A stretch of 64,000 nt of DNA. Origin: Microthyrium microscopicum (Eukaryota). Position 1 is the first letter of the stretch. Every line of letters starts with the position of its first letter. Location of the stretch: assembly GCA_010405405.1 (NCBI GenBank), contig MU004239.1, forward strand, positions 620,001 through 684,000. Direction: 5' to 3'. The translations under genes were made by a program, and so were the position numbers. Under the pieces are notes generated by a model. The model did no database searches, had not been told where the DNA came from, and saw only the letters and a list, made by a program, of their open reading frames with translations. Of the stretch, positions 1 to 64,000 are shown in pieces.

Positions 1-2
1 AC

Positions 3-467
3 GAACACGAAGACGAGAAAGCCCGCCTACGTCGTCTACTACCCAGCGAACCGCCGACAGAGGGCGGAGCATCATCATCTGGTCTAGAATATGCTCCATC
101 CGCGCCTGGACTACCAGACCTTGTGCCTTTCAACTATCAGAACCACCATCATCACCAACAACAGCAACAACACCATTATCATCAAGAACACGCAGAGTCC
201 TCGGCCTCCGCGCCAGCTTACCAGCCATCTGCGAATACAATGCCCACCGACGATAAAGTGGAACTAGAGCGCCAACGGCTTATGGCTCTCGCGAGTGCAC
301 CACCGCCCACGAACGGCAGTACAGGCCCGAGCGCACCGCCAGTTGACGCACAGCGAGACGAGTCATCCACGGCGCCGAATGCGCCAGTGGTAAGAGACGA
401 TGATGATCTATTTGGCTTTGATGGCTTGGGACTGGGAAGGGGAGATTTGCCGAGATATGAACGATGA
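3..467 (+). CDS. palF: 3' end of arrestin-like pH-response regulator (PalF/Rim8-like), truncated by the window edge
   Basis: Frame is open from position 3: EHEDEKARLRRLLPSEPP...DDKVELERQRLMALASAPP...LPRYER*. These motifs match my recollection of the PalF C-terminal tail. The arrestin domains are outside the window. Confidence 0.65.
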   Translation, partial: EHEDEKARLRRLLPSEPPTEGGASSSGLEYAPSAPGLPDLVPFNYQNHHHHQQQQQHHYHQEHAESSASAPAYQPSANTMPTDDKVELERQRLMALASAPPPTNGSTGPSAPPVDAQRDESSTAPNAPVVRDDDDLFGFDGLGLGRGDLPRYER

Positions 468-1106
468 TCTTGACATATAGAGTCAGGAGGTAATATGCTT
501 GGGAAGATGAATTGTATATGAAGATATATGGAGAGAATGTGGAGATAATTGTGTGGATTTTGCAGCATAGCGATTGGGTTTGGATCTGGAGGAATTCTCG
601 ATTTTGGCATAGTTTGTGACTCGACTTGATAGTCAGTCCTTGTTTGATGAATGAATGATATTCTACCTTTTTGTTGGACTTTATGGCTATGGCCTATGTG
701 TTCTTGGAAACTCTTGACTTAGTATGACCTCAATAATAGCAGCAGATCCAAATGCGTAAGGTGGTTTCGGCCGTGGTTTCAATGCCAGTACGACTATTAA
801 TTGAAGTGCTAGTGATTTGATAATCTTGCCTAGCTTTTATATCGTCAACAACGGAGAGTCTAGCATACTGAAGCAAATAGAATAGCAGACGCGGCCTCTG
901 ACCTTATAGCCATATTTGACAACGACGATGATGGCCAGCCCCATATAACCCCTATGGGCGGAAAATTATATATTCAATGTGCACTGTCAACTGCCCTATT
1001 TCTAATTAATGCGGAGGTTTTATCACCAGGTACAACTAAGACAATACATAATAGCAATAGCAAAGCTCCTTTCTATAATTCCTAAAGTGTTTTCTACTCT
1101 CCCAAA

Positions 1107-1871
1107 ATGTTCTTCAACGCAGCCATTCTCGCACTTTCACTCCTTCCCTTCTCCCACGCCCAAGTAAAGGACGATTTCGAAAAGGGTTTGGACGCAGCAG
1201 CATGGCCCATCTACGCACCAGACTGTAATCAAGGCGGAAAAGTCACTCTCGACAGCACAACTGCTCACAGCGGGAAGAACTCTGTTCGAGTGAACGGAGC
1301 AGGTGGATTCTGTGGCCACATTTTCTTCGGTACGACAAAAGTGCCGTCTGGAGATGTCTACGTTCGAGCCTGGATGTAAGTAATAATGAGCGAATATGCT
1401 GCAGGACTAATTCGTGTCTTCTTCAGTAAATCATCCAAAGCCTTCACAGACTCCCACGTAACATTCATAACCATGACAGACGCCGCCCAACCCGCCAAAA
1501 AACACCTCCGCATCGGCGGCCAATCGAAAATCCTCATGTATAACCGCGAATCCGACGATGCCACCCTGCCCAATCTCTCGCCCCAAGGAATTGCTGCGTC
1601 CGCTGCGCTTCCGGCGAATACATGGAAGTGCTTTGAATATCATTTGGGTGCCGATGGCAGTATTGAGACTTGGTTGGATGGCAAGGTTATTCCGGGGTTG
1701 ACGGTTAAGAATGGTGCGGCGAATGCGAATGCGGATCAGTGGAAGAGGGGTGGGTATAAGCCGAAGGTTACGGGCATTTATTTTGGGTGGGAGTCGTATG
1801 GGGGTGATACTAATACGTTTTGGTATGATGATATTAGTGTTGGGTCGACGAGGGCTGGTTGTGATAAGTAA
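1107..1871 (+). CDS. cip1: Cellulose-induced protein Cip1, secreted core domain, no CBM
   Basis: Signal peptide, then QVKDDFEKG..WPIYAPDCNQGGKVTLD..CGHIFFGTT..HLRIGGQS..YNRESDDATLP..FGWESYGGDTNTFWYDD, colinear with Trichoderma Cip1. Intron 1376-1426 (GTAAGT..CTAAT..CAG) joins the two ORFs in frame. Confidence 0.92.
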
Positions 1872-2387
1872 ATGGGCAGTGACTGTTCGAAGTGTAATTG
1901 AAAGAGATGTATGATACAGCAGCAATCAACCTGTACAGTATGCTGCTTCCGGTATACTTGAATGTACTCAAGGAATTGTGAATAACTGGAAGACCAAGCA
2001 AGGCTGAAAACAATATCAGCCTGTTTAGTGTATAAGGCTGCAGATAGCGGTGCAACAACACTTCGTGCAAACATGCCGGATTCCACAGCTGTGACGTTCA
2101 GCTTTACTCGCACTCTTGTGCTAGGAAAGTAACATAACATTATGTATAGCAGTCTAAAGCTTTGCTAGCAACAAGATGTACTGAGCTCAAACGTCAAAGT
2201 TGCTGTTGTTGGCTGGATGAGATACCATCAGCATGGCACAATAGTGCGGACACTATTTCGGTAGTATATACGGTGATAAGCATCGCGCCCCATGTCCAAG
2301 TGAGTAGTCGAAAGCAGTGATCGACCATGATATCGGCCATCGCAGTGTCGACGAAGTATCGACAAAGGCCCCAGCATAGACTTGCGA

Positions 2388-2903
2388 CTAATCGTACAGC
2401 TCGTCTTCCAGTTCATCCAAGGCCTGGCCACAGTGCCAATCCGCCTCTCTATTGCGATTGCGAGGTATGTGCTCATATTCCACGTTGGAATGACCCATAT
2501 TGTCCCAATTCATCAGCCTGTCGTCAAGATTCAGTGCTTGTTCAATGAGATCTCGATTCGCGACTCGATAGCCTCTTGCGTTCCGCCAGCCGTTGTCGTA
2601 CCAAATGTTAGGCCAGTCAGTCAAACAATGAACTGCATAGCTAGAATCAGAACTGATTTTGACGTAGATGGACCGGTAGCCTCGTTGTCGAGCGATCTCC
2701 AAGGCTTGCTCTTGGGCCATGATGATGGCCGTGAGTTCCGCCCGTTGATTTGTGGGAGTGGGATGGTCTGGTAGAATTCTTGTCCATGCTGGGTTTGGTT
2801 GGTTCTGGCGCTGCTCGTAGACGCAGGCGGCGGAGGCTATGGCTGCGGTCGTGCCATTGTGACGACAGGCTCCATCGACTGAGAAGTTCATTCGGTAAGG
2901 CAT
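2388..2903 (-). CDS. Standalone RNase H1-fold protein, copy 1 (171 aa), catalytic D-E-D-D intact
   Basis: Motifs FSVDGAC, NQRAELTA, SSDSSYA, WYDNGW, NRDLI, IPRNRNREAD. The start is placed at MPYRM (2903) by analogy to copy 2 and because 2963-2910 looks like a 5'UTR intron. Confidence 0.9.
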   Translation of the reverse strand: MPYRMNFSVDGACRHNGTTAAIASAACVYEQRQNQPNPAWTRILPDHPTPTNQRAELTAIIMAQEQALEIARQRGYRSIYVKISSDSSYAVHCLTDWPNIWYDNGWRNARGYRVANRDLIEQALNLDDRLMNWDNMGHSNVEYEHIPRNRNREADWHCGQALDELEDELYD

Positions 2904-3443
2904 TCTCTTCTGATCCATCATCCGTTTAGCAACGATTCTGATTTCTTTGCGTACTGAACTTACCTAGACAGACCCTAGAATGAGCCGTTGTCTTTTAGGA
3001 TACAAGTTGAAGCTTGGGAGATGATTCTGGAGAACAAAGTTGATGGTTTGGAGTACAAAGGAGGGAGAAAAGAGAAGATGACGAATTCATGGCCAGCAGC
3101 TCGAACAGAAGGTGCGAAGCATCGGTAAGCAGCAGTGACTTTGCCATGAAGAAAGAGCCCGAGGAGAGAATAGAAGCCTCAACCAAGTCGTTCCATCTGA
3201 CAGAAGGTGCGGTCCACCAGTCGACAAAATACATAGCGCGTTCCAATAGACTCCTTTGGCCCCAATCCGCTACATTCTGTTATCGACTATGTTATTGGCC
3301 ATCTAGTACGTAGAGATAATTGTTAGATATCGAAAACGATTGGACTTAGAAAGTATGCTCTTTACAAGATACGGTGGCAGACATCGCACTTTATGGGAGT
3401 ATGCTATTGATATTAGAGGTATAGAAGAGAAACATGGCGAAGC

Positions 3444-3926
3444 CTACTGCTCATCAAGGGCGTCGTTGCAATACTCATCCGCCAGCTCATTCTGACTGCG
3501 AGGAACCCAAATGTATTCGACATCGCCAAGCTCATTGAGTCTGTCATCGAGATCAGATGCTTCCTCGATAAGATCTCGGTTGCACACCTCGTAGCCTCTC
3601 GAATTGCACCAGCCGTTATTAGCCCATGTGTAGATCCATCGTGTTAGGCAGCCAACCGCATATCTGGAATCGGAGTAGATTCTAATGTCAAGATCTGGGC
3701 TACCATTCAATTCGTCAAACTTTTCCAAGGCCTGCTCCTGGGCCATGATGATTGCGGTGATTTCCGCGCGTTGGTTGGTTGGAGTAGGATAGCTCGGTAG
3801 ATGACGGGTCCAAGAGTCGTGGCCTCCGTGGTACTTCTTGTGGACACACGCGGCAGCACCTATGGCCCATTCTGTGCCATTGCCACGGCAGCCTCCATCG
3901 ACCCAAAGATCCATGCGATACGGCAT
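3444..3926 (-). CDS. Standalone RNase H1-fold protein, copy 2 (160 aa), catalytic D-E-D-D intact
   Basis: Motifs LWVDGGC, NQRAEITA, YSDSRYA, WANNGW, NRDLI, WVPRSQNELAD. Confidence 0.92.
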   Translation of the reverse strand: MPYRMDLWVDGGCRGNGTEWAIGAAACVHKKYHGGHDSWTRHLPSYPTPTNQRAEITAIIMAQEQALEKFDELNGSPDLDIRIYSDSRYAVGCLTRWIYTWANNGWCNSRGYEVCNRDLIEEASDLDDRLNELGDVEYIWVPRSQNELADEYCNDALDEQ

Positions 3927-4896
3927 TTCGGGATTCAGGATATGTCCAACGGATTGGTGTGGGCTGGCGAAGTGATTGGAGGGAGTCTGGTGCGGCGAAC
4001 AGAAGCTAATTTAAACTACCTCTTGCTTAGTATGCAACTAATCATCTCAAGAGCGGCTTACCTAGAAATTACCTAGCGCTTAATTGATTCGTGTATTTTT
4101 ATGTTCGAATTGCCGCAGGCTCATCAAGAGTGGTAGTAAGGCTGGGGCGTGATGCTGGCAACAAAAGTTGATGGTGCTTGTGGAGGAGGAATCTTGTGGT
4201 AGCGAAGATGAATATGAAGGGAAGGGTAATAGTTTGGAAGAAAAATGGAGCCTGCAAAGAGCCGAAAGGTGGCAGTGACCTTGCCGTCACCTCCAAGCGT
4301 TCAGAACTTACCCAAAAGGGCAATCAAAGCTCCAATCAAAAGAGGCTATCCGACGGGAGGTGGTTGATGTATTTCTTTAGCACAAAACCGGATAGTTACA
4401 TGAGTTGCCAGTGAAATGGCGGATGTGGTTTCATATTCAAAGCATGGATAGATGAGAAGCCTTGAAGAGTATCAGAGGTTTGGAAGCAAACCATCAACAT
4501 GCTTTATACTTTGGAGGTGGCATCTGGCGTTCTCAAATTGACTCAAGACAGAGTTAGTGCGCCTATTTTCCATCTCTTGTATAAATATCTCTCTAATATC
4601 TGATATCGGTTATTATATCTGTACATCGAAAGCGAAGCCAATTGGAGAGGATCGATAAGCCCAACGTAGTGATAAGGGAGGCGGCTTGGTGCAAAAACCA
4701 TCTATCCGATGGCGGTTTGGAGACATGTTAACACGTCAACGATGCCAGCTCCAGTCAGGACTTCGGAAAGCGATGGTATTGCTACCACACCCGCTTCATG
4801 CGTGTGTTTGACTCTGTCGATTTTGTGATCAAGAGCGTGCCCAAGAGTGATGCAGCGCACTTATTAAGCTCGCGCTCCTGTTGGTGATGAATCGGC

Positions 4897-6839
4897 TTAT
4901 AGTTCTTCTACTTCCAGCAGCTTTTTGACCGCGGATAGCTTGCGGCTGCATATCTCGCGAGTATGCTGGTTTTGCTCAGGGGTGACCAACCTGTAGTCAA
5001 CCTTGCCTACCCTCCCAATCCGCCCGTCCAGTTCTCCTGCTTCTTCGATGAGATCTCGATGTACTACGGGATCGCCAGTTGTATGTAACCAACCGCTAGC
5101 CCTGTACCTGGCAATGCAATCGCCAATTTGGCACATGTAGCCCATGGCGAATGTAGATGTCGTATTGATTCGCACTCTGATGGTTGAGTCTGAGTCCACT
5201 CCTCCATTGATGTCAAGAGCTGTCTGCTGAGCTAGGATGATGGCCCTGAAAGCTGCGCGGTCCAAGTTAGGAGAGGGACTATGTGGCAAGATCCGACTAA
5301 AGACGATAGATTCTCCAAGTATGGTTCTGCGGACGCAAAGGGCGATGCCTGTGCAGCTGGACGAGCCGTGGTGAATGTACCCGCTCTGGACCCATAACTC
5401 CGCGTAATGCTCTTGACGATGTACAAATTTTCTTGAGATTGACTTGGTGATAGGCGGGATTTTCGGCGGCGAAAGAACAGTGTTGATGTTTGAAGTCGAA
5501 GGGGAATCGGCTAAGGTAGAGCTGTTGCTGTTGTTCTCGTCGGCTCTCTGACCAGAATTAATGAAAAGGTCAGACCTAGAAGTTGTTAGTATAGAATCAT
5601 GATCGGTGCTAACACGCTTAAAAAAGACAATTCGGTCTTTTCACCGTAAGCACATGAAACGCCCATCGCATTTGATTTTTTGTTCCACGGATGTTGTCAA
5701 GAAATGTGATTTGGCACAGGGAAATCTTACCGATCCATCACACTCGTGTCATCTTGATTCGGCTTCCTTCTTACTTTGGAAACTGCTGACCTTTTCAAGT
5801 CTTCAGGGTTTCTCTGAATTTCTAGCTTCTTCACGTCTTCTGGCTGCTTAGGGATCTTTGAAATCTCCTGCCGTTCCGAAAATTTCTGTCCTGCTTCCTC
5901 CTCCTCTTTCTCCTCTTCCGAATCGTCCGAACCTTCCGAATCTTCCGAGGTATCCATTTGATCCAAGTGCTCTGGCACATTGATCTTCTTCGGTTCATTG
6001 ATCTTCTCCGGTACATTGATCTTCTCCGGTACATTGATCTTCTTCGGTTCATTGATCTTCTCCGGTACATTGATCTTCTCCGGTACATTGATCTTCTCCG
6101 GTACATTGATCTTCTCCGGTTCATTGATCTTCTCCGGTACATTGATCTTCTCCGGTACATTGATCTTCTCCGGTACATTGATCTTCTCCGGTACATTGAG
6201 TTTCTCTGCCATATTGCTGCGCTCGGGTGGATTGATCTCTTTGGGTTGATTGAGCTGCTCTGATGTGTTGGATTCACCTTCTAGATCCGAGTCCTCATAT
6301 TCCTCCATCTCTTCATCTTCATCCTGGCTTTCCGGCTCAATAAAATGGCCTAGTTTCGTGTTTAGGTCTTCCTCTCTCTCCAATTGATTCAACTTGGCCC
6401 TACACGAAATATCAGGAATTGTGTTTTGGTGGCGCGGGATCCACTTGTAATTAATCTGGCTCCCTGGAAGACCCTTTATCTCGCGATCAAGTATGTTCGC
6501 CACATCCAGCAAATCGCGGTTTGTCTCCAGGTGCAAACTTGACCCATTCATAGCTCTGATGGTGCTTTTGCAGTCCGACCGAATAGTTACTGAAAGCCTC
6601 CCTTTTGCTTGCAGGCCATTGTAAATCTCAAGAGCCTTCTTTTGAGCTATGATCAGGGCCGTGATTTCAGCACGGGTGCTAGTGGGCCTGGGTTGACTGG
6701 GCAAGACGCTCATCCATTGATCACGGGGATGTTTTCCTGGCTTGGTCTGAACACAAACGGCGACGGCTTTTCTTCGATGTCCTTCGGTGTATGGTCGATA
6801 GCCACCGTCGACGCTGAAGTTGAGGGTAGTTTGTTGCAT
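4897..6839 (-). CDS. Predicted two-domain RNase H-fold protein (~595 aa): domain A with acidic tetrad, acidic/hexapeptide-repeat linker, catalytically dead domain B
   Basis: Exon 1 is 6839-5731 and exon 2 is 5575-4897. Intron 5730-5576 has donor CG|GTAAG, branch CTAAC and acceptor TAG|G, with matching phase 2, and the frame is open from 5575 to 4897. Domain A: FSVDGG / TRAEITA / RSDCK / IPRHQNTIPD. Domain B: LWVQSG / DRAAFRA / NTTSTF / TPEQNQHTR. Confidence 0.72.
5973..6206 (-). repeat. Coding minisatellite, 13 x 18 bp, encoding (E/K)K(I/L)N(V/E)P
   Basis: The plus-strand unit attgatcttctccggtac and its variants repeat in tandem. Translation gives 13 hexapeptide units. Confidence 0.97.
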
Positions 6840-7503
6840 TTTGTCATCCAGCGAGCCACACAACTCTCCGCATGGGCGTAGGGCCCAAGTTCGATTCAGT
6901 TGGTTAGCGATAGTATTGGTGGCTGCTCAATGGCAGGTTGCTCCGTAAGACCAAGTCGTGCTCTGAACCTGTCGTATGAAGTAGAAACCGAAAGAGTCGT
7001 GCGGCTTAAGAAACGGAGAGGTTAGAGTATCGCATTTAACTGTGGGTTCAATGCAATGTCCAAGAAGAGTAGCCAATCACCCTATATTCGCATGTCAAGG
7101 GAACCCTGAGCTCTTCTTAAGATCCGTTCGAGAGATACGTTGTAAGCAAACAACTGAGCATGATGACTTCTAGTCTCTGCAGACCACCAGAAATACAAGG
7201 TAGGTATGTATACCTTCAAGTATAACGACAGGAAATACGACTAGACTTAGAATGCGGAGAATGCGTAACGTGCCTTGGCCTTGGGTGTACGATGTCTACA
7301 AGGTAGGAGGTATTCAATGGCTGCGTGGATGGAGAGGGACTTGTAAGGCTGTATGACAAGATCTTTGTGTGGGATGTAATATGCGATAGATTCCAAAAAA
7401 CGAATGTTATCAAGTTCAATGGCTGTCGTAAAAGTAATGATTACCTAGACATGGTAGAGAGTGCATTTGAAACTTGATGGGACCTAAGAAGTCAAGTGCC
7501 CCT

Positions 7504-7600
7504 ATTTGTTGGGTGTAGAATTATTTTCATCTTATGCACAGGCCTTTTTGAAGGACTATCCCTAACTACCTATACCATAATGAGATTAAAATAGTAAATT
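7504..7600 (+). repeat. Left terminal inverted repeat (~97 bp)
   Basis: Pairs with 16452-16550. It may extend about 10 bp further out (aagtgcccct versus aagtacctttgg). Confidence 0.85.
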
Positions 7601-8319
7601 AATTACTACTCGCTATTTACTATATTATATATATTAAAAGTATAAGTGCTATATTCCTTATAGTATATTATATTATTAGGAGCTTAAAAACTATAGCTTT
7701 CTTTACTAGTTACTAAGTAGATATACTAAACTATTATTTTGTTGCCTTAGATTCTTAGCCTAATCTACCTCTATATATAGTACTTACTATAATAATTACT
7801 TCTTCTATCTTAATTTTAACTATTAGAACTAATACTATTATAGATTCTTATATTATAGCTACGCGTTAAATATAAACTTAAGTATATTAACTAGGTAGGA
7901 TATATATTAATATAACTTACTATATTTACGCTATTATATATCTTAAGTATAACTAGACTAAAATAAGAATTATTAAGAAGATATACTATTTAACGTAAAT
8001 AATTAGGTATTAGAAATATAATATAAGGAAATATAAGTCTATATAGAAACTATAGATACTACTATATAGAACGCTTTTATAACTTAAACTAGTAGATAAG
8101 AATACTTTATTATAATATTTTTTATTATATAGCTAGTAATTATAAGCTAAAATAGTTTACTAGCTAGAGTAAGAGCATAATATATTAGTAGATAGATTTA
8201 TAATATCTAGAATACTTAAGAAAAGAGGATAGAAAATAAAAGCTATTATATAATTATTACTAAATAAGAGTAAAGAGCTTTATACTATATACTACTAAGA
8301 TTTATTATAGTTTAAAGCT

Positions 8320-8790
8320 TAAGATTTAGTCTTTCTAGATAAGTCTATCTTTAAAGAGTAGAATAGCTAAAGACTATATATATATATATTTATAGGTTAA
8401 CTCTTATAATAGATATAGAATATAAATTATAGAAAGATATATATAATTCTAGCTATTATAATACTTAATAGGTATTTTTCTTATACTAGATTTTAAGAAA
8501 AGTATTATAATGTAGAGGACTTCTATAATTAGATTAGGATATANNNNNNNNNNNNNNNNNNNNNNNNNNNNNNNNNNNNNNNNNNNNNNNNNNNNNNNNN
8601 NNNNNNNNNNNNNNNNNNNNNNNNNNNNNNNNNNNNNNNNNNNNNNNNNNNNNTTAGTTTATACTAATTTAGGTATAGAATAGCTATTAAAGAATATAGG
8701 CTTTATTATTTACTATCTACTACTCTACTCTTTTAATTTTAATCTAATAGAGTTAATGTTTAGTATTCTTAAGGCCTAGATAAAAAGGAA
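8320..8790 (+). pseudogene. RIP-inactivated IS630-Tc1-mariner (DDE_3-type) transposase catalytic region
   Basis: Translation gives DLVFLDKSIF (~8324; de-RIP LVFLDESIF), YYNVEDFYN*I (~8504) and YLLLYSFNFNLIELMFSILKA*IKR (from 8714; de-RIP YLPPYSPDFNPIE.FS.LKAWIKR). The second catalytic Asp would fall in the N gap. Full gene limits are unknown. Confidence 0.85.
8544..8653. other. Assembly gap (110 N)
   Basis: Run of N. The transposase motifs on either side are colinear and consistent with a gap of roughly this size. Confidence 0.99.
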
Positions 8791-9570
8791 TTAGGTATAT
8801 AAATAGTAAAATTTTAGGAACTTTATGTCTTTCTTAGAGTATATAGTTATAGCTAGTAGCTATAATTGCTTTATAGTTAGATAGTTTAGATATACTATTA
8901 AGAATTTATATTATAAAGGAATAAATATATATACGTATTATAAGTTCCTTTAGGAATATAAGATATAAAGTATAGTAGAGCTTTATTAATAAAATAATTA
9001 GTTATTACGTTATAAAGGAAATATTTAGGGTAATATAGATACTACTAGGTAATTTATATATTATAATTATAGGATATTAATATTATATAGTAGTTTAGTT
9101 TATTTTATATTTTATAAACTAATTATTAAATAGTACTTTACTATTCTTTATCTTTCTATTCCTATTCTTACTAGCTATTCTATACTAGTAAGTAGTTTTT
9201 ATTTACCTCTACGTATAGTAAGTATAAATAAGGACTATTAACTAGCACTTTCTATATAGTTTCTTAGTCTATTTAGATAAAAGAAGTTAACTACTATATT
9301 AGAGTCCTAATAAAACTTCTTATTATCTTAGATATAAGGCTAGCAAGCTAGGGCCTTTGCTTCTATATACTTTAGTAATATATAAAGAATATAGAAGTAA
9401 AGGTATAGAAGTTAGAGTCCTATATAAAGGATAGTATTTTTTAATATAGTAGAAACGCGTATTAGTAAGGAGAGAGTCTTAAGAATCTTATTACTATTTT
9501 TAGATAGTAATAATCTAATAGTAGTAAAGTCCTAGCTCTTTTAGTATTTCTTTTAAAATAGTAAGCTAAT

Positions 9571-10016
9571 AGAGCCTAATCTCTTATAGTATTTCTTTAG
9601 AAAAGTAAACTAGTAGAGTTTTAGTAAATAAACTAAAGAGATAGAAAGAATATATATTAGATAGTAGCTTAACCTAAATAAATTAGAGAAATTAAGGAAA
9701 TATATATTAGATAGTAGCTTAATCTATAATTTATAGAAATAATATAAAGATAGTACTCTATAAGAAATAAAGTTTTATAGCTCTAAGTCTTAAAGCTAAA
9801 TTAGAGTTAATTTAGTAAGCTATAAAGTATAGAGTCCTAACTCTCTTAATAATATTATTAAAAGAATATACGCTAGAGGGTAGCTTAATCTAAATAAACT
9901 AAAGAAATTAAGAGAATATATACTAGAGAGTAACTTAACCTAAATAGATTAAAGAGATTAAGGGAATATACGCTAGAAAGTAGCTTAACTTATAGTTTAT
10001 AGGTATAATATAAAGG
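9571..10016. repeat. 50-bp tandem repeats (clusters of 2 and 3) within a ~260-bp direct duplication, inside the RIPed element
   Basis: Units such as gaatatacgctagagggtagcttaatctaaataaactaaagaaattaaga start near 9650, 9700, 9864, 9914 and 9964. The leader agag(t)cctaa(c)tctctta occurs at both 9571 and 9831. Confidence 0.8.
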
Positions 10017-13000
10017 TAAACTATTAGAGGAGTTAAAATCCTATTTAGATCCTAGTTATTATTAAATTATAGTAGATTGCTAGAGCTAGTAATATAACGT
10101 TATAAAAAGGGACTTATTAATAGTATAGATACTAAAGGATAAGTTATTCTAAATAAAAAGATAATAGAATAGAAATAATAAACTAGCGCTAACCTAAGTA
10201 ATAAAGTAATATATTAGTAAAGATAAGTATTAAATAAGAAAGATAAAGAAGTACTAAAGAATAGTAAATAAAGGATAAATTTTATACTTTTCCTATACTA
10301 AGTAATACTAGATTAGGATATATTTATTATAATTAGCCTTTATATTTATACTATATACTAATAAGTAATTTATTAGTAGTAGTAAAGTACTAGTATCTAA
10401 GAATAGACTTATATAACTTTAGTATTAAGACTAGAGTAAAGAACTTACTAATAAGAAGATAAATAGTAAGAATATATTACTTAGTATTAAGAGAGAGAAT
10501 AGTAAATACCTAATTTGCTATAGCTAAAGTTATATAGTATTTAAGTATTAAGGAAGAGAAGTTAAGAACTATTAATAGTATTATATAAAGCTATTATCTA
10601 TACTAGCCTTAACGTTAATAATATAATTTATTAGTAATATAAGATAATATTACTAAGAATATAGATACTAAGAAGAGAACTACTAGCTACTTATAGTATA
10701 TAATATTATTATGTATATTAAATTAATAGAATATACTATACTAAGAGATAAAGTTACTATATAATTATAAGTATAAAGTAAGTATAGTATATTAAGAATA
10801 GCTAATAATAAGATTATATTTAGGGATAAAGTTTAATAGTTATAAAGCTTTAGGTAATAGTAAGGTATATAGGTAATTATAATGTAGGTAATAAGGGATA
10901 ATTATTAGCTATTTATAAATATATCTTTATAAAGTTATAACCTTAGTAGTTAAAGATATTAATATACTATATTAATCTAGATAATATATATTATAAGCAT
11001 TTTTAAAGAAGATATTTAGTTTTTACTAAAATCTAGGAGTAGTATACTACTCTTTAGTTATAATTAATATACTAATTTTTTATATATTTCTATTTAGCTT
11101 TACTATATATTAACTATAATATATATCTTATTTATATTTACTATTTATAGTTTGTATAAATGCTTTAAATAACTTTATCTTTATTTTATTAAATAATATA
11201 AAATATTAGGTAAATAGTAGCTTAGTATTAAATCTACTAAAAAATTAGGCTATATTATCTTACTATTTACTTCTTTAATATTATAAGACTTTATAATTTT
11301 ACTATAAAATTATAAAATCTAAGAGATTATACTAAGTACTATCTTCTAGCTAATATTATATATACTAGTATATAAATCTTAAGTATATTATTACTTACTT
11401 ATTATAATTAACCTAATAGGTTAATCTTTACTAGTCTATTACTATAGATAGTTATTATTACTTACTAATTATTCTTATTAGTATATCTAAATATAATATT
11501 AATTCTTTCTTACTATAGTTATAATATAGTATAAGATTATATCTTTAAATCTTTATATTATTAACTATAATAGTAGCTCTACTTTATCTACTTATTATAA
11601 TTTATAATATCTTTCTTATTGCTATCCTAACTATTATAGTTATCTTAATCTTATAGGCCTTACTACTATAATTAGGTATTAGGTTATACTAAAGATACTA
11701 ATATAGAGAGTTTAATACTTTAGCCTATGTTTAATTATAAGTAATAGTAACCCTTTATTAGTAAGTTCTCTTTATTATATTCTTATTATAACTTTTTAAA
11801 ATATAGTAAGTAATAGTATTTATATATTCTAATGCTTATAAAGTCTTATTTATTCTTAGTTCTTTCTATTACTTCTATAAACTACTTTATATATAATATT
11901 TATTAAGAACTCTTCTATAATACTTTATATTTTACTTCTATACTTTTCTATATTATTAACTACTCTAATACTTACTTTATTTACTCTATTTACTCTTTAT
12001 AATCTTAAATTATCTTATTATAGTTAATCTATAAGTTCCTAATTCTTAGCACGATTCTCTAGGTTTTTAAGCTTAATGCTACTAATTAGCTCTTAATATA
12101 ATCTTTAGCTTTAAAAGCTATAGTAATATCCCTAATACTAGTAATAGCTTAACTAGTATTTACCCTTTTATTTTATACCTTAATAGCGCTATTAGTAGTA
12201 CTATAGGATTTTATTACTATAAGCCTAATAGCTTATATATTATAATAATTAATCCTTCTAATCCTATTATCTATTACTTACTTTATTAAATTGTAATAAA
12301 CTCTAATATAAGTTAATATTTCTATTATCTTTATATATTACTAAGTTATAGATAGGATCTATAGATTATTACTAATATAGACTACTCTCTAGTTAATATA
12401 TAGGTTTAAGACTTACTACTAATTAATACTAGATATACTATATATAAGATAATAATTACCTATAGTGCTTAATTCTCTAAAAAGATGCTACTTAACTAGA
12501 ACTCCTTTACTTCTCTAAATATATAAGAATTTCCTATTATAGTACTCTTTTTCTACTATATTACTTAACTACATTATTATAATACTTAATACTTAGATTA
12601 TCTTTCTATAGATAGTACTTAACTTTATCTAATAACTTATACTTATAATTATAACTAGCTAGATCTATATAAATATATAAGCTATTTTAACTACTAAAAA
12701 GAATTATACTCTAATTATATTTTTTATAATTAACTTATAACCTACTTTCTCTATAATACTAATGCTAATTCTTAAGTCTTTCTACTTTTTACTCTAGTAT
12801 AGCGCCTATGTCTTACCCTCTTCTTTATAACTCTTTATAACCTTTATTAACTTTTATAATATAATTAAGCGTTCTAAAGGCTTAGATATAGGAATTTAAT
12901 ATTATTTAACCTTCTTACTTTATATAAATAACTTCTTACTAATAGTTTTAATTATTAAAGGGTAGTAATAGGATCATAGTATTATTTAATATTTTTGCTT

Positions 13001-16000
13001 TATAAAAATAGCTTCTTACAAATAGTTTTAGAATAGGGAATAGTAGTAATAGAAATAGACTAGATATTAGTAGTTAATTATTTCTAAAATTATTATTTAC
13101 TTAAATTTATAGTTATAGATAGGATATTTAAGAGTAGTTTTTAATTATAACTAATATTAAACTACTAATACTATAATAAATAATTTAATTTTCTAAATCT
13201 TTTCTATGCTAGTTAAAAGCGTTATTTTTAATAAGTAATAAAAGAAATAATTATAAGATATATTATAAATACAAAATAGTAAAAGTAAAATAAAAAATAG
13301 GAAAATATATAATAATAAATATAACTTTAGTAGAATTCTAATAAATTAATTACTTATAAATTAATAAGGATAGGCTTAAGTTAGTAAAAAGATACCCTCT
13401 TATTCTATTATTAACTACTACGCCTACTACTTACCTAGAACCTATTAACTTACTAAGTAATGCTTCCTAAAAGCAGAACTATCTTCTTTATTATTAGGTA
13501 CGCTAACCTCTTAATTAGTAGGCTATTTCCTAATAACCTAGTCCTTAAAATACTTAATAACGCTAGGGATTTATACTATTATTAACTCCTAAACTTTTAC
13601 CTTTATTAACGTATAGTAAATAGGATTACTATTCTAAGTATTCTCTACCTCTAAAGTAAGAATATCTATATTATACTAGTCTATTACTCCTTAAGTTGCT
13701 TCCTAATCTCTATTAGTACTAACTAGCTTAAACTAAGTAATATAGAAAAAGAATAATTATATAGTATTAACTATTTTTAGTACTAGAGATAATATATATA
13801 GTTTAGTACGTAGGGATATAAAAGATATTATAATAGGACTTAATCTAATTTTAATAACTAGGCCCTTATTAGTAATAGATAGTTACTTTTATAAAAAAGT
13901 AGTTTAGCGCTCTAAAGTAATAGCTTTTATTAGAGTAACTACTAAAGCTTTATGTTACCTTTTTATAGTATTTTTAGAACTACGTTCTAGTAAGGTAGTT
14001 TAAACTTATGGCTATAGTAGATGTTTTTAATAAGGTCTAGAAACTAAGATAAAAGAAGGACTTAATATTATAGTATAAGATACTATATTAATATATGTTT
14101 CTAAATTATTTTAAATAAATAAAGATAAAGCTTATAGCAAGACTTATAAAACTATTAATAATAAGTAATTATAATAACCCTAAAGAAGTTAAAACTAAGG
14201 ATAATTTAATAAAGAAGAAAAGGCCTAAAGATATATAAATTGTTAATAGGCTTACTATAAAGGAGCATATATTTATAAAGATCTATAATAAGGAATACTA
14301 GAAGGATATATAAACTAAGGGTAGCTTATTAATAATAACTAAATAGGTAGCTACTAAAAAGCTAAAGCTACTTCTCTATTGTCTTATTTTTAATTATAAC
14401 GCCTATTATAATGTCTCTTTTATGTCTTATACCTATTAGACTTACGTTTATCTTATGTAGCCTACTTATTAGCTTTCTTATTTTTATATTTAATTTACTT
14501 CTTCTTTATATCTAGCTCTAGATAATTAATCTCTTACTAATAATTATAGTATTCCTTATTAGCTTTAGCCTTCTCTTATGTAGCTTCTCTCTTATATTTA
14601 ATAGCCTCTAGCCTTATCTACTTTATAATAGTCTCTAGTTCTTACTAGCAAATACTTAACGTAAATATCTTACCTTATAGTCCTTTAGTACTATGAGTAT
14701 CTATAGTTATAAGAGGACTACTAATTATAAGCTAGATATTCTAAAAATATATAAAAATCTTTATAGGTAGATTCTTAGTAAAAGCTTTACTACTATTAAT
14801 AGCGTTATACTACGTTTATTACTAAGGACTACTTATAATAAAATGCTACTTATTAAAATCCTTAAAGTAGTAGTAACCTTTATTAGGATAATAGTCTTAA
14901 GTATAAGAGTTATATAATAAGATAGTAGTAAGATTATCTTTCTTCTTAGAGTTATCTTTACTATCTAGTAGATATTTATTAATAAGCTTATTCTACTATT
15001 ATAATAGAAAACAAGTATTATCTTTAATATTTATAGTAGAAACTACTTTAGTAGATAGCTTTAGTTAAATTACTAGCTATAGCTTAATAGTAATAAAATA
15101 TATACTTTCTTTTAACTAATTTATATAATAATATTAATCTAACGCCTAGATCTATAGCTTAAAGATATTAGTATTAAAGCTAGGCTTTATAGAGTCTTTT
15201 ATCGTACTAGTAACTTTAAGATAGTTAGATCTCTATTAAATAGTTATAGTCTTAGTATTATATTCTTACTCTATAGTATACTTCTCTATAAAGATATACT
15301 ACTTCTTAATTACTATAGTACTAAAATCCTACTATATAATACTATTAATAGTATTCTTATATATTATTAAACTTCTTATATTAGTACTAGGCTTAATTTT
15401 ATAGAACTTTATATAAAGGTTAATAGTATAATTAACTAGAGCTAAGAATATATTGCTAGTATTAAGATTAATAGCGTCTAATTCTAATATAGATTTATTA
15501 ATTTTGCTATACTTCTTCTAGCCCTTAATAAACATTTTTTATAGTATCTTAAGATTAGCTTTCTTCTTCTTTTTAAAGAACCTTAGTAGATTATTTATTT
15601 TCTTCTTTATAAGTTCTAGCAGGTTATTAGAATCTATAGGTTCTTTACCTATTAAATTTTTAACTTTACTACCTAATTTATCTTTACTATTCTCTTTATC
15701 CTCTTTATTCTCTTTATTCTTAAGCTTTTTCTTATTATTTTTATTAGACTCTTGCTAGCTATTAGTATAGCTAGTATTAAATACTATATATTTAGCTTTA
15801 GTCTAAGCTAATTTTACTATATTTTATTTATTTACTACTATTATTATTAAGTAGCTATACTCTTACTACTAAATAATCCTCTTCTTACTTTTAGAATCTT
15901 TCTATATAATAGACTTTATTAAAGATTTTATCTTATTCTTTACTAATAAAGTTTTTAGTGTAAATTTAACTTTTAACTTAGGTAGTACTATTTTTTTAGC

Positions 16001-16451
16001 TTTTAAAGTAGATTTAAACTTAGTCTTACGTTCTTTATGCTTAATTTCTTCCTATTACTTTTACTTATATCTATATAGTTAACTATTAGCTATAATATTA
16101 TAAAAATAAGTAAGAAACCCTTATTAAACTTAAATAAAAATAGATAAGAAGAGTAAGAAATATATACTAACTAAGCTTAGCTTTATATTTTAGTTAGTTA
16201 GTATTAAGTACTAGGGTATTATTGTCCTAGCCTATGTAAATATTATACTTTTTTTTAGCTCTATTATTTAGGCTTTAAAGATTTTTAGTAGGTTCTTATA
16301 GTATTTACTAAAGAGTAGAGAATTAAGTATGCTTTATAGTAGTAATAGGCTTAGATAGTATACTTTCTAGATAAAAAGATATAGATTTATAAGTAGATTA
16401 TAACGATATAGGTTTATATATAAACTTTATAATAGATAGTAAGTAATCTTA

Positions 16452-16550
16452 AATTTACTATCTTGATCTTAAATTATGATATAGGTAGTTAGGGATATTT
16501 TTTTTAAAAGGCCTATGCACGACCTAAAAATAATTCTGCACCCAACAAAT
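16452..16550 (-). repeat. Right terminal inverted repeat (~99 bp)
   Basis: Reverse complement aligns to 7504-7600, with mainly transition mismatches and small indels. Confidence 0.85.
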
Positions 16551-17639
16551 CCAAAGGTACTTAGAAGGCGTTTTTACTCCCCAAAGAGGAATAGCGCGCA
16601 AAAGAGTAAAAGTCGTTTTTACTAAGTAAAATCGACTTGCACTCCACTTTTACTTCTCGTCCTAACCTACGATTAACCTATTTTAGAATAGTGCTATAGT
16701 TGAGTTAACGTTAGAGTTATTTAATTAGATGTTAAAGGGCTATATTCCTATTCTTCTTAATAGTTATGCCCTTTAAATCTATATATAAAGATACTAAGAA
16801 CCTAGAATACTTAATTAATACGCACGTATTTAGACATATTTAGCGTATATTTTGGCTTCTTTTTGGCTTCAGGGCGTAGATTATTAATGGAAATATCGCA
16901 AAGTTATGGCACAAAAACGTTCACAGGGGCAATTACTATGAGGGCAGTTTCTGCGGTTTAATATCAGAAGATGTCAGGGGCTAGGCTAATTCCAGCGTAG
17001 ATCTACAGTGAAAATCCGCAGTAAATATGGAGTCGAAATCTCAGGAATTTCACACCCGACCCTCTCCAATCAAGCGTCGTTATCATTATGGATGGCAGTG
17101 TCTATACTCATGATGATCATACAGTTCAGTTTGACCACAGAGCAGTGACCACCAAGAACAGAGCAATCGAACTTCATGTACAGTTTCTCATCTTTTGCGT
17201 AAAAACGTAGGAACTTAAATATGGCAAATACTTTTCCCACTCAAGCAATGGATAGCCGTATATTGAGGCCGAGGCATGCTTCCGTTTCTAAAAATAAGCA
17301 CTGCAGTGCCACAACGCAACAACATCTGAGGCCTCTTTTGAACCACCAGGCGCGGCGATCGACATTTTGGATTGGCGCCACCCGTAAATCGACCACTAAG
17401 AAGTAGGTTATGATGAACACAAGACGAACTGAGGTCGTGCCCAGTCGCGCTATGAACGAATGAATAACACAAACCGCTTCCAAAGGACCATACTTCGTAT
17501 CCCTTGCAGTATAAAAAGCTCTACCATCATCGGGAAAATATACTGCCTACTGAAAACTCGATATCTCCTAGTCGAGGACAGACAGCTCAACAACTCGACC
17601 ACAGACGATACCAAATCACCTCGCTACGTCCTACGAAAC

Positions 17640-18010
17640 ATGCGATTTTCACCGATTTTCGCCATTGTGGCAAGCATATCCGCAGCAAGGGCATTCACTT
17701 GCAGTGGGAGCCTTAATCCTTACTGCTGCGAATCTTCATCTCTGACACCTCGCGGATACATTGGAAGCAATTGTACAGAGGTAAATTCGACCTTGAAGGC
17801 TTGACTGACTACTATCAGGTCAGAACTCTACAGCAACAGATGGCGGCTTCACATGCAGTATCGCCCCTTTCACCAGCTTCCTATGCTGTCAGGGATTGCA
17901 TGTACTTGAGGTACAACTCCCATATGCGGCGACAAATCGTCTGTAATTTGCTAACTCGATCAAAGAATGGACAAACGGCGGCTTATTACTGTGGCCAGCC
18001 ACAGTCTTGA
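17640..18010 (+). CDS. Small secreted 8-Cys hydrophobin-like protein
   Basis: With introns 17773-17818 and 17902 (or 17911)-17965: MRFSPIFAIVASISAARAFTCSGSLNPYCCESSSLTPRGYIGSNCQNSTATDGGFTCSIAPFTSFLCCQGLH(VLE)NGQTAAYYCGQPQS*. Pattern C-CC-C-C-CC-C plus a signal peptide. Confidence 0.78.
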
Positions 18011-19636
18011 ATAGACTCCTACTATAGTACCTGCAGAACTTGTTAAGCATCAAGCTTTAGAGCCGTAATAGTTAGTAAAATTTATGAATCATCTCCCTGT
18101 TTGCTAGATTATCAAATTGGTTCTTCTTACCGTGACGACTACAGTAGTTGCTCATCCTTTCTCTAGCCATTGAAACAACGAAAACAAGTAGTGTCAATAG
18201 GCTGATAACTGCAGAGACATGAGAGCAATCTTTCATATCGCTCCCATATCAATTATGTGGGTGAAAGAAGAAACACACACGCCGCTGGGTCAGAACGATC
18301 AATATATAAAGTAGCACCAGCTAGAATTGGAAACATGTGGATCTATATGCCAGTCTATAAGAACAATACTTAAGGCACAAACTGGGCATACAAACGTACA
18401 TCTTGCTTTGCTGGCAGATGTTGAAATCTGAGATCCATGATCCGACAACAAGGAACCTGCCAAAAGAAGTTGGTGTATCCGTAGATCTGACCTCCGAGCC
18501 CTGACAGCTACTTTTCCAACCAGGATTTAAACCTGATAGAACAAGCCGAGCAGTGTTCACCGACACGAAAGGATTTCTTATCACATCCAGCAATCGCAAG
18601 GTCAATATTCGATACTTCTAGGCTAGAGAGACACGGATATTTGGACCTTGCTCTATGTCAATACAAGACTCTGCAACTACGACACTGCTCTCCAGCACGG
18701 CTGGACCAGCAGACGTAATGCTTTTTCAACGCAAGACATGACGAGAAGCCCGAAAGATTGTTTCATATGCCCCGCGCCGCCAGGAGTATGTTTGGTTGAT
18801 TTGCTCGGCTACGCTGGTACGCTGCGTAGCTGCATATCTGCAGTCAAGTGAAGAGTTCCATAGTAAACACCGCATGATGGCGTTCTTATGTAGGAACAGG
18901 GGAGTTATGCATGACTCCATTATTGACAGGTTGTCATGTGTCAGAAACGAGTTGCATTTTTCAGTGTTTCTCTTCCCCATCAAGACTAATGCATCCATTG
19001 GTTGGCTCTGTACTACCGTAGCGAAACCTCCTGTTTCTGGTGGAGTAATATTGAAGGATTGTATGAGGTATATTGTCAGAATGGGTTGCATTTTCACCAG
19101 GTGATTTCTAGGTGCTCGCGACTTGAGATATTCAACAGACAGGCAAACAGGCTATCCTTTTATATCGCCACTCCGGATTGACTCGCTTAGTTCCGGTCAT
19201 AAGGAATTTTGAACAGGGAACGCAAATCGCAACAAGGGACCTTCCCAATCAGCAATTGATACCGTTACTCTCGCTAATCCTGGTGAAGCTCATTCGTTCT
19301 TGTCGAACCGGTGCGGGACCAAAACACCATCTTAAGTAGACCGGGTACCAGAGAATGAAAGCCCAGCCTGCTGGAGCTGTTGCTAGCTCCTTGCACCTTT
19401 AACCGAAAAACAATTATCCAGGCGCGCCATAACATAAATCCCATAGTCCCCAGACTGCCGGTAAAGCTGAAATCATTCAGAGACTAAACACGCGAGAAAA
19501 TAGTGGGATATTTCAAGGGGAATTACCAGACGGAAAAGAACACATCCGGGTAATCTCTACCAAAGAAGAAAGGAGAAACTCCAACTTCCAAACCATCAAT
19601 TCGACATAACAACGTATCTTCATCTTCGAAATCGCC

Positions 19637-20594
19637 ATGCCGCTACTCGTGAGAAGCCGGACATCGTCCAAGGTCTCGAAGGCTGACATCTCCTGGCCCG
19701 TTGAAAGTCGTCGACAACGGCATGACATCCACATCGCACATCATGACATTCCATTGTCTCCTCCTGTGAGGCCGAATCGACCGAGCATGGACTTCTCTCG
19801 AACACCGTCATCGTGCTCCAGCACAGATTCTACAGGCCAAAGGAGGCGAAGTTTAACATCGTCATTCAGACTGCACACTCAAAGAACGAGCGAATGCTCT
19901 GAAAGCACTTGTTCTGGACCAGAAATGAATCTAGTCAGTCCAGATCGCCTACCATCGGACGAGGAGCTGAAAATTGCTGGAGCCATCCCTATATTCGACT
20001 CAAATGGGAATTCCAGACCGTTCAAAAGTCTCTATGAAGGACCAACATCGATAGGGGAACAACAACTGGTCGTTTTTGTGCGGCATTTCTTCTGTGGGGT
20101 TAGTTAGCTTAACGAAAGTTTGGCGGTTGCATAACTAATAGTATGTATAGGCCTGTCAAGCATACCTAAAAGCTTTATCAGAAGCAGTGTCCCTCCAAAC
20201 ATACTTTACCCTCCCAACACCAACATCAATTACAATAATAGGTCTCGGAGATCCCGCCCTCATCCCACTATATCGTAGCGCGACACGAACTCCGTTCCCA
20301 ATCTATACCGACCCTACCAGACGGCTGCATAGAATGCTTGGAATGGGATGGTCGTTGAACATTGGCAGCAGGCCCAATTATTTCAGGGGGACAAATGAAG
20401 TCAAATGGGTGATTGGCCAGATCAGAGACATGCGCAAGGTGGAAGAAAATATAAGACTCAAGGGAGGCGCGTGGTGGTGGGTTGGAGGCGAATATCTGAT
20501 TAGAGATGGAAAGGTGACTTGGTGTCATAGGATGCGGAATTATAGAGATCATGTGGAGATGAATGTGATTAAGAAGCTTTTGCAGATAGCTTGA
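19637..20594 (+). CDS. Thioredoxin-fold AhpC/TSA-like (peroxiredoxin-like 2) protein with low-complexity N-terminus
   Basis: VVFVRHFFCG|ACQAYL (CxxC across intron 20099-20150), PFPIYTDPTRRLHRMLG, VGGEYLI..WCHRMRN.RDH. Confidence 0.85.
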
Positions 20595-22015
20595 TGAGCA
20601 TCAGGGAATGATTTATGATGTTACAATTTGACGACTTGAGAATGAAGACAAACGATTTGACATTAATTCTTGCTTACACAATTTGGTGTATCTGAACCGG
20701 TGTTTTGATATAGTTCGATCAGTTTTTCCTGGGCGATGACGGTTTCTAGCGCCTAAAGTATTTGATAGACTTGGCGAAAACGAATTGGCTTGTTTTCTTC
20801 TGGGTACGTGATGTTGTTGGCTGCTTACCGTCTCTGGCGGTTTCGAACAGAAACAATACTTCGTCTAGCACAACTGCGGAATGATGCCTGCGCGTATGAA
20901 GGTCGCGTCTTCGTAAATTCGCAGTCTGTATCTTAAAGAGGTCCCATTGCAGAGGATATTCCTGCACCTGATTATGGTGTTTACGCTTGGCATACTGTAA
21001 GCCTCTGGTCTCACAGTCTTGTAGAATGACTGGACCCTGGTAAGTGTACAAGCGATATGCAAAAGTGTGCATCAAAACCCATGAACTGCTTGAAGTGTGG
21101 GTTACCGGGACGATAGAGTTTTTGCTCCGATGACGGTTGCGACAAGACATGCAGGCAGTCTAGCATACAGAGCACACATGCATTATCTGTACCCAGAGTG
21201 TCATGTTAGCCAATGGGAGAGCATCAAGAGGATTTGAATTAGATGGACTCGGAGAGGTTCTCGTATGCAGGAGATGATGATATGCCCGGCGGGGGAATCA
21301 GCGGTATCCTTTTCTGGCCAGGGCATGCCGCATACCTCTTACATGTAGATGTATGCGAAGTTGAGCTTGAACGGCCAATATGCGTTTGTTGAAATATTAA
21401 TGAAGCCAGGAAGTTACCGTCTAACTTTTGTGTATTCGACGATGAGTGGTTAGGGGAGTTATGGAGGAAAAATCAAGAGAGGAGAAAGTTGAAGAAAAAG
21501 AGGCCGCAGTCTACCTAGTAGAACAGGAACCAAACGAGGTTGGGAGGTGATCAAGGTGATTTAATGCCGGTGAGTTGCGGCTAGCGGCTAGCGCGGGCAA
21601 AAAACGGCAACCACAATTCAAGAAAACATTCAAGAGTTAAGAGTCAAAGAGGTTTGTTCCTGCCAGTGTATAAACACAGAGAGCTAGAGTACATAAGCAG
21701 TCAATTGACTGCGATATTTTGATACCTACTCCGTACAAATCTTCATTCGGTTACCGTAATCGCTGCCTCACTACTCACTACCTACCTACTGAACTCGAGG
21801 TCAATTCTCAACTTAATCTATTGACCCTGCGCAAGCTACCCTCGTCCACGGCCTGGTCATCAATTAACTTTGCATCCTTCTTTATCTCTCCCAACCACCA
21901 ACCACCAATCCCACTTTGTCTATTCCGTATCCTTTGCTGACCGCCTCATGTATCACTACTCAAATCATCCTCAAAGGTAGTGCGTTCGCCTGTGCAGTTT
22001 AGTTGTTGTTCAATC

Positions 22016-25000
22016 ATGGTCGGCCATTGCACGGGTCCCGTGTGGCGTCGCGACGACCTCACTGCTTGCTTCAGACATGAGTATATTCTTCTCCCACCCT
22101 CTCTATCAGCCAGAACTGACTCTCAATTAGCTATCTACTGTCCATATTCCCCATAACCATTTGCGCCTTGTCCATATTATATCTCGCGTACCAAATCATA
22201 TCAGCCCGGCGATCCCGCACAAAAAACATTGGCTACCAACCGCTGAACCAAGACCAGCTCAATGGAGACTATGTCCCACCTGATAGGTCCAGATTTATTG
22301 ATGATGACGATAGCGACGATGAAAACGTAGATGATACGGCCACTGATGAGCTCGAAGACGAAGGCTATGTTACTCTCGCTCGCACTCGTACTCACGATTC
22401 CGTCATCGCAAATGATAAACCAAAGGGCGAATTTTTCCTCGTTACAATTGAAGAGATTGCAGTATTGGCGCAGCTGGGAATCCATGTCGCAATATTTGTA
22501 TTGGGTGTATGGGGGAAGAAAGGCCGTGTTGCGGCTATCGCTCAGCTCGCGACGTGGACATATATTGCAACTCTTGCCACTCTAAGACTTTTGTTGTCGA
22601 GCCAGACAAGACTCCAATTCTCAAGGCTTTGGTATCACACTACCTTCATTTACTGTTTCATGTGGATGTTCAATACTCTCACATTCCGCTCGGAAATCAT
22701 TCACCCACGCTCCAAGTCGTCGCAGAACTTCTCAATCGCTGATTTCATCTTGACAAGTCTTCTCGCATTTATCGCAATCACTTCTCGAAAAGGGAACAGG
22801 ACCGTCAAACTTGAATATGAAGGCAGAATCCAACCTTCCAAAGAACAAATTGCGAGCGTTCTTTCGCTGGCTTCTTTCTCTTGGTGCGATCCGCTCATTT
22901 ATCAAGGCTACAAGAAACCCCTAGAAATGGCTGACGTCTGGAACGTGCCTCCCCGAGACAAGGCGGCAAACATTTTAGCCGATTTTCGACAACTGAAGAA
23001 AACCGTCTCACTAGCTTTTCATCTGCTGCGGTATTTCAAACGATCGCTCATAATACAGGCGATTTGGGCTGCCCTCCAGTCTGTGCTAGACTTTGCACCG
23101 ACCCTCCTTCTCAAAGCCATTCTCGAATATGTAGAACGGCCACAGGATACACCCAGGAATGCGGCGTGGCTCTATGTTGGTCTACTCTTTGTTACAGGGT
23201 GTGTACAAGCTGTTGCCGCAGGCCAAGCCCTTTGGATTGGAAGAAAGATGTGCATTAGACTGCGCGCAATCGTTGTCGGCGAGATATATGCGAAAGCATT
23301 AAAACGCAGAGCATTTTCCACTACGAACAAAGTCCTTGGAGCCAAGCCAAAAGAACCCGAAACGAGACCTGGATTTCTAAGTCGCTTGACAGGCTTGGGA
23401 AAGAAGAAGCCGCTTATACCAGATAGCCAAACCAGTCAAAACGGCCAATCAGCTGAAGCTGCAGCCGCGCAAAAGAAAACAGAAGGTGAAGAAGCGGAAG
23501 CCCAGGTTAGCTCTGGAACCATTATCAACCTCATGTCCGTGGACTCTTTCAAGGTCGCAGAAATCAGCGCATACCTACATTTTCTCTGGGCCAGCGCACC
23601 TGTGCTCTTCATCGGCACCATCGGTCTGCTCTATCGTATATTGGGGTTCAGCTCTTTTGTCGGAATTCTGATGATGTTTCTACTTCTGCCTGTCAACATG
23701 ATAATCGCGAAACAGTTTGCCAAGCTTCAAAAACAAATCCTGCAAGCAACTGATGCGCGAATTCACATCACAAATGAGGTTCTCAGCAATATTCGCATTA
23801 TCAAGTTCTTTGCGTGGGAGCAGAAATTCATGAGCAAGGTTGACGAAAAACGAAATGTTGAGATCAAGGCCATCTTCCGCCGATACTTTGTTTGGGCATG
23901 TGCTGGAACAGTGTGGTCCGGGTCTCCTATTTTGATCACCCTCCTCACATTCATGGTATATACCCAGATCGAGAAGAAGGACCTCGTTCCTTCTGTGGCG
24001 TTCACAGCACTGTCACTCTTCCAGCTGCTACGTGTTCCCTTGGACCAGCTTGCAGATATGATTGCACATGTTCAGGAATCCAAGGTATCGATAGACCGCG
24101 TGGAAGAGTATCTCAATGAACCCGAGACGGACAAGTCTACGCAGCTTAAGCGACAGCTTAAGGACGAACATGGGAATCCTCTACTTGGGTTCGAGAAAGC
24201 CAATTTCTCCTGGGGATTGAAAGGTGATAAAGAGACTGATGCTTTCAAACTGATTGATCTTGACCTCCTCTTCCCTCCTGATCGATTAAGCGTCATTGTT
24301 GGACCAACTGGTAGCGGAAAAACCTCGTTACTCATGGCATTATTAGGTGAAATGACTCTGCTTACTGGGGAGGTCCATCTTCCTGGAATTCGAAGCCGGG
24401 AAGACCTCAGCCTTGATCCTGAGACTGGCCTAACGGAGAGTATTGCTTACTGCGCGCAGCAAGCTTGGCTTGTCAATGCCAGCATTAAAGACAACATTGT
24501 CTTTGCAAGCCCTTGGAACCCAGATCGATACAAAGACGTGCTTGTGGCTTGTTCATTGCAACGAGATCTGGAGATTCTTGATGGAGGTGATGAAACTCTT
24601 GTGGGCGAAAAAGGTGTGACCTTATCTGGTGGCCAGAAACAACGAATTTCGCTGGCGAGAGCATTGTACAGCCGTGCAAGACACGTCCTACTCGATGATA
24701 TTCTGAGCGCAGTCGATGCACATACAGCGAAGTGGATATTCGAGCAAGCAATTCTTGGCCCGTTAATGCGCAATCGTACATGCATTCTGGTCACACATAG
24801 CGTAACGCTATCACTTCCATTCGCAGAATTTGTTGTGGTTCTGGAGAATGGTCAGGTCACATCTTCAGGTTCCCCCAAGGAGGTTACCGTTACTGGAAAG
24901 CTCAGTGAAGACGATTCCAAATCTTTGGTGGCATCACAGCGTCCGTCTAGAATACCTTCGCGGGTACCATCTGGCGTCGGCGAAGAATCTATGGAAGAAA

Positions 25001-27195
25001 CTGTAAAGAAGGCCGCTAAAACGTCCGACACAGAGACTGTATCGGGAAAGCCAAAGCAGCCTGATCAAGAAGAAGACAGAGCAATTGGCAGTGTCAAATT
25101 TGGGGTTATTATGCTCTATCTGGCAGCCATGGGCTCCTGGTTTTATTGGACTGCAGCGGGACTCGTCTTCGTTGGCCAGCAGGCTATATCTGTCCTTTCA
25201 AACGTGTGGATCAGGGAATGGTCAAATGCCTATGCTGAGAAGGAAGTATCTATCCAATGGTCTTCGCACAATCGCTCTGTCACACACATATCCGGAATCT
25301 CTCGATGCTTTACTAGTGGCGTTTGTGGCTGGTCCATGCCTTATCTCCCGAAACTCTCAAGTAATGTCAAGACACTTACAGAATCCGGAGAAGTCAATGA
25401 CTGGTACTATGTCAGCGTCTACGCTATTATAGGTCTTGTGATGGTCATTATGGTTTTCGTTCGCGAGATAGTATTGTTCTACGGCTCTATCACGGCATCA
25501 AAACGAATCCATACACAATTGATGGACTCTGTCATGCGAGCCAAATTCCGGTTCTTCGACTCCACTCCGCTTGGTCAAATCATGAATCGGTTCTCCAAAG
25601 ACATAGAAGCCATTGATCAGGACGTCACACCAGTAGCGGTCGGAGTTATCTACTGTCTACTGTCTATTGTTACTATCATTATTCTGATCACAGTGATCAC
25701 ACCGGGCTTTCTCATCGCAGGTGGAATCATCAGCGTCACCTACTTTGCTATCGGAATAGTCTACATCAACTCCTCTCGTGATCTGAAGCGCCTGGAATCA
25801 GTGAAACGCAGCCCTATTTTCCAACAATTTGGTGAGACCCTGACTGGAATGACGACTATCCGAGCCTACGCAGATGAACGGAGGTTTATTCGCGAGAACC
25901 TCGCTCGGATCAATGTTGCAAATCGACCATTCATATTCCTTTGGGCTGCCAATCGATGGCTTGCTTTCCGGGTGGATGTTATTGGCTCTCTGGTCAGCTT
26001 CTTTAGTGGTGCGTTTGTTGTGCTTAGCGCTGGAAAAATCGACCCAGGTGCAGCTGGTTTAGCTATGACTTATGCTGTCACTTACACGGAAAACATGCTT
26101 TGGTTTGTCCGCCTGTACGCTTCAAATGAGCAGAACATGAACTCCGTCGAACGTATCAAGGAATATCTGGATGTTGAGCGAGAAGCTCCTCCAATCATCG
26201 AAGATAATAGACCTCCTGGAAATTGGCCAAGTCACGGATCTGTCGAATTCATTGGATATAGCACGCGTTATCGCAAAGATTTTGAGCTTGTATTGAAGCA
26301 GCTCACTTTCAAGATTCTCGCAGGTGAAAAGGTTGGTATCGTTGGTCGTACTGGCGCTGGTAAGAGCTCAATGGCCCTAGCACTTTTCAGAGCTCTTGAG
26401 GCGGAAGAAGGTAAGATCCTTATCGATAATGTTGATATTGGTCTTATTGGACTACAAGATCTTCGTGAGAATGTGGTCATGGTTCCCCAAGATCCGACGC
26501 TTTTCTCTGGCACTATCCGTACCAATCTGGATCCCTTCAACCTATTTACCGACGAAGAAATATTCAATTCCCTTCGACGCGTACAACTAGTTGGTTCTCC
26601 AGGCCCATCTTCATCCGTAACCCCAGATCGACCCCGATCTCCGTCGAACCAAAATGCAGACTCCGTACCCTCAGTCGTGGTCGAGAGCTCAGAGTCTTCA
26701 GAAAACACCGCTGTCCCATCATCATCCGCCACGGTTACCGAAGACGGCGCAGCGTCGTCTCCAGCTACCACTTTAGTAGAAAACAAGAACATCTTCCAGA
26801 ATCTCTCCTCGTCCGTCAGCGAATCTGGCTCCAATCTATCGCAAGGCCAGCGCCAACTTCTTTGCCTCGCCCGAGCCCTGCTCAAGGAGCCAAAGGTCCT
26901 TATGATGGACGAAGCGACCGCCTCAATCGACCATGCTACGGATGGAAAGATTCAAGAGACGATCCGCCAGCTCCAAAATACTACCATTACCATTGCACAT
27001 CGTCTCAAAACGATTGTCGATTATGATAAAGTTCTCGTGCTCGATCAGGGCGAGATCAAAGAATATGGAACTCCTTGGGAGCTGATTGAGAAGGAGGGTG
27101 GTATGTTCCAAAGCATGTGCGAGCAGAGCGGTGAATTGGGAACGTTGAGGGATATAGCTAAGAAGGAACATGAGAAGAAAACGCAGGGTGCTTAA
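22016..27195 (+). CDS. ABCC/MRP-type full ABC transporter (Ybt1/Bpt1-like)
   Basis: Two TMD-NBD halves with GPTGSGKT / LSGGQKQR / LLDD and GRTGAGKS / LSQGQRQ / MMDEAT. First exon MVGHCTGPVWRRDDLTACF at 22016 joins in frame through intron 22081-22130. Confidence 0.95.
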
Positions 27196-27561
27196 GTTGG
27201 AAACTTGAAGGCGCTAGTCTAGTCTTTTGTCTGTACATAGAAGCTTTCGTTCGTTCGATAAATTATTAAAACTGAACTCTCGTGCATCACCGTATGCCTT
27301 GACGAGGTTTTTCCTCATGAAATAAGCATCTTGTAAATGCTACGGATGATAAGGCTGAAGACAAGGCTGGCCAAAAAAAGCAAGCTGCATGTGCAATCGC
27401 AGAGCCTCTTCAAGGATCTTATCTTAGCCTGGATGGATCTTATCGCGATCCGTCCCTTGCCGTCCATTTCTCAGCCAACTTCAACTTTTCCATTGTCTCA
27501 AACACGACCTGCATTCTGTATTTTTCGCTTGATTTTGTTATGTTGCCATGATGTCGCCGAT

Positions 27562-28643
27562 ATGTCTCGACCTTTGCCTCCCCTTGATGGCAAGCTATCA
27601 AGAAAGTCCCTGTCGGCTCCCGTAGTGGAGACTGCTGCTGGTTTTACCGCAGGCGTTGCTGCGACTCTGGTCGTGCATCCACTTGATGTCTTGAAGACGC
27701 GGATTCAATGTAAGCAGCAATGACCTCAAGTCTTGGTAGATAACTAAACTTCTGTAGTGGAAACTAGGCAGACGGGTCTTGGCCAATCGCTACGTATTCT
27801 GCGCGACATTGTGAAGCATGAAGGCAGCTATCTGGCACTCTATCGCGGATTGACTCCGAATCTAGTGGGCAACTCTGTGAGCTGGGCATTGTATTTTATG
27901 TGGTACATATCCGCGCCAGCTCTTTGTGTAGCAAGCTAACTAACGGGATAATAGGTATGGAAGCATAAAAACGTGGCTTCAAACAGCTCAAGGTCAAGGA
28001 AAGTCACTTACTTCCCTGGACTACTTTGCAGCTTCTGGAACTTCTGGAATCCTCACAGCACTGCTCACAAACCCAATATGGGTCATTAAAACCCGCATGC
28101 TGTCGTCTGGTCGCAATTCTCCGGGCGCTTATTCAAGCATGCTCCATGGCGTCCGCCATATCTTGAAGAATGAAGGGCTCTCTGGATTCTGGCGCGGCTT
28201 AGTCCCATCCTTGTTCGGCATAAGCCATGGTGCTGTGCAGTTTGCTGCATATGAGCAGCTGAAAAATTACCGTGGTCGCCAGTTTGGGGGTGATCAGCAG
28301 CGTTTGAGCAATTGGGATTATCTTACTCTCAGCGGCTTGTCAAAATGCTTTGCAGGAAGCGTGACGTATCCATTTCAAGTGGTCAGGGTCAGGTTGCAGA
28401 TTTATGATGCGGACAGTGCTTATCGAGGGACCAGAGATGCGGTTTGGCAGATCTGGCGAAACGAAGGCGTGCGAGGATTTTACAAAGGGTAAGTGATCTG
28501 GTTTGCTACACGATGCTACGCATGCTGATATGGGTTCTAGTCTGGGACCAAGCCTGGTTAGAGTTTTGCCTTCAACTTGCGTCACGTTCTTGGTGTATGA
28601 AAATACCAAGTTCTATCTTCCCAGGCTCTATGATAGCCATTGA
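27562..28643 (+). CDS. FLX1: Mitochondrial carrier, FAD/folate (Flx1-like)
   Basis: Three carrier signatures: HPLDVLKTR, NPIWVIKTR and YPFQVVRVR. Also LYRGLTPNLVGNSVSWALYF and GISHGAVQF. Three introns at about 27710-27757, 27903-27954 and 28489-28540. Confidence 0.85.
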
Positions 28644-29481
28644 AAGGACCTTTCAAGTTGATCTCACCACGAACATTGAATACTCCCAATTATTGCCAGG
28701 TGACAGGTATGATCCCATGATCATCGGGCGCCCAAATCGGACTCGCCGACTTCGCCCTCAAAATGGCGGTCTCATTGATCGCTCCTTCCCGGCTCGCCAA
28801 TTCTTGCATGCAAACAGATCAAGTGTGGGGGTGCAAATCTAGGCAGGCGCAGTCGCGCAGCGTTCGGATCCGTCAACAGATGCAACTGCCCTGACTTAGA
28901 CACCATCTAGAGCACTGCCTTCAATACTACATAGGTACCTAGGTACTGTATGGGATGTATGCTAGTACATGAATGGTCATCGAGGGAACATGGGCTTGCT
29001 GTTTCCTAATTTCTCAGACCGTCTGTCAATGATCTCGTATACATAATAGCAAGCAAGCACGGCACGAGTAGGCAAAGAGGATTGGACACTCCCATCATTT
29101 GTGATCTCTGCGAAGGACTGCACTCTTGATGCACTGCGATATCTCCCAGTGACCTTGTTGACATATGGAAAGAACATGGCGTGGTGTACATCGTACTAGA
29201 CGGAGCAGAAGCATATTTGTTCGCTGAACAACCTCAAGGAAACCGTGACCTGTGTTATGGTTGCCTAATCATTCTAGATCACCTTACGCCGCCGCCGTTC
29301 GCGGCGATCAAGAAACAAACCATTAGGCCTCACGCTACCTCTTGTTGTCACATGCTCTTCTTCGCCATCATTTTTCCATTTACATACCTGCTCTCGCTAG
29401 CATTCATACACTCTTCTGCTGCTCATCAAAACCTTCCAGGAACAGTCGCATCTCAGCTTGTATCAAGCCATTCTCAACAGC

Positions 29482-30963
29482 ATGCCATCACTACGACGAT
29501 TCAGTCTTGCCAGGCTCCTTGGGCGGGCCAAGAATGGCACTGATGACAATCTTCCACCGCGTAGTCTTTCGTCGATGACCATGCGGCATTCTTCTCCAAT
29601 TGAGGCAGAGCGCCGTCCAGGAAGCTCAATGTCATTTCAATCAACAGCGCATCACCTTTCGTCTTCCTTCAACTACAAAGCGGAGGCACGGCGAGAGGAG
29701 TAGGAACCTCTACCGGCCTTTTACCGCCCATCACCCGCGACCTCGACTTTTGATGCTCAAATTAGCCATCAGAGTCTAAGCCATTTCGTGCTGTGGTATT
29801 TGTTTTACGATTTGATACAGAGACCAGCCAGTGCTACAAGTTGCTACAGCGAACTCAGCAGGCCACAGTTGCGTGGATGGGTCAGGATTGGCCATGAGCT
29901 CAACAATTGCCCTTCGAGCATGATGCCACCCATTGCATTGCCTGGACTCCATTGCGCTTGTGAAGATCTTGGCATTGACTTTGAGGTCATGAAGCTTCGG
30001 CTCTCACGTTTTGCCCGGATGGAGGCTTCCTCTGAGCTTGTTGGGCTGAGCTCACTACCTGTACGGTTTTTCGAATCCGCTCGCCTGAAGCTTCAGAGCG
30101 ATCGTAATATTGTGGAATGTTGTCGACCTACTCCTGGCACGCAATGGTATGGCTATCGCTACCAGTTACTCACAGACATCGATGCATATTTACAGCTGGT
30201 CAACGTACACATATTCTCATCTCATCAGGGAGCTTTGGAAAGCCTTGGTCATTATTCACCGCGCGTGTCCGCTAGATGGAGCGATATTTTACATTATGCA
30301 ATTCACCCGCCATCAAACTTCTATCAGGAGTCTTTTGACATCGACCAAGAAGTCAAAGCATATCAATCATCTTGCCTTAGTCTCGAGAGATACGGATATC
30401 GTGGAGCTGGCATATTCGGATACGACGGCCAGAGAACCAGCTCAACGCCAGGCGCAGTCTCTGAGGGATGTGCTCAAACCAACTTTCATACGGCCCTGAT
30501 GCGAAGACTCGTTCAACTACAATTCGGAGCATTGAACCAATATGCTGGACATCAAGAAGAAGATCTCCCTCTGCCGCCATTCAGTAAATCTCCAACGCCA
30601 CAGGATCTGATAAGCACATATCAACGGCCAGTTACGCCACTGCGAAGAAAGGGAACGGCACGAGTATTTCCGAAAGTCCAATTTTCTGACTATGGGCAGT
30701 CATCGAACCAACATCAGCCTCAACCTCCAATATACCAATCGCCTATTTTGTCGGAAACTAGCCCACTGCATTTGTCAACTCTGAGTGAAGACACGGTTGA
30801 TCATTCTCGCTCAGCTACACCGCCGGAGTGCTATCGGTCGCCCGTATCTCCTGAAGCAGATTATTCAACCATTGTCGCTTCAAATATGCAAGAGCTTCAT
30901 AACCACAGTTCGTCCCAGGGTGGGCATCATCAAGTCCAAGAATTGCACGAGCTTGAAGCATGA
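29482..30963 (+). CDS. Hypothetical protein; exon structure of the 5' part unresolved
   Basis: 391-codon open frame 29788-30963 with a Ser/Pro-rich tail. The upstream MPSLRRFS ORF may be exon 1, but I could not find a phase-compatible intron. Confidence 0.5.
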
Positions 30964-31050
30964 TATTAGATTCCCTCATTGTGTTTCATTATACTCAGGC
31001 TACGAAGTAGCTCTTTGGCGTTTGGAAGGTGATATGGAGTTCAGAAGATG

Positions 31051-32242
31051 CTATCTCCTTTTATAGGCCAAATCGTCAACGATGGTCTTCATGAGAGCCT
31101 AATATTTAGTTAGTCTTTCAATTCATTACAAGCTCACATTATTCATCGTACCTGCATTGTTGACGCCGCTTGTCGGCCTGCTTCCAAGACTTCTGCGTGA
31201 TTCGCGCCTCCTCTGGTCATGAAAGCATCCAGCTCGCTCTCGCTCAAGTTCTGTAGCAGAACATTGTCACCCGTAATTGGCGGATCCAACAGACACTTGT
31301 TCGTAACCAGACTAAAGGCAAGAACTCGCATTCCCGAGTGCCGAGCTACTATCACCTCAGGCACGGTAGACATGCCCACCAAGTCTCCACCCAAGGTCCT
31401 CAACATCCTACATTCCGCTCGAGTCTCGTAGGTTGGACCTGCTGCAAAGGAGTATACACCTTCATGCAGAGGTCGCTTGATCCCGAGCTTGCGCCATGCA
31501 TCGTGAGCTCCTCGTCGGAGAGCTAAATCGTAAGCGTCAGAGAGCGGCGGAAAACGCACGCCAAATTGCTCTTCATTTGGTCCCCGAAGTGGGTTTACAC
31601 CCGCCAATCCCATGAGGTTGATATGCTGTAAAGTTATTAGTGTTAGCTAGAATGCTTTTTCTGCGTGGGCTCACATCGTTGATGGCCACTATATCGCCCA
31701 CTGAGTAAACAGGATTCAGCCCGCCGGCAGCGTTCGTTACTGGTTTAGTTAGTCCATGTTCATTCGATGTCAATGAAAACTGTACCAATCATGGTTTCGA
31801 TTCCAAGCAACTTGCAGACTCTAGTAGCAAACGTGACCACCGGCATCTCGTGCCCCTCATAAAAACTAGATATCATTAGCAAAGCTCATTCATCGCAATA
31901 ATTCACGCACTGTGCACGTCCTACGAGAAGGACGACGGGTGTCAGTGACTTTCCCAATAAGCCAAATACAAGCTTTCCGTCATGTCCTTGAACTAAAAAC
32001 TATTAGTTTATGCCTCTAGATCCCATAGTCTACATACCAGTGCTGACGGGAAACCCTGGAACGCTGGCATATGGGATCTCCGCTTTCGGCTCAGGCTCTA
32101 TTGTCTGCGCAAGCCCGCCGAGTCCAGAGCCACAGACGATGGCTATCTTTGGTGTGTTCAGAGGATGTGGAATCGCTTTCTTGATAGCATCAACGGCGAA
32201 GGCCGCGCGCTCGTATAGCGTTTGTGACTGTTCACTAGCCAT
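31051..32242 (-). CDS. PNP1: Purine nucleoside phosphorylase (PNP I family)
   Basis: IVCGSGLGGL, PGFPVST, VTNAAGGLN, GPTYETRAE, DLVGMSTVPEVIVARH, NHAEVL across several exons. The last exon is ALMKTIVDDLAYKRR*. Confidence 0.95.
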
Positions 32243-35200
32243 GTTCGAACTTTGAGGTTGACAGTCTAAGTAGAGGAGAGAATTTGCAGGTCAAATTCAC
32301 ACAAGGCTTATTGCATGGTGTTCGAGAGGCACGGGTATCAGCAGGGAAAAAAAGCGATGTTGTCGCCGCAGCGTGCCTGGATGTTGAAGAGTGCAGGTGG
32401 TCGGTCTCGAGTTTCAACTGCTTGTCGAAGACACTGCATGTGAGTTTGCATTACACTTGCCCCGCCCTATTGAAAAAAAGTTTACATTCTCATCTCGCTT
32501 TTACTCTCGATCCAGTCTGGCGAGAAATATTCAATTGGGGCTTTGTTGGTGTTTCCAGTCTTCTTTTTTGTGATGCTCGCCAGAGGTAAAGAAGCTAAGC
32601 CCAATCAGGACAAATCCAATCCCATTTAGGAAGGAGCTACAAAAGGAATGCCACGAACCCAGTATTTGATTTTCTGCCAGATCTTGATATAGGGGGTCGA
32701 GTAAACACGATCAGTGACAGGCCTATATGACCATAAAACTTGATTTTTTGCTTAATCGTTCCAAAACTGCAGGTATGGTATCAACATCAAAATTTGAATC
32801 TACTACTAGAAAGTTAAATCCTCGCCACAAACGATCAAGCAGTATATATGTCATTACGTCAACTTTGCGATGCAACGACAAAGAGATCTCATTATTCCTC
32901 TCAATACGAAAGCGAGGCTATACAGCATATCGTCGCCATATGTATTTTCGACAGGCAGAACTTGTATTGACACGAGTTACGCAAGATAAGAGCTGGAAGA
33001 AATCTTGAATTTTGTAATACAAGCAACTCCCTTGGAACTTATAATCTTGAAGAAGTCAAGATTTAGTGAATCATACGGATCTTTCAACTCCGTATCCGGT
33101 AGAGGAAGTAACTTCTTAATAATAAGATGTATCCGTCATACTTAGCATTGGATGCCCTGGTTCATCGAGGGAATTTAGAGCGATAGCAGGTTCTACAAGA
33201 GAGTTGAGATCCGGGGAGTAAAAGGAGCTTCATCATCCAGCCAGGGGTATCTTTGTCAGATCCACGTAAGGCGTTATCGTGGTAGTCTGGGGTAGTGCTA
33301 TAAGCATCACTATCAACCTACGCATTAATTGAAACCATCAAAGGTTAAAGCTTCCCTTACTACCAACCCTAGTACACGAACTTACTTGTCCAAGTAGGTT
33401 TATACGATATAGTTTAGCTCCCCAAATACTACAGGTGTGATTATCGTATCTTTACGTTTCAGGGGTAGGGGAGGTAGTCCTAGAAGGCATTATAGGAATC
33501 ACCAGCAGCAAAATGGGACTCATGGGAGGTATAAATTGTGGGTATCTTGGATACTTACAACATAAAATGCAGCCAAGAAGCTCTATTGTGATCAACACCA
33601 TGATTTATTGAGCCACGGAGAAATGTTTCCATGGGTTTTGCTAGTTGTTTACCCTGCTGTGGATGTTGAGAAGTATTATGTACTCAGCGATAGTTAAGGC
33701 ATGGAATTACCGGCATGTCTCTTGTAGTCGCCTTTCGAGTGAAGTATAACCTCCTATCATTACTGGCTTTACATAGTTCCTGTCAAATACGTTCGCTATT
33801 TGAAGAAGTCTCATACCTAAGGCCTCAACGCGATTGAGGATGTGATATAAGTATTGAAGTGTTACATGGAATGAACTATCTTGTGCCCCGAGCTCTTTTA
33901 CGAGCCACGAAACAACGCCAAACCCTTGTAATATCTCGCTCTTTCATGCGATGATAATGCTGCTCTGTGCTTGATCCTTTGGAACTCCACTATATGGAGC
34001 TGCTCCGGTTGGACAATTAGCCCTCAATCTACACCAAAGAAGTTAGCTTTCTGAACAATATATCCTGCTACCTCTACAAGGATACAAATTACATGGCTTC
34101 CCGGGCTAAAACAAACAAAACTGAGGAAACAAACGAGGCCGTGAAACCAGAAGAGTTTACAGGAATGCAATTTGCGCACTGGTGTTTTCCCCCACAATTG
34201 AGCATCCATGATCGCCATGATTTACTACGAGGTCTGAGCAATTAGCGGGGAGTTTGTGAGGAACGGCACAGGAAAGCATTGAAATGAAACGACATGAAGT
34301 ATTGATTGGCACTGGTCTACTGGAGCCATTGAGTAAACCCCATTTCATGAAGGAGATACATTTACAGATACAATCTGCAATACTGAATATACTTTATGAA
34401 GAATCTTGTATGTTTGCTCTGTGGCTTCAAGGTCACAGTGCTGAAACTTGTTCCAACGTTAAAACGACTGAAATTTTGTGTTTCTTTGATATCGCAAGGA
34501 TATAACCGGTGTGATACATCACAAGTAAACAGTACACTGACAGTCAATTGCCATAAAAGTGGAGAGATTTTTCGTGCCTCGCACGAAAGACATAGTAAGT
34601 AAACCCCTTTGTGTCTCAAGTTTGCTTTTAGGGACTCTGCAACTGTGTAACCCTGTAGCTCAAGTGGCTAGTTCTTGATATTATTCAGGGGCCTCATTAC
34701 GTTGGTCTTCATATCGACTTGGTTTGGAAAAGGTTAAATGACAAAGTTTTAAACTGTATGACTTTTATAGTTTACTAGTAGTTCTTGATACGCCTAGGTA
34801 TGTATTAGATATTGGAAGGAATAGGTGTTTCATACAATTCGATCTCAGCCCTCAACGATAAGCTTCCTAAAAGAGCTACTCTTTTAATCTTTCGAGAACA
34901 CGTAGCCGGGCCACGGAGCAGATAGTTTCAATATCTACCCAACCTATGGAAGTCTTAAATTGCCAGTGACAATCTTTCATCCTTGCTGGTCAAGCCGCCT
35001 CCGCTGGATGGCATGCTCGACTGGCATAGGGCCAGACCTGGCCTCGAAGTGAACCAAAAGCCAATTTGAGATATGAACAGTGCTGGTGTGCTCTTGGACC
35101 ATGCGCTATAACTGCCATGATATTCATTCGCCCCTCAACCGACCAAAGTGGTGACGAGACTTGATAATTATACAGTGTATATCAACTCTTGTGGTCCTTG

Positions 35201-35324
35201 CCCTGAGACTTCATACACTCGTTCTTCTCTCTGCCATTTCCACCTCGCTCTGGCAATTTGAATTCTACTTGCAGGGAAAGAACATATCACTGATCTTGAA
35301 GTCGGCCAGTGTATATTCGACACC

Positions 35325-36708
35325 ATGGTGCTTCTCCGCTGGACGGCTCTTACATTCGCCTTTATGGCAACCCAACAGGCGCTGGCGCTACCGCAGTCTC
35401 CTGCTACATCCATTGCCATAGCATCACCAGTAGCACCAGCAGGAACAATTGTTCCATCGGGTGGAAAGACGAGCTCGCCAGCAGCAATGCCACAACCAAG
35501 TCAACAGACACAAGCAGGAACAGCACAAGCTCCAGCACAGCAATCTGGATCTCATGCAACAGAACCAGCATCGGCAGCAGGGGCAGCGGGAGCAGGAGGA
35601 ATAGCAGGAGCAGCGGTGGCAGCAGGAGCAGCCGCAGCACAACCACAAAGTCCATTCATATACATGCCTTCATTCAGCATGGCCGCTGCTGGAGCACTGG
35701 TTTTCCTTATATCAGCCACTATCACCAACTACCAATTCTTCACGAGAAAGGCTTGGAACTTTATGCTCATGCCCCAAGGAGCAGTCGTCGATGTTGTTGG
35801 AGCTGCCGCTCGGGTCTACGCTGTCACCAATTTCAGTGACAAGACCGCCTTTATTGTTCAGATGATGGGATTCCAGATCGCCCCTGCGCTAGTAACCATC
35901 CAGACAATGATGGTTTTCACCCGTGTCATCTGGTGGGTAACTCCAATCGAGAACCTCAACTCAAAGGTTCTTGGTTTACCTCATCGCCACCTTACATTTC
36001 TGTGGGCCCTGGGCTTCGTCATCCCTGATCTAGCCAAAGCTGTTGTATCTCAACTGGATAAACCAAAGCCAGGGGCACATCCCAATCCAAAGGGCATGGG
36101 AAACCGTATTGAGCAGATCTGTCTCATCTTTCAGTTCTTTGCTATTGCTGGTTGGTCATTGTGGGCAACCATGCTTATGCGTAGAGCGAGAAGGTGGATT
36201 GTTCCAGTAGAGCTAGATCGTGTTAGATGGCATCTGCTTGGCTGGACCTGTGTTGCATCTGGATTTCTTCTTTCGGTTAGTTCTGCTCATTTTCGTGCCC
36301 ATTGACTTCATTACTAACCTATCATAGTGGCGCGTCATGTACTTTACTTTTGAAAAGGACGCTCTATATGACCCCAAGGCATTTATTTCCCAGCACGAAT
36401 GGCCATTCTGGATGCTTGGCCAACTGCCAATTCTTTGTAAGTGTTATTATATTTTAGGCTAAAATTGCCACTAATAATGGACAGTGGTCTACACGCTGTT
36501 CCAATTCAACCACCCTGGAGACTATATTCCACGTGAATACACCAGGTTCAAGTTTGACGTCAAAAAGCTGGAACTCATGAAACGTGAAGAAACCTGGAGA
36601 CCCAACATCTCCCATCCTGTCCCATCATCGCCACAGAGTGACCCGGATCCCAAAGGTTTCGAAGTCAACACATTCGAAATTACGCCACACCCTGGACGGA
36701 AAATGTAA
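35325..36708 (+). CDS. Divergent RTA1-like multi-pass membrane protein with signal peptide and Ala/Pro/Ser/Gln-rich N-terminal extension
   Basis: PFIYMPS..hydrophobic helices..FIVQ...IAP..FTRVIWWVTP..HEWPFW..PI..FNHPGDYIPR. Introns at about 36276-36327 and 36437-36484. Confidence 0.75.
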
Positions 36709-37839
36709 AGAGCCAGCTACTTTGTTCAGAGGTCACTGTCAAATCATAGAGGGAGATTTCAGCGCACGTATTTCAAACTCATATGAACACAAATCGCAGT
36801 AGGTCATCAGGTATTACTGCATATGTCTCCACTTGGGTATGCAAGGGAAGCTTATGAGTGTGCCCAGGGGATTTTAGAGGTTGAGTTTGTATGAGTATTG
36901 ATACAAAGACAGCAGGCAAAATAATATTTGCAGTTCAAGATAGTGGAAAGTTTAGATACAATGATCAATGACCCACATACCAGGAGTACTAGGCGATATA
37001 GGCACGGAGGCATACCCTTATACAATCGCAATACAGACATGGATTTTTTTGAGTCTTCAATGATAGTGTGGCTACAAGACAAATCAATAACGTCAGGCGC
37101 ATATCACCCCAGATGCACTTACTTGAAAAATTAGCTGCTGTCGACTGGGCAACGACCAGTTATATAGGACTTTTATCATTCTCCTGCTATTTAGCTTTAC
37201 TGAACTTTTCTTTCTTGGTTATATTGAACCTTGAAGAATGGTCACTCTTGCCTCAGCATGAAGGTGCTACTCAGCCATTGTCTTTGTCAATTACCGTAAT
37301 CCGAAATGTTTTCATGGAAAGTGATTATTCAAGTATCATTGCTATGCACGATATTTACTGGCCTATTATTTTACAACTGTTTTATCAGTGGATAGGAGCA
37401 GGGATGGCCTAGTTCTCTCCTCACACAAGTACGGACTAGAGTAACAGGTATGACTAGAGTAGTAAGCACGATCTTGCCTGTAGCTTACTGTGCCTTTCCG
37501 AGCTCCCATTGTCGCAACTTCCCATCATCCCAATAATCAACAAAACATCTAGGAGTAGGCATCAGCCATTGGTCCATGGAGCGGGCGGTGAGTTATTCTT
37601 TATCTACCAACCCAGGTACTCACACAAACTTGGGTCAGCCACGCACTCACTTACGAGACTTAGCCTCCTTGTTTCGCGGCTACTGCCGTCGAATGTAGAT
37701 GCCTAAAGTTTGTCACTTCCAATGTACAGCGCTGGATCTCAACCCGCAGCGGTCAATTAGTACTGCATCTAGTTCCCGCACCATTGATATGTATTTCAAA
37801 ATCCGGAAATTTGGCTGTTTTCCAAATCCACATTGAGCC

Positions 37840-39604
37840 ATGGTTCACGACGCGATTGACAAAAAAACACGCACAAGCACCTCGAAGGTTAGAAGTGGAT
37901 GTATCACTTGCAAGTGAGTTCAATGCTCTAAAGCTGATCTGAGAAATTGACAGTATCTACAGATCCCGTCGCGTCAAATGCGACGAAGAAAAGCCGTCAT
38001 GTCGACGATGTATCAAGGCTGGCAGACAATGTGAAGGGTATTCTCAACCTTCGTCAAGCCGGATTGTTCCCCGAATTGTCATGACGGTCTATGTTCCTCC
38101 AGCCCAGAAGCAGCTGGTCTCATTCCTAGGATCCCATCAGGTCGAGTTCTACCATCACAATGTGGCTCCAAGGCTTTCAGGATACTTTGATTCCGATTTT
38201 TGGCACACCCTTGTCTTGCAATTGACACAGTCAGAGCCTGCAATACAACATGCTGTGGCTGCAATTGGGGTTCTTCATCGTCACATAGACGCTGAATCAC
38301 CTTCCTTGGCTAGTGGATCTGTTCTACCAACTACAATTGCTCTTGAAGAATGCACCTCCGCCATGCGACACTTGAGTCTTCAGATAGAAAAAGGAGCAAC
38401 AACGATGCTCGTTCCATTGGTGGCATGCGTTTTATTCACATGCCTTGAATTCCTGCGAGGAAACGTTGACTCAGCAATGGTGCACATTGTGAGTGGCTTC
38501 AAACTTCTACGAGATAGTCGATACCATGGGAGCTCAGAGGGCCAAACAACGAATGAGCTACAAAACGACAACTTCACCATCGAACGATATATTGTTCCTG
38601 TCTTCAAGAATTTAGATACCCTCTGCATTTTGTTTGGAACGGTTCTTCCCGCTGTGGATTTTGCAGCAAACAATCAAGCACAGTCTTTCATTGACATACA
38701 CGATGCTCGTAAGAGACTCATTGGTATCATGAATGAAACTCTACGATTTATCAGACAGTCAGAAGGGACTGCGTATAACGACAAAGTCACTGTCGAAGAG
38801 CTCATAGAAAGAGTCAGGATGGGTGCAGAACTGGAAGAATGGTTTCACAGGTTACAAGACCTTCTTCGCCGACTGCGTGACTCCGACCGGGATGTGAATA
38901 CACCGGCTATTTGCCTCTTGAAGATTCATCACAGATGCGTCAGTATATGGCTTTCGCTCTGTTTGTCTACTGCGTCATCTGACACCGACTCTCATACTTC
39001 AGGTTTCAGAGAAATAATAGAGTTGAGCAGGAAAATCCATGAGGCTGAACCGAAGCTCGTCAAGACAAAATCAGAGGCGTTCTCCTTTGAGATGAAAACG
39101 CTTCCGCCGCTTTATTATGTGGTAACCAAATGCAGAGTGCCATCGCTTCGTCGGAAGGCGCTGGAGCTTATGCGATCATCAACACACCGCGAGGGACTTT
39201 GGAACACCACAATCGCTGTGAAAATTGCAGAAAGAATCATAGCTATTGAAGAAGCTAACCTCGATAAAACAGCGGAGACTTCTAGTTCATCACATAGTTT
39301 TGAGAACCGAGAGCCCCTACCTCTAGAGGAACATCGAATACACCATATCGGAAAGCTTCCAACAGATTTCCTCAGGGGCCCCGGCGATCCAGGAGTCTTC
39401 AGCAAGCCAACAAGGCCCACTACAGAAAGATTATACGAGTGCAAAGACTCGGCCTCTCCTTTCTTCTTTGGAGAGAGAACCCAAGAAGGAGTCTCCACTT
39501 TGCTGTTCTCAAACTCAGAACGGATATCAGTGAACTTCCACTCGAAGCCTTGGGGACCGCATGGTGATTGGTTGGTCTCGACCGAGGAAATAGTTATCTC
39601 ATGA
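37840..39604 (+). CDS. Zn(II)2Cys6 transcription factor
   Basis: KVRSGCITCK|IRRVKCDEEKPSCRRCIKAGRQCEGY across intron 37914-37962, followed by an FW..LVLQ...EPAIQHAVAAIG fungal TF domain. Confidence 0.92.
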
Positions 39605-40064
39605 GAAGGCATTTGTTGACAAATTGCCTTTTTGCTCCGCCATTGACTGGTGTTCTTGATGCTCTGAAGTTTTCCATGCTCCGAAGATCACTAAGAAATA
39701 CCCTCTGGTGTAGATAGTGAAATCACAACGAAGGATTCTAACATCACCTGTCACATCACGTTCAGAAATTAATTGCGTTCAATCGGTGCACTGGCAACTA
39801 GCCATAGGCTTAGAAAAGAAAACATGGCCCGATATCATGGATTGATGGGGTTCTAGACAGTTTGGAATTAACAGAGGCTAATAGTCGATTGCAGGGTATC
39901 AAGCCTCGAGCACAGCATCAGAGTTGTGGCTGACCTTATGAAGGGATGTGATATGATCGTTCAAGTCGCAAAGTCTAACAGGCATAATAATAAACATAAA
40001 TTAAGCTTTGGATATCCTTTTTGGTAATCTGCAACAAAAGTTCTACGAGCCATCGGTTAAGCAT

Positions 40065-41081
40065 TTACTTCAAGTCGTAATTATCACTTTCAGTAGTACT
40101 CTTTGGCCCTTTTCGGAGCGACCAGCGTGCAGCCTGCCAGTTTCTATCCAATGCATATCCAGGATGTAGAACGGTCAGCGCTAGTACACCAAGTATAATC
40201 ATCGGACCTTCAAGAACCATAAAAGCTGCTTCATTATTCGCAATTGTACCGTTAAAGCCCCCTTGCAATTCAGCAATTCGATAGATGGATCGAATCGTGA
40301 TGAGGATTGTTGCAAGCCAGAGAGCTATGGTTTGATCAGCGAAGGTCAAGGTCGAGTAATGTCAATAACTTACCGTAGTTAAAGTACTTGAATTTCCGAG
40401 ATTTCGTCAACTGCACAAATGCGGGATTGCGCAAGCTCTGGTCTGTCTTTTTCAATTGCCAAAGGAAATGCAACCACAATCCCATAAATATGCCAAGGGA
40501 GACGACCTGAGCAACCAGACCAGCAATCATGATATTTCTTCCTGTATTGCTACCACTTTCATCGTTTGCCGTAGCTGCGATTCCGCCACCAGCTCCTTGT
40601 AATACTAAAGATATGAAGTCGCAAGCCATGAATGTGATGCTGAAAGTTCGTGGGCTCAGTTTTGAGATACGCTCTCCATATATAACGACGATTCGAGACA
40701 GGCAGAGATATATGCTTCCGGTGAGGAAAGCAGGCCCGATCGTCAAGGGAATCAAGTATCTGTTTGCTGTATTAGAAAAACAATTCCTGGTCTAAAGCCT
40801 AGAAAGAAAGGAGCTTACATGAGGAAGTTGTTAAAGTCGAATGGGTTATTGTGTAACATTATGCGGCCAACATAGCCGATGACTTCCAGAATCAGGCCAC
40901 AGATCATGCCTATTAAGAATCCCCAGGTGCGATAAAAGACGCCAAGACCAATTTGTGCTATAAGAAGAATACCGAGTATAGCAGCATAGGTAGCGTTTCC
41001 ACCAAGTGAAGGAAGAAATTCGACTTGGGCGCATTCAAGCGGGCAAGTTTGAAGCGTGCAGTTTAAAGGACAGGAACTCAT
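40065..41081 (-). CDS. RTA1-like membrane protein
   Basis: CTLQTCP..LPSLGGN, LEVIGYVGR, LTIGPAFL...IYLCLSR, CDFISLVLQGAGGG, IRSIYRIAELQGG, EGPMI..HPG. Three exons. Confidence 0.93.
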
Positions 41082-42321
41082 GACGAAGCTGAATGAAACG
41101 ATCGAACGATGAGCGAGAGCAGCAAAAATTTAGTGCAGAATAGGAGCTGGTAATGTGAATTGCGCTGGAACAACTTTGATCAATACAGCGTCATGATAAA
41201 GAGAATTGAAGGTTGTCTTATATCAAACTCGACTTCAACGCCTCACTCTCCAGTGTCTTCGTTGAGGCTGCATTTCCCAAACATTGACATCGTTCCACAC
41301 TAATCCAGATAAGCTAGCAGAATACGAGCGGCGTTTGGCAGATTAGGCACACACAATTAAACCTCCTCTTAGTGGACATCAATGGCTTGATATCCTGCAG
41401 CTCAAAAGCAAGCCTCCACGCGAGGACCATTGCGTGTCAGATTAGTAAGATTTCGGTGTAAATGCACCAAGGCAGACTCCTTCCTCATCTCCTCAAGGCT
41501 TATGTATGAAGGCCGGCCGCGAGTCGAGACTTGGCAAATGCGTGGTTACGCGGATCAGCCTTGTCTAAGCCTTGTGGACCCAGTGCTCGGTATGAGGCTC
41601 CATCTGTTCCGCAACTGTGATTGGTATGTCGTAAAGCTCTAACTCTAAGTAGACTAGCAAAAGCCACTGCATGGCTTTCTTGGATCTCTCGTACCGTACT
41701 AACCGGTTCAGGAAGACCCCTAACGACTACATTCCGAATTAGGTAGTCGTTTGCTCCGCCTCATCAATGTGAGCTTCTGCTAACTTTAGGTTTGTTTTTT
41801 TGCTTTTGCCAAGCGTCGCTCGAACTTTATGGTAAGTTCACCAACTGATTGACAAAATAGCTGGCACGCATAACACAAACAAAATGATCATATCTGCTCT
41901 CTGGTCAGAGTACAACAGCAAGTAAATTCGTATAAGCTCAATAAGGGATACAAATCAAATTTATATATCTTTAGTGACCTTTGAATCCAGTAGAAGCCGC
42001 AATTGATCAGTTCCGTTGCTGTAATTTTTATCATGCAGCTCCACGCGGACGAAAACCGTGATCAGTTTGGAGCATTTTCATACTTAATAAGAGTCTTTCC
42101 CGTTCAGCAAGTTTCGACATCAAAAGCTGTCCTACTAGCCCACTAAAGCTTATGAACAATGCCGCCGCTGCACTTGACCTTAGTGTATAGACTCATTAGT
42201 CCAAAGGCGGCAGCATGGTACTGGGAATCATAGATCCCTAGCTAACGAGAGGTTCTATATCTACCTAGTATTGGCATAATTTCCATTTCTCTATTACCAA
42301 CTAGTAGAATGTTGTGGAATA

Positions 42322-42552
42322 CCATAGGGTGCGATGGGGGGTAGAAAATATCATAATGGGAGAACCCTTTCGGTAAGATAATAGTACAAGTATTCAGAGA
42401 TACTTTCAGATCTCGAGATAGGTTAAGGACATGAAAGGGAAAGAATGGCTGACTGTGACATACCTCCTACGTCCTTTCGACATCATATGGTCTCTTCTTC
42501 CTGGAAGAATTATCCCATTATCATTTCCTCTACCTCCCATCACACCCTATGG
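42322..42552. mobile_element. 231-bp MITE-like element with 40-bp TIRs and flanking TA dinucleotides
   Basis: 42322-42361 matches the reverse complement of 42513-42552 at 34 of 40 positions. TA at 42320-21 and 42553-54. Confidence 0.75.
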
Positions 42553-43464
42553 TAGATAGAAACCTAAATATGTTCAGGTGGGCGGTTTTTGTTCTTGGCC
42601 AATTGGCTCTTGATAACCTTCGTGATACTCTGACCAGGTAGACTGAGTTATATCCTGCGATTGCGAGTCACATACTTTAGATGTTGAACACTGATAGACG
42701 TATATAAACTTCCTTGAATCTCTCATGTCTATAATGTAGTTTATAGCCTTCACTGACGGATTGCTGTCTTTCAATATCAAAGAGATCCGTACACTCAGCG
42801 TTTGTGTATTGCGAAAAAACATACATCTGTCTTTCCACTCACATCTGGCACCAGAAGAGACTTTTTGATTATGCCAATTGATCCCATTAGAGATAATTCG
42901 CCTTTTACCTGGACTTGCGGGGAAAAAGGTTGAGGAGGGCTTGGGGTGCAGAATACTAGATCATTGGGTTAACTGCGGATACTTCTGCATTGACTGTAAG
43001 TTTAATCTTGAACCTCTGGCACTCGTTCTTATGGTTTCTATTTAGGCCATCAGCGAAAGGAAAATGAAAGAATAACTACAGCAAACGGAGCGTAATGGGG
43101 CCTCAACTGCTTCACTGTCTCAAAGCTCAGGCAAAATTCAAGTTTAGCAATAGGGTATTCAAGCTCTATGGTAGCTTATCCTAGCAGAAAGCCTACCGGA
43201 AATTACTACTGGCCTCAAATATATTGCTTTGGTATCGTAAGAATCTCTCCACCACTGCCAGTGTCGATAAAGTTGGTACTGTTGATAGATCGGCAAATTT
43301 CATTAACCAGGTAACTCAACAAGAGTGTTGCATGTGCCTGGATCCTTTTAGCCATGCAATTTAGAACCTCTTGTGCTTGGTGATATATAAGCTCTGTTAT
43401 CGCTTCTTTCATCTTGCAGCCTTTTGGACGCTACACCATCCTCCTACTTACTGAGGTATTTAAG

Positions 43465-44872
43465 ATGCAGTGGAATATCCTCGCAAGCTTATTGCTTGCC
43501 CAGCATGTTGCTGGACAAGGCGGCTTCAACATGTTGCGGTTTGCATGCTCACAATTGGTATGATCCACTTGGATTCCATAACAAGTATCGTAGCTGATTA
43601 TTCTCCAGGTTGTTGAGCGGACAGATCCATTGGTATTTCCCGGCAAGAAGTACACACCACATCTTCATCAAATCGTGGGAGGCAATTCATTCAACATCAC
43701 GATGGACCCGGCGCAAGATCCGGCAGAGAAGTCAACTTGTACTTCCTGCAGCTTTGTGGAGGATATGTCCAACTACTGTGCGTCGCACTCACGCTATGAC
43801 TGTTCTAGCTCTTTTTGAGGAGATGCTGACTGCATCAAGGGACGGCGGTTATGTTTTTCAAGCACAAGAATGGCACCTTCACTCGCGTTCCGCAAACCAA
43901 CAATGGTGGTCTAGTCCAGAAGGGTGGTCTTGACGTGTACTATATCCCACAAGGAAAAGTCACCGCTTTCAAGAAGGTGAGGATAACGGATATGCCCACG
44001 CACGAGATGCTGATTGACCTTAGGGTTTCCGAATGATTGCTGGCAGTCCTTCCAATACCGATCCCAAAGCCATACAAGGAAAGGTATGCAACCGATGCTG
44101 GACCAACTCTGGAGAAGGTAGAGGAGGCGGAGGATTTGTCGGCGGCGCCCCTTGTAAGAAAACAGCTCCAGAGTGTGCTAAGCCTATTACTGATAACTTA
44201 AAGGCACAGGATCGGACTCGGCAGAAATTCCAGCAGATCCTAAATGCAAGATGATTCGTCAAACTGTTATCTTCCCTCAGTATGTCCCCGACTACTTTAC
44301 CCAAGGGGAATGAGAAGCTGATTTGATGTCAGTTGCTGGGACGGCAAGAATCTTGATTCTCCAGATCATGCTAGTCACGTTAGCTACGGCCAGTTCATGG
44401 GTGCTAATGGCGGTGGTGCATGCCCAACCAGCCACCCCATTCGTTTACCGCAGATCATGTATGAGCTTGTAAGTGAATCTTGGGCTTGAATCAATCAGCA
44501 CCGAATCTAATTCCAAATAGATGTGGAATCTTACATCCTTTACGGATAAGAGTCAATGGCCAACAGATGGCACAAGACCCTTTGTATACAGCACTCACAG
44601 TGCTGGACCGTCTGCACATGGTGACTATGTCTTTGGCTGGAAGGGAAACAGCCTGCAGACAGCCATGGACGCCAGATGCGCCAACAACGCCGATTGTCCC
44701 AAGGGTGGCATCCATTTCCAGAGGCCCGAGAAGTACAACGGCTGCACCATTCCTCAACAGGCTCCTGAGAAGGTGGATGGATGTAAGTGTTGACTCTTTG
44801 TAGACTGTTGTTCATACTAATCTCTTTGCAGGGCTCAATCGTATGCCAATTGGCTCAGCACCAATATTATAG
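43465..44872 (+). CDS. Secreted DUF1996-family protein
   Basis: Signal peptide, MLRFACSQL|VVERTDPLV.PG..HLHQIVGGNSFN, STCTSCSF.EDMSNY|W, GFRMIAG, CWDGKNLDSPDH, HPIRLPQIMYE, HGDYVFGWKG. Multiple introns. Confidence 0.9.
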
Positions 44873-45403
44873 CCTTAGACTTGGTCGTACTACTCTTGTC
44901 AAAATATATATAGTTGGTCTTGTGGCCGAAATCCATGATGTAGATTTGATTCTTGACTTACTGCGCTCTTGTGTGAGATGTATTCAACTTGAGACCGTCC
45001 TATAGATCCTATAACGAGTTCTGATGTCCTATCGTGACTGGTCCCCCATGCGAGCCAGTGGCATGTCGTGAGAGAGTCATCTGTACGACTGCGAGGTATG
45101 GGAGTTCGTAAATTTTACCGTCACTGTGTTTGAAGTTTTTTTTTTGAATTTGCAGATGGCTAAAATATGTACAATAAGCCTACGTATCATTTCTGCCATC
45201 GAGTCTTTAATGATGCTCAGCCTCTGGTGCCAGAAAGGTATCGTATGCCAGATACACAGCAAATGCCGCAGTTGCCAAACCGAGTCCCGGAAACGTGCCC
45301 CTCCACCGCAGCTCCCGCTTGTTGAACGGGCCTGTATAACGCCATGCTTCGCTATATTGTGATTAGCACACAGTATGAGCTTATATTTCCACGCGATGGT
45401 CAC

Positions 45404-45715
45404 TCACTGTCTCGCCCAAGGATCTCCCTTCAATGCCGGGCTCATTCCACCTTCTCCTAAGAACCAGCTTTTTAAGAATACCAGTTTCGGAATTGGATTT
45501 AATCCCTTGGGCCGGTCGCCGCCGGGTTTGTACATAGCGGCTTCACCAGCAGCTTTCCAGTCGGCGAGATGGAAGCCGGTTGCGCTGGCAATCTTTTGAC
45601 CGGTTGCGCGTTCCATTAGTTGCTCCATCTGTAGGTGAGTAGGCTTGTTGCTGTTCTCCGCGAAGAGTGTGCCGACTTCACGCCATATATCGCGAGAGGA
45701 CTTGATTTCGGACAT
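45404..45715 (-). CDS. Small hypothetical protein (103 aa), divergent from CAF1
   Basis: ATG in a CACCATG context and a globular-looking composition. No family recognised. Confidence 0.45.
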   Translation of the reverse strand: MSEIKSSRDIWREVGTLFAENSNKPTHLQMEQLMERATGQKIASATGFHLADWKAAGEAAMYKPGGDRPKGLNPIPKLVFLKSWFLGEGGMSPALKGDPWARQ

Positions 45716-46233
45716 GGTGGGTTGAGGTGCCCTGGCAGGGTCGTTGGTGAGGAGGGAAGATCAGTCGGAGGTCAATCGGTCGAGTGACCAATACCTGGGT
45801 GGGTTCGAGGGAGATTGAGTAGAATGCTGAGCTTGAAGGGGCGATATGGTGCGGGCTTAGGTGAATTGAGGATAAGTCGATGGAGTGAAGTTGTAATGGG
45901 ATAATGCCAAGACTTTGAGCTAGAGCGCCAAGACTCGTACCTGCAACTGCAACTCCCAAGTCTCCAACTGTGGTACGGTACATCTCGACTCTCCATTCTC
46001 CCACCTGTCGCTTCTATCCCGCTATAAACTTCACGTCTCTCCTGCCGACCTCTCTCTCCTATAATACTCATTGGCTTCCTCGTTCTTAACAGATTCGGAA
46101 AGCGTTAGCGCTGTACTGGCGCAACAACCCTATAAACTCGATTCGCCATCTCTCGCGGCTTCGTTCGACCATTAACAACTTCTCGACTCTTCATATCTCT
46201 TCTTCATAGCTGAACGATTGGCAGAATCCAACA

Positions 46234-47685
46234 ATGAAGCCAGCCGCTCGTGGATATCCTCCGCAAAATCTCGGCAATACCTTCTCCCAGCTCCACCAAC
46301 AACCCGGCCCACATCAAACCTCACATATTCAACAACATCCATCTCTCCAACACAATTTTAGTGCCCATCATGCGTTTGCTAGTCAAAGCAGTATATTTGG
46401 CCCACAAGGCACCAACGGCGCCAATGGCGGCTCCTCCAATCTACACGCTGGTTTCGGAGGAGGTGGTGGATTAGGCGGACAATCAGCACAAATGGCTTTT
46501 GGTCATGGCGGCCTACAGCAGCAATTACAACAAGCGCATGAACCCAACTCTAATGTTATGCGTGGACAAGCACAGCGGATTCGCGAAGTGTGGAAGGGCA
46601 ACTTGGCCGAGGAAATGGCCGTCGTACGCATGCTGATTGACAAGTACCCATACATCAGTATGGACACTGAGTTCCCTGGAGTAGTAGCGCGACCCATCGC
46701 CGAAGATTTTGGCTCAAAGAGTGCCTTTCATTATCAAACTATGCGCTGTAATGTCGACCTGCTCAAGCTCATTCAATTGGGCATTACCCTTTTCACAGTC
46801 GATGGCGAAATGCCACCCCCAGATGCATTAAACCACGTTCCGCGGAGTCAATTACCTGCTAACATGACCATATGTCCATGTACATGGAGCTTCAATTTCA
46901 AGTTCAGCCTGGATGAAGATATGTACAATGAAGCTTCAATACGTCTGCTCAAAGACTCGGGTGTCGATTTCGAAAAGCACAATACTAACGGTATTGATGT
47001 TGAGGAATTTGGCTCACTTCTCATTACTTCCGGTCTTACATTCTCTAATGACGTTCACTGGATTTCATTCCATGGCGGCTACGATTTCGGTTACCTATTC
47101 AAGGTCATGTGGAATCGAGGATTGCCCCAGGATGAGGAACATTATCGACGTCTGATCAAGAAGTTCTTTCCTAACATTCTCGACGTCAAGTTCCTGCTCA
47201 ATAGTGCACGCCGACAACGCGATCGTGGAACAGTTAATTCCAATGTTGCCAAAGCGCTCGAAAGTTTCGGCCAGAAACCTGGTTTACAAGACATAGCCGA
47301 CGACCTTGGCTTGACCAGAGTCGGTATTAGTCATACAGCTGGCTCAGATGCCTGGTTGACTGGTCTTTTGTTCTTTGAAGTCCGAAAACGTGTCTTCGAC
47401 GATCAAATACCCGAAGAATACAACGGCCAAATGTGGGGTCTGACTGGTATAGGACCACCTGCGTCTACTACTGCTCAAGCCGCCGCGCTGGCCTTGCATC
47501 AAAATCAAGCTGCGGCTGCTGCCAACGGCATGGCATATCACACGGCGGGTGCTCATCATCGAGAAGGCGGCCCTAGCACCCCTACCACCAATCCGACTGG
47601 TCTGGTTTCGACACCATCACAAGGCTTCTCCTCGATGACTCCAGGGGCCGGTGGGGCGTTTGGCAACTTTCAGTATGCAAAATAG
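46234..47685 (+). CDS. CAF1: CCR4-NOT deadenylase subunit Caf1/Pop2 (DEDD exonuclease)
   Basis: IREVW..NL, YISMDTEFPGVVARP, YQTMRCNVDLLKLIQLG, WISFHGGYDFGY, GLQDIA..L..HTAGSDAWLT. Intronless, 483 aa. Confidence 0.96.
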   Translation: MKPAARGYPPQNLGNTFSQLHQQPGPHQTSHIQQHPSLQHNFSAHHAFASQSSIFGPQGTNGANGGSSNLHAGFGGGGGLGGQSAQMAFGHGGLQQQLQQAHEPNSNVMRGQAQRIREVWKGNLAEEMAVVRMLIDKYPYISMDTEFPGVVARPIAEDFGSKSAFHYQTMRCNVDLLKLIQLGITLFTVDGEMPPPDALNHVPRSQLPANMTICPCTWSFNFKFSLDEDMYNEASIRLLKDSGVDFEKHNTNGIDVEEFGSLLITSGLTFSNDVHWISFHGGYDFGYLFKVMWNRGLPQDEEHYRRLIKKFFPNILDVKFLLNSARRQRDRGTVNSNVAKALESFGQKPGLQDIADDLGLTRVGISHTAGSDAWLTGLLFFEVRKRVFDDQIPEEYNGQMWGLTGIGPPASTTAQAAALALHQNQAAAAANGMAYHTAGAHHREGGPSTPTTNPTGLVSTPSQGFSSMTPGAGGAFGNFQYAK

Positions 47686-48095
47686 ATATAATTGACATTG
47701 TTACTTATAACAGTCAGGCCAACCATGTTTTCGCGAAGGAACAATAGTCCTGGACCGTCGTCGTATTCTAACCTGTCTCATCCACGAAGTACACCCACCC
47801 GTCTGCCTCACCAAGCATCAGAATAGAATTCATCGCCCTTGTCTTTAACCACACCGAAACAACCTAACAAAACCCAATATACTGAATCGCCGTTATCTTT
47901 AAAGCTAAAAGGGGCACAAGCAGCACGGAGAATTGCGTCTGCGTCTGGACTGTCTACTGCAGCAGTAAGTTGACGGTTTTCGAAATCGTCCACCTCCTGG
48001 AATGTAGACTACTATTGCGCATTCAGCCAAATTGACAAGTAACAACTAACGATTGTTAGGCGCCGTTCATCCCTAATCAACATCAAGAGAACCAT

Positions 48096-49196
48096 ATGCC
48101 GAAACAAGGTCCAGGCAGTTATCCCATCTATCCTCAACAGCAAAATACTCGACCAGGATACCGGCACAATGGTTTGATAGGTCCTCAAGGCGCTTCTGGC
48201 TTCACAGCCTCAGGAAGCAATCCATTCGGCATACAGCCCTATTCGCTAAAACAGACAAATCACAATCCTACTCAACACTTGAACCTGACGCCGCTCCCTA
48301 CCCCCGGGAATCATTCCGCGCAAATAATCTCTAGTCCAAATCGCAATTCAAACTCAAAACATCATACATCTAAATCAAAACGCAAACCTCATTCAAATCG
48401 CAGCTCCCGTTCCTCCCTACAGCCTGGTTCCACTCCTGCGCCCCCTGCTAACCTTTCCCCCAGCTTCTATGCTGTTACCAATCGCAACGACCGATTCCAG
48501 CACCAGGTTCCTGCTCGTCATTCTTATAGCTTTGGTTCTCAACCCCGATCAAACTTCACTGGTCAGCCCTTTTCCCATCCAGGCTCAAGGGCTACTTCGT
48601 TTGGCTCTAATAGCCAAAATTACCGGGTTCTCCTTCCACCGCCCAATAACCATCGCCACACAACCTTTGTGCTTGACAGCATGCTTACTGACAATCCTAT
48701 GATGACTTCTGCATCATCTGGGGCGGGAAATTCTGAGAGTGACGGTATATCCGATGGAATACACAGCTCGGGTACTCTTGCTGGAGATTGGGACGGCTCC
48801 TCGTCGGATACCAGACACTCTTTAGGAGAGGTAAGATTCCCCAGAACATAATCAACAGATCGCTTCAGGTGGCTGCCGTTCACGAGTAAGCATGGAGATC
48901 TCCCCAACTGTCCACTTTCTGTACAAAGATTCCATCATTTTTATAGAGCCTGTTGAATGCGATCACATGTGCTTTTGTAATATTTTTCTAACAAAGTCCA
49001 GGGCGATGGGATGTCATCTTCTTTCGGGGGCCCGCATCATCCTGGATATTTCCCTGGCTCTTTCCCGTCTGGTGTTGGCCAGATGCAGCTTCGAATCCGC
49101 CACCTGCGTCCTTGGAGATCCATGGATCCTATATCCAAGGTGGATCAGGTCCACAACTCGTCTGTGAAGGCTAGATTTGCCTCTGGTCCGTGGTAA
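48096..49196 (+). CDS. Low-complexity Ser/Pro/Asn-rich hypothetical protein
   Basis: 251-codon ORF. A phase-0 intron 48831-49001 (GAG|GTAAGA..CTAAC..CAG) would join it to the 49011-49196 frame. The start is uncertain. Confidence 0.4.
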
Positions 49197-49829
49197 TTGG
49201 GAGAAGCATTGTTCATACTATGGAGTCTAGATCCTGTGCGACATAATGATCGGCCTGGATATGGATAGCGTTGGGTGACTGATTAGGTATTCTTTGAACC
49301 GAAGCTCTATTGCTTGCTATATTTGCCTCAAATCCAGTCTGTGACTGACTTGTTTGCCTCCCGTGGAGCATGCAAAATGAGAATACGTCGAAGAGAGTGA
49401 TAGGTTGGGTTGTTATAAATGTACATGCCTGCCTTATTTGCTGACAGTCAATTAGGCTGACTATTTGATAAGTGTTGAGAGGCTTCTACCTCGTCTTTCA
49501 TCGCTAATCCTACCTCGCTACAATCGTTATTTTGTCCTGAGGTGTTGAAATGACAGAGTCGCTTTTTATTTCCACCTCGAGCTCTCTCGCAGTCACTATT
49601 GTTGGCAAGTGATCACTTGTAGCGCGTTGTCACTACGAGGATAGAGCTAGTAGTACTTAAATTCAGCATCTCGACTTGCTTTTCAATTCTCATCACTCTG
49701 TATCCTACAACTTCCACCCATTACAAAACACGCCCACACAACTTCAGCGTCTCTTCGCAAAATATACGGAATCTGAGCAAGAACCAACACCTAAAAGACT
49801 TACCTGCTTCCAGCTTGAAATCATAGACG

Positions 49830-50630
49830 ATGCAGTTCTTTCCTGTCTCTTTAATTGTGTTTGTCTTCACGATTACAATCTTCGAGTATCTCAAATACCG
49901 TTCGCGACGAATCGGGCCAGAGTATATCAACAAGGCCACCCCCGAAGAAGAAGCCGCTCGATCAGCCTATCTTCTCGATGCGCAAATCAAAGCGTCTGCT
50001 TTGTTTGACGATATCGAACGCGATCTGATTCGTCCTGGCGTTACCGAAAAGGAATTGAGCAAAGAGGTCTGGGCTCTAGCCAAAGAACGACATAACATCA
50101 CAAAAGTTTGGCACAGCGCAATTGTGCGCAGCGGTGCTCACACCCTGCTTCCTCACAAAGCAAAGACTGAAGATCGTACGATCCAAGCGGATGATATCCT
50201 TTTTGTTGACCTTGGTCCAGTGTTTGCGGCTTGGGAAGCCGACTTTGGTCGAACCTTCGTGCTGGGTAGCGATCCCGTCAAACTTCGCCTTCGGGACTCG
50301 CTTGAGCCTGTTTGGAATACTGTCAAGGCTCGCTATCTAGCCAAGCCAAGCATGACGGGCGAACAGTTGTACAACATTGCATGCAAGGAGGCCAAGAAGG
50401 CTGGCTGGGAATTTGGATCGCACTTAGCTGGGCACTTCATTGGAGAGCTGCCTCATGACCATATCCCCAAGAACAAAGTTGTAGAATACATTGCCAAGGG
50501 CAATAAGCAGTCGATGGAGCGTCGCGACAAGCATGGACGCAAGCAGCACTGGATTCTGGAGATTCATTTAGTGGATCGCTGCCGGCAGATTGGCGGTTTT
50601 TTTGAGCAGCTTTTGACGGTAGAAAGTTAA
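49830..50630 (+). CDS. M24 metallopeptidase (Xaa-Pro aminopeptidase-like, catalytic domain only) with N-terminal hydrophobic anchor
   Basis: Metal-ligand motifs VDLGP, EADFGRT, AGHFIGE, WILEIH, GGFFEQLL. Intronless. Confidence 0.88.
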   Translation: MQFFPVSLIVFVFTITIFEYLKYRSRRIGPEYINKATPEEEAARSAYLLDAQIKASALFDDIERDLIRPGVTEKELSKEVWALAKERHNITKVWHSAIVRSGAHTLLPHKAKTEDRTIQADDILFVDLGPVFAAWEADFGRTFVLGSDPVKLRLRDSLEPVWNTVKARYLAKPSMTGEQLYNIACKEAKKAGWEFGSHLAGHFIGELPHDHIPKNKVVEYIAKGNKQSMERRDKHGRKQHWILEIHLVDRCRQIGGFFEQLLTVES

Positions 50631-50932
50631 TGTATCAGTAGAATGAGAAATACATGCCTACCTAGGTGGGTATGCTCAGTGTGTGTGTCGTCAAAGATAA
50701 ATAATTGAACAGCGTTAGATAGTTAGAGCTTTTATGTGATTGTCTGGGGTAAACGTCATTAATCCAATAACACCGGCCGCTATGCGCTGCCATACTACTC
50801 ATTAAAGCACGAAACACCTTCGTGATTTACGAGGCATTTCAAATATCTCGCCCAACAACAAACACCCACAACCAAATACTGGCGAAATAGTCTCCTTCGA
50901 AATCATTTCAAACCCCCGATCTGCTTCATGAG

Positions 50933-51338
50933 ATGGCTTCAGCAGTATCAGCCATTCGCTACAAACTTGTCTACATGGTCCCAGCCTCTGCGCTGGCCGT
51001 AACGAAAGCTGCAATCTTCTCTGCTGGAGCTGGACGGTTTCCTGGAGAGCAATATACAGAATGTGCTTTTACATGCGTAGGCAAAGGCCAATTTCGGCCC
51101 GGCGATCAGGCAAATCCACACATTGGCAAGATTGGAGAATTGGAAGAAGTTGAGGAGGCAAGAGTTGAAATTGTTTGTTTCAGTGAGGACGTTGTGAAGC
51201 CAGCGGTCAAGGCACTGAAAAAGTAATTCGACCCCCAAACGACTGAATATGTTTTATGGAAACAGACGACTAACGTAAGGTAGAGCACATCCGTATGAGA
51301 CTCCTGCGTACGAGGTCTATAAGCTCGAGGATTTCTGA
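50933..51338 (+). CDS. Small NIF3/YqfO-related PII-like domain protein
   Basis: YKLV..VP..AIFSAGAG..YTECAF..G.GQFRP..ANPHIG..GELEEVEEARVE..AHPYETPAYEVYKLEDF*. Intron 51223-51282. Confidence 0.85.
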
Positions 51339-52496
51339 ATTGAAGCATGCTTCAATTTGTACTCGACCCACTAGGACTGGTACTTCATTTATGCGACAAG
51401 ACTAAAAGAATAAGTCAAACCTTTTGCTGCTATGGGTCCTCAAGGGTACACGCTGGCCCGCTGCTGTGATCAAGAATCACTGTAGCCATATGTGTAGAAA
51501 CTATCATAGGTTTGAATACCGACGCAAACAAATACCATAATATTGTTCTCACTGTTTGATAGCCCTTTCTTCGCAGCAGTCCAGCAAACAGGCGATCTTT
51601 TTTAAGTGGCCAACGAATACTATATCTTTGAATCATTCGGTACATCTTGGGAAAACCCCTTTAAAGTCCTCTCCGTGGCCAGCAGGCCAAAATCGTCACT
51701 CAACAAAATCTTGTAAGGTGAACGCGTTTGTCCGGCACAGGCAGAGCATTGAGCGGCCTTTTTCAGTATGAAATGAAGACTTGGCGCTGAGTGAAAAGTC
51801 TTCACTTGCAATGATATCATACGTTGTTCCATCTCCACATACGCCTAAATTTGCGCACATCGAGCAAAGATACTGCTGTGCGGCTGGCTCCATAGAGAGA
51901 ATGTTTATGCTGATGTTCTGTAGATACAGCTTGTTAGTATGTCAGCAATCTCTCGCTTCTGCTCTTGTCGTCCATTATTTATTCAAAAGCATGGCCCAAG
52001 GAACTGGTCAAATATGGATGAGGCTGTGATGTCCGCTGCGGCATGATATTAGGATTCATGTATGGTGCCTGACTAAAGAAGGAGGTATAATGGCGTAAGA
52101 GAACAGTAAGGGGACAGAGTCCTCTCAATTTGTTGAATGAAAAGACCTCTTGCTACTGTACTTTTGAGAGCAGACGAAGTGGGTTTAAGGTTTTGGCCTC
52201 AGGGAAAGAGCGTAATAGTCCTGCCTTCCGTTTCCAAACAATCTTGATACATGCGTGCCGCGCTTCAAATGAACTAGAACAACCCTATTGCAACTTCAAT
52301 GCAATTTTTCGTAAAATGCAATCTGGTGAAGCAATCCTCATAGGTTGGTACCATTATTACCTAGCTAAGTATGCACAATTGTGACCGTATGCTTAGATTT
52401 ATCTATGCTCAAAGTAGCAGAACAACGCAACCAAACAACATTTCAGGGTATCCTGTAACGCAAAACTCCTCGCTAACTCGAGCAAATCGTCCACAA

Positions 52497-54037
52497 TCAA
52501 TGACCTACAACCTCTCCTGGCTGACCTTCGCCCAGATTCGGAAAGAAGAATGCACTGATCGCAATGATGACATAGACAAGGACACACAAAGCACCTTCCA
52601 GGTAGTTGCTCTTCTTGTCTCGCAGGAAGCCGCCAACCACTAAAATGGCCAAGATGAGAACAATGCAGTCAAATTGGTTGAAGTTGAGGTCCATGTTGAT
52701 ATGCAGGCCCCATCCAACGAACACTACCAAGGGAGCATTGAATAGAGCAGTTTGAATCGATGCGCCGAGAACATGAGAGAGTGCAAAGTTCATTTGGTTG
52801 TCCCAGGCTTCGTCGACGGCAGTGATGTGCTCTGCTGCTTTTTCCACCAGAGGGACCAGAATGAGACCGAGGAAACTATCATAAATTAGCTCATGTACTG
52901 GACAATGTCTTATAAGGAACTTACGCATCCTGGACACCGCGATGAACGATGTACTCGATTCTATGCACCAAAAATATGGCCATGAATGATACCATAGTCA
53001 GAGCAAAGGCGACAGCGATAAGCGACTCAACGAGTGTCAGTTTTGGTTTGACCATGTCACGGTGACCATCTGCGTCCCTTGCTTCGTCTTCCATGAGGAG
53101 ATCTTCGTACAGGCCCTTGTGGCTCCGGGTTTGGTACCAAGTGAAGAAGCAGTACGCTATGAACAAGACAATGGCACAGTTGCGGCTGATTTGAACCACA
53201 GTGCGTGCGGCCTCTTCGGTAGCCATGTTGGTATTGTTTAGAGCTGCACTGAACGCAGCGGGCACAATAAGTCTGAACATCGTTAGCATAAAACAAGTCT
53301 AGGGCGAAAGAAACACGTACCCCATTCCAGCGACCAGCATCAGATTACTACCGACTTCCGACACTGCCTCATGAAATTCTTGTTCATCACGACGGAGTCC
53401 GCCAGCGAAGAAACATAGTCCCAAGCATAGTAGCAAATTGGCCAAGATGGATCCCAGAATGGCGGCCTTGATAATTGGTACTCCCGCATCGCCCTCCTTG
53501 ATCAGAACCATAAACACTATTATTTCAACGACTGATCCGAATGTCGTTTCGAGAAAGACGCCGAGAACATGAGGGACTTTTCGAGCGAGTTGTTGACCAG
53601 CGAAACCGAGAAGGTTGGCGGCAGGGACCATGGCGATGTAGGGAATGATGAAGTTCCATAAGTCTTCTTCTTTTCGAGCATAATGCTATTATATCAATTA
53701 GCAAGGCTGAATTGACAGGGCTGCATGGAGAAACCTGCGAGAGCGAAAGCTACAGGGACAAACGGCCATAGAATATTGACGCCCTGTTGTACAACCGTTA
53801 GCATTTGAACTACAATGTTTCTATCCCAGGAGATATTACCTTGGACAATGTACAGCTAGAATTGAAGCAAATGCGAACAAAATGCCAGGGATGAAATCCG
53901 CTCCGACCACTTTCACCCTTTGGTCTGACTTGTTTGATATCTTTCAGCGTGCCTGTGCCATTATGCGTCGGTAGAGAGTCGCCATCCCGATGTGGTGGAG
54001 TGCTTGTTTCATAAGGTTCCTGTTTGCGCGAATCCAT
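52497..54037 (-). CDS. Vacuolar Ca2+/H+ exchanger (CAX/Vcx1 family)
   Basis: GESGRSGFHP, LETTFGSVVE, AAILGSILANLLLCLG, FLGLILVPLVEKAAEH, GASIQTALF, KSNYLEG. Multi-exon. Confidence 0.92.
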
Positions 54038-54684
54038 TTTGAAGGTTGTTGCAGTGTAGAATTCAGCGGTTGAAGAGTTGTGGTGGTGATGAGGAAATTG
54101 GGAGTAGTTAAGTCACCCCACACTCAGCAAGGAGACTGGACGACAGTAATGAACGAAGGTGAAAAAGGTAAAACATGGCAGGAAATGATCTAGACGTGTT
54201 CTTCTGCGTTGTTCGATGTAGGCCAAGAGTCCAAGACGGGTTGAAGGGGCAATGATGGGAAAGCGCGCGCCAGCCATGTTACCAGCCAAGAATCTCGCCA
54301 AGCCAATTTCTTCACCTCTACATCAAATAGCCTTATTAAAGGGCATGACGCCGCCATTCTATTTTCAATTTTACCAACTTCTCCCCGACGCGGATTGCTG
54401 CCTGTAAGCCAACCTCGCGAAGACACTCATACCGGGGTGGTCGTGATTGCGATTGAAGGCTGGAAGTTGGAAAGGTTCATGAATCTTGCCGGTACGGACA
54501 ACGACGGAGATAGGGGGGCAGCGCGTGGTTTTAGTTGCTACCGTACTCTAGTACTTTGGTGTACCATTAAATTCTCTCCTCGGCAGGAAATGCTGCTTCC
54601 TTCTGCAACTTCCAGCTAATTTCATTCCAATACTCGGACTTTTCTGCTGGATTCCCGAGTAACAATTCGCAGAGGCTGGTCAAC

Positions 54685-55476
54685 ATGGCCTCTGTGCCAA
54701 AACAACGCATAGCTTGCTTCCATGGCGGAGGATCCAACGGCCAAATTTTAGAAGTCCAATGCGCAAGACTACAAAATGTGCTTCGATCCGAGTTTGAATT
54801 TGTCTACTTCGACGCTCCATTCAAGCGTAGTGCTGGACCTGGTATCTTACCAATATTTGCTGATTACGGCCCATTTCGATCATGGCTCAAACCAGACGGT
54901 GACGAGACCGAGCTGCTCTATGGTAGTGGTTTCGATACCACTGGCGCGGATGGAATCGATCGTGCCTGGTCTTTGATGCGAGAAAGAAGGAAGACAGCGC
55001 GAGATGAGTGGGTTGGAGTTCTTGGTTTCAGTCAAGGAACAAGAATAGCGAGCGGGTTGCTTCTAGATCAACAGCATCGAAAAGAGCTAGGGCAGTCTCA
55101 TGATTTCGATCTCAAGTTCGGGGTCATCTGCATGGGTAGTGGTGCTCCTATCAAATCCGAGGCGGGACATGGTATGTTCCGATTAACTTTATATCAGTTG
55201 GGCAGTGTTCTGGAAACTGGGCTGATTATACGAATAGTTGCTAAATCAATGAATGCTTCATTACCTGATCCCATTCTTATTCAATCACCTACGATACATC
55301 TTCATGGACTCAAAGATGTCAATCTCCCTGGAGGCAGACTGCAGATGGCACAGTACTTTGAACCATCCAGCGCAACATTGTACGAAATTGATTATCATCA
55401 TGCGATGCCTTGGGTACAGAAAGAGATTGAGTATTTGGCTGATCTAATAAAAGAGGCATACAAATCTAGAACTTGA
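54685..55476 (+). CDS. FSH1-family serine hydrolase (LovG/CtnB-like esterase)
   Basis: IACFHGGGSN, FVYFDAPF..AGPG, nucleophile motif GVLGFSQG, PTIHLHGLKD, HHAMPW. Probable in-frame intron at about 55172-55237. Confidence 0.88.
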   Translation: MASVPKQRIACFHGGGSNGQILEVQCARLQNVLRSEFEFVYFDAPFKRSAGPGILPIFADYGPFRSWLKPDGDETELLYGSGFDTTGADGIDRAWSLMRERRKTARDEWVGVLGFSQGTRIASGLLLDQQHRKELGQSHDFDLKFGVICMGSGAPIKSEAGHGMFRLTLYQLGSVLETGLIIRIVAKSMNASLPDPILIQSPTIHLHGLKDVNLPGGRLQMAQYFEPSSATLYEIDYHHAMPWVQKEIEYLADLIKEAYKSRT

Positions 55477-56698
55477 ATAAATCGCGGCTCTCAACACAGC
55501 TTCCTCTTTGTTTTCGTCGAGATCTTCGTTGGTAGGATCATTTTCAACACCGTCAGCTTTCCTAAATCGGCACTGGATCCTGTGCAGTATTGTACTCAGT
55601 CTTTCACACTGGCTTAATCCTCTTGAGCCTGTCTCCTGTGTCAACGCTAATCATGTTGAGTCTGGGAAATGGGTATGAAAAGAACACGGCATGGCTTTAC
55701 TTTTGTGTGAAGGCTACTTGGGGAAGCAAGGTGTTCCGTCTGTGAATTTTGACGGTGGTCGGGTTTCTCGTAACCTTCACGCTAGTCGAACTTGGTATCC
55801 GCTTCGCATCATTGCTAATTCATTTTCCTAGCTCATTCTCCAAGGAAGAAACGAACTGGTCTAGGCTGTCATACCCTTTCGGAGAAAAATGCTGTCAAAT
55901 ACGGCTGTTCTTGAGGAGCTTTGATGCGAATCAGTTTGAGCTGTCATATTAGATGGCCATTATTTGTGTCAAGTCTGCGACGAAGAATACGCTGCTCAAA
56001 ATTGGAAACGGAGTGAGCTGCTTCAGATCTCTAAAGTTCCATGATTCTTTCATGTGAGTGGCTGACCTTGTTACACAGATATGATATGTTACCTCTGCCA
56101 TAGACTAGGATGGATAGATCTTGAAGCGATAACGAAGCCAATCGTCATCCTCGTTCTCCGTACTAGAGCCAACTTACCTAGGAGGTACGTTCCCGAGGCA
56201 GACGCCGTAGACTCTCTTCAACAATGTAGTCAAAAGAGCTTTTTCCTTACCCTCGGGCCTCAATTAGTACCTCACCGTACTCTCACCTATAGTGTCTGTA
56301 CTCTATGGATCCCTAGGCAGATATTTGTCACATCAAGATGCTGTGCTTCATGTCGTGCTGGGTCTGAAAACTCAAGTTTTGCATTTGGTCGCCCTTGCCT
56401 ATTATCGGGCAGCTCTTACCGCCTGTACAGTTGAGAGCTCCTTCCTTTACAGGACATCTTGATGTTGATTTCACATCGCTACTGCCTCCATTGATTAACA
56501 TTGACTTACCTTTACTACTGCCTTGTAGGTGCGTATGGTTGCCTGATACATCTCACTCCCCACAGTGCTCCTCAAATTCCTTTGTGTTTCAACAATCTTC
56601 CCCCTCTTTACTCAATCTTGTAATTTCGATACACTCTCTTCCTCTTCTCAGCCTACTAGTTTGACAAGCGTTCTTTCTGCCTCTTCAGTCTTATCAGC

Positions 56699-59600
56699 AT
56701 GGAGGTTTTCCTATACAATGTCCCGTCCTATTTGAGCGAGAACGCTCTTCAGGGTCAGCTCAAAGCATCACTAAACAACCTTGGTATCTCGAGATACATT
56801 TGCGAAAAGGCGAACAAGAAGAATTTCGCAAGTGTCATCTTTCCACACATTGCTGATGGCCAAAAATTTCTTGCAAAACACGGCGCTCTTGGCAGTGGCA
56901 GACAAAGTATATCGCGGTTCAACTTTATGGGAGCGCACGTCAAGTGCTCGAAAGGAAAGCGAAGCCAACAAGAGATAGATTTGGTGGTAAAGAGCATGGA
57001 ATACTTGGACTCTTCGACTCCTCCAGCCGACGAATCAACCTCTATAGTATTCGAATTGAAAGGTGCAAGCTGCGGGTACACGAGATTTGTCGACAATCAG
57101 CTCACGTATGTTCCGGAAGCATCACTCGCCGATGGACGCTTCGAAGTCTTGAGGTTCTCCAATCGCTTCATCATCGCCAAAACTAGTACCTGGCTCACAA
57201 GAATCCCTCGCAGCACCGTAGTTGAACTGCTTTGGCACATTAGTGGGTCAATAACTCTGACATTGTCGGATGTTCCGCTCTTCTTCACGGAAGCCTCTTC
57301 ATTATCTGATTTGTTCACCAGCCTTGGACTGGGAAAACATCTGCCACCACGATGTAGGCTTTCCTGCATCAATGATCAGCATGCTCCTGTTATAGGAAAA
57401 TGCCTGGTGTATCAATTCCAGGTATCACAAACCAATCTTTCAGAGAAGATGCGAGACCTAAAGCAAACGGGAATTCCAGTTACTCACCATCAACTGGATC
57501 GCTCTTTGACAGGCGTGTCTTTTGAGTCAATTGCTGAGCAATCGAACAACCTCAAAGCTGCCCTCGCCAATTGTGCAGCCCAAAATCTGCTCCCTTTTGG
57601 CGTGCTCTTCCAACTGCATGCACTGGCCGAGAACGCCTATCTTCCTCCAGACACACTCGTCAATCTTACAAAAGTGTTGTGCTCTCACCAAGCAAAGGTT
57701 CCGATTTCTGCGGAAGCCATTCGACAGCTGTTTGAAACCATTGACTGGCCACTTGCGCATGGAAATTCCGATCACTTTTCGGTTGACTCCATTATGGCAA
57801 TTGTTGAGCAGAACGAACATGATTGTCAAAAACTTCGTCCTCCAAGATCTGCCCCAAAGCAAGCAATGATCCATCGCGTTACTGTTACCCCAACAAGAAT
57901 TACTTTCCACGGTCCTGAAATTGAGCCTCCAAATCGTATCCTGCGTAAATTTCCAAAGCACCACGATTACTTCATTCGCGTCCAATTCTGTGATGAAAAT
58001 GGAAAGGACATGTATTTCAACCCAATGATAAACCTTGATGTCGTCTATGCTCGTTTTCAACATGTTCTGAGAAACGGAGTAGAGATTGCTGGAAGAAACT
58101 ATGGATTCCTCGGATTTTCACACTCCTCCTTGAGAAGTCACACAGTTTGGTTCTCTGCTGACTTCAACTACGAAGGGGAGATTCATAGTAATCACACAAT
58201 CGTCAAGGCCCTTGGCAGCTTTTCACACATCACATGTCCGGCTAGATGTGCTGCAAGAATTGGCCAAGCATTTACAGAGACACCATTCTCAGTTTCTCTC
58301 CAAGATGCTACTGTTCGAGAGATACCTGACGTGGTCTCCAAAGCAGGTGACCGTGTTTTCAGCGATGGGGTTGGGACGATATCAAAAGACATGATGCACC
58401 GGATTTGGCATTCACTGCCGTTAAAGAAAGCTGCCGCTACTTGCTTTCAGATAAGACTTGGTGGAATCAAGGGAATGTTAGCTCTTGACGATCGACTAGC
58501 GGGAACTACTTTACAATTCCGAAAATCGATGGAGAAATTCAAATCTCCTGATTTAGGTTATCTGGAAATTTGTGGGTAAGATTTCAATCGATCTCTTTCG
58601 CTGAATGTTACACTCATGGTGCCTTTACACTAACGAATCACAGATCTGCCAACAAGCCCATACCACTTGTTCTCAATCGTCAAATCATCAAGATCATGGA
58701 GGATCTGGGTGTTTCCGATAGCTGGTTTCTGAGTTTGCAAATTGCAGCCGTAGACAAGATCAGAGAGGTGACATGCTCTGTTCGCAATACAGCAGATTTC
58801 ATCAAGCAGAAAGATATTGGCGAATCGCTGAACTTGTACAAACTCATTCAACATTCCGGATCCCTCAAAGCCAACTACAAATCCGAACCATTCTTGCGTC
58901 GAGTTGTGGAGGCAGGTATACTGCGGGAGCTGCGCTTGATCAAGCACAAAGCTCGCATTCCAGTTATAAAAGGGATTAAGCTATACGGTATTATGGACGA
59001 GACAGGTTTACTTCAAGAAGGTCAAGGTATGTTCAATCATCTACAATCACGATTTCGCCGCGACTGGACGGAGCACCGCTTTTGAAAGCACAAGGCCCTC
59101 CTTTAGACATCGCTTACTATGAAACTTTACTAAATGCTTACAGTATATGTCACTTTCGATCGAACAGAGCTAAACGGCGATCCTCCTGGACCAGGACGAC
59201 TGATTGTGAGCAGGGCCCCGGCCCTTCACACAGGAGATGTTCGGATCGCAGAAAATATTGCACCAGTAGAGGGCCATACTCTAGGCAAGCTGCGAAACTG
59301 TATCGTGTTCAGCAGAAATGGTAGCAGAGACTTGCCCAGTCAGCTGAGTGGTGGAGATCTTGATGGAGATTATTACGATGTCATTTGGGATCCAGCGCTT
59401 CTTCTACAGAGAATCACTGTCACTTCACCAGCAGATTATCCTCGTGTTGAGCCCATGAACATTGGTAGAGAGGTGAGTCTTATCTGTCAGCCATGACAGC
59501 GTTTCAAGGTTTTGATGCCTTGGAATATCGTGCTACAGGTTTTGATCAAATTGAGATTCATTTACATCCCCATTGTTCAATGTTCGTTGCTAACAACGTC

Positions 59601-60665
59601 AGGTCACGAAAGATGACATGACCAGTTTCTTTGTGGACTTTATGAAAACTGACCAGCTTGGTATGAGCTTCCTCCGCCTCTGGTCTTTTGCTTAGCTAAT
59701 CGTTTTCAGGTGTCGTTGCAACCCGACATATGATTCTGGCTGACCAGCATGAGGAGGGAACTCACCATCCAGATTGTTACAAACTAGCCGAGCTCCATTC
59801 CACTGCCGTTGACTTCTCAAAAACTGGCATTCCAGTTTCATTCAAAGACATCCCGAAAGCTAACAAATACCGACCTGACTTCTTTGCAACTCATTCGAAG
59901 GTGCATATCTACGACAGAAAGGATCTTGAGTTTGAGGAGCCAGCAGTATCGGCCTACAACGAGGACGAAGATGATTCAATGTCCAACGTTAAGTACTATC
60001 GATCTGAAAAGATCTTAGGAAAGCTGTACCGGGCCATAAATGAACAGCAGATCTGGCAAGAGAACGTCAAAGGTCCTAGTGATATTGCGGGTAAGTTCTG
60101 AAAGGTTGATGTAACTGCGTTTGATATGACTTCTGACTAATAAACTGAAGATGGTCAATTCTGGGTAGAGTTCACGAGAACTTGCCTTGAGAGATGCCGC
60201 AAAATGACCCCCATCGACTGGAATCGGCGCCGAAAAGAAGCAAAACTCCTCCGGAGCTCATACGACGACGCCATGGTAGCCGCCATGGACAACTACTCTG
60301 AGCATCCTATCTACCCGCTGACAGAGCTTGAGGTAGTCCTTGGCTACATCTTCAACAAGTCAGGAGTACAGACGCATCGTCAGCGTGATCGCTCAACTCG
60401 ACTCAAGGACGAGTTTGACCGAATCAGCACCTGGATTGTGAGTCGCATCCGGGGCTACGATGATGACAATACAGCGCCAAGTATAGGTCTCGAAATGAGA
60501 GTCGATGCGCTTGAGCTTGGCCTTGCCTGCGTTTTTGTTGGTAGGGAGGAAGTTGATGATAGTCACCGACGACGTGGCTATGAACGACTGCAAAGCTTCA
60601 AGGTCGTGGCTGCCTGTTCGTTGCTAGCGGATATAGAGTCGATGGAGTGGGGCCGAAGTCTTTGA
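56699..60665 (+). CDS. RNAi-type RNA-dependent RNA polymerase with N-terminal RRM-like region (SAD-1/RRP-3 side rather than QDE-1)
   Basis: NRILRKF..FIRVQFCDE, FLGFSHSSLR, ARCAARIGQAFT, FSDGVG.IS, FQIRLGGIKG, catalytic LSGGDLDGD (DLDGD at 59356-59370), LHSTAVDFSKTG, RPDF. Introns at about 58576-58643, 59027-59142, 59473-59602, 59662-59710 and 60091-60150. Confidence 0.95.
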
Positions 60666-60943
60666 TTTGGCATTACTGTGAGAGTTTAGAATGGTTGGAG
60701 GGATGCGCTTCAGGTGGTGGATGTGAGGTGAGAGATCTCGTTTGTATGTCACGATGTATGAACCATTATTCTCAACTTCCAGCTTTTGACCGGGAAAGTG
60801 TACTATTAAATCACAATAACAACAAAGTTGAATGAAAATTGCGTCTCCCATGTTGATATCGTAAACTCTCGGCTAAAGGTATTCCTTTCTAATCTCAAGC
60901 AAGTCATTTCAGTTCCACGTTCTTCAAACTCATCGCCTTGTCG

Positions 60944-61253
60944 CTAAAAGCATTCAGAGTGACTATGACCTTCGCGATGGCAACCATCGTGTCCGCATCG
61001 AATGCATTTTTCATGCCATTCACGTTCCCAGCCTCCCAACATTAGAAAAGACAATCAACTAGGATGGTTCAGACTTACGTTCGCAGTCACGATGCCTCTC
61101 ATGACGGTATCGTCTACGCTCGTTATCGCAATCTTCTCTCCATCCATTCGCCGTTTGATTGACGAGACTGACAGTGCCGTCTTCAGTGATTGGCTTAGCC
61201 ACAACGACCAGAGGTGCTAGAAGGAGAGCAATTATGGAGAGGTTGAAATGCAT
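60944..61253 (-). CDS. Small secreted His/Arg/Cys-rich peptide (87 aa)
   Basis: Signal peptide. Intron 61078-61033 (GTAAGT..CTAAT..GAG) gives ...GWREDCDNERRRYRHERHRDCERWEREWHEKCIRCGHDGCHREGHSHSECF*. A TATA-like element (tatataaa on the minus strand) lies at about 61363-61370. Confidence 0.7.
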
Positions 61254-64000
61254 GTCGAATGATGTCTGTGTTTGCGATAAGGGGTTGAAGAATTGAGGTG
61301 AGTCGTGTTTATGAAAGGCGTTTTTGTGTGGCAGAGATTTCTATCCATAACAGATGTCTCTCTTTATATAGCCACATAGCAGCCACTTAAAGTAGGTATT
61401 CGTCATGCTGAGAGCTTGGCAACTTTCTGGTCTAATTAAGACTACCATGAAAATACCTATTCTTGGAGGGAGTAGTCCGATCACTCGTAGTACAGAGGGC
61501 CAAAACTCAGGAACTCGCCACCAATCTAGAGCATATTGATTGACCTGCGCTGGTCAGCCTCAGTTGAGATATTACTATCTTTTTCACACATGACAGTAAC
61601 TACTTATGTTTCAGACAGCGAACACTCCTTCATAGAGGTAAAGTATAGCATGAGCACCACGAAAATATTGAGCGTTCTTTCGAGGCGCGCTTGCTTTCGA
61701 AAGTCGAATTTATTGGACGGCCCGAATTCAAAGAGTTCAAAGCTTCTGATGGTGATGCCAATGGTAGTATGTCGTTGCCATTGGTTTCCAGACCAAGCTT
61801 TAAAATAAGCCTTGAGATTATATATGAATTGGCCAAGGCACTGGAAAGTGGATGGCTTAGAAGCAGAAGATTTACGTAGTCTTAGGCACAGTAAGGGCAA
61901 ATTTCTCATAGCTGTGAAAAAGGTCACCTCGCCTGTAGTTCTACTTCAGTTGATAGGGTTCGTGCTGTCGGCCCCTGGCCTATATTATCTCCTTGCGGTA
62001 TCCTCGTAACTTAGATTATGCTAAACTCAAGATGTTGGGGCGGAATGAAAGTCCCGGAAACTCTTCGTTCTGTCTATTCTTGCCGAAGTCAAACATTATC
62101 AAACATTCTCCCTTACAACATCATTAATCCTCAGTCTCATTGTGATCAAAAAACAACATCCAACATTGTACTATCTTCCTCAGTCGGGTCCAATTCAGCC
62201 TTGTAGAGTGATCCGTGGTCTTGTCGTCAACGTGGAAGCTGTGGAACGGCTCCCAACACTGGCGCGTGGTTCTGATTTCTTGTGAATTTGTCTGGCGCAC
62301 TCGTAATTGAGATCTTTGACATCCTTCCTATGCTTGAGCTCAACGCGAGGTTGGCATTCAGGCACCGCTACAAGCCTGTTTTCACTATGGCCAACGTTCA
62401 GGGTTTTTTTTTATAGAGGACTCTACGCAGTATCTTTCAGTCACTGGGCGAGACATAATTGGTTTCTGAAGATCTCAGGCGTCATGGGTCGTAGGTTGCT
62501 AGCAATACGCTTTCCAAACATACGGCCCGTGTGGTAGATGGACTTTCAGTCACGTTTGCGATCTTGGAGTGGGTAGAAAGCAAGCATGTAATGAAGTCAT
62601 GGATTTGTTCCATCACTCCCATGACAATGCCTGTTCTTCTCTCGTCAAAATATGTCGATCCGCGCCGCGCGGTACTCAAGAATCCACATGATAGGACTGA
62701 AACAGAATGAAGTATTTCACTCGCGGGCCTAGAGTTGAGACAGAGTCGCGGCAGTAGTTCCGATGGACAGCTTCATAATGTTTTTGGGAGGATGGTCGCG
62801 GAAACGATTTGGATGGTTGTATGAGACACGTCCGATTGGGAGAATGTCAGCAGCGGTACTCCACGACGGGGAATTTTGACTTTTCGACTAGACGTAATGT
62901 AGGAAATTTGTTCTTGACCTTCAAAGGGCTTGCTACGATGTGCTGTGGATTCCGATCGCAAACAGGTCGAGCTCTTGGCTTACGACTATTAGAGCGCTGT
63001 ACTTCGAGTACACTACAATAGGAGGATTCGACCCGTCTTTGGAAAGATTTTGAAATATATCAGGCAACTGGTTGGCCAAAGCTCTTCGGTTGCCTGCTTC
63101 TGTGCAGTTGGATTTGGAGACGGTGAGACTTTCAACCGGACGACTGAGAACAAACATTCACGCAGCCATTGTGAGCATCTGCCGGAGGCTAACAGAAGAG
63201 ATGGAGGACTGGACTTCGAACTGAGGGTAACTTAAATCTCCTAGATCTGACTGAGTTTACTTGATCTATTAGGGCCTATGGAATGGTTTGATTTAAGGTT
63301 GGTCGGTGTGGATGGCGGATCTGCGCATGCGTTTCCGCGAGACACTAGAGCGCCAACGCTGCAAGGCAGATTGAAGCAATGGATTTGGAGAGCCGCGTAG
63401 TAAGTTCTTATCATGAGACTTGTTCGTTATTTGTGGGTCCGGTCGTTACCTTGAAAGAGATAGTTCAGGAGTCGCAACCTATGGCAATTGCAGAAGGAGT
63501 GATTTATACCAGGTGAACAAGGTTTAAAGACCAGGTTATCGTTTTGGACATCTGGAGCAGCAGCCAGTTCGAGGTTTGGAGAACAGTTCATGATAATACC
63601 CACTAGCAATGCATGAACATGCACCTGAGCCTCATCGACGCCCTTCCCGTCGATTCTGTAGTTCGGTTTGCTACAGATGGGCCAACAGCAGAGCAAATGT
63701 CCTTTCTCGCCCTTCCACGCACACAGCCAGCCTTCCAAAATTCAAATTGCTCTTCTTATTCAAAATACCTGCGATCCGGTGGTTCAAGAATATTGAAAAG
63801 TTGATGCTTCTTTGTTTTTGTGGATGTCCAGCTGTCAGCTTTCGTATCTCATTGTTCTTTAAACCCAATTGCCTCTTGTAAGTCGGTGACCTCTTGTATG
63901 TAGCCCGATTTCTTTGGTACCAACCGCTCATGTAGGAAGGCATTTCGACTCAACCTCACAGCACCACTGACTCTCTGTCGCACCAGATCTGGTTGCATAC

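Follow-up and report, generated by a model that had tools for sequence, protein, structure and literature searches.

The question raised by this locus is whether a row of RNase H-like open reading frames, lying beside a block of DNA with the signature of RIP mutation in Microthyrium microscopicum, represents retroelement debris, a dedicated system of nucleases, or a set of cellular genes in their own right. We analyzed a window of 64,000 nucleotides from contig MU004239.1 (positions 620,001 to 684,000), and all coordinates given here refer to that window. RNase H is the enzyme that cleaves RNA hybridized to DNA. On the minus strand of the window, between 2388 and 6839, three genes contain four type-1 RNase H domains that are homologous to one another and follow each other head to tail, called D1 to D4 below. 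The domains lie in four open frames (2388-2963, 3444-4010, 4897-5640, and 5727-6926) and recover one another at E values from 1e-51 to 9e-6 in tblastn searches of the 64-kb window, which contains no further match better than E 0.07. We favor the reading, with a probability of roughly 0.6, that the three genes are cellular members of the type-1 RNase H family and not retroelement debris.

Recognition of the four domains differed between methods. D1 and D2 exceeded the gathering score of the Pfam family PF00075 (RNase_H) with 53.7 and 68.3 bits, respectively, RVT_3 was matched weakly by D1 (2.5e-5) and D4 (E 0.007), and D3 had no Pfam match at all. A family HMM built from 114 family members detected all four, with 279 bits for D2, 187 for D1, 95 for D3 (E 7e-29), and 82 for D4 (E 7e-25). 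AlphaFold models of D3 (pLDDT 92.5) and D4 (pLDDT 89.2) have the RNase H topology and matched solved RNases HI in Foldseek at E values of 7e-9 and 1e-8. The first-pass annotation had described four co-oriented paralogous RNase H domains, and tblastn, the family HMM, and the AlphaFold models agree on this point. In the alignment, the D/E/D/R/D catalytic set is intact in D1, D2, and D4, their catalytic tetrad being D/E/D/D, and the tetrad of D3 reads Q/A/T/R. Judged by sequence, three of the four domains would qualify as enzymes and D3 as a pseudo-enzyme, which gives substance to the earlier claim of functional divergence for this one domain. The functions discussed below for the cluster genes are likewise inferred from their sequences.

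Transcript evidence was taken from the contigs of one public run, X1, whose kind is not on record. An X1 contig of 4740 nt is otherwise identical to the window and lacks three intervals, 2910-2963, 4016-4061, and 5576-5730, all bounded by GT..AG when read on the minus strand. The first is a 54-nt intron in the D1 5' leader (GTAAGT..AG, with CT..AC ends on the plus strand), and the second is a 46-nt intron in the D2 5' leader. The third, of 155 nt (GTAAGA .. TACTAAC .. TAG), fuses the D4 and D3 frames in phase into a compound gene whose two-domain product has about 595 aa, so that the proposed layout of two free enzymes and one compound protein holds. One cDNA-like contig spans all three genes, from 6006 to 1012. 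Since this contig also covers intergenic DNA and the unspliced intron of a Cip1-like gene, it does not define transcript units. The Cip1-like gene is convergent with D1 and lies on the plus strand at 1086-1871, with two exons that match PF21340 at E 2e-34 and 7e-74.

D2 (3444-3926, minus strand) encodes 160 aa and is, to judge from its relatives, an ordinary member of a family of ~160-aa RNases H that lack the hybrid-binding domain (HBD) and are widespread in Pezizomycotina. We detected 568 relatives of D2; among the 120 listed, identity is 60 to 70% over the full length and most are about 160 aa long. The best relatives reach 69% identity, and in the tree D2 is a short branch among the family members. 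Examples of the family are P0009 of Aspergillus pseudocaelatus, P0027 of Cenococcum geophilum, and P0039 of Pochonia chlamydosporia. Source databases label it "ribonuclease H," "ribonuclease H1," or "ribonuclease H-like domain-containing protein," naming that is by homology only, and our literature search found no paper on the function of the family. Its invariant residues are D10, E55, D86, R143, N146, D150, C13, and W97/W101/W106, every one of which is found in D2, and the D/E/D/R/D set is intact in all 119 close members. The free family is acidic, with a median pI of 4.78 over 98 members and a pI of 4.5 for D2, which is unusual for a nucleic-acid enzyme and counts against our explanation.

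D1 (2388-2903, minus strand, ATG at 2903) encodes 171 aa, and an identical 171-aa model is present in the protein collection as P0154. Its best relative other than itself is the neighboring D2, with 56% identity, and it keeps the catalytic residues, C13, the tryptophans, and the basic protrusion (helix C), the helix that grips the substrate. With 187 bits, it is a diverged member of the family. We are confident that D2 is the local copy of the ~160-aa family and D1 its diverged duplicate, both with full catalytic residues. The domains of the compound gene are much more diverged (82 and 95 bits) and fall outside the family: C13 is replaced by Y in them, and either the protrusion (D4) or the catalytic residues (D3) are gone.

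The compound gene is open over about 595 codons. Its N-terminal domain (D4, 6360-6839, minus strand) has a deletion of the basic protrusion, its model being without helix C, retains D/E/D/R/D, and has a pI of 9.7. The rest of exon 1 encodes an acidic, disordered low-complexity linker (5731-6359), which carries a net charge of -24 in translation. Within the linker, Tandem Repeats Finder located an 18-nt tandem repeat (5977-6199; 12.4 copies, 95% matches) that codes for PEKINV/PEKINE hexapeptides and at which the X1 contigs break. Exon 2 (4897-5575) encodes a short linker and the pseudo-RNase H domain (D3, about 5424-4900), where the catalytic positions read Q/A/T/P/R, the fold and the basic protrusion are retained, and the C terminus ends in LLEVEEL. 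This C domain has a pI of 7.2, and the best fold matches of its model are structures of E. coli RNase HI. The losses in the two domains are complementary, helix C being missing from the N domain and present in the C domain. The N domain has an intact-looking active site and is predicted to be catalytically active. It may nevertheless itself be weak or altered, since the PTNQRAE stretch beside the active site is changed to PTSTRAE and the invariant cysteine is also replaced. In the C domains of this protein and its two counterparts described below, the same stretch is degraded (PNLDRAA, PTAQRAE, and LCTRRAR) and substitutions affect two of the three tryptophans of the protrusion, so that it is doubtful whether the C domain binds hybrids in the canonical way.

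None of the four frames matched PF01693, the HBD family, which did match the control P0167, a fungal RNase H1. In the spliced forms, the D1 ATG is preceded by an in-frame TAG (2966-2964) at the end of the upstream exon and the D2 ATG by an in-frame TAA (4013-4011). For the compound gene, the frame opens only at 6926, and an X1 contig covers 6170 to about 7496 without a break. The earlier statement that an N-terminal HBD is missing is borne out by these results. Housekeeping RNase H1 (2qk9, P0167) shares the fold, the DEDD core, and the basic protrusion with W..W..NGW, and identity to the catalytic domains of fungal RNase H1 is 31 to 35%, the latter value being that of D2 with P0167. It differs from the cluster domains in having the N-terminal HBD and also in its loop, which is GHxGxxxNExAD with His (GHSGHYGNEEAD in P0167) and not the short PRxxNxxAD with Arg seen here.

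The PRxxNxxxD loop had been noted in three domains and called archaeal-type, and we found it in D1, D2, and D4. Its arginine, R143, is shared by these three and all 119 family members compared, in line with the replacement of the active-site His by Arg that defines archaeal-type RNase HI (aRNH) in PMC4408406. The archaeal enzymes also lack the basic protrusion, according to PMC1950709, and of the cluster domains only D4 is without it. The earlier term is therefore apt for the loop but not for D1 and D2 as proteins, which have a protrusion of the E. coli/human type. Among solved structures, the profile of the ~160-aa family matches E. coli RNase HI and human RNase H1 best (E 1.5e-14), and in NCBIfam the top match is to bacterial RNase HI. 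The archaeal equivalogs of NCBIfam scored 18 to 29 bits, far below their cutoffs of 140 to 300. Solved archaeal-type enzymes (Sulfolobus tokodaii 2ehg/3aly, Halobacterium 4e19, LC11 3u3g, and the N-domain of Rv2228c, 3hst) have Arg for His like D1, D2, and D4 but differ from the dead C domain and from D1 and D2, which all retain the protrusion. The protrusion-less N domain of the compound protein resembles them most, its model matching with TM scores of 0.79 to 0.83 on the target. These four enzymes are its closest folds, a likeness that we attribute to a deletion that arose secondarily inside the fungal family.

The compound protein is rarer than the two small enzymes. Two Microthyrium microscopicum proteins, P0121 and P0122, have the same N-linker-C plan with a live and a dead domain. 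In a tree calculated without retroelement RNase H sequences, the three N domains form one clade (support 100/94) and the three C domains another (100/97). Since N groups with N and C with C, the fusion is old and not the outcome of a recent local expansion. The first-pass annotation had proposed a locally expanded module, a description that fails both on this grouping and on the finding that D2 is merely a local copy of a family with hundreds of detected relatives. The substitutions D70->T and D134->R are common to all three C domains, and two identical inactivating changes in three proteins imply retention since their common ancestor. The alignment in this way shows that the C domain had lost its active site in that ancestor. 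As to retention in relatives, the compound architecture is present in P0121 and P0122, and the array as such was not seen in any relative, each of five fungal-type metagenome loci having a single gene.

It could be argued that the C-terminal dead domain is a functionless, decaying duplicate and the fusion an accident of read-through splicing, given that D3 has lost all four catalytic residues, has no Pfam match, and belongs to a clade with long branches (0.87 for the window and 2.12 for P0122_C). We consider this very unlikely, because the C region is the part best conserved with P0121 (46% over 212 aa, compared to 43% over 158 aa for the N domain), including the FVHRQEHY lead-in and the identical LLEVEEL end, whereas the linker cannot be aligned. 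The open frame, the confident D3 model, and the two shared inactivating substitutions also speak against decay. In the dN/dS analysis, dS was saturated. A retroelement source, with the domains as relics or a long-ago domestication of a retroelement RNase H (e.g., non-LTR) beside a transposon destroyed by RIP, would be consistent with the RVT_3 matches, with an Arg-type loop like that of the archaeal-like RNase H of plant L1 and Tat elements in PMC4408406, and with the AT-rich block at 7500-16700, which begins about 660 bp upstream of the compound-gene ATG. This block has a strong RIP signature (TpA/ApT of 1.62 and (CpA+TpG)/(ApC+GpT) of 0.12; 21% GC overall, range 15 to 25%), but the killed transposon described there earlier did not emerge as such, since six-frame scans with X at stops matched 0 Pfam families. 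We think a retroelement source quite improbable for the cluster as it stands. As had been stated before, no reverse transcriptase, integrase, or gag Pfam family was found in the cluster, its neighbors, or the AT-rich block, and no LTR-like repeats flank the cluster in a direct-repeat search of 1-7600, which returned only the 18-nt array, a pair of 38 nt located upstream of D1 and D2, and segments of coding sequence conserved between the paralogs. None of 14 longer relatives carries reverse transcriptase or integrase either. As a stand-alone protein of ~160 aa, the family is conserved at high identity with every catalytic set intact, and it still has the basic protrusion. It is closest to cellular RNase HI/H1: the cellular enzymes match the family profile at 1.5e-14, compared to 2e-10 and 4e-4 for native HIV and MLV RNase H chains. 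The cluster is free of RIP damage, also as claimed earlier, with indices of 0.59 and 1.41. Together with the three spliced GT..AG introns, these results support the view that the genes are real, spliced, and co-oriented rather than debris. In the distant past, a retroelement may still have donated or captured such a domain.

The remaining alternative is that the three genes form a dedicated module against retroelement intermediates, R-loops, or viral RNA, composed of two nucleases and a regulator or reader. Tight linkage and shared orientation, the cDNA-like contig across all three genes, the position at the edge of the RIP-mutated block, and the conserved live-plus-dead architecture would all suit such a module, as would a 37-nt element common to the D1 and D2 leaders (z 4.7, reached in 0 of 200 shuffles). 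Tandem duplicates, however, are linked by origin, so that linkage alone is no proof of joint function, and a contig over several genes does not equal a single transcript. The D2-like gene is solitary in all five of the fungal-type loci recovered from metagenomes, three of which have at least 2 kb of flanking sequence, and no other defense-like or silencing gene adjoins the cluster, an RdRP gene being about 50 kb away. We therefore regard the module as unlikely, and the undescribed system put forward in the first-pass annotation gave no sign of joint action.

Within the preferred reading of three cellular genes, we tentatively propose, as a possibility short of even odds, that the dead C domain would serve as a non-cutting partner of the live N domain. 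It could act as a nucleic-acid or protein docking module, comparable to the HBD in RNase H1, or alternatively in a role comparable to that of the dead tether/connection domain of retroviral RNase H, with the acidic linker perhaps shielding the basic N domain. For B. halodurans RNase HI, PMC1950709 suggests that the HBD makes up for the lack of the protrusion.

What appears to be new at this locus is the tethering of a live and a dead RNase H in one protein of this kind, the D2-type family being already annotated. Pairs of dead and live RNases H are known in retroviruses and Tat elements, and the degenerate copy is maintained by selection in them, according to PMC4408406. Like the retroviral tether/connection plus RNase H and the plant Tat gRNH plus aRNH, the compound protein unites degenerate and live folds in one polypeptide. 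Those dual RNases H lie in Pol, downstream of reverse transcriptase, and have the dead copy first, whereas the compound gene has no reverse transcriptase or Pol context and places the live domain before the dead one. It further differs from them in the acidic linker of roughly 260 residues between its domains and in that both domains come from one cellular family.

Four long frames, and only four, are open on the minus strand between 2388 and 6926: D1 (2388-2963), D2 (3444-4010), D3 (4897-5640), and D4 (5727-6926), all read stop to stop. In a tblastn search of the 64-kb window, these frames matched one another with E values from 1e-51 (D1-D2) to 9e-6 (D3-D4), and no further match in the window was better than E 0.07. 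D1 and D2 scored 53.7 and 68.3 bits against the Pfam RNase_H family (PF00075), which has a gathering score of 25.8, while D4 gave a weak RVT_3 match (E 0.007) and D3 gave nothing in the Pfam scan. With a family HMM of 114 members built in this analysis, the scores were 279 bits for D2, 187 for D1, 95 for D3 (E 7e-29), and 82 for D4 (E 7e-25). For D3 and D4, which Pfam misses, AlphaFold models bear out the RNase H fold (D3, pLDDT 92.5 and pTM 0.88; D4, pLDDT 89.2 and pTM 0.86), with E. coli RNase HI structures being the best structural matches of the D3 model (Foldseek E 7e-9). The array of four paralogous RNase H domains, which the first-pass annotation had read from the sequence, is thus real and well above chance, and it is very probable that the cluster genes are RNase H genes. 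The active site is complete in three of the domains and absent in one.

Fungi are usually described as having an RNase H1, which carries a hybrid-binding domain, and an RNase H2. The hybrid-binding domain (PF01693) had no match in any of the four domains and was found by Pfam in a fungal RNase H1 used as the control (P0167), in line with what had been noticed at first. The alignment also bears out a PRxxNxxxD loop in the three intact domains (D1, D2, and D4). One study gives arginine in place of histidine as the mark of an archaeal-like RNase H subtype (PMC4408406), and another describes the basic protrusion as missing from archaeal RNases HI (PMC1950709). This protrusion is present in D1, D2, and D3. 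Of the solved structures, E. coli RNase HI and human RNase H1 come closest to the family profile (E 1.5e-14), versus 1e-7 for LC11, 1e-6 for Rv2228c, and 2e-10 for native HIV RNase H. The two catalytic domains of P0167 share 35% and 31% identity with D2, and among the NCBIfam models the bacterial RNase HI equivalog scores highest, with 56 bits (cut-off of 160). With an Arg-type loop combined with a protrusion of the E. coli and human type, the earlier label of "archaeal-type" is therefore only partly right: it holds for the loop but not for the protrusion or for the closest relatives. Archaeal-type structural resemblance was seen only for D4, the N domain of the compound protein, whose model resembles the structures of the Rv2228c N-domain and of the S. 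tokodaii, Halobacterium, and LC11 enzymes (TM 0.79-0.83 on target), and this is a consequence of its secondary loss of the protrusion. The locus points to a third fungal RNase H family that is small and acidic, has an Arg-type active site, and lacks the hybrid-binding domain.

D2 belongs, as an ordinary member, to a family that is widespread in filamentous fungi and already annotated. Of 579 candidates, 568 were relatives at E ≤0.001, and the 120 listed were 60 to 70% identical over their full length and mostly ∼160 amino acids long. The listed relatives come from Aspergillus, Penicillium, Metarhizium, Trichoderma, Xylariales, Leotiomycetes, and Dothideomycetes, are annotated at the source as ribonuclease H1 or RNase H-like, and are joined by proteins from Mycena and one from Phenoliferia. 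Asp10, Glu55, Asp86, Arg143, Asn146, and Asp150 are conserved in all 119 close family members, and so are Cys13 and three tryptophans of the basic protrusion. The free ∼160-residue proteins are acidic (median pI of 4.78, n = 98), and a search of open-access papers and bioRxiv returned no functional characterization of them. Three cysteines, Cys13, Cys93, and Cys153, are near invariant in these free proteins (P0002 to P0120); the first lies shortly after the first catalytic Asp and the third shortly after the last one, a hint that the active site may have a redox or metal feature nearby.

D1 has an intact catalytic set and is a new, diverged member of the family. Its closest nonself relative is its neighbor D2, at 56% identity, and no other of its 148 matches (among 205 candidates) exceeds this value. 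An approximately unbiased (AU) test did not reject a D1+D2 clade (p = 0.167), so that D1 may be a recent local duplicate of D2; alternatively, D1 may be sister to the domains of the compound gene. In a maximum-likelihood tree of 61 rows and 170 columns, with RNase H1 carrying the hybrid-binding domain as the root (supports given as ultrafast bootstrap/SH-aLRT), the split of the compound N and C domains together with D1 from the rest received 93/83, and the D2 branch is short and lies among those of ordinary family members. Nucleotide identity among the paralogs is 46 to 61% with no excess of transitions, and dS was saturated or not computable in these comparisons.

The joints were read from what the contigs of X1 bridge, a single public sequencing run with no library kind in its record; no RNA run is recorded for the region. 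The run contained 90% of the sampled words of the region, and all seven contig pieces matched the window at ≥99%, with zero differing letters where aligned. A contig of 4,740 nucleotides covers 1012-6006 with the exception of exactly three intervals, 2910-2963 (D1 5′ leader intron), 4016-4061 (D2 5′ leader intron), and 5576-5730 (the intron joining D4 to D3). All three have CT..AC ends on the plus strand, equivalent to GT..AG on the minus strand, and spliced minus-strand RNA is the simplest reading, although a contig crossing several genes is no proof of a single transcript. The third interval is the 155-nucleotide intron that had been predicted from the sequence (donor GTAAGA, branch site TACTAAC, acceptor TAG), taking D4 into D3 in phase; it yields a single protein of ∼595 residues (ATG at 6839, stop at 4897). 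In-frame stops precede the ATGs of D1 (TAG, 2966-2964) and D2 (TAA, 4013-4011), which gives proteins of 171 and 160 residues, respectively, and the protein collection contains both models (P0154 and P0001).

The contig spanning the RNase H genes also crosses, in its 1012-2387 portion, the convergent Cip1-like gene (1086-1871, plus strand), and retains the plus-strand intron of this gene (GTAAGT at 1376, CAG at 1426), which suggests antisense or unspliced coverage there. The bin 742-988 is uncovered in X1. A second contig runs without joints from 6170, in the repeat region of the compound gene, to ∼7496, at the edge of the RIP-mutated block and ∼650 nucleotides upstream of the compound ATG, implying either a long leader or an upstream transcript from the AT-rich border. 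A 37-nucleotide element occurs in the 5′ leader exons of both D1 and D2 (3011-3047 and 4140-4175, minus strand; ACCATCAAC.TTTGTT..CCAG.ATCA...), located 47 and 78 nucleotides upstream of the respective leader-intron donors. Its local alignment has a z of 4.7, reached by none of 200 shuffles, and the element is either a remnant of a tandem duplication unit of ∼1.0 to 1.1 kb or a shared regulatory element.

The two domains of the compound protein show complementary losses. The N domain (D4) keeps the catalytic D/E/D/R/D set, but a 12-residue deletion takes out the basic protrusion, and helix C is missing in the model. The C domain (D3) keeps the protrusion segment but has Q/A/T/P/R at the five catalytic positions. 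The N domain is basic (pI of 9.7), the linker is highly acidic (net charge of −24), and the C domain is near neutral. Within the linker, an 18-nucleotide repeat encoding PEKINV (5977-6199, 12.4 copies, 95% matches, no indels) looks recently expanded. The contigs of X1 break within this repeat, and the number of copies may vary.

When 1.84 billion representatives were searched exhaustively and without a profile, the D3 exon matched 95 proteins at E ≤0.001, of which 10 reached ≤1e-10 and 1 reached ≤1e-30. The top two, P0121 (541 residues) and P0122 (480 residues), come from Microthyrium microscopicum (Dothideomycetes, Microthyriales) and have the same plan of N domain, linker, and C domain. In the tree, the three N domains form one clade (100/94) and the three C domains another (100/97), and the changes of Asp70 to Thr and Asp134 to Arg are common to all three C domains. 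Compared to P0121, identity is 43% over 158 residues for the N domain and 46% over 212 residues for the C region, the latter including the FVHRQEHY lead-in and an identical LLEVEEL end, while the linker is not alignable. The dead domain is therefore constrained, and the live-plus-dead fusion predates the split of the lineage in the window from that of P0121 and P0122. The pairing of the domains differs within the two clades, the N domain of the window grouping with that of P0122 (97/50) and its C domain with that of P0121 (98/81), which could reflect long branches or domain exchange. The architecture was found in only these two lineages among the 1.84 billion representatives, and a word-based search for homologs of the compound N domain, at 202-646 residues, gave 131 candidates, none of which scored. 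No description of a cellular protein joining a live RNase H to a conserved pseudo-RNase H was found in full-text open-access papers and bioRxiv.

Other arrangements were also observed. P0123, from a Protoblastenia rupestris metagenome-assembled genome, joins two RNase H domains of the family in a fusion that is independent. All catalytic residues are present in its first domain; in the second, the N-terminal Asp position is unaligned, and the aligned part has E, D, R, and D at the four catalytic positions that it covers. P0136 from Mycena pura (626 residues) has a long N-terminal region with no Pfam match followed by a C-terminal family domain, and P0167 is a tandem duplication of a complete unit of hybrid-binding domain and RNase H1.

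D1 and D2 would be free metal-dependent RNases H. For the compound protein, we suggest, with low confidence, that the dead C domain serves the live N domain as a noncutting docking or regulatory module. Such a role would be similar to that of the hybrid-binding domain of RNase H1, proposed to compensate for a missing protrusion (PMC1950709), or to that of the dead tether of retroviral Pol (PMC4408406). Retroviral and Tat-element polymerases are the other known cases of a live RNase H tethered to a dead one, whereas here the protein is cellular. In the C domains, the PTNQRAE stretch and two protrusion tryptophans are degraded, so a simple hybrid-binding role is disfavored, and the conserved extensions at both of their termini point to protein contacts. 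A complex prediction for the N and C domains scored 0.00, which counts neither for nor against an interaction.

In the most speculative reading, the compound protein would be a "reader-eraser" of RNA:DNA hybrids and form, with D1 and D2, a lineage-specific surveillance module, a reading to which we assign a probability of about 0.12. The dead domain would recognize a hybrid, an R-loop, or a partner protein, the live domain, having no protrusion, would cut only where the dead one docks, and the acidic linker would gate the live domain by mimicking nucleic acid; the targets would be retroelement or R-loop intermediates at the RIP-silenced border. Engineered inactive RNase H1 probes are used to map R-loops (PMC8266564), and the dead domain would be their natural counterpart if it still recognizes hybrids. 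The compound gene also offers a simple way to probe the role of dead RNase H folds by experiment, be it binding, targeting, or regulation. If the locus is merely a cluster of a diverged gene family, the result is an ordinary one.

The cluster is not retroelement debris. Pfam detected no reverse transcriptase, integrase, or gag in the D1 to D4 frames or in 14 neighboring frames, as had been claimed, and none of the 14 longer relatives has these domains. Direct repeats in 1-7600 are solely the 18-nucleotide array, conserved coding stretches, and one short upstream pair, and there are no inverted repeats in that stretch. The RIP indices of the cluster are normal (TpA/ApT of 0.59, (CpA+TpG)/(ApC+GpT) of 1.41), confirming that it carries no RIP damage, and are extreme in the adjacent block of ∼9 kb at 7500-16700 (1.62 and 0.12, with 21% GC overall and values of 15 to 25% along it), which begins ∼660 bp from the compound ATG as first described and includes an assembly gap of 110 N at 8544-8653. 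This block had been called a RIP-killed transposon: the RIP signature is strong, but a six-frame translation with X at stops matched 0 Pfam families, and the word "transposon" therefore lacks support. An ancient exchange between the family and retroelements is conceivable, as the tree was built without retroelement RNase H sequences.

We kept 80 metagenome loci, 5 of the fungal family and 75 of relatives at ∼30% identity, the latter being uninformative. The five fungal-family loci have one RNase H gene each, three of them with at least 2 kb of flank, and the Cip1-like and upstream neighbor proteins had no match in these five loci (L001 to L005). P0121 and P0122 lie on the same 2.5-Mb contig with accession numbers six apart, a hint, by inference only, of a cluster in Microthyrium. 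The suggestion of an undescribed system was not upheld, there being no sign of coordinated action of the three genes. The same window also encodes an RNA-dependent RNA polymerase (56660-58579, plus strand; PF05183 E 2e-73, with a fungal RdRP PH-like domain) and a CAF1-family ribonuclease (46210-47685, plus strand), both ∼40 to 50 kb from the RNase H cluster.

What the first reader, a model, noticed from the sequence alone, without database searches (positions are those of the whole stretch)
4897..6839. Hidden splice fuses complementary half-functional RNase H domains: catalytic head without binding protrusion, dead head with it
Seen: the ORF track splits this into two ORFs. The 6839 ORF ends at ATG GAT CG|GTAAG, and a CTAAC..TAG|G acceptor at 5576 continues in phase into a frame open to 4897. 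Domain A keeps all four acidic residues (VDGG, RAE, SDC, IPD) but has 17 residues between SD and NRDL, versus 29 in copy 2, so it has lost the WxxNGW segment. Domain B has lost all four (D>Q, E>A, D>T, D>R) but keeps that segment (ARYRASGWLHTTGDPVVHRDL). Established: this protrusion contributes to hybrid binding in E. coli-type RNase HI. Inference: division of labour in one chain, with the dead domain serving as the substrate-binding module or as a decoy/inhibitor of the neighbouring active paralogs.
Basis: partly seen in the sequence, partly recalled or inferred. Interest (0 to 1): 0.8.

Follow-up and report, generated by a model that had tools for sequence, protein, structure and literature searches.

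The report
Fungal two-headed RNase H gene
A fungal gene joins, through one overlooked intron, an intact RNase H domain to a conserved but catalytically dead copy of the same fold, an arrangement known from retroviruses but not from stand-alone cellular RNases H.

Summary
On the minus strand, exon 1 (6839..5731) and exon 2 (5575..4897) are joined by removing a 155-nt GT..AG intron (5730..5576). A contig in a public run, identical to the window everywhere else, skips exactly these bases. The product is 595 aa. It consists of domain A, a linker of about 260 aa with 12 hexapeptide repeats, and domain B.

Both domains fold as type-1 RNase H (pLDDT 93.6 and 94.6). A keeps D-E-D-D but lacks helix C and the basic protrusion. 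B reads Q-A-T-R at those four positions and keeps the protrusion.

The same architecture occurs twice in Microthyrium microscopicum. B is at least as conserved as A there (46% against 43% identity), so it is not decaying. T and R at positions 3 and 4 are shared by all three B domains.

The "two half-functional domains" reading is only partly supported:
- A resembles protrusion-less archaeal-type RNases HI and is very basic (pI 9.7).
- B is near neutral.
- One paralog is not complementary.
- A-B docking has only weak support (0.45 against 0.02).

The closest analogue is the retroviral tether-RNase H pair. No public protein found contains exon 2.

The parts
5731..6839 (-). Exon 1 (1109 nt, 369 codons plus 2 bases): start ATG at 6839, domain A, acidic linker and hexapeptide repeats
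   Evidence: The contigs of run X1 cover it, broken only inside the repeat.
6360..6839 (-). Domain A (residues 1-160): RNase H fold, D-E-D-D intact, helix C and basic protrusion deleted, pI 9.67
   Evidence: AF2 pLDDT 93.6 with no helix between H91-97 and H105-122. Foldseek top hit 3aly, TM 0.73/0.83. BLASTP to copy 2 E 2e-24. Alignments. Pfam gives only RVT_3 at 19.7 bits, below the 21.6 cut-off.
5977..6199 (-). Tandem repeat of 18 nt, 12.4 copies, 95% matches. It encodes (P-E-K-I-N-V/E)n inside the linker.
   Evidence: translation. The run's contigs break here.
5576..5730 (-). Intron of 155 nt: GTAAGA...TACTAAC...TAG, GC 0.39. An in-frame TAA sits at its positions 2-4, so an unspliced message would end after 370 aa.
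   Evidence: A contig of run X1 skips it exactly (table 5).
4897..5575 (-). Exon 2 (679 nt, stop at 4897-4899): about 50 aa of Ser/Asn/Pro-rich linker, then domain B
   Evidence: The same contig that carries the last 278 nt of exon 1 covers it.
4900..5424 (-). Domain B (175 aa): RNase HI fold with helix C and protrusion. Catalytic positions read Q-A-T-R. pI 7.2.
   Evidence: AF2 pLDDT 94.6 with H100-109 present. Foldseek top hits are E. coli RNase HI, TM 0.62/0.70. BLASTP to copy 2 E 1e-29 and to P0008 E 1e-54. No Pfam or PDB sequence hit.
3444..3926 (-). Paralog 'copy 2' (160 aa): canonical single-domain RNase H, D-E-D-D plus protrusion, pI 4.5
   Evidence: Pfam RNase_H 5.8e-19. Human RNase H1 1.8e-9. 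The exact sequence is present in public protein sets.
2388..2921 (-). Paralog 'copy 3' (177 aa from the first ATG; the public model P0042 is 171 aa): canonical single-domain RNase H
   Evidence: Pfam RNase_H 2.6e-14. P0042 is identical over 163 columns.

Best explanation
A single two-exon gene (6839..4897, minus strand) of an ascomycete fungus encodes a 595-aa 'dual RNase H'.

The three parts:
- The N-terminal domain A is a strongly basic type-1 RNase H with the full D-E-D-D metal site. It has lost helix C and the basic protrusion, so it looks like the archaeal-type stand-alone enzymes.
- A linker of about 260 residues follows. It is low-complexity and net-acidic, and it contains a young hexapeptide repeat.
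- The C-terminal domain B is a paralogous RNase HI fold. It can no longer bind catalytic metal (T and R at acidic positions 3 and 4 in all three known B domains) but keeps helix C and the protrusion. It is held under purifying selection.

Proposed mechanism:
- A does the cutting of RNA in RNA/DNA hybrids.
- B is a non-catalytic accessory acting in cis on the same chain. Most probably it anchors or positions nucleic acid through the retained protrusion. This would mirror the hybrid-binding domain of eukaryotic RNase H1 and the degenerate RNase H ('connection/tether') domain of retroviral RT.

Shown: the splice, the two folds, the residue states, and conservation of the architecture.
Inferred: A's activity, any nucleic-acid binding by B, and the cooperation between them.

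My odds: real fused gene 0.93; B functional and non-catalytic 0.85; B acts in cis on A's substrate handling 0.45. The confidence given for this explanation is that of the last, weakest step.
For: The splice:
- A spliced contig in run X1 removes exactly 5576..5730 with GT..AG ends and has 0 other differences over 3001 bases.
- The frame statistics exclude chance, and B has no start codon of its own.

The folds:
- A and B fold as RNase H with pLDDT 93.6 and 94.6.
- B matches E. coli RNase HI. A matches protrusion-less RNases HI.
- Both are paralogs of the neighbouring canonical genes (E 2e-24 and 1e-29), which pass Pfam RNase_H.

Conservation of the architecture:
- It recurs in M. microscopicum proteins P0008 (541 aa) and P0009 (480 aa), which lie on one contig.
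- A matches A at 43% identity (68/158) and B matches B at 46% (97/212). The linker does not align.
- In an 84-row tree the three A domains form one group (SH-aLRT 95) and the three B domains another (86). The fusion and B's inactivation therefore predate the split of the two fungi.
- All three B domains share T and R at positions 3 and 4.
- The protrusion deletion occurs in only 2 of 78 aligned family rows, win_A and P0008-A.

Precedent for a protrusion-less RNase H being served by a second module: PMC3443672 (passages) and PMC4408406 (passages).
Against: - No activity or binding was measured.
- A is the basic domain (net +8), while B is neutral (net 0).
- The window's B lost the TNQ motif before the catalytic Glu, and two of the three aromatic protrusion positions differ from the canonical W...W..NGW.
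- A's nearest structural relatives are stand-alone enzymes, and Halobacterium RNase HI among them is reported active without a protrusion. A may therefore need no helper.
- Paralog P0009 keeps the protrusion in A and has H at position 4. Complementarity is thus not a rule of the subfamily.
- Loss of tetrad residues is common in this fungal family. Of 61 single-domain rows with all four columns filled, only 30 read D-E-D-D. Those rows were gathered with the dead domain as query, which may bias the count.
- Run X1 is RNA only by guess, and its contig runs on about 3.2 kb beyond 4300, across the neighbouring genes.
- The repeat breaks the contigs, so no single record links domain A to domain B.
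Confidence: 0.45

Rival explanations
1. B is a protein-binding pseudoenzyme rather than a nucleic-acid binder. It docks on A as a pseudo-dimer that switches A on or off, or it docks on the canonical single-domain paralogs or other partners. The acidic linker acts as spacer or autoinhibitor.
For: - B is not basic, whereas A is.
- B's substrate-contact motif is degenerate in the window.
- Dead RNase H domains do act as platforms in UvrC (PMC10085695, passages).
- Dead paralogs can activate enzymes (PMC5201418, abstract seen in the listing).
Against: - The feature most strictly kept in B is helix C plus the G-W loop. W112 is invariant in 29 aligned rows. In RNase HI this is a nucleic-acid contact.
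- A linker of about 260 aa is not needed for a fixed pseudo-dimer.
Confidence: 0.3
2. The whole protein has left RNase H chemistry. This fungal family often loses tetrad residues, and A-B may serve a non-nuclease role, for example nucleic-acid sensing or chromatin binding next to repeat-rich DNA.
For: - Only 30 of 61 complete single-domain rows keep D-E-D-D.
- A and B are too divergent for Pfam RNase_H or for PDB sequence hits.
- The gene borders a 9.5-kb block of 17-28% GC.
Against: - A keeps all four acidic residues in the window and in P0008 despite long branches. That argues for selection on catalysis.
- The 61 rows were collected with a dead domain as query.
Confidence: 0.12
3. B is a decaying remnant of a tandem duplicate that is merely read through or spliced on, with no function.
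For: - All four catalytic residues are lost in the window.
- No Pfam hit.
- No public protein model holding it was found.
Against: - The 247-codon frame is open.
- B is 46% identical to the M. microscopicum ortholog, more than A, and its tree path is shorter.
- It gives a confident fold.
- The C-terminal LLEVEEL and the N-terminal FVHRQEHY are conserved.
Confidence: 0.04
4. The 155-nt skip in run X1 is a DNA deletion variant, or X1 is a DNA run, and not splicing. In that case the 370-aa ORF is the real product.
For: - The run's kind is a guess.
- Its contigs also cover intergenic DNA from about 7496 to below 4300.
Against: - The skip has exact GT..AG ends and a TACTAAC branch box, and it restores the frame.
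- There are 0 other differences in 3001 bases, so it is the same strain, yet no contig holds the intron.
- Annotated orthologs are fused proteins.
Confidence: 0.03

Closest known systems
Dual RNase H of retroviruses (tether/connection + RNase H) and of plant Tat LTR retrotransposons (gRNH-aRNH); PMC4408406, passages read
   Same: One chain carries two RNase H folds. One has a degenerated DEDD and is retained as a non-catalytic helper. In HIV-1 the active RNase H lacks the basic protrusion, and the connection domain supplies basic contacts (PMC3443672, passages).
   Different: - Here there is no reverse transcriptase or other pol domain (Pfam).
- The order is active then dead, not dead then active.
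- The two folds are separated by a disordered linker of about 260 aa, not adjacent.
- Both domains descend from cellular fungal paralogs next door.
- The dead domain keeps the protrusion.
Eukaryotic RNase H1 and Bacillus halodurans RNase H (hybrid-binding domain + linker + catalytic domain)
   Same: A catalytic RNase H is tethered by a flexible linker to a separate non-catalytic module. In B. halodurans that extra domain compensates for the missing C-helix (PMC3443672, passage).
   Different: - No HBD-type domain is present. The accessory is a dead RNase H fold.
- It is C-terminal, not N-terminal.
- Binding of hybrids by B is not shown.
Protrusion-less stand-alone type-1 RNases H (S. tokodaii RNase HI 3aly/2ehg, LC11-RNase H1 3u3g/4h8k, Halobacterium RNase HI 4e19, Rv2228c N-domain 3hst)
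   Same: These are the best structural matches of domain A (TM 0.69-0.73 on the query, 0.74-0.83 on the target). Like A they have the acidic tetrad, no helix C and no catalytic His.
   Different: - A reached this form by a deletion of about 12 residues inside a fungal family that otherwise has the protrusion (72 of 78 rows have the 29-residue segment).
- Sequence identity to these structures is about 20%.
- A is fused to domain B.
UvrC central inactive RNase H domain (PMC10085695, passages read)
   Same: A cellular protein with one active and one inactive RNase H-like domain, the inactive one serving as a platform.
   Different: UvrC belongs to a different RNase H-like clade (DDH endonuclease), is a multi-domain repair enzyme, is bacterial, and its two domains are not recent paralogs.

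Membership tests
Type-1 RNase H (RNase HI/H1; Pfam PF00075) - domain A | RNase H fold (five-stranded sheet flanked by helices) | tested here: met
   AF2 pLDDT 93.6. Foldseek found 252 PDB matches at E<=0.001, and the listed ones are RNases H or RT RNase H domains.
Type-1 RNase H (RNase HI/H1; Pfam PF00075) - domain A | Four acidic metal ligands (D-E-D-D) | tested here: met
   Reads D-E-D-D in the columns of copy 2's D10/E55/D86/D150. Copy 2's columns were tied to human RNase H1 by the HMMER alignment.
Type-1 RNase H (RNase HI/H1; Pfam PF00075) - domain A | Passes the curated Pfam score | tested here: not met
   No PF00075 hit. RVT_3 scores 19.7 bits against a cut-off of 21.6. By PDB phmmer the only RNase H hit is 3hst at E 1.6. 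Homology rests on the paralogs (E 2e-24).
Type-1 RNase H (RNase HI/H1; Pfam PF00075) - domain A | [quoted passage not shown] | not testable with these tools
   Needs an enzyme assay.
E. coli-type RNase HI subtype (helix C + basic protrusion) | Helix C and the following loop are present | tested here: not met
   Domain A has 17 residues where 72 of 78 family rows have 29, and no helix C in the model. Domain B meets this feature (H100-109; segment of 32 residues).
Type-1 RNase H - domain B | RNase H fold | tested here: met
   AF2 pLDDT 94.6. Foldseek top hits are E. coli RNase HI at E 5e-9, TM 0.62/0.70. The ortholog's B domain passes Pfam RNase_H (P0008 residues 375-495).
Type-1 RNase H - domain B | Four acidic metal ligands | tested here: not met
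   Reads Q-A-T-R in the window, E-E-T-R in P0008 and D-R-T-R in P0009. B is a fold member, not an enzyme member.
Retroelement dual RNase H (tether-RNH / gRNH-aRNH) | Embedded in a pol polyprotein next to a reverse transcriptase, with the dead domain directly upstream of the active one | tested here: not met
   No RT, integrase or protease domain in either exon (Pfam). The order is active-linker-dead. The tree places both domains with cellular fungal paralogs.
Eukaryotic RNase H1 (HBD-linker-catalytic) | N-terminal hybrid-binding domain | tested here: not met
   The protein starts 9 residues before strand 1 of domain A. No such Pfam domain was found.

The most novel reading that the evidence does not exclude
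A cellular fungal RNase H has independently re-invented the retroviral 'tether + RNase H' solution. The active head deleted its own substrate-handle. A tethered dead paralog, whose metal site is filled by Thr/Arg, now supplies the handle. It may recognise a particular hybrid or R-loop structure. The nucleic-acid-mimicking acidic linker would keep the enzyme off until B engages. Because the gene sits beside a large AT-rich repeat relic, the target could be retroelement replication intermediates, making this a genome-defence nuclease.
Probability: 0.15. Interest if true: 0.75.

Novelty: new variant of a known kind. Interest (0 to 1): 0.5.

Why it matters
Active-plus-dead RNase H pairs in one chain are textbook for retroviral reverse transcriptase and were recently noted in UvrC. 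I found no description of one in a stand-alone cellular type-1 RNase H. Searches returned only retroviral, retrotransposon and UvrC cases. That covers only the open-access library searched.

- The case offers a simple, RT-free system for asking what a dead RNase H fold contributes to a live one.
- It is a natural experiment on whether the basic protrusion can be supplied from another domain.
- It corrects a gene model. Public protein sets hold the neighbouring paralogs of this genome, but no protein containing exon 2 was found.
- The fungal family of small HBD-less RNases H also turns out to lose catalytic residues often, which deserves a survey.

Tried and rejected
- RNA evidence: the look-up of sequencing runs listed one holder, and no RNA holder is on record. 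The run is RNA by guess only.
- The search for homologous proteins with domain A (residues 1-160, proteins of 203-648 aa) found none. This word-index search also missed P0008, which is 43% identical, so the blank is uninformative.
- Search with P0008 residues 340-541 found only P0008 itself.
- The metagenome scan with the B alignment gave 589 pattern matches, none confirmed by tblastn.
- No whole genome is held for the window. Paralog counts in the genome, and tblastn of fungal genomes, were therefore impossible.
- No fungal DNA of relatives could be fetched, so dN/dS and intron-position conservation were not computed.
- PDB sequence searches with A and B gave no usable RNase H hit.
- Complex prediction on A+B gave weak support. 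The median score was 0.45 and the best of 3 controls 0.02. The runs agree in at least 82% of contacts, and the partner's pLDDT is at least 83. By the tool's calibration the mark was reached by 51 of 78 solved complexes and 2 of 108 mismatched pairs. At 0.60 or under, however, it was reached by only 5 of those 78 solved complexes and by all 4 mismatches that passed. Such a pass is more often wrong than right without a strong prior. I do not count it as evidence.
- Earlier-findings look-ups returned nothing.
- The first script for the shuffle test timed out. It was rerun with 20000 shuffles.
- The first tetrad count used wrong column indices and was corrected.
- Rejected reading: the long antisense and alternative-frame ORFs over 5831..6280 are by-products of the 18-nt repeat.
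Full report
**1. What is in the sequence**

All of the following lies on the minus strand. An ATG at 6839 opens a 370-codon ORF that stops at 5727. Its last bases read ATG GAT CG|GTAAGA. A TACTAAC box lies 10 nt before TAG|G at 5576. From 5575 a frame runs open to the stop at 4897-4899.

A script that joined the two exons in memory gave these figures:
- Exon 1 is 1109 nt, the intron 155 nt (GC 0.39) and exon 2 679 nt.
- The phase is kept, giving 595 codons plus one terminal stop.
- Of 20000 shuffles of exon 2, 0 keep the frame open. The analytic probability is 3.8e-5.
- The other two frames carry 9 and 5 stops.
- The first Met of the exon-2 product is residue 144 of 226.

The stop-to-stop frame of exon 2 is 247 codons. 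Domain B therefore cannot be made from an ATG of its own.

**2. Is the intron used?**

One public run holds the stretch (X1, share 0.86; its kind 'RNA' is a guess). Laid on 4300-7300, its contigs are identical to the window, with 0 other letters.

One 4740-nt contig skips 155 nt at 5573/5729. The ends are CT..AC, and the cut fits equally well 2 bases further on. No contig covers the interior of the intron.

Caveats:
- The run is not on record as RNA.
- The contig continues about 3.2 kb below 4300 across the neighbouring genes, and another contig starts near 7496. Contigs therefore merge several transcripts or low-level background.
- The 18-nt repeat breaks the assembly, so no single record links domain A to domain B.

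Even so, a same-strain sequence that lacks precisely a GT..AG/TACTAAC unit and restores the frame is best explained by splicing.

**3. The two domains**

The four RNase H-like units in 2388..6839 (copy 3, copy 2, B and A, all on the minus strand) align over their whole length.

Sequence evidence:
- Copies 2 and 3 pass Pfam RNase_H (5.8e-19 and 2.6e-14).
- Copy 2 aligns with human RNase H1 (1.8e-9). That alignment fixes the four acidic columns and the W..W..NGW protrusion.
- A and B are too divergent for Pfam or for PDB sequence searches.
- They are nevertheless clear paralogs of copy 2 (E 2e-24 and 1e-29) and of each other (2e-8).

Structure evidence:
- AlphaFold2, run with a 29-row alignment, gives confident RNase H folds: B pLDDT 94.6 and A pLDDT 93.6.
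- B has helix C (H100-109), and its best PDB matches are E. coli RNase HI (TM 0.62/0.70).
- A goes from H91-97 straight to H105-122. Its best matches are S. tokodaii RNase HI, LC11-RNase H1, Halobacterium RNase HI and the Rv2228c N-domain (TM 0.69-0.73 on the query, 0.74-0.83 on the target).

Residue states:
- A reads D-E-D-D, with 17 residues where 72 of 78 family rows have 29.
- B reads Q-A-T-R, with the segment kept at 32 residues.

**4. Relatives**

I ran an exhaustive HMMER search of 1.84 billion representatives with the exon-2 product. It gave 95 hits at E<=1e-3, 10 at <=1e-10 and 1 at <=1e-30.

- Only two hits share the A-linker-B architecture, P0008 (541 aa) and P0009 (480 aa). Both are Microthyrium microscopicum (Dothideomycetes) hypothetical proteins on one 2.5-Mb contig.
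- Window A against P0008-A is 43% identical (68/158, E 3e-33). Window B against P0008-B is 46% identical (97/212, E 1e-54). The linker does not align.
- In a quick ML tree of 84 rows the three A domains form one group (SH-aLRT 95) and the three B domains another (86). Both sit beside the window's canonical copies in a weakly supported set (88). The paths are B-B 1.05 and A-A 1.77.

Fusion and inactivation of B therefore predate the divergence of the two fungi, and B has since changed less than A. All three B domains have T and R at acidic positions 3 and 4, while positions 1 and 2 vary (Q/E/D and A/E/R).

P0009 breaks the 'complementary' pattern. Its A keeps the protrusion and reads D-E-D-H.

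An environmental ORF, P0085 (191 aa, on a 1342-nt contig), also has R at position 4. It may be a third B-type sequence. I did not follow this up.

**5. Annotation status**

The exact copy-2 protein is in public sets, and copy 3 appears as the 171-aa P0042. The genome therefore has public gene models.

By contrast:
- The 370-aa ORF is not in the collection.
- Neither the 'longer' word search nor the exhaustive search returned any protein holding the window's exon 2. The best hit is 40-46% identical.

The fused model seems to be missing from public protein sets.

**6. How it probably works**

Firm points: one mRNA and one 595-aa chain; A has everything a metal-dependent RNase H needs; B cannot bind the catalytic metals but is conserved.

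- HIV-1 RNase H has no protrusion and is inactive alone. Basic residues of the connection domain, itself a degenerate RNase H fold, do the job. B. halodurans RNase H lacks helix C and is compensated by an N-terminal hybrid-binding domain (PMC3443672, passages).
- Retroviruses and Tat retrotransposons independently evolved dual RNase H domains with one degenerated DEDD (PMC4408406, passages).
- In B, the G-W of the protrusion loop is the most strictly kept feature. W112 is invariant in 29 rows.

Arguments against it:
- Among A's nearest structural relatives, Halobacterium RNase HI lacks both the His and the protrusion yet is active (PMC9719913, passages).
- A is strongly basic in all three proteins (pI 9.5-9.8, net +8 to +13). 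B is near neutral (pI 5.8-7.7). The canonical copies are acidic (pI 4.5-5.5).
- The window's B has lost the TNQ motif next to the catalytic Glu.
- P0009 is not complementary.

The linker is about 260 aa in the window. Its net charge is -23 in the exon-1 part, -30 in P0009 and +5 in P0008. It carries 12.4 copies of an 18-nt repeat at 95% matches. It is a flexible tether, not a fixed hinge.

I therefore favour 'active head plus tethered non-catalytic accessory acting in cis' at about 0.45. A protein-docking or regulatory role for B stands at about 0.3.

**7. Context**

Loss of tetrad residues is frequent in this family of small, HBD-less fungal RNases H. Of 70 single-domain rows, 61 have all four columns filled, and only 30 of those read D-E-D-D. 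The rows were gathered with a dead query and a MAFFT auto alignment, so the figure is rough.

The protrusion deletion is rare: 2 of 78 rows, win_A and P0008-A.

The gene abuts a 9.5-kb block of 17-28% GC (about 7500-17000).

**8. Novelty and score**

Dual active/dead RNase H domains are known in retroviral RT and Tat elements and in UvrC (PMC10085695, passages).

A stand-alone cellular type-1 RNase H built this way did not turn up in my literature searches. Those searches cover only the open-access library. The features that set this case apart are the reversed domain order, the long disordered linker, a protrusion lost from the live head and kept in the dead one, and an origin from neighbouring paralogs.

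I rate it a new variant of a known kind, interest 0.5. The attractive mechanism is untested and only partly favoured by the data.

Noticed in passing
window 7500-17000: A block of about 9.5 kb with 17-28% GC lies directly upstream of the gene, and it holds no ORF of 90 aa or more. It looks like an AT-rich isochore or a mutated repeat relic. The RNase H cluster sits at its edge.
   Followed up: partly
window 2388-6839, minus strand: Four RNase H-type units lie head to tail on one strand: copy 3, copy 2, B and A. The canonical copies are acidic (pI 4.5-5.5) and A is basic (pI 9.7).
   Followed up: yes
window 5977-6199: An 18-nt tandem repeat (12.4 copies, 95% matches) encodes P-E-K-I-N-V/E hexapeptides. 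It breaks the run's contigs and creates spurious ORFs in other frames and on the + strand. Copy number may vary between strains.
   Followed up: partly
run X1 record 1, beyond window 4300 towards lower coordinates: The contig carrying the splice continues about 3.2 kb past 4300. If colinear, that takes it across copies 2 and 3 on the same strand. It may reflect overlapping or read-through transcripts, or background.
   Followed up: no
P0085 (library protein, 191 aa, ENA contig of 1342 nt): A single ORF with a B-like dead RNase H: D, S and R at acidic positions 2-4, an LIS..EN motif, and no strand 1. It may be exon 2 of a similar gene in an unsampled fungus.
   Followed up: partly
P0010 (448 aa, Protoblastenia rupestris MAG) and P0055 (491 aa): Other two-domain RNase H proteins in fungi. 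P0010 has two domains that both keep RAE, DS and AD motifs. P0055 is a duplicated N-terminal-domain + RNase H unit. Both differ from the A-B type and may be merged tandem genes.
   Followed up: no
window 1086-1871, plus strand: Two adjacent open frames (1086..1379 and 1380..1871) begin with a signal-peptide-like N-terminus. This is probably a secreted protein gene with a frame change or short intron near 1380.
   Followed up: no
family alignment: About half of the single-domain fungal relatives (31 of 61 complete rows) lack at least one of the four acidic residues. Pseudo-enzyme evolution seems common in this family. The count is biased by the dead query.
   Followed up: partly
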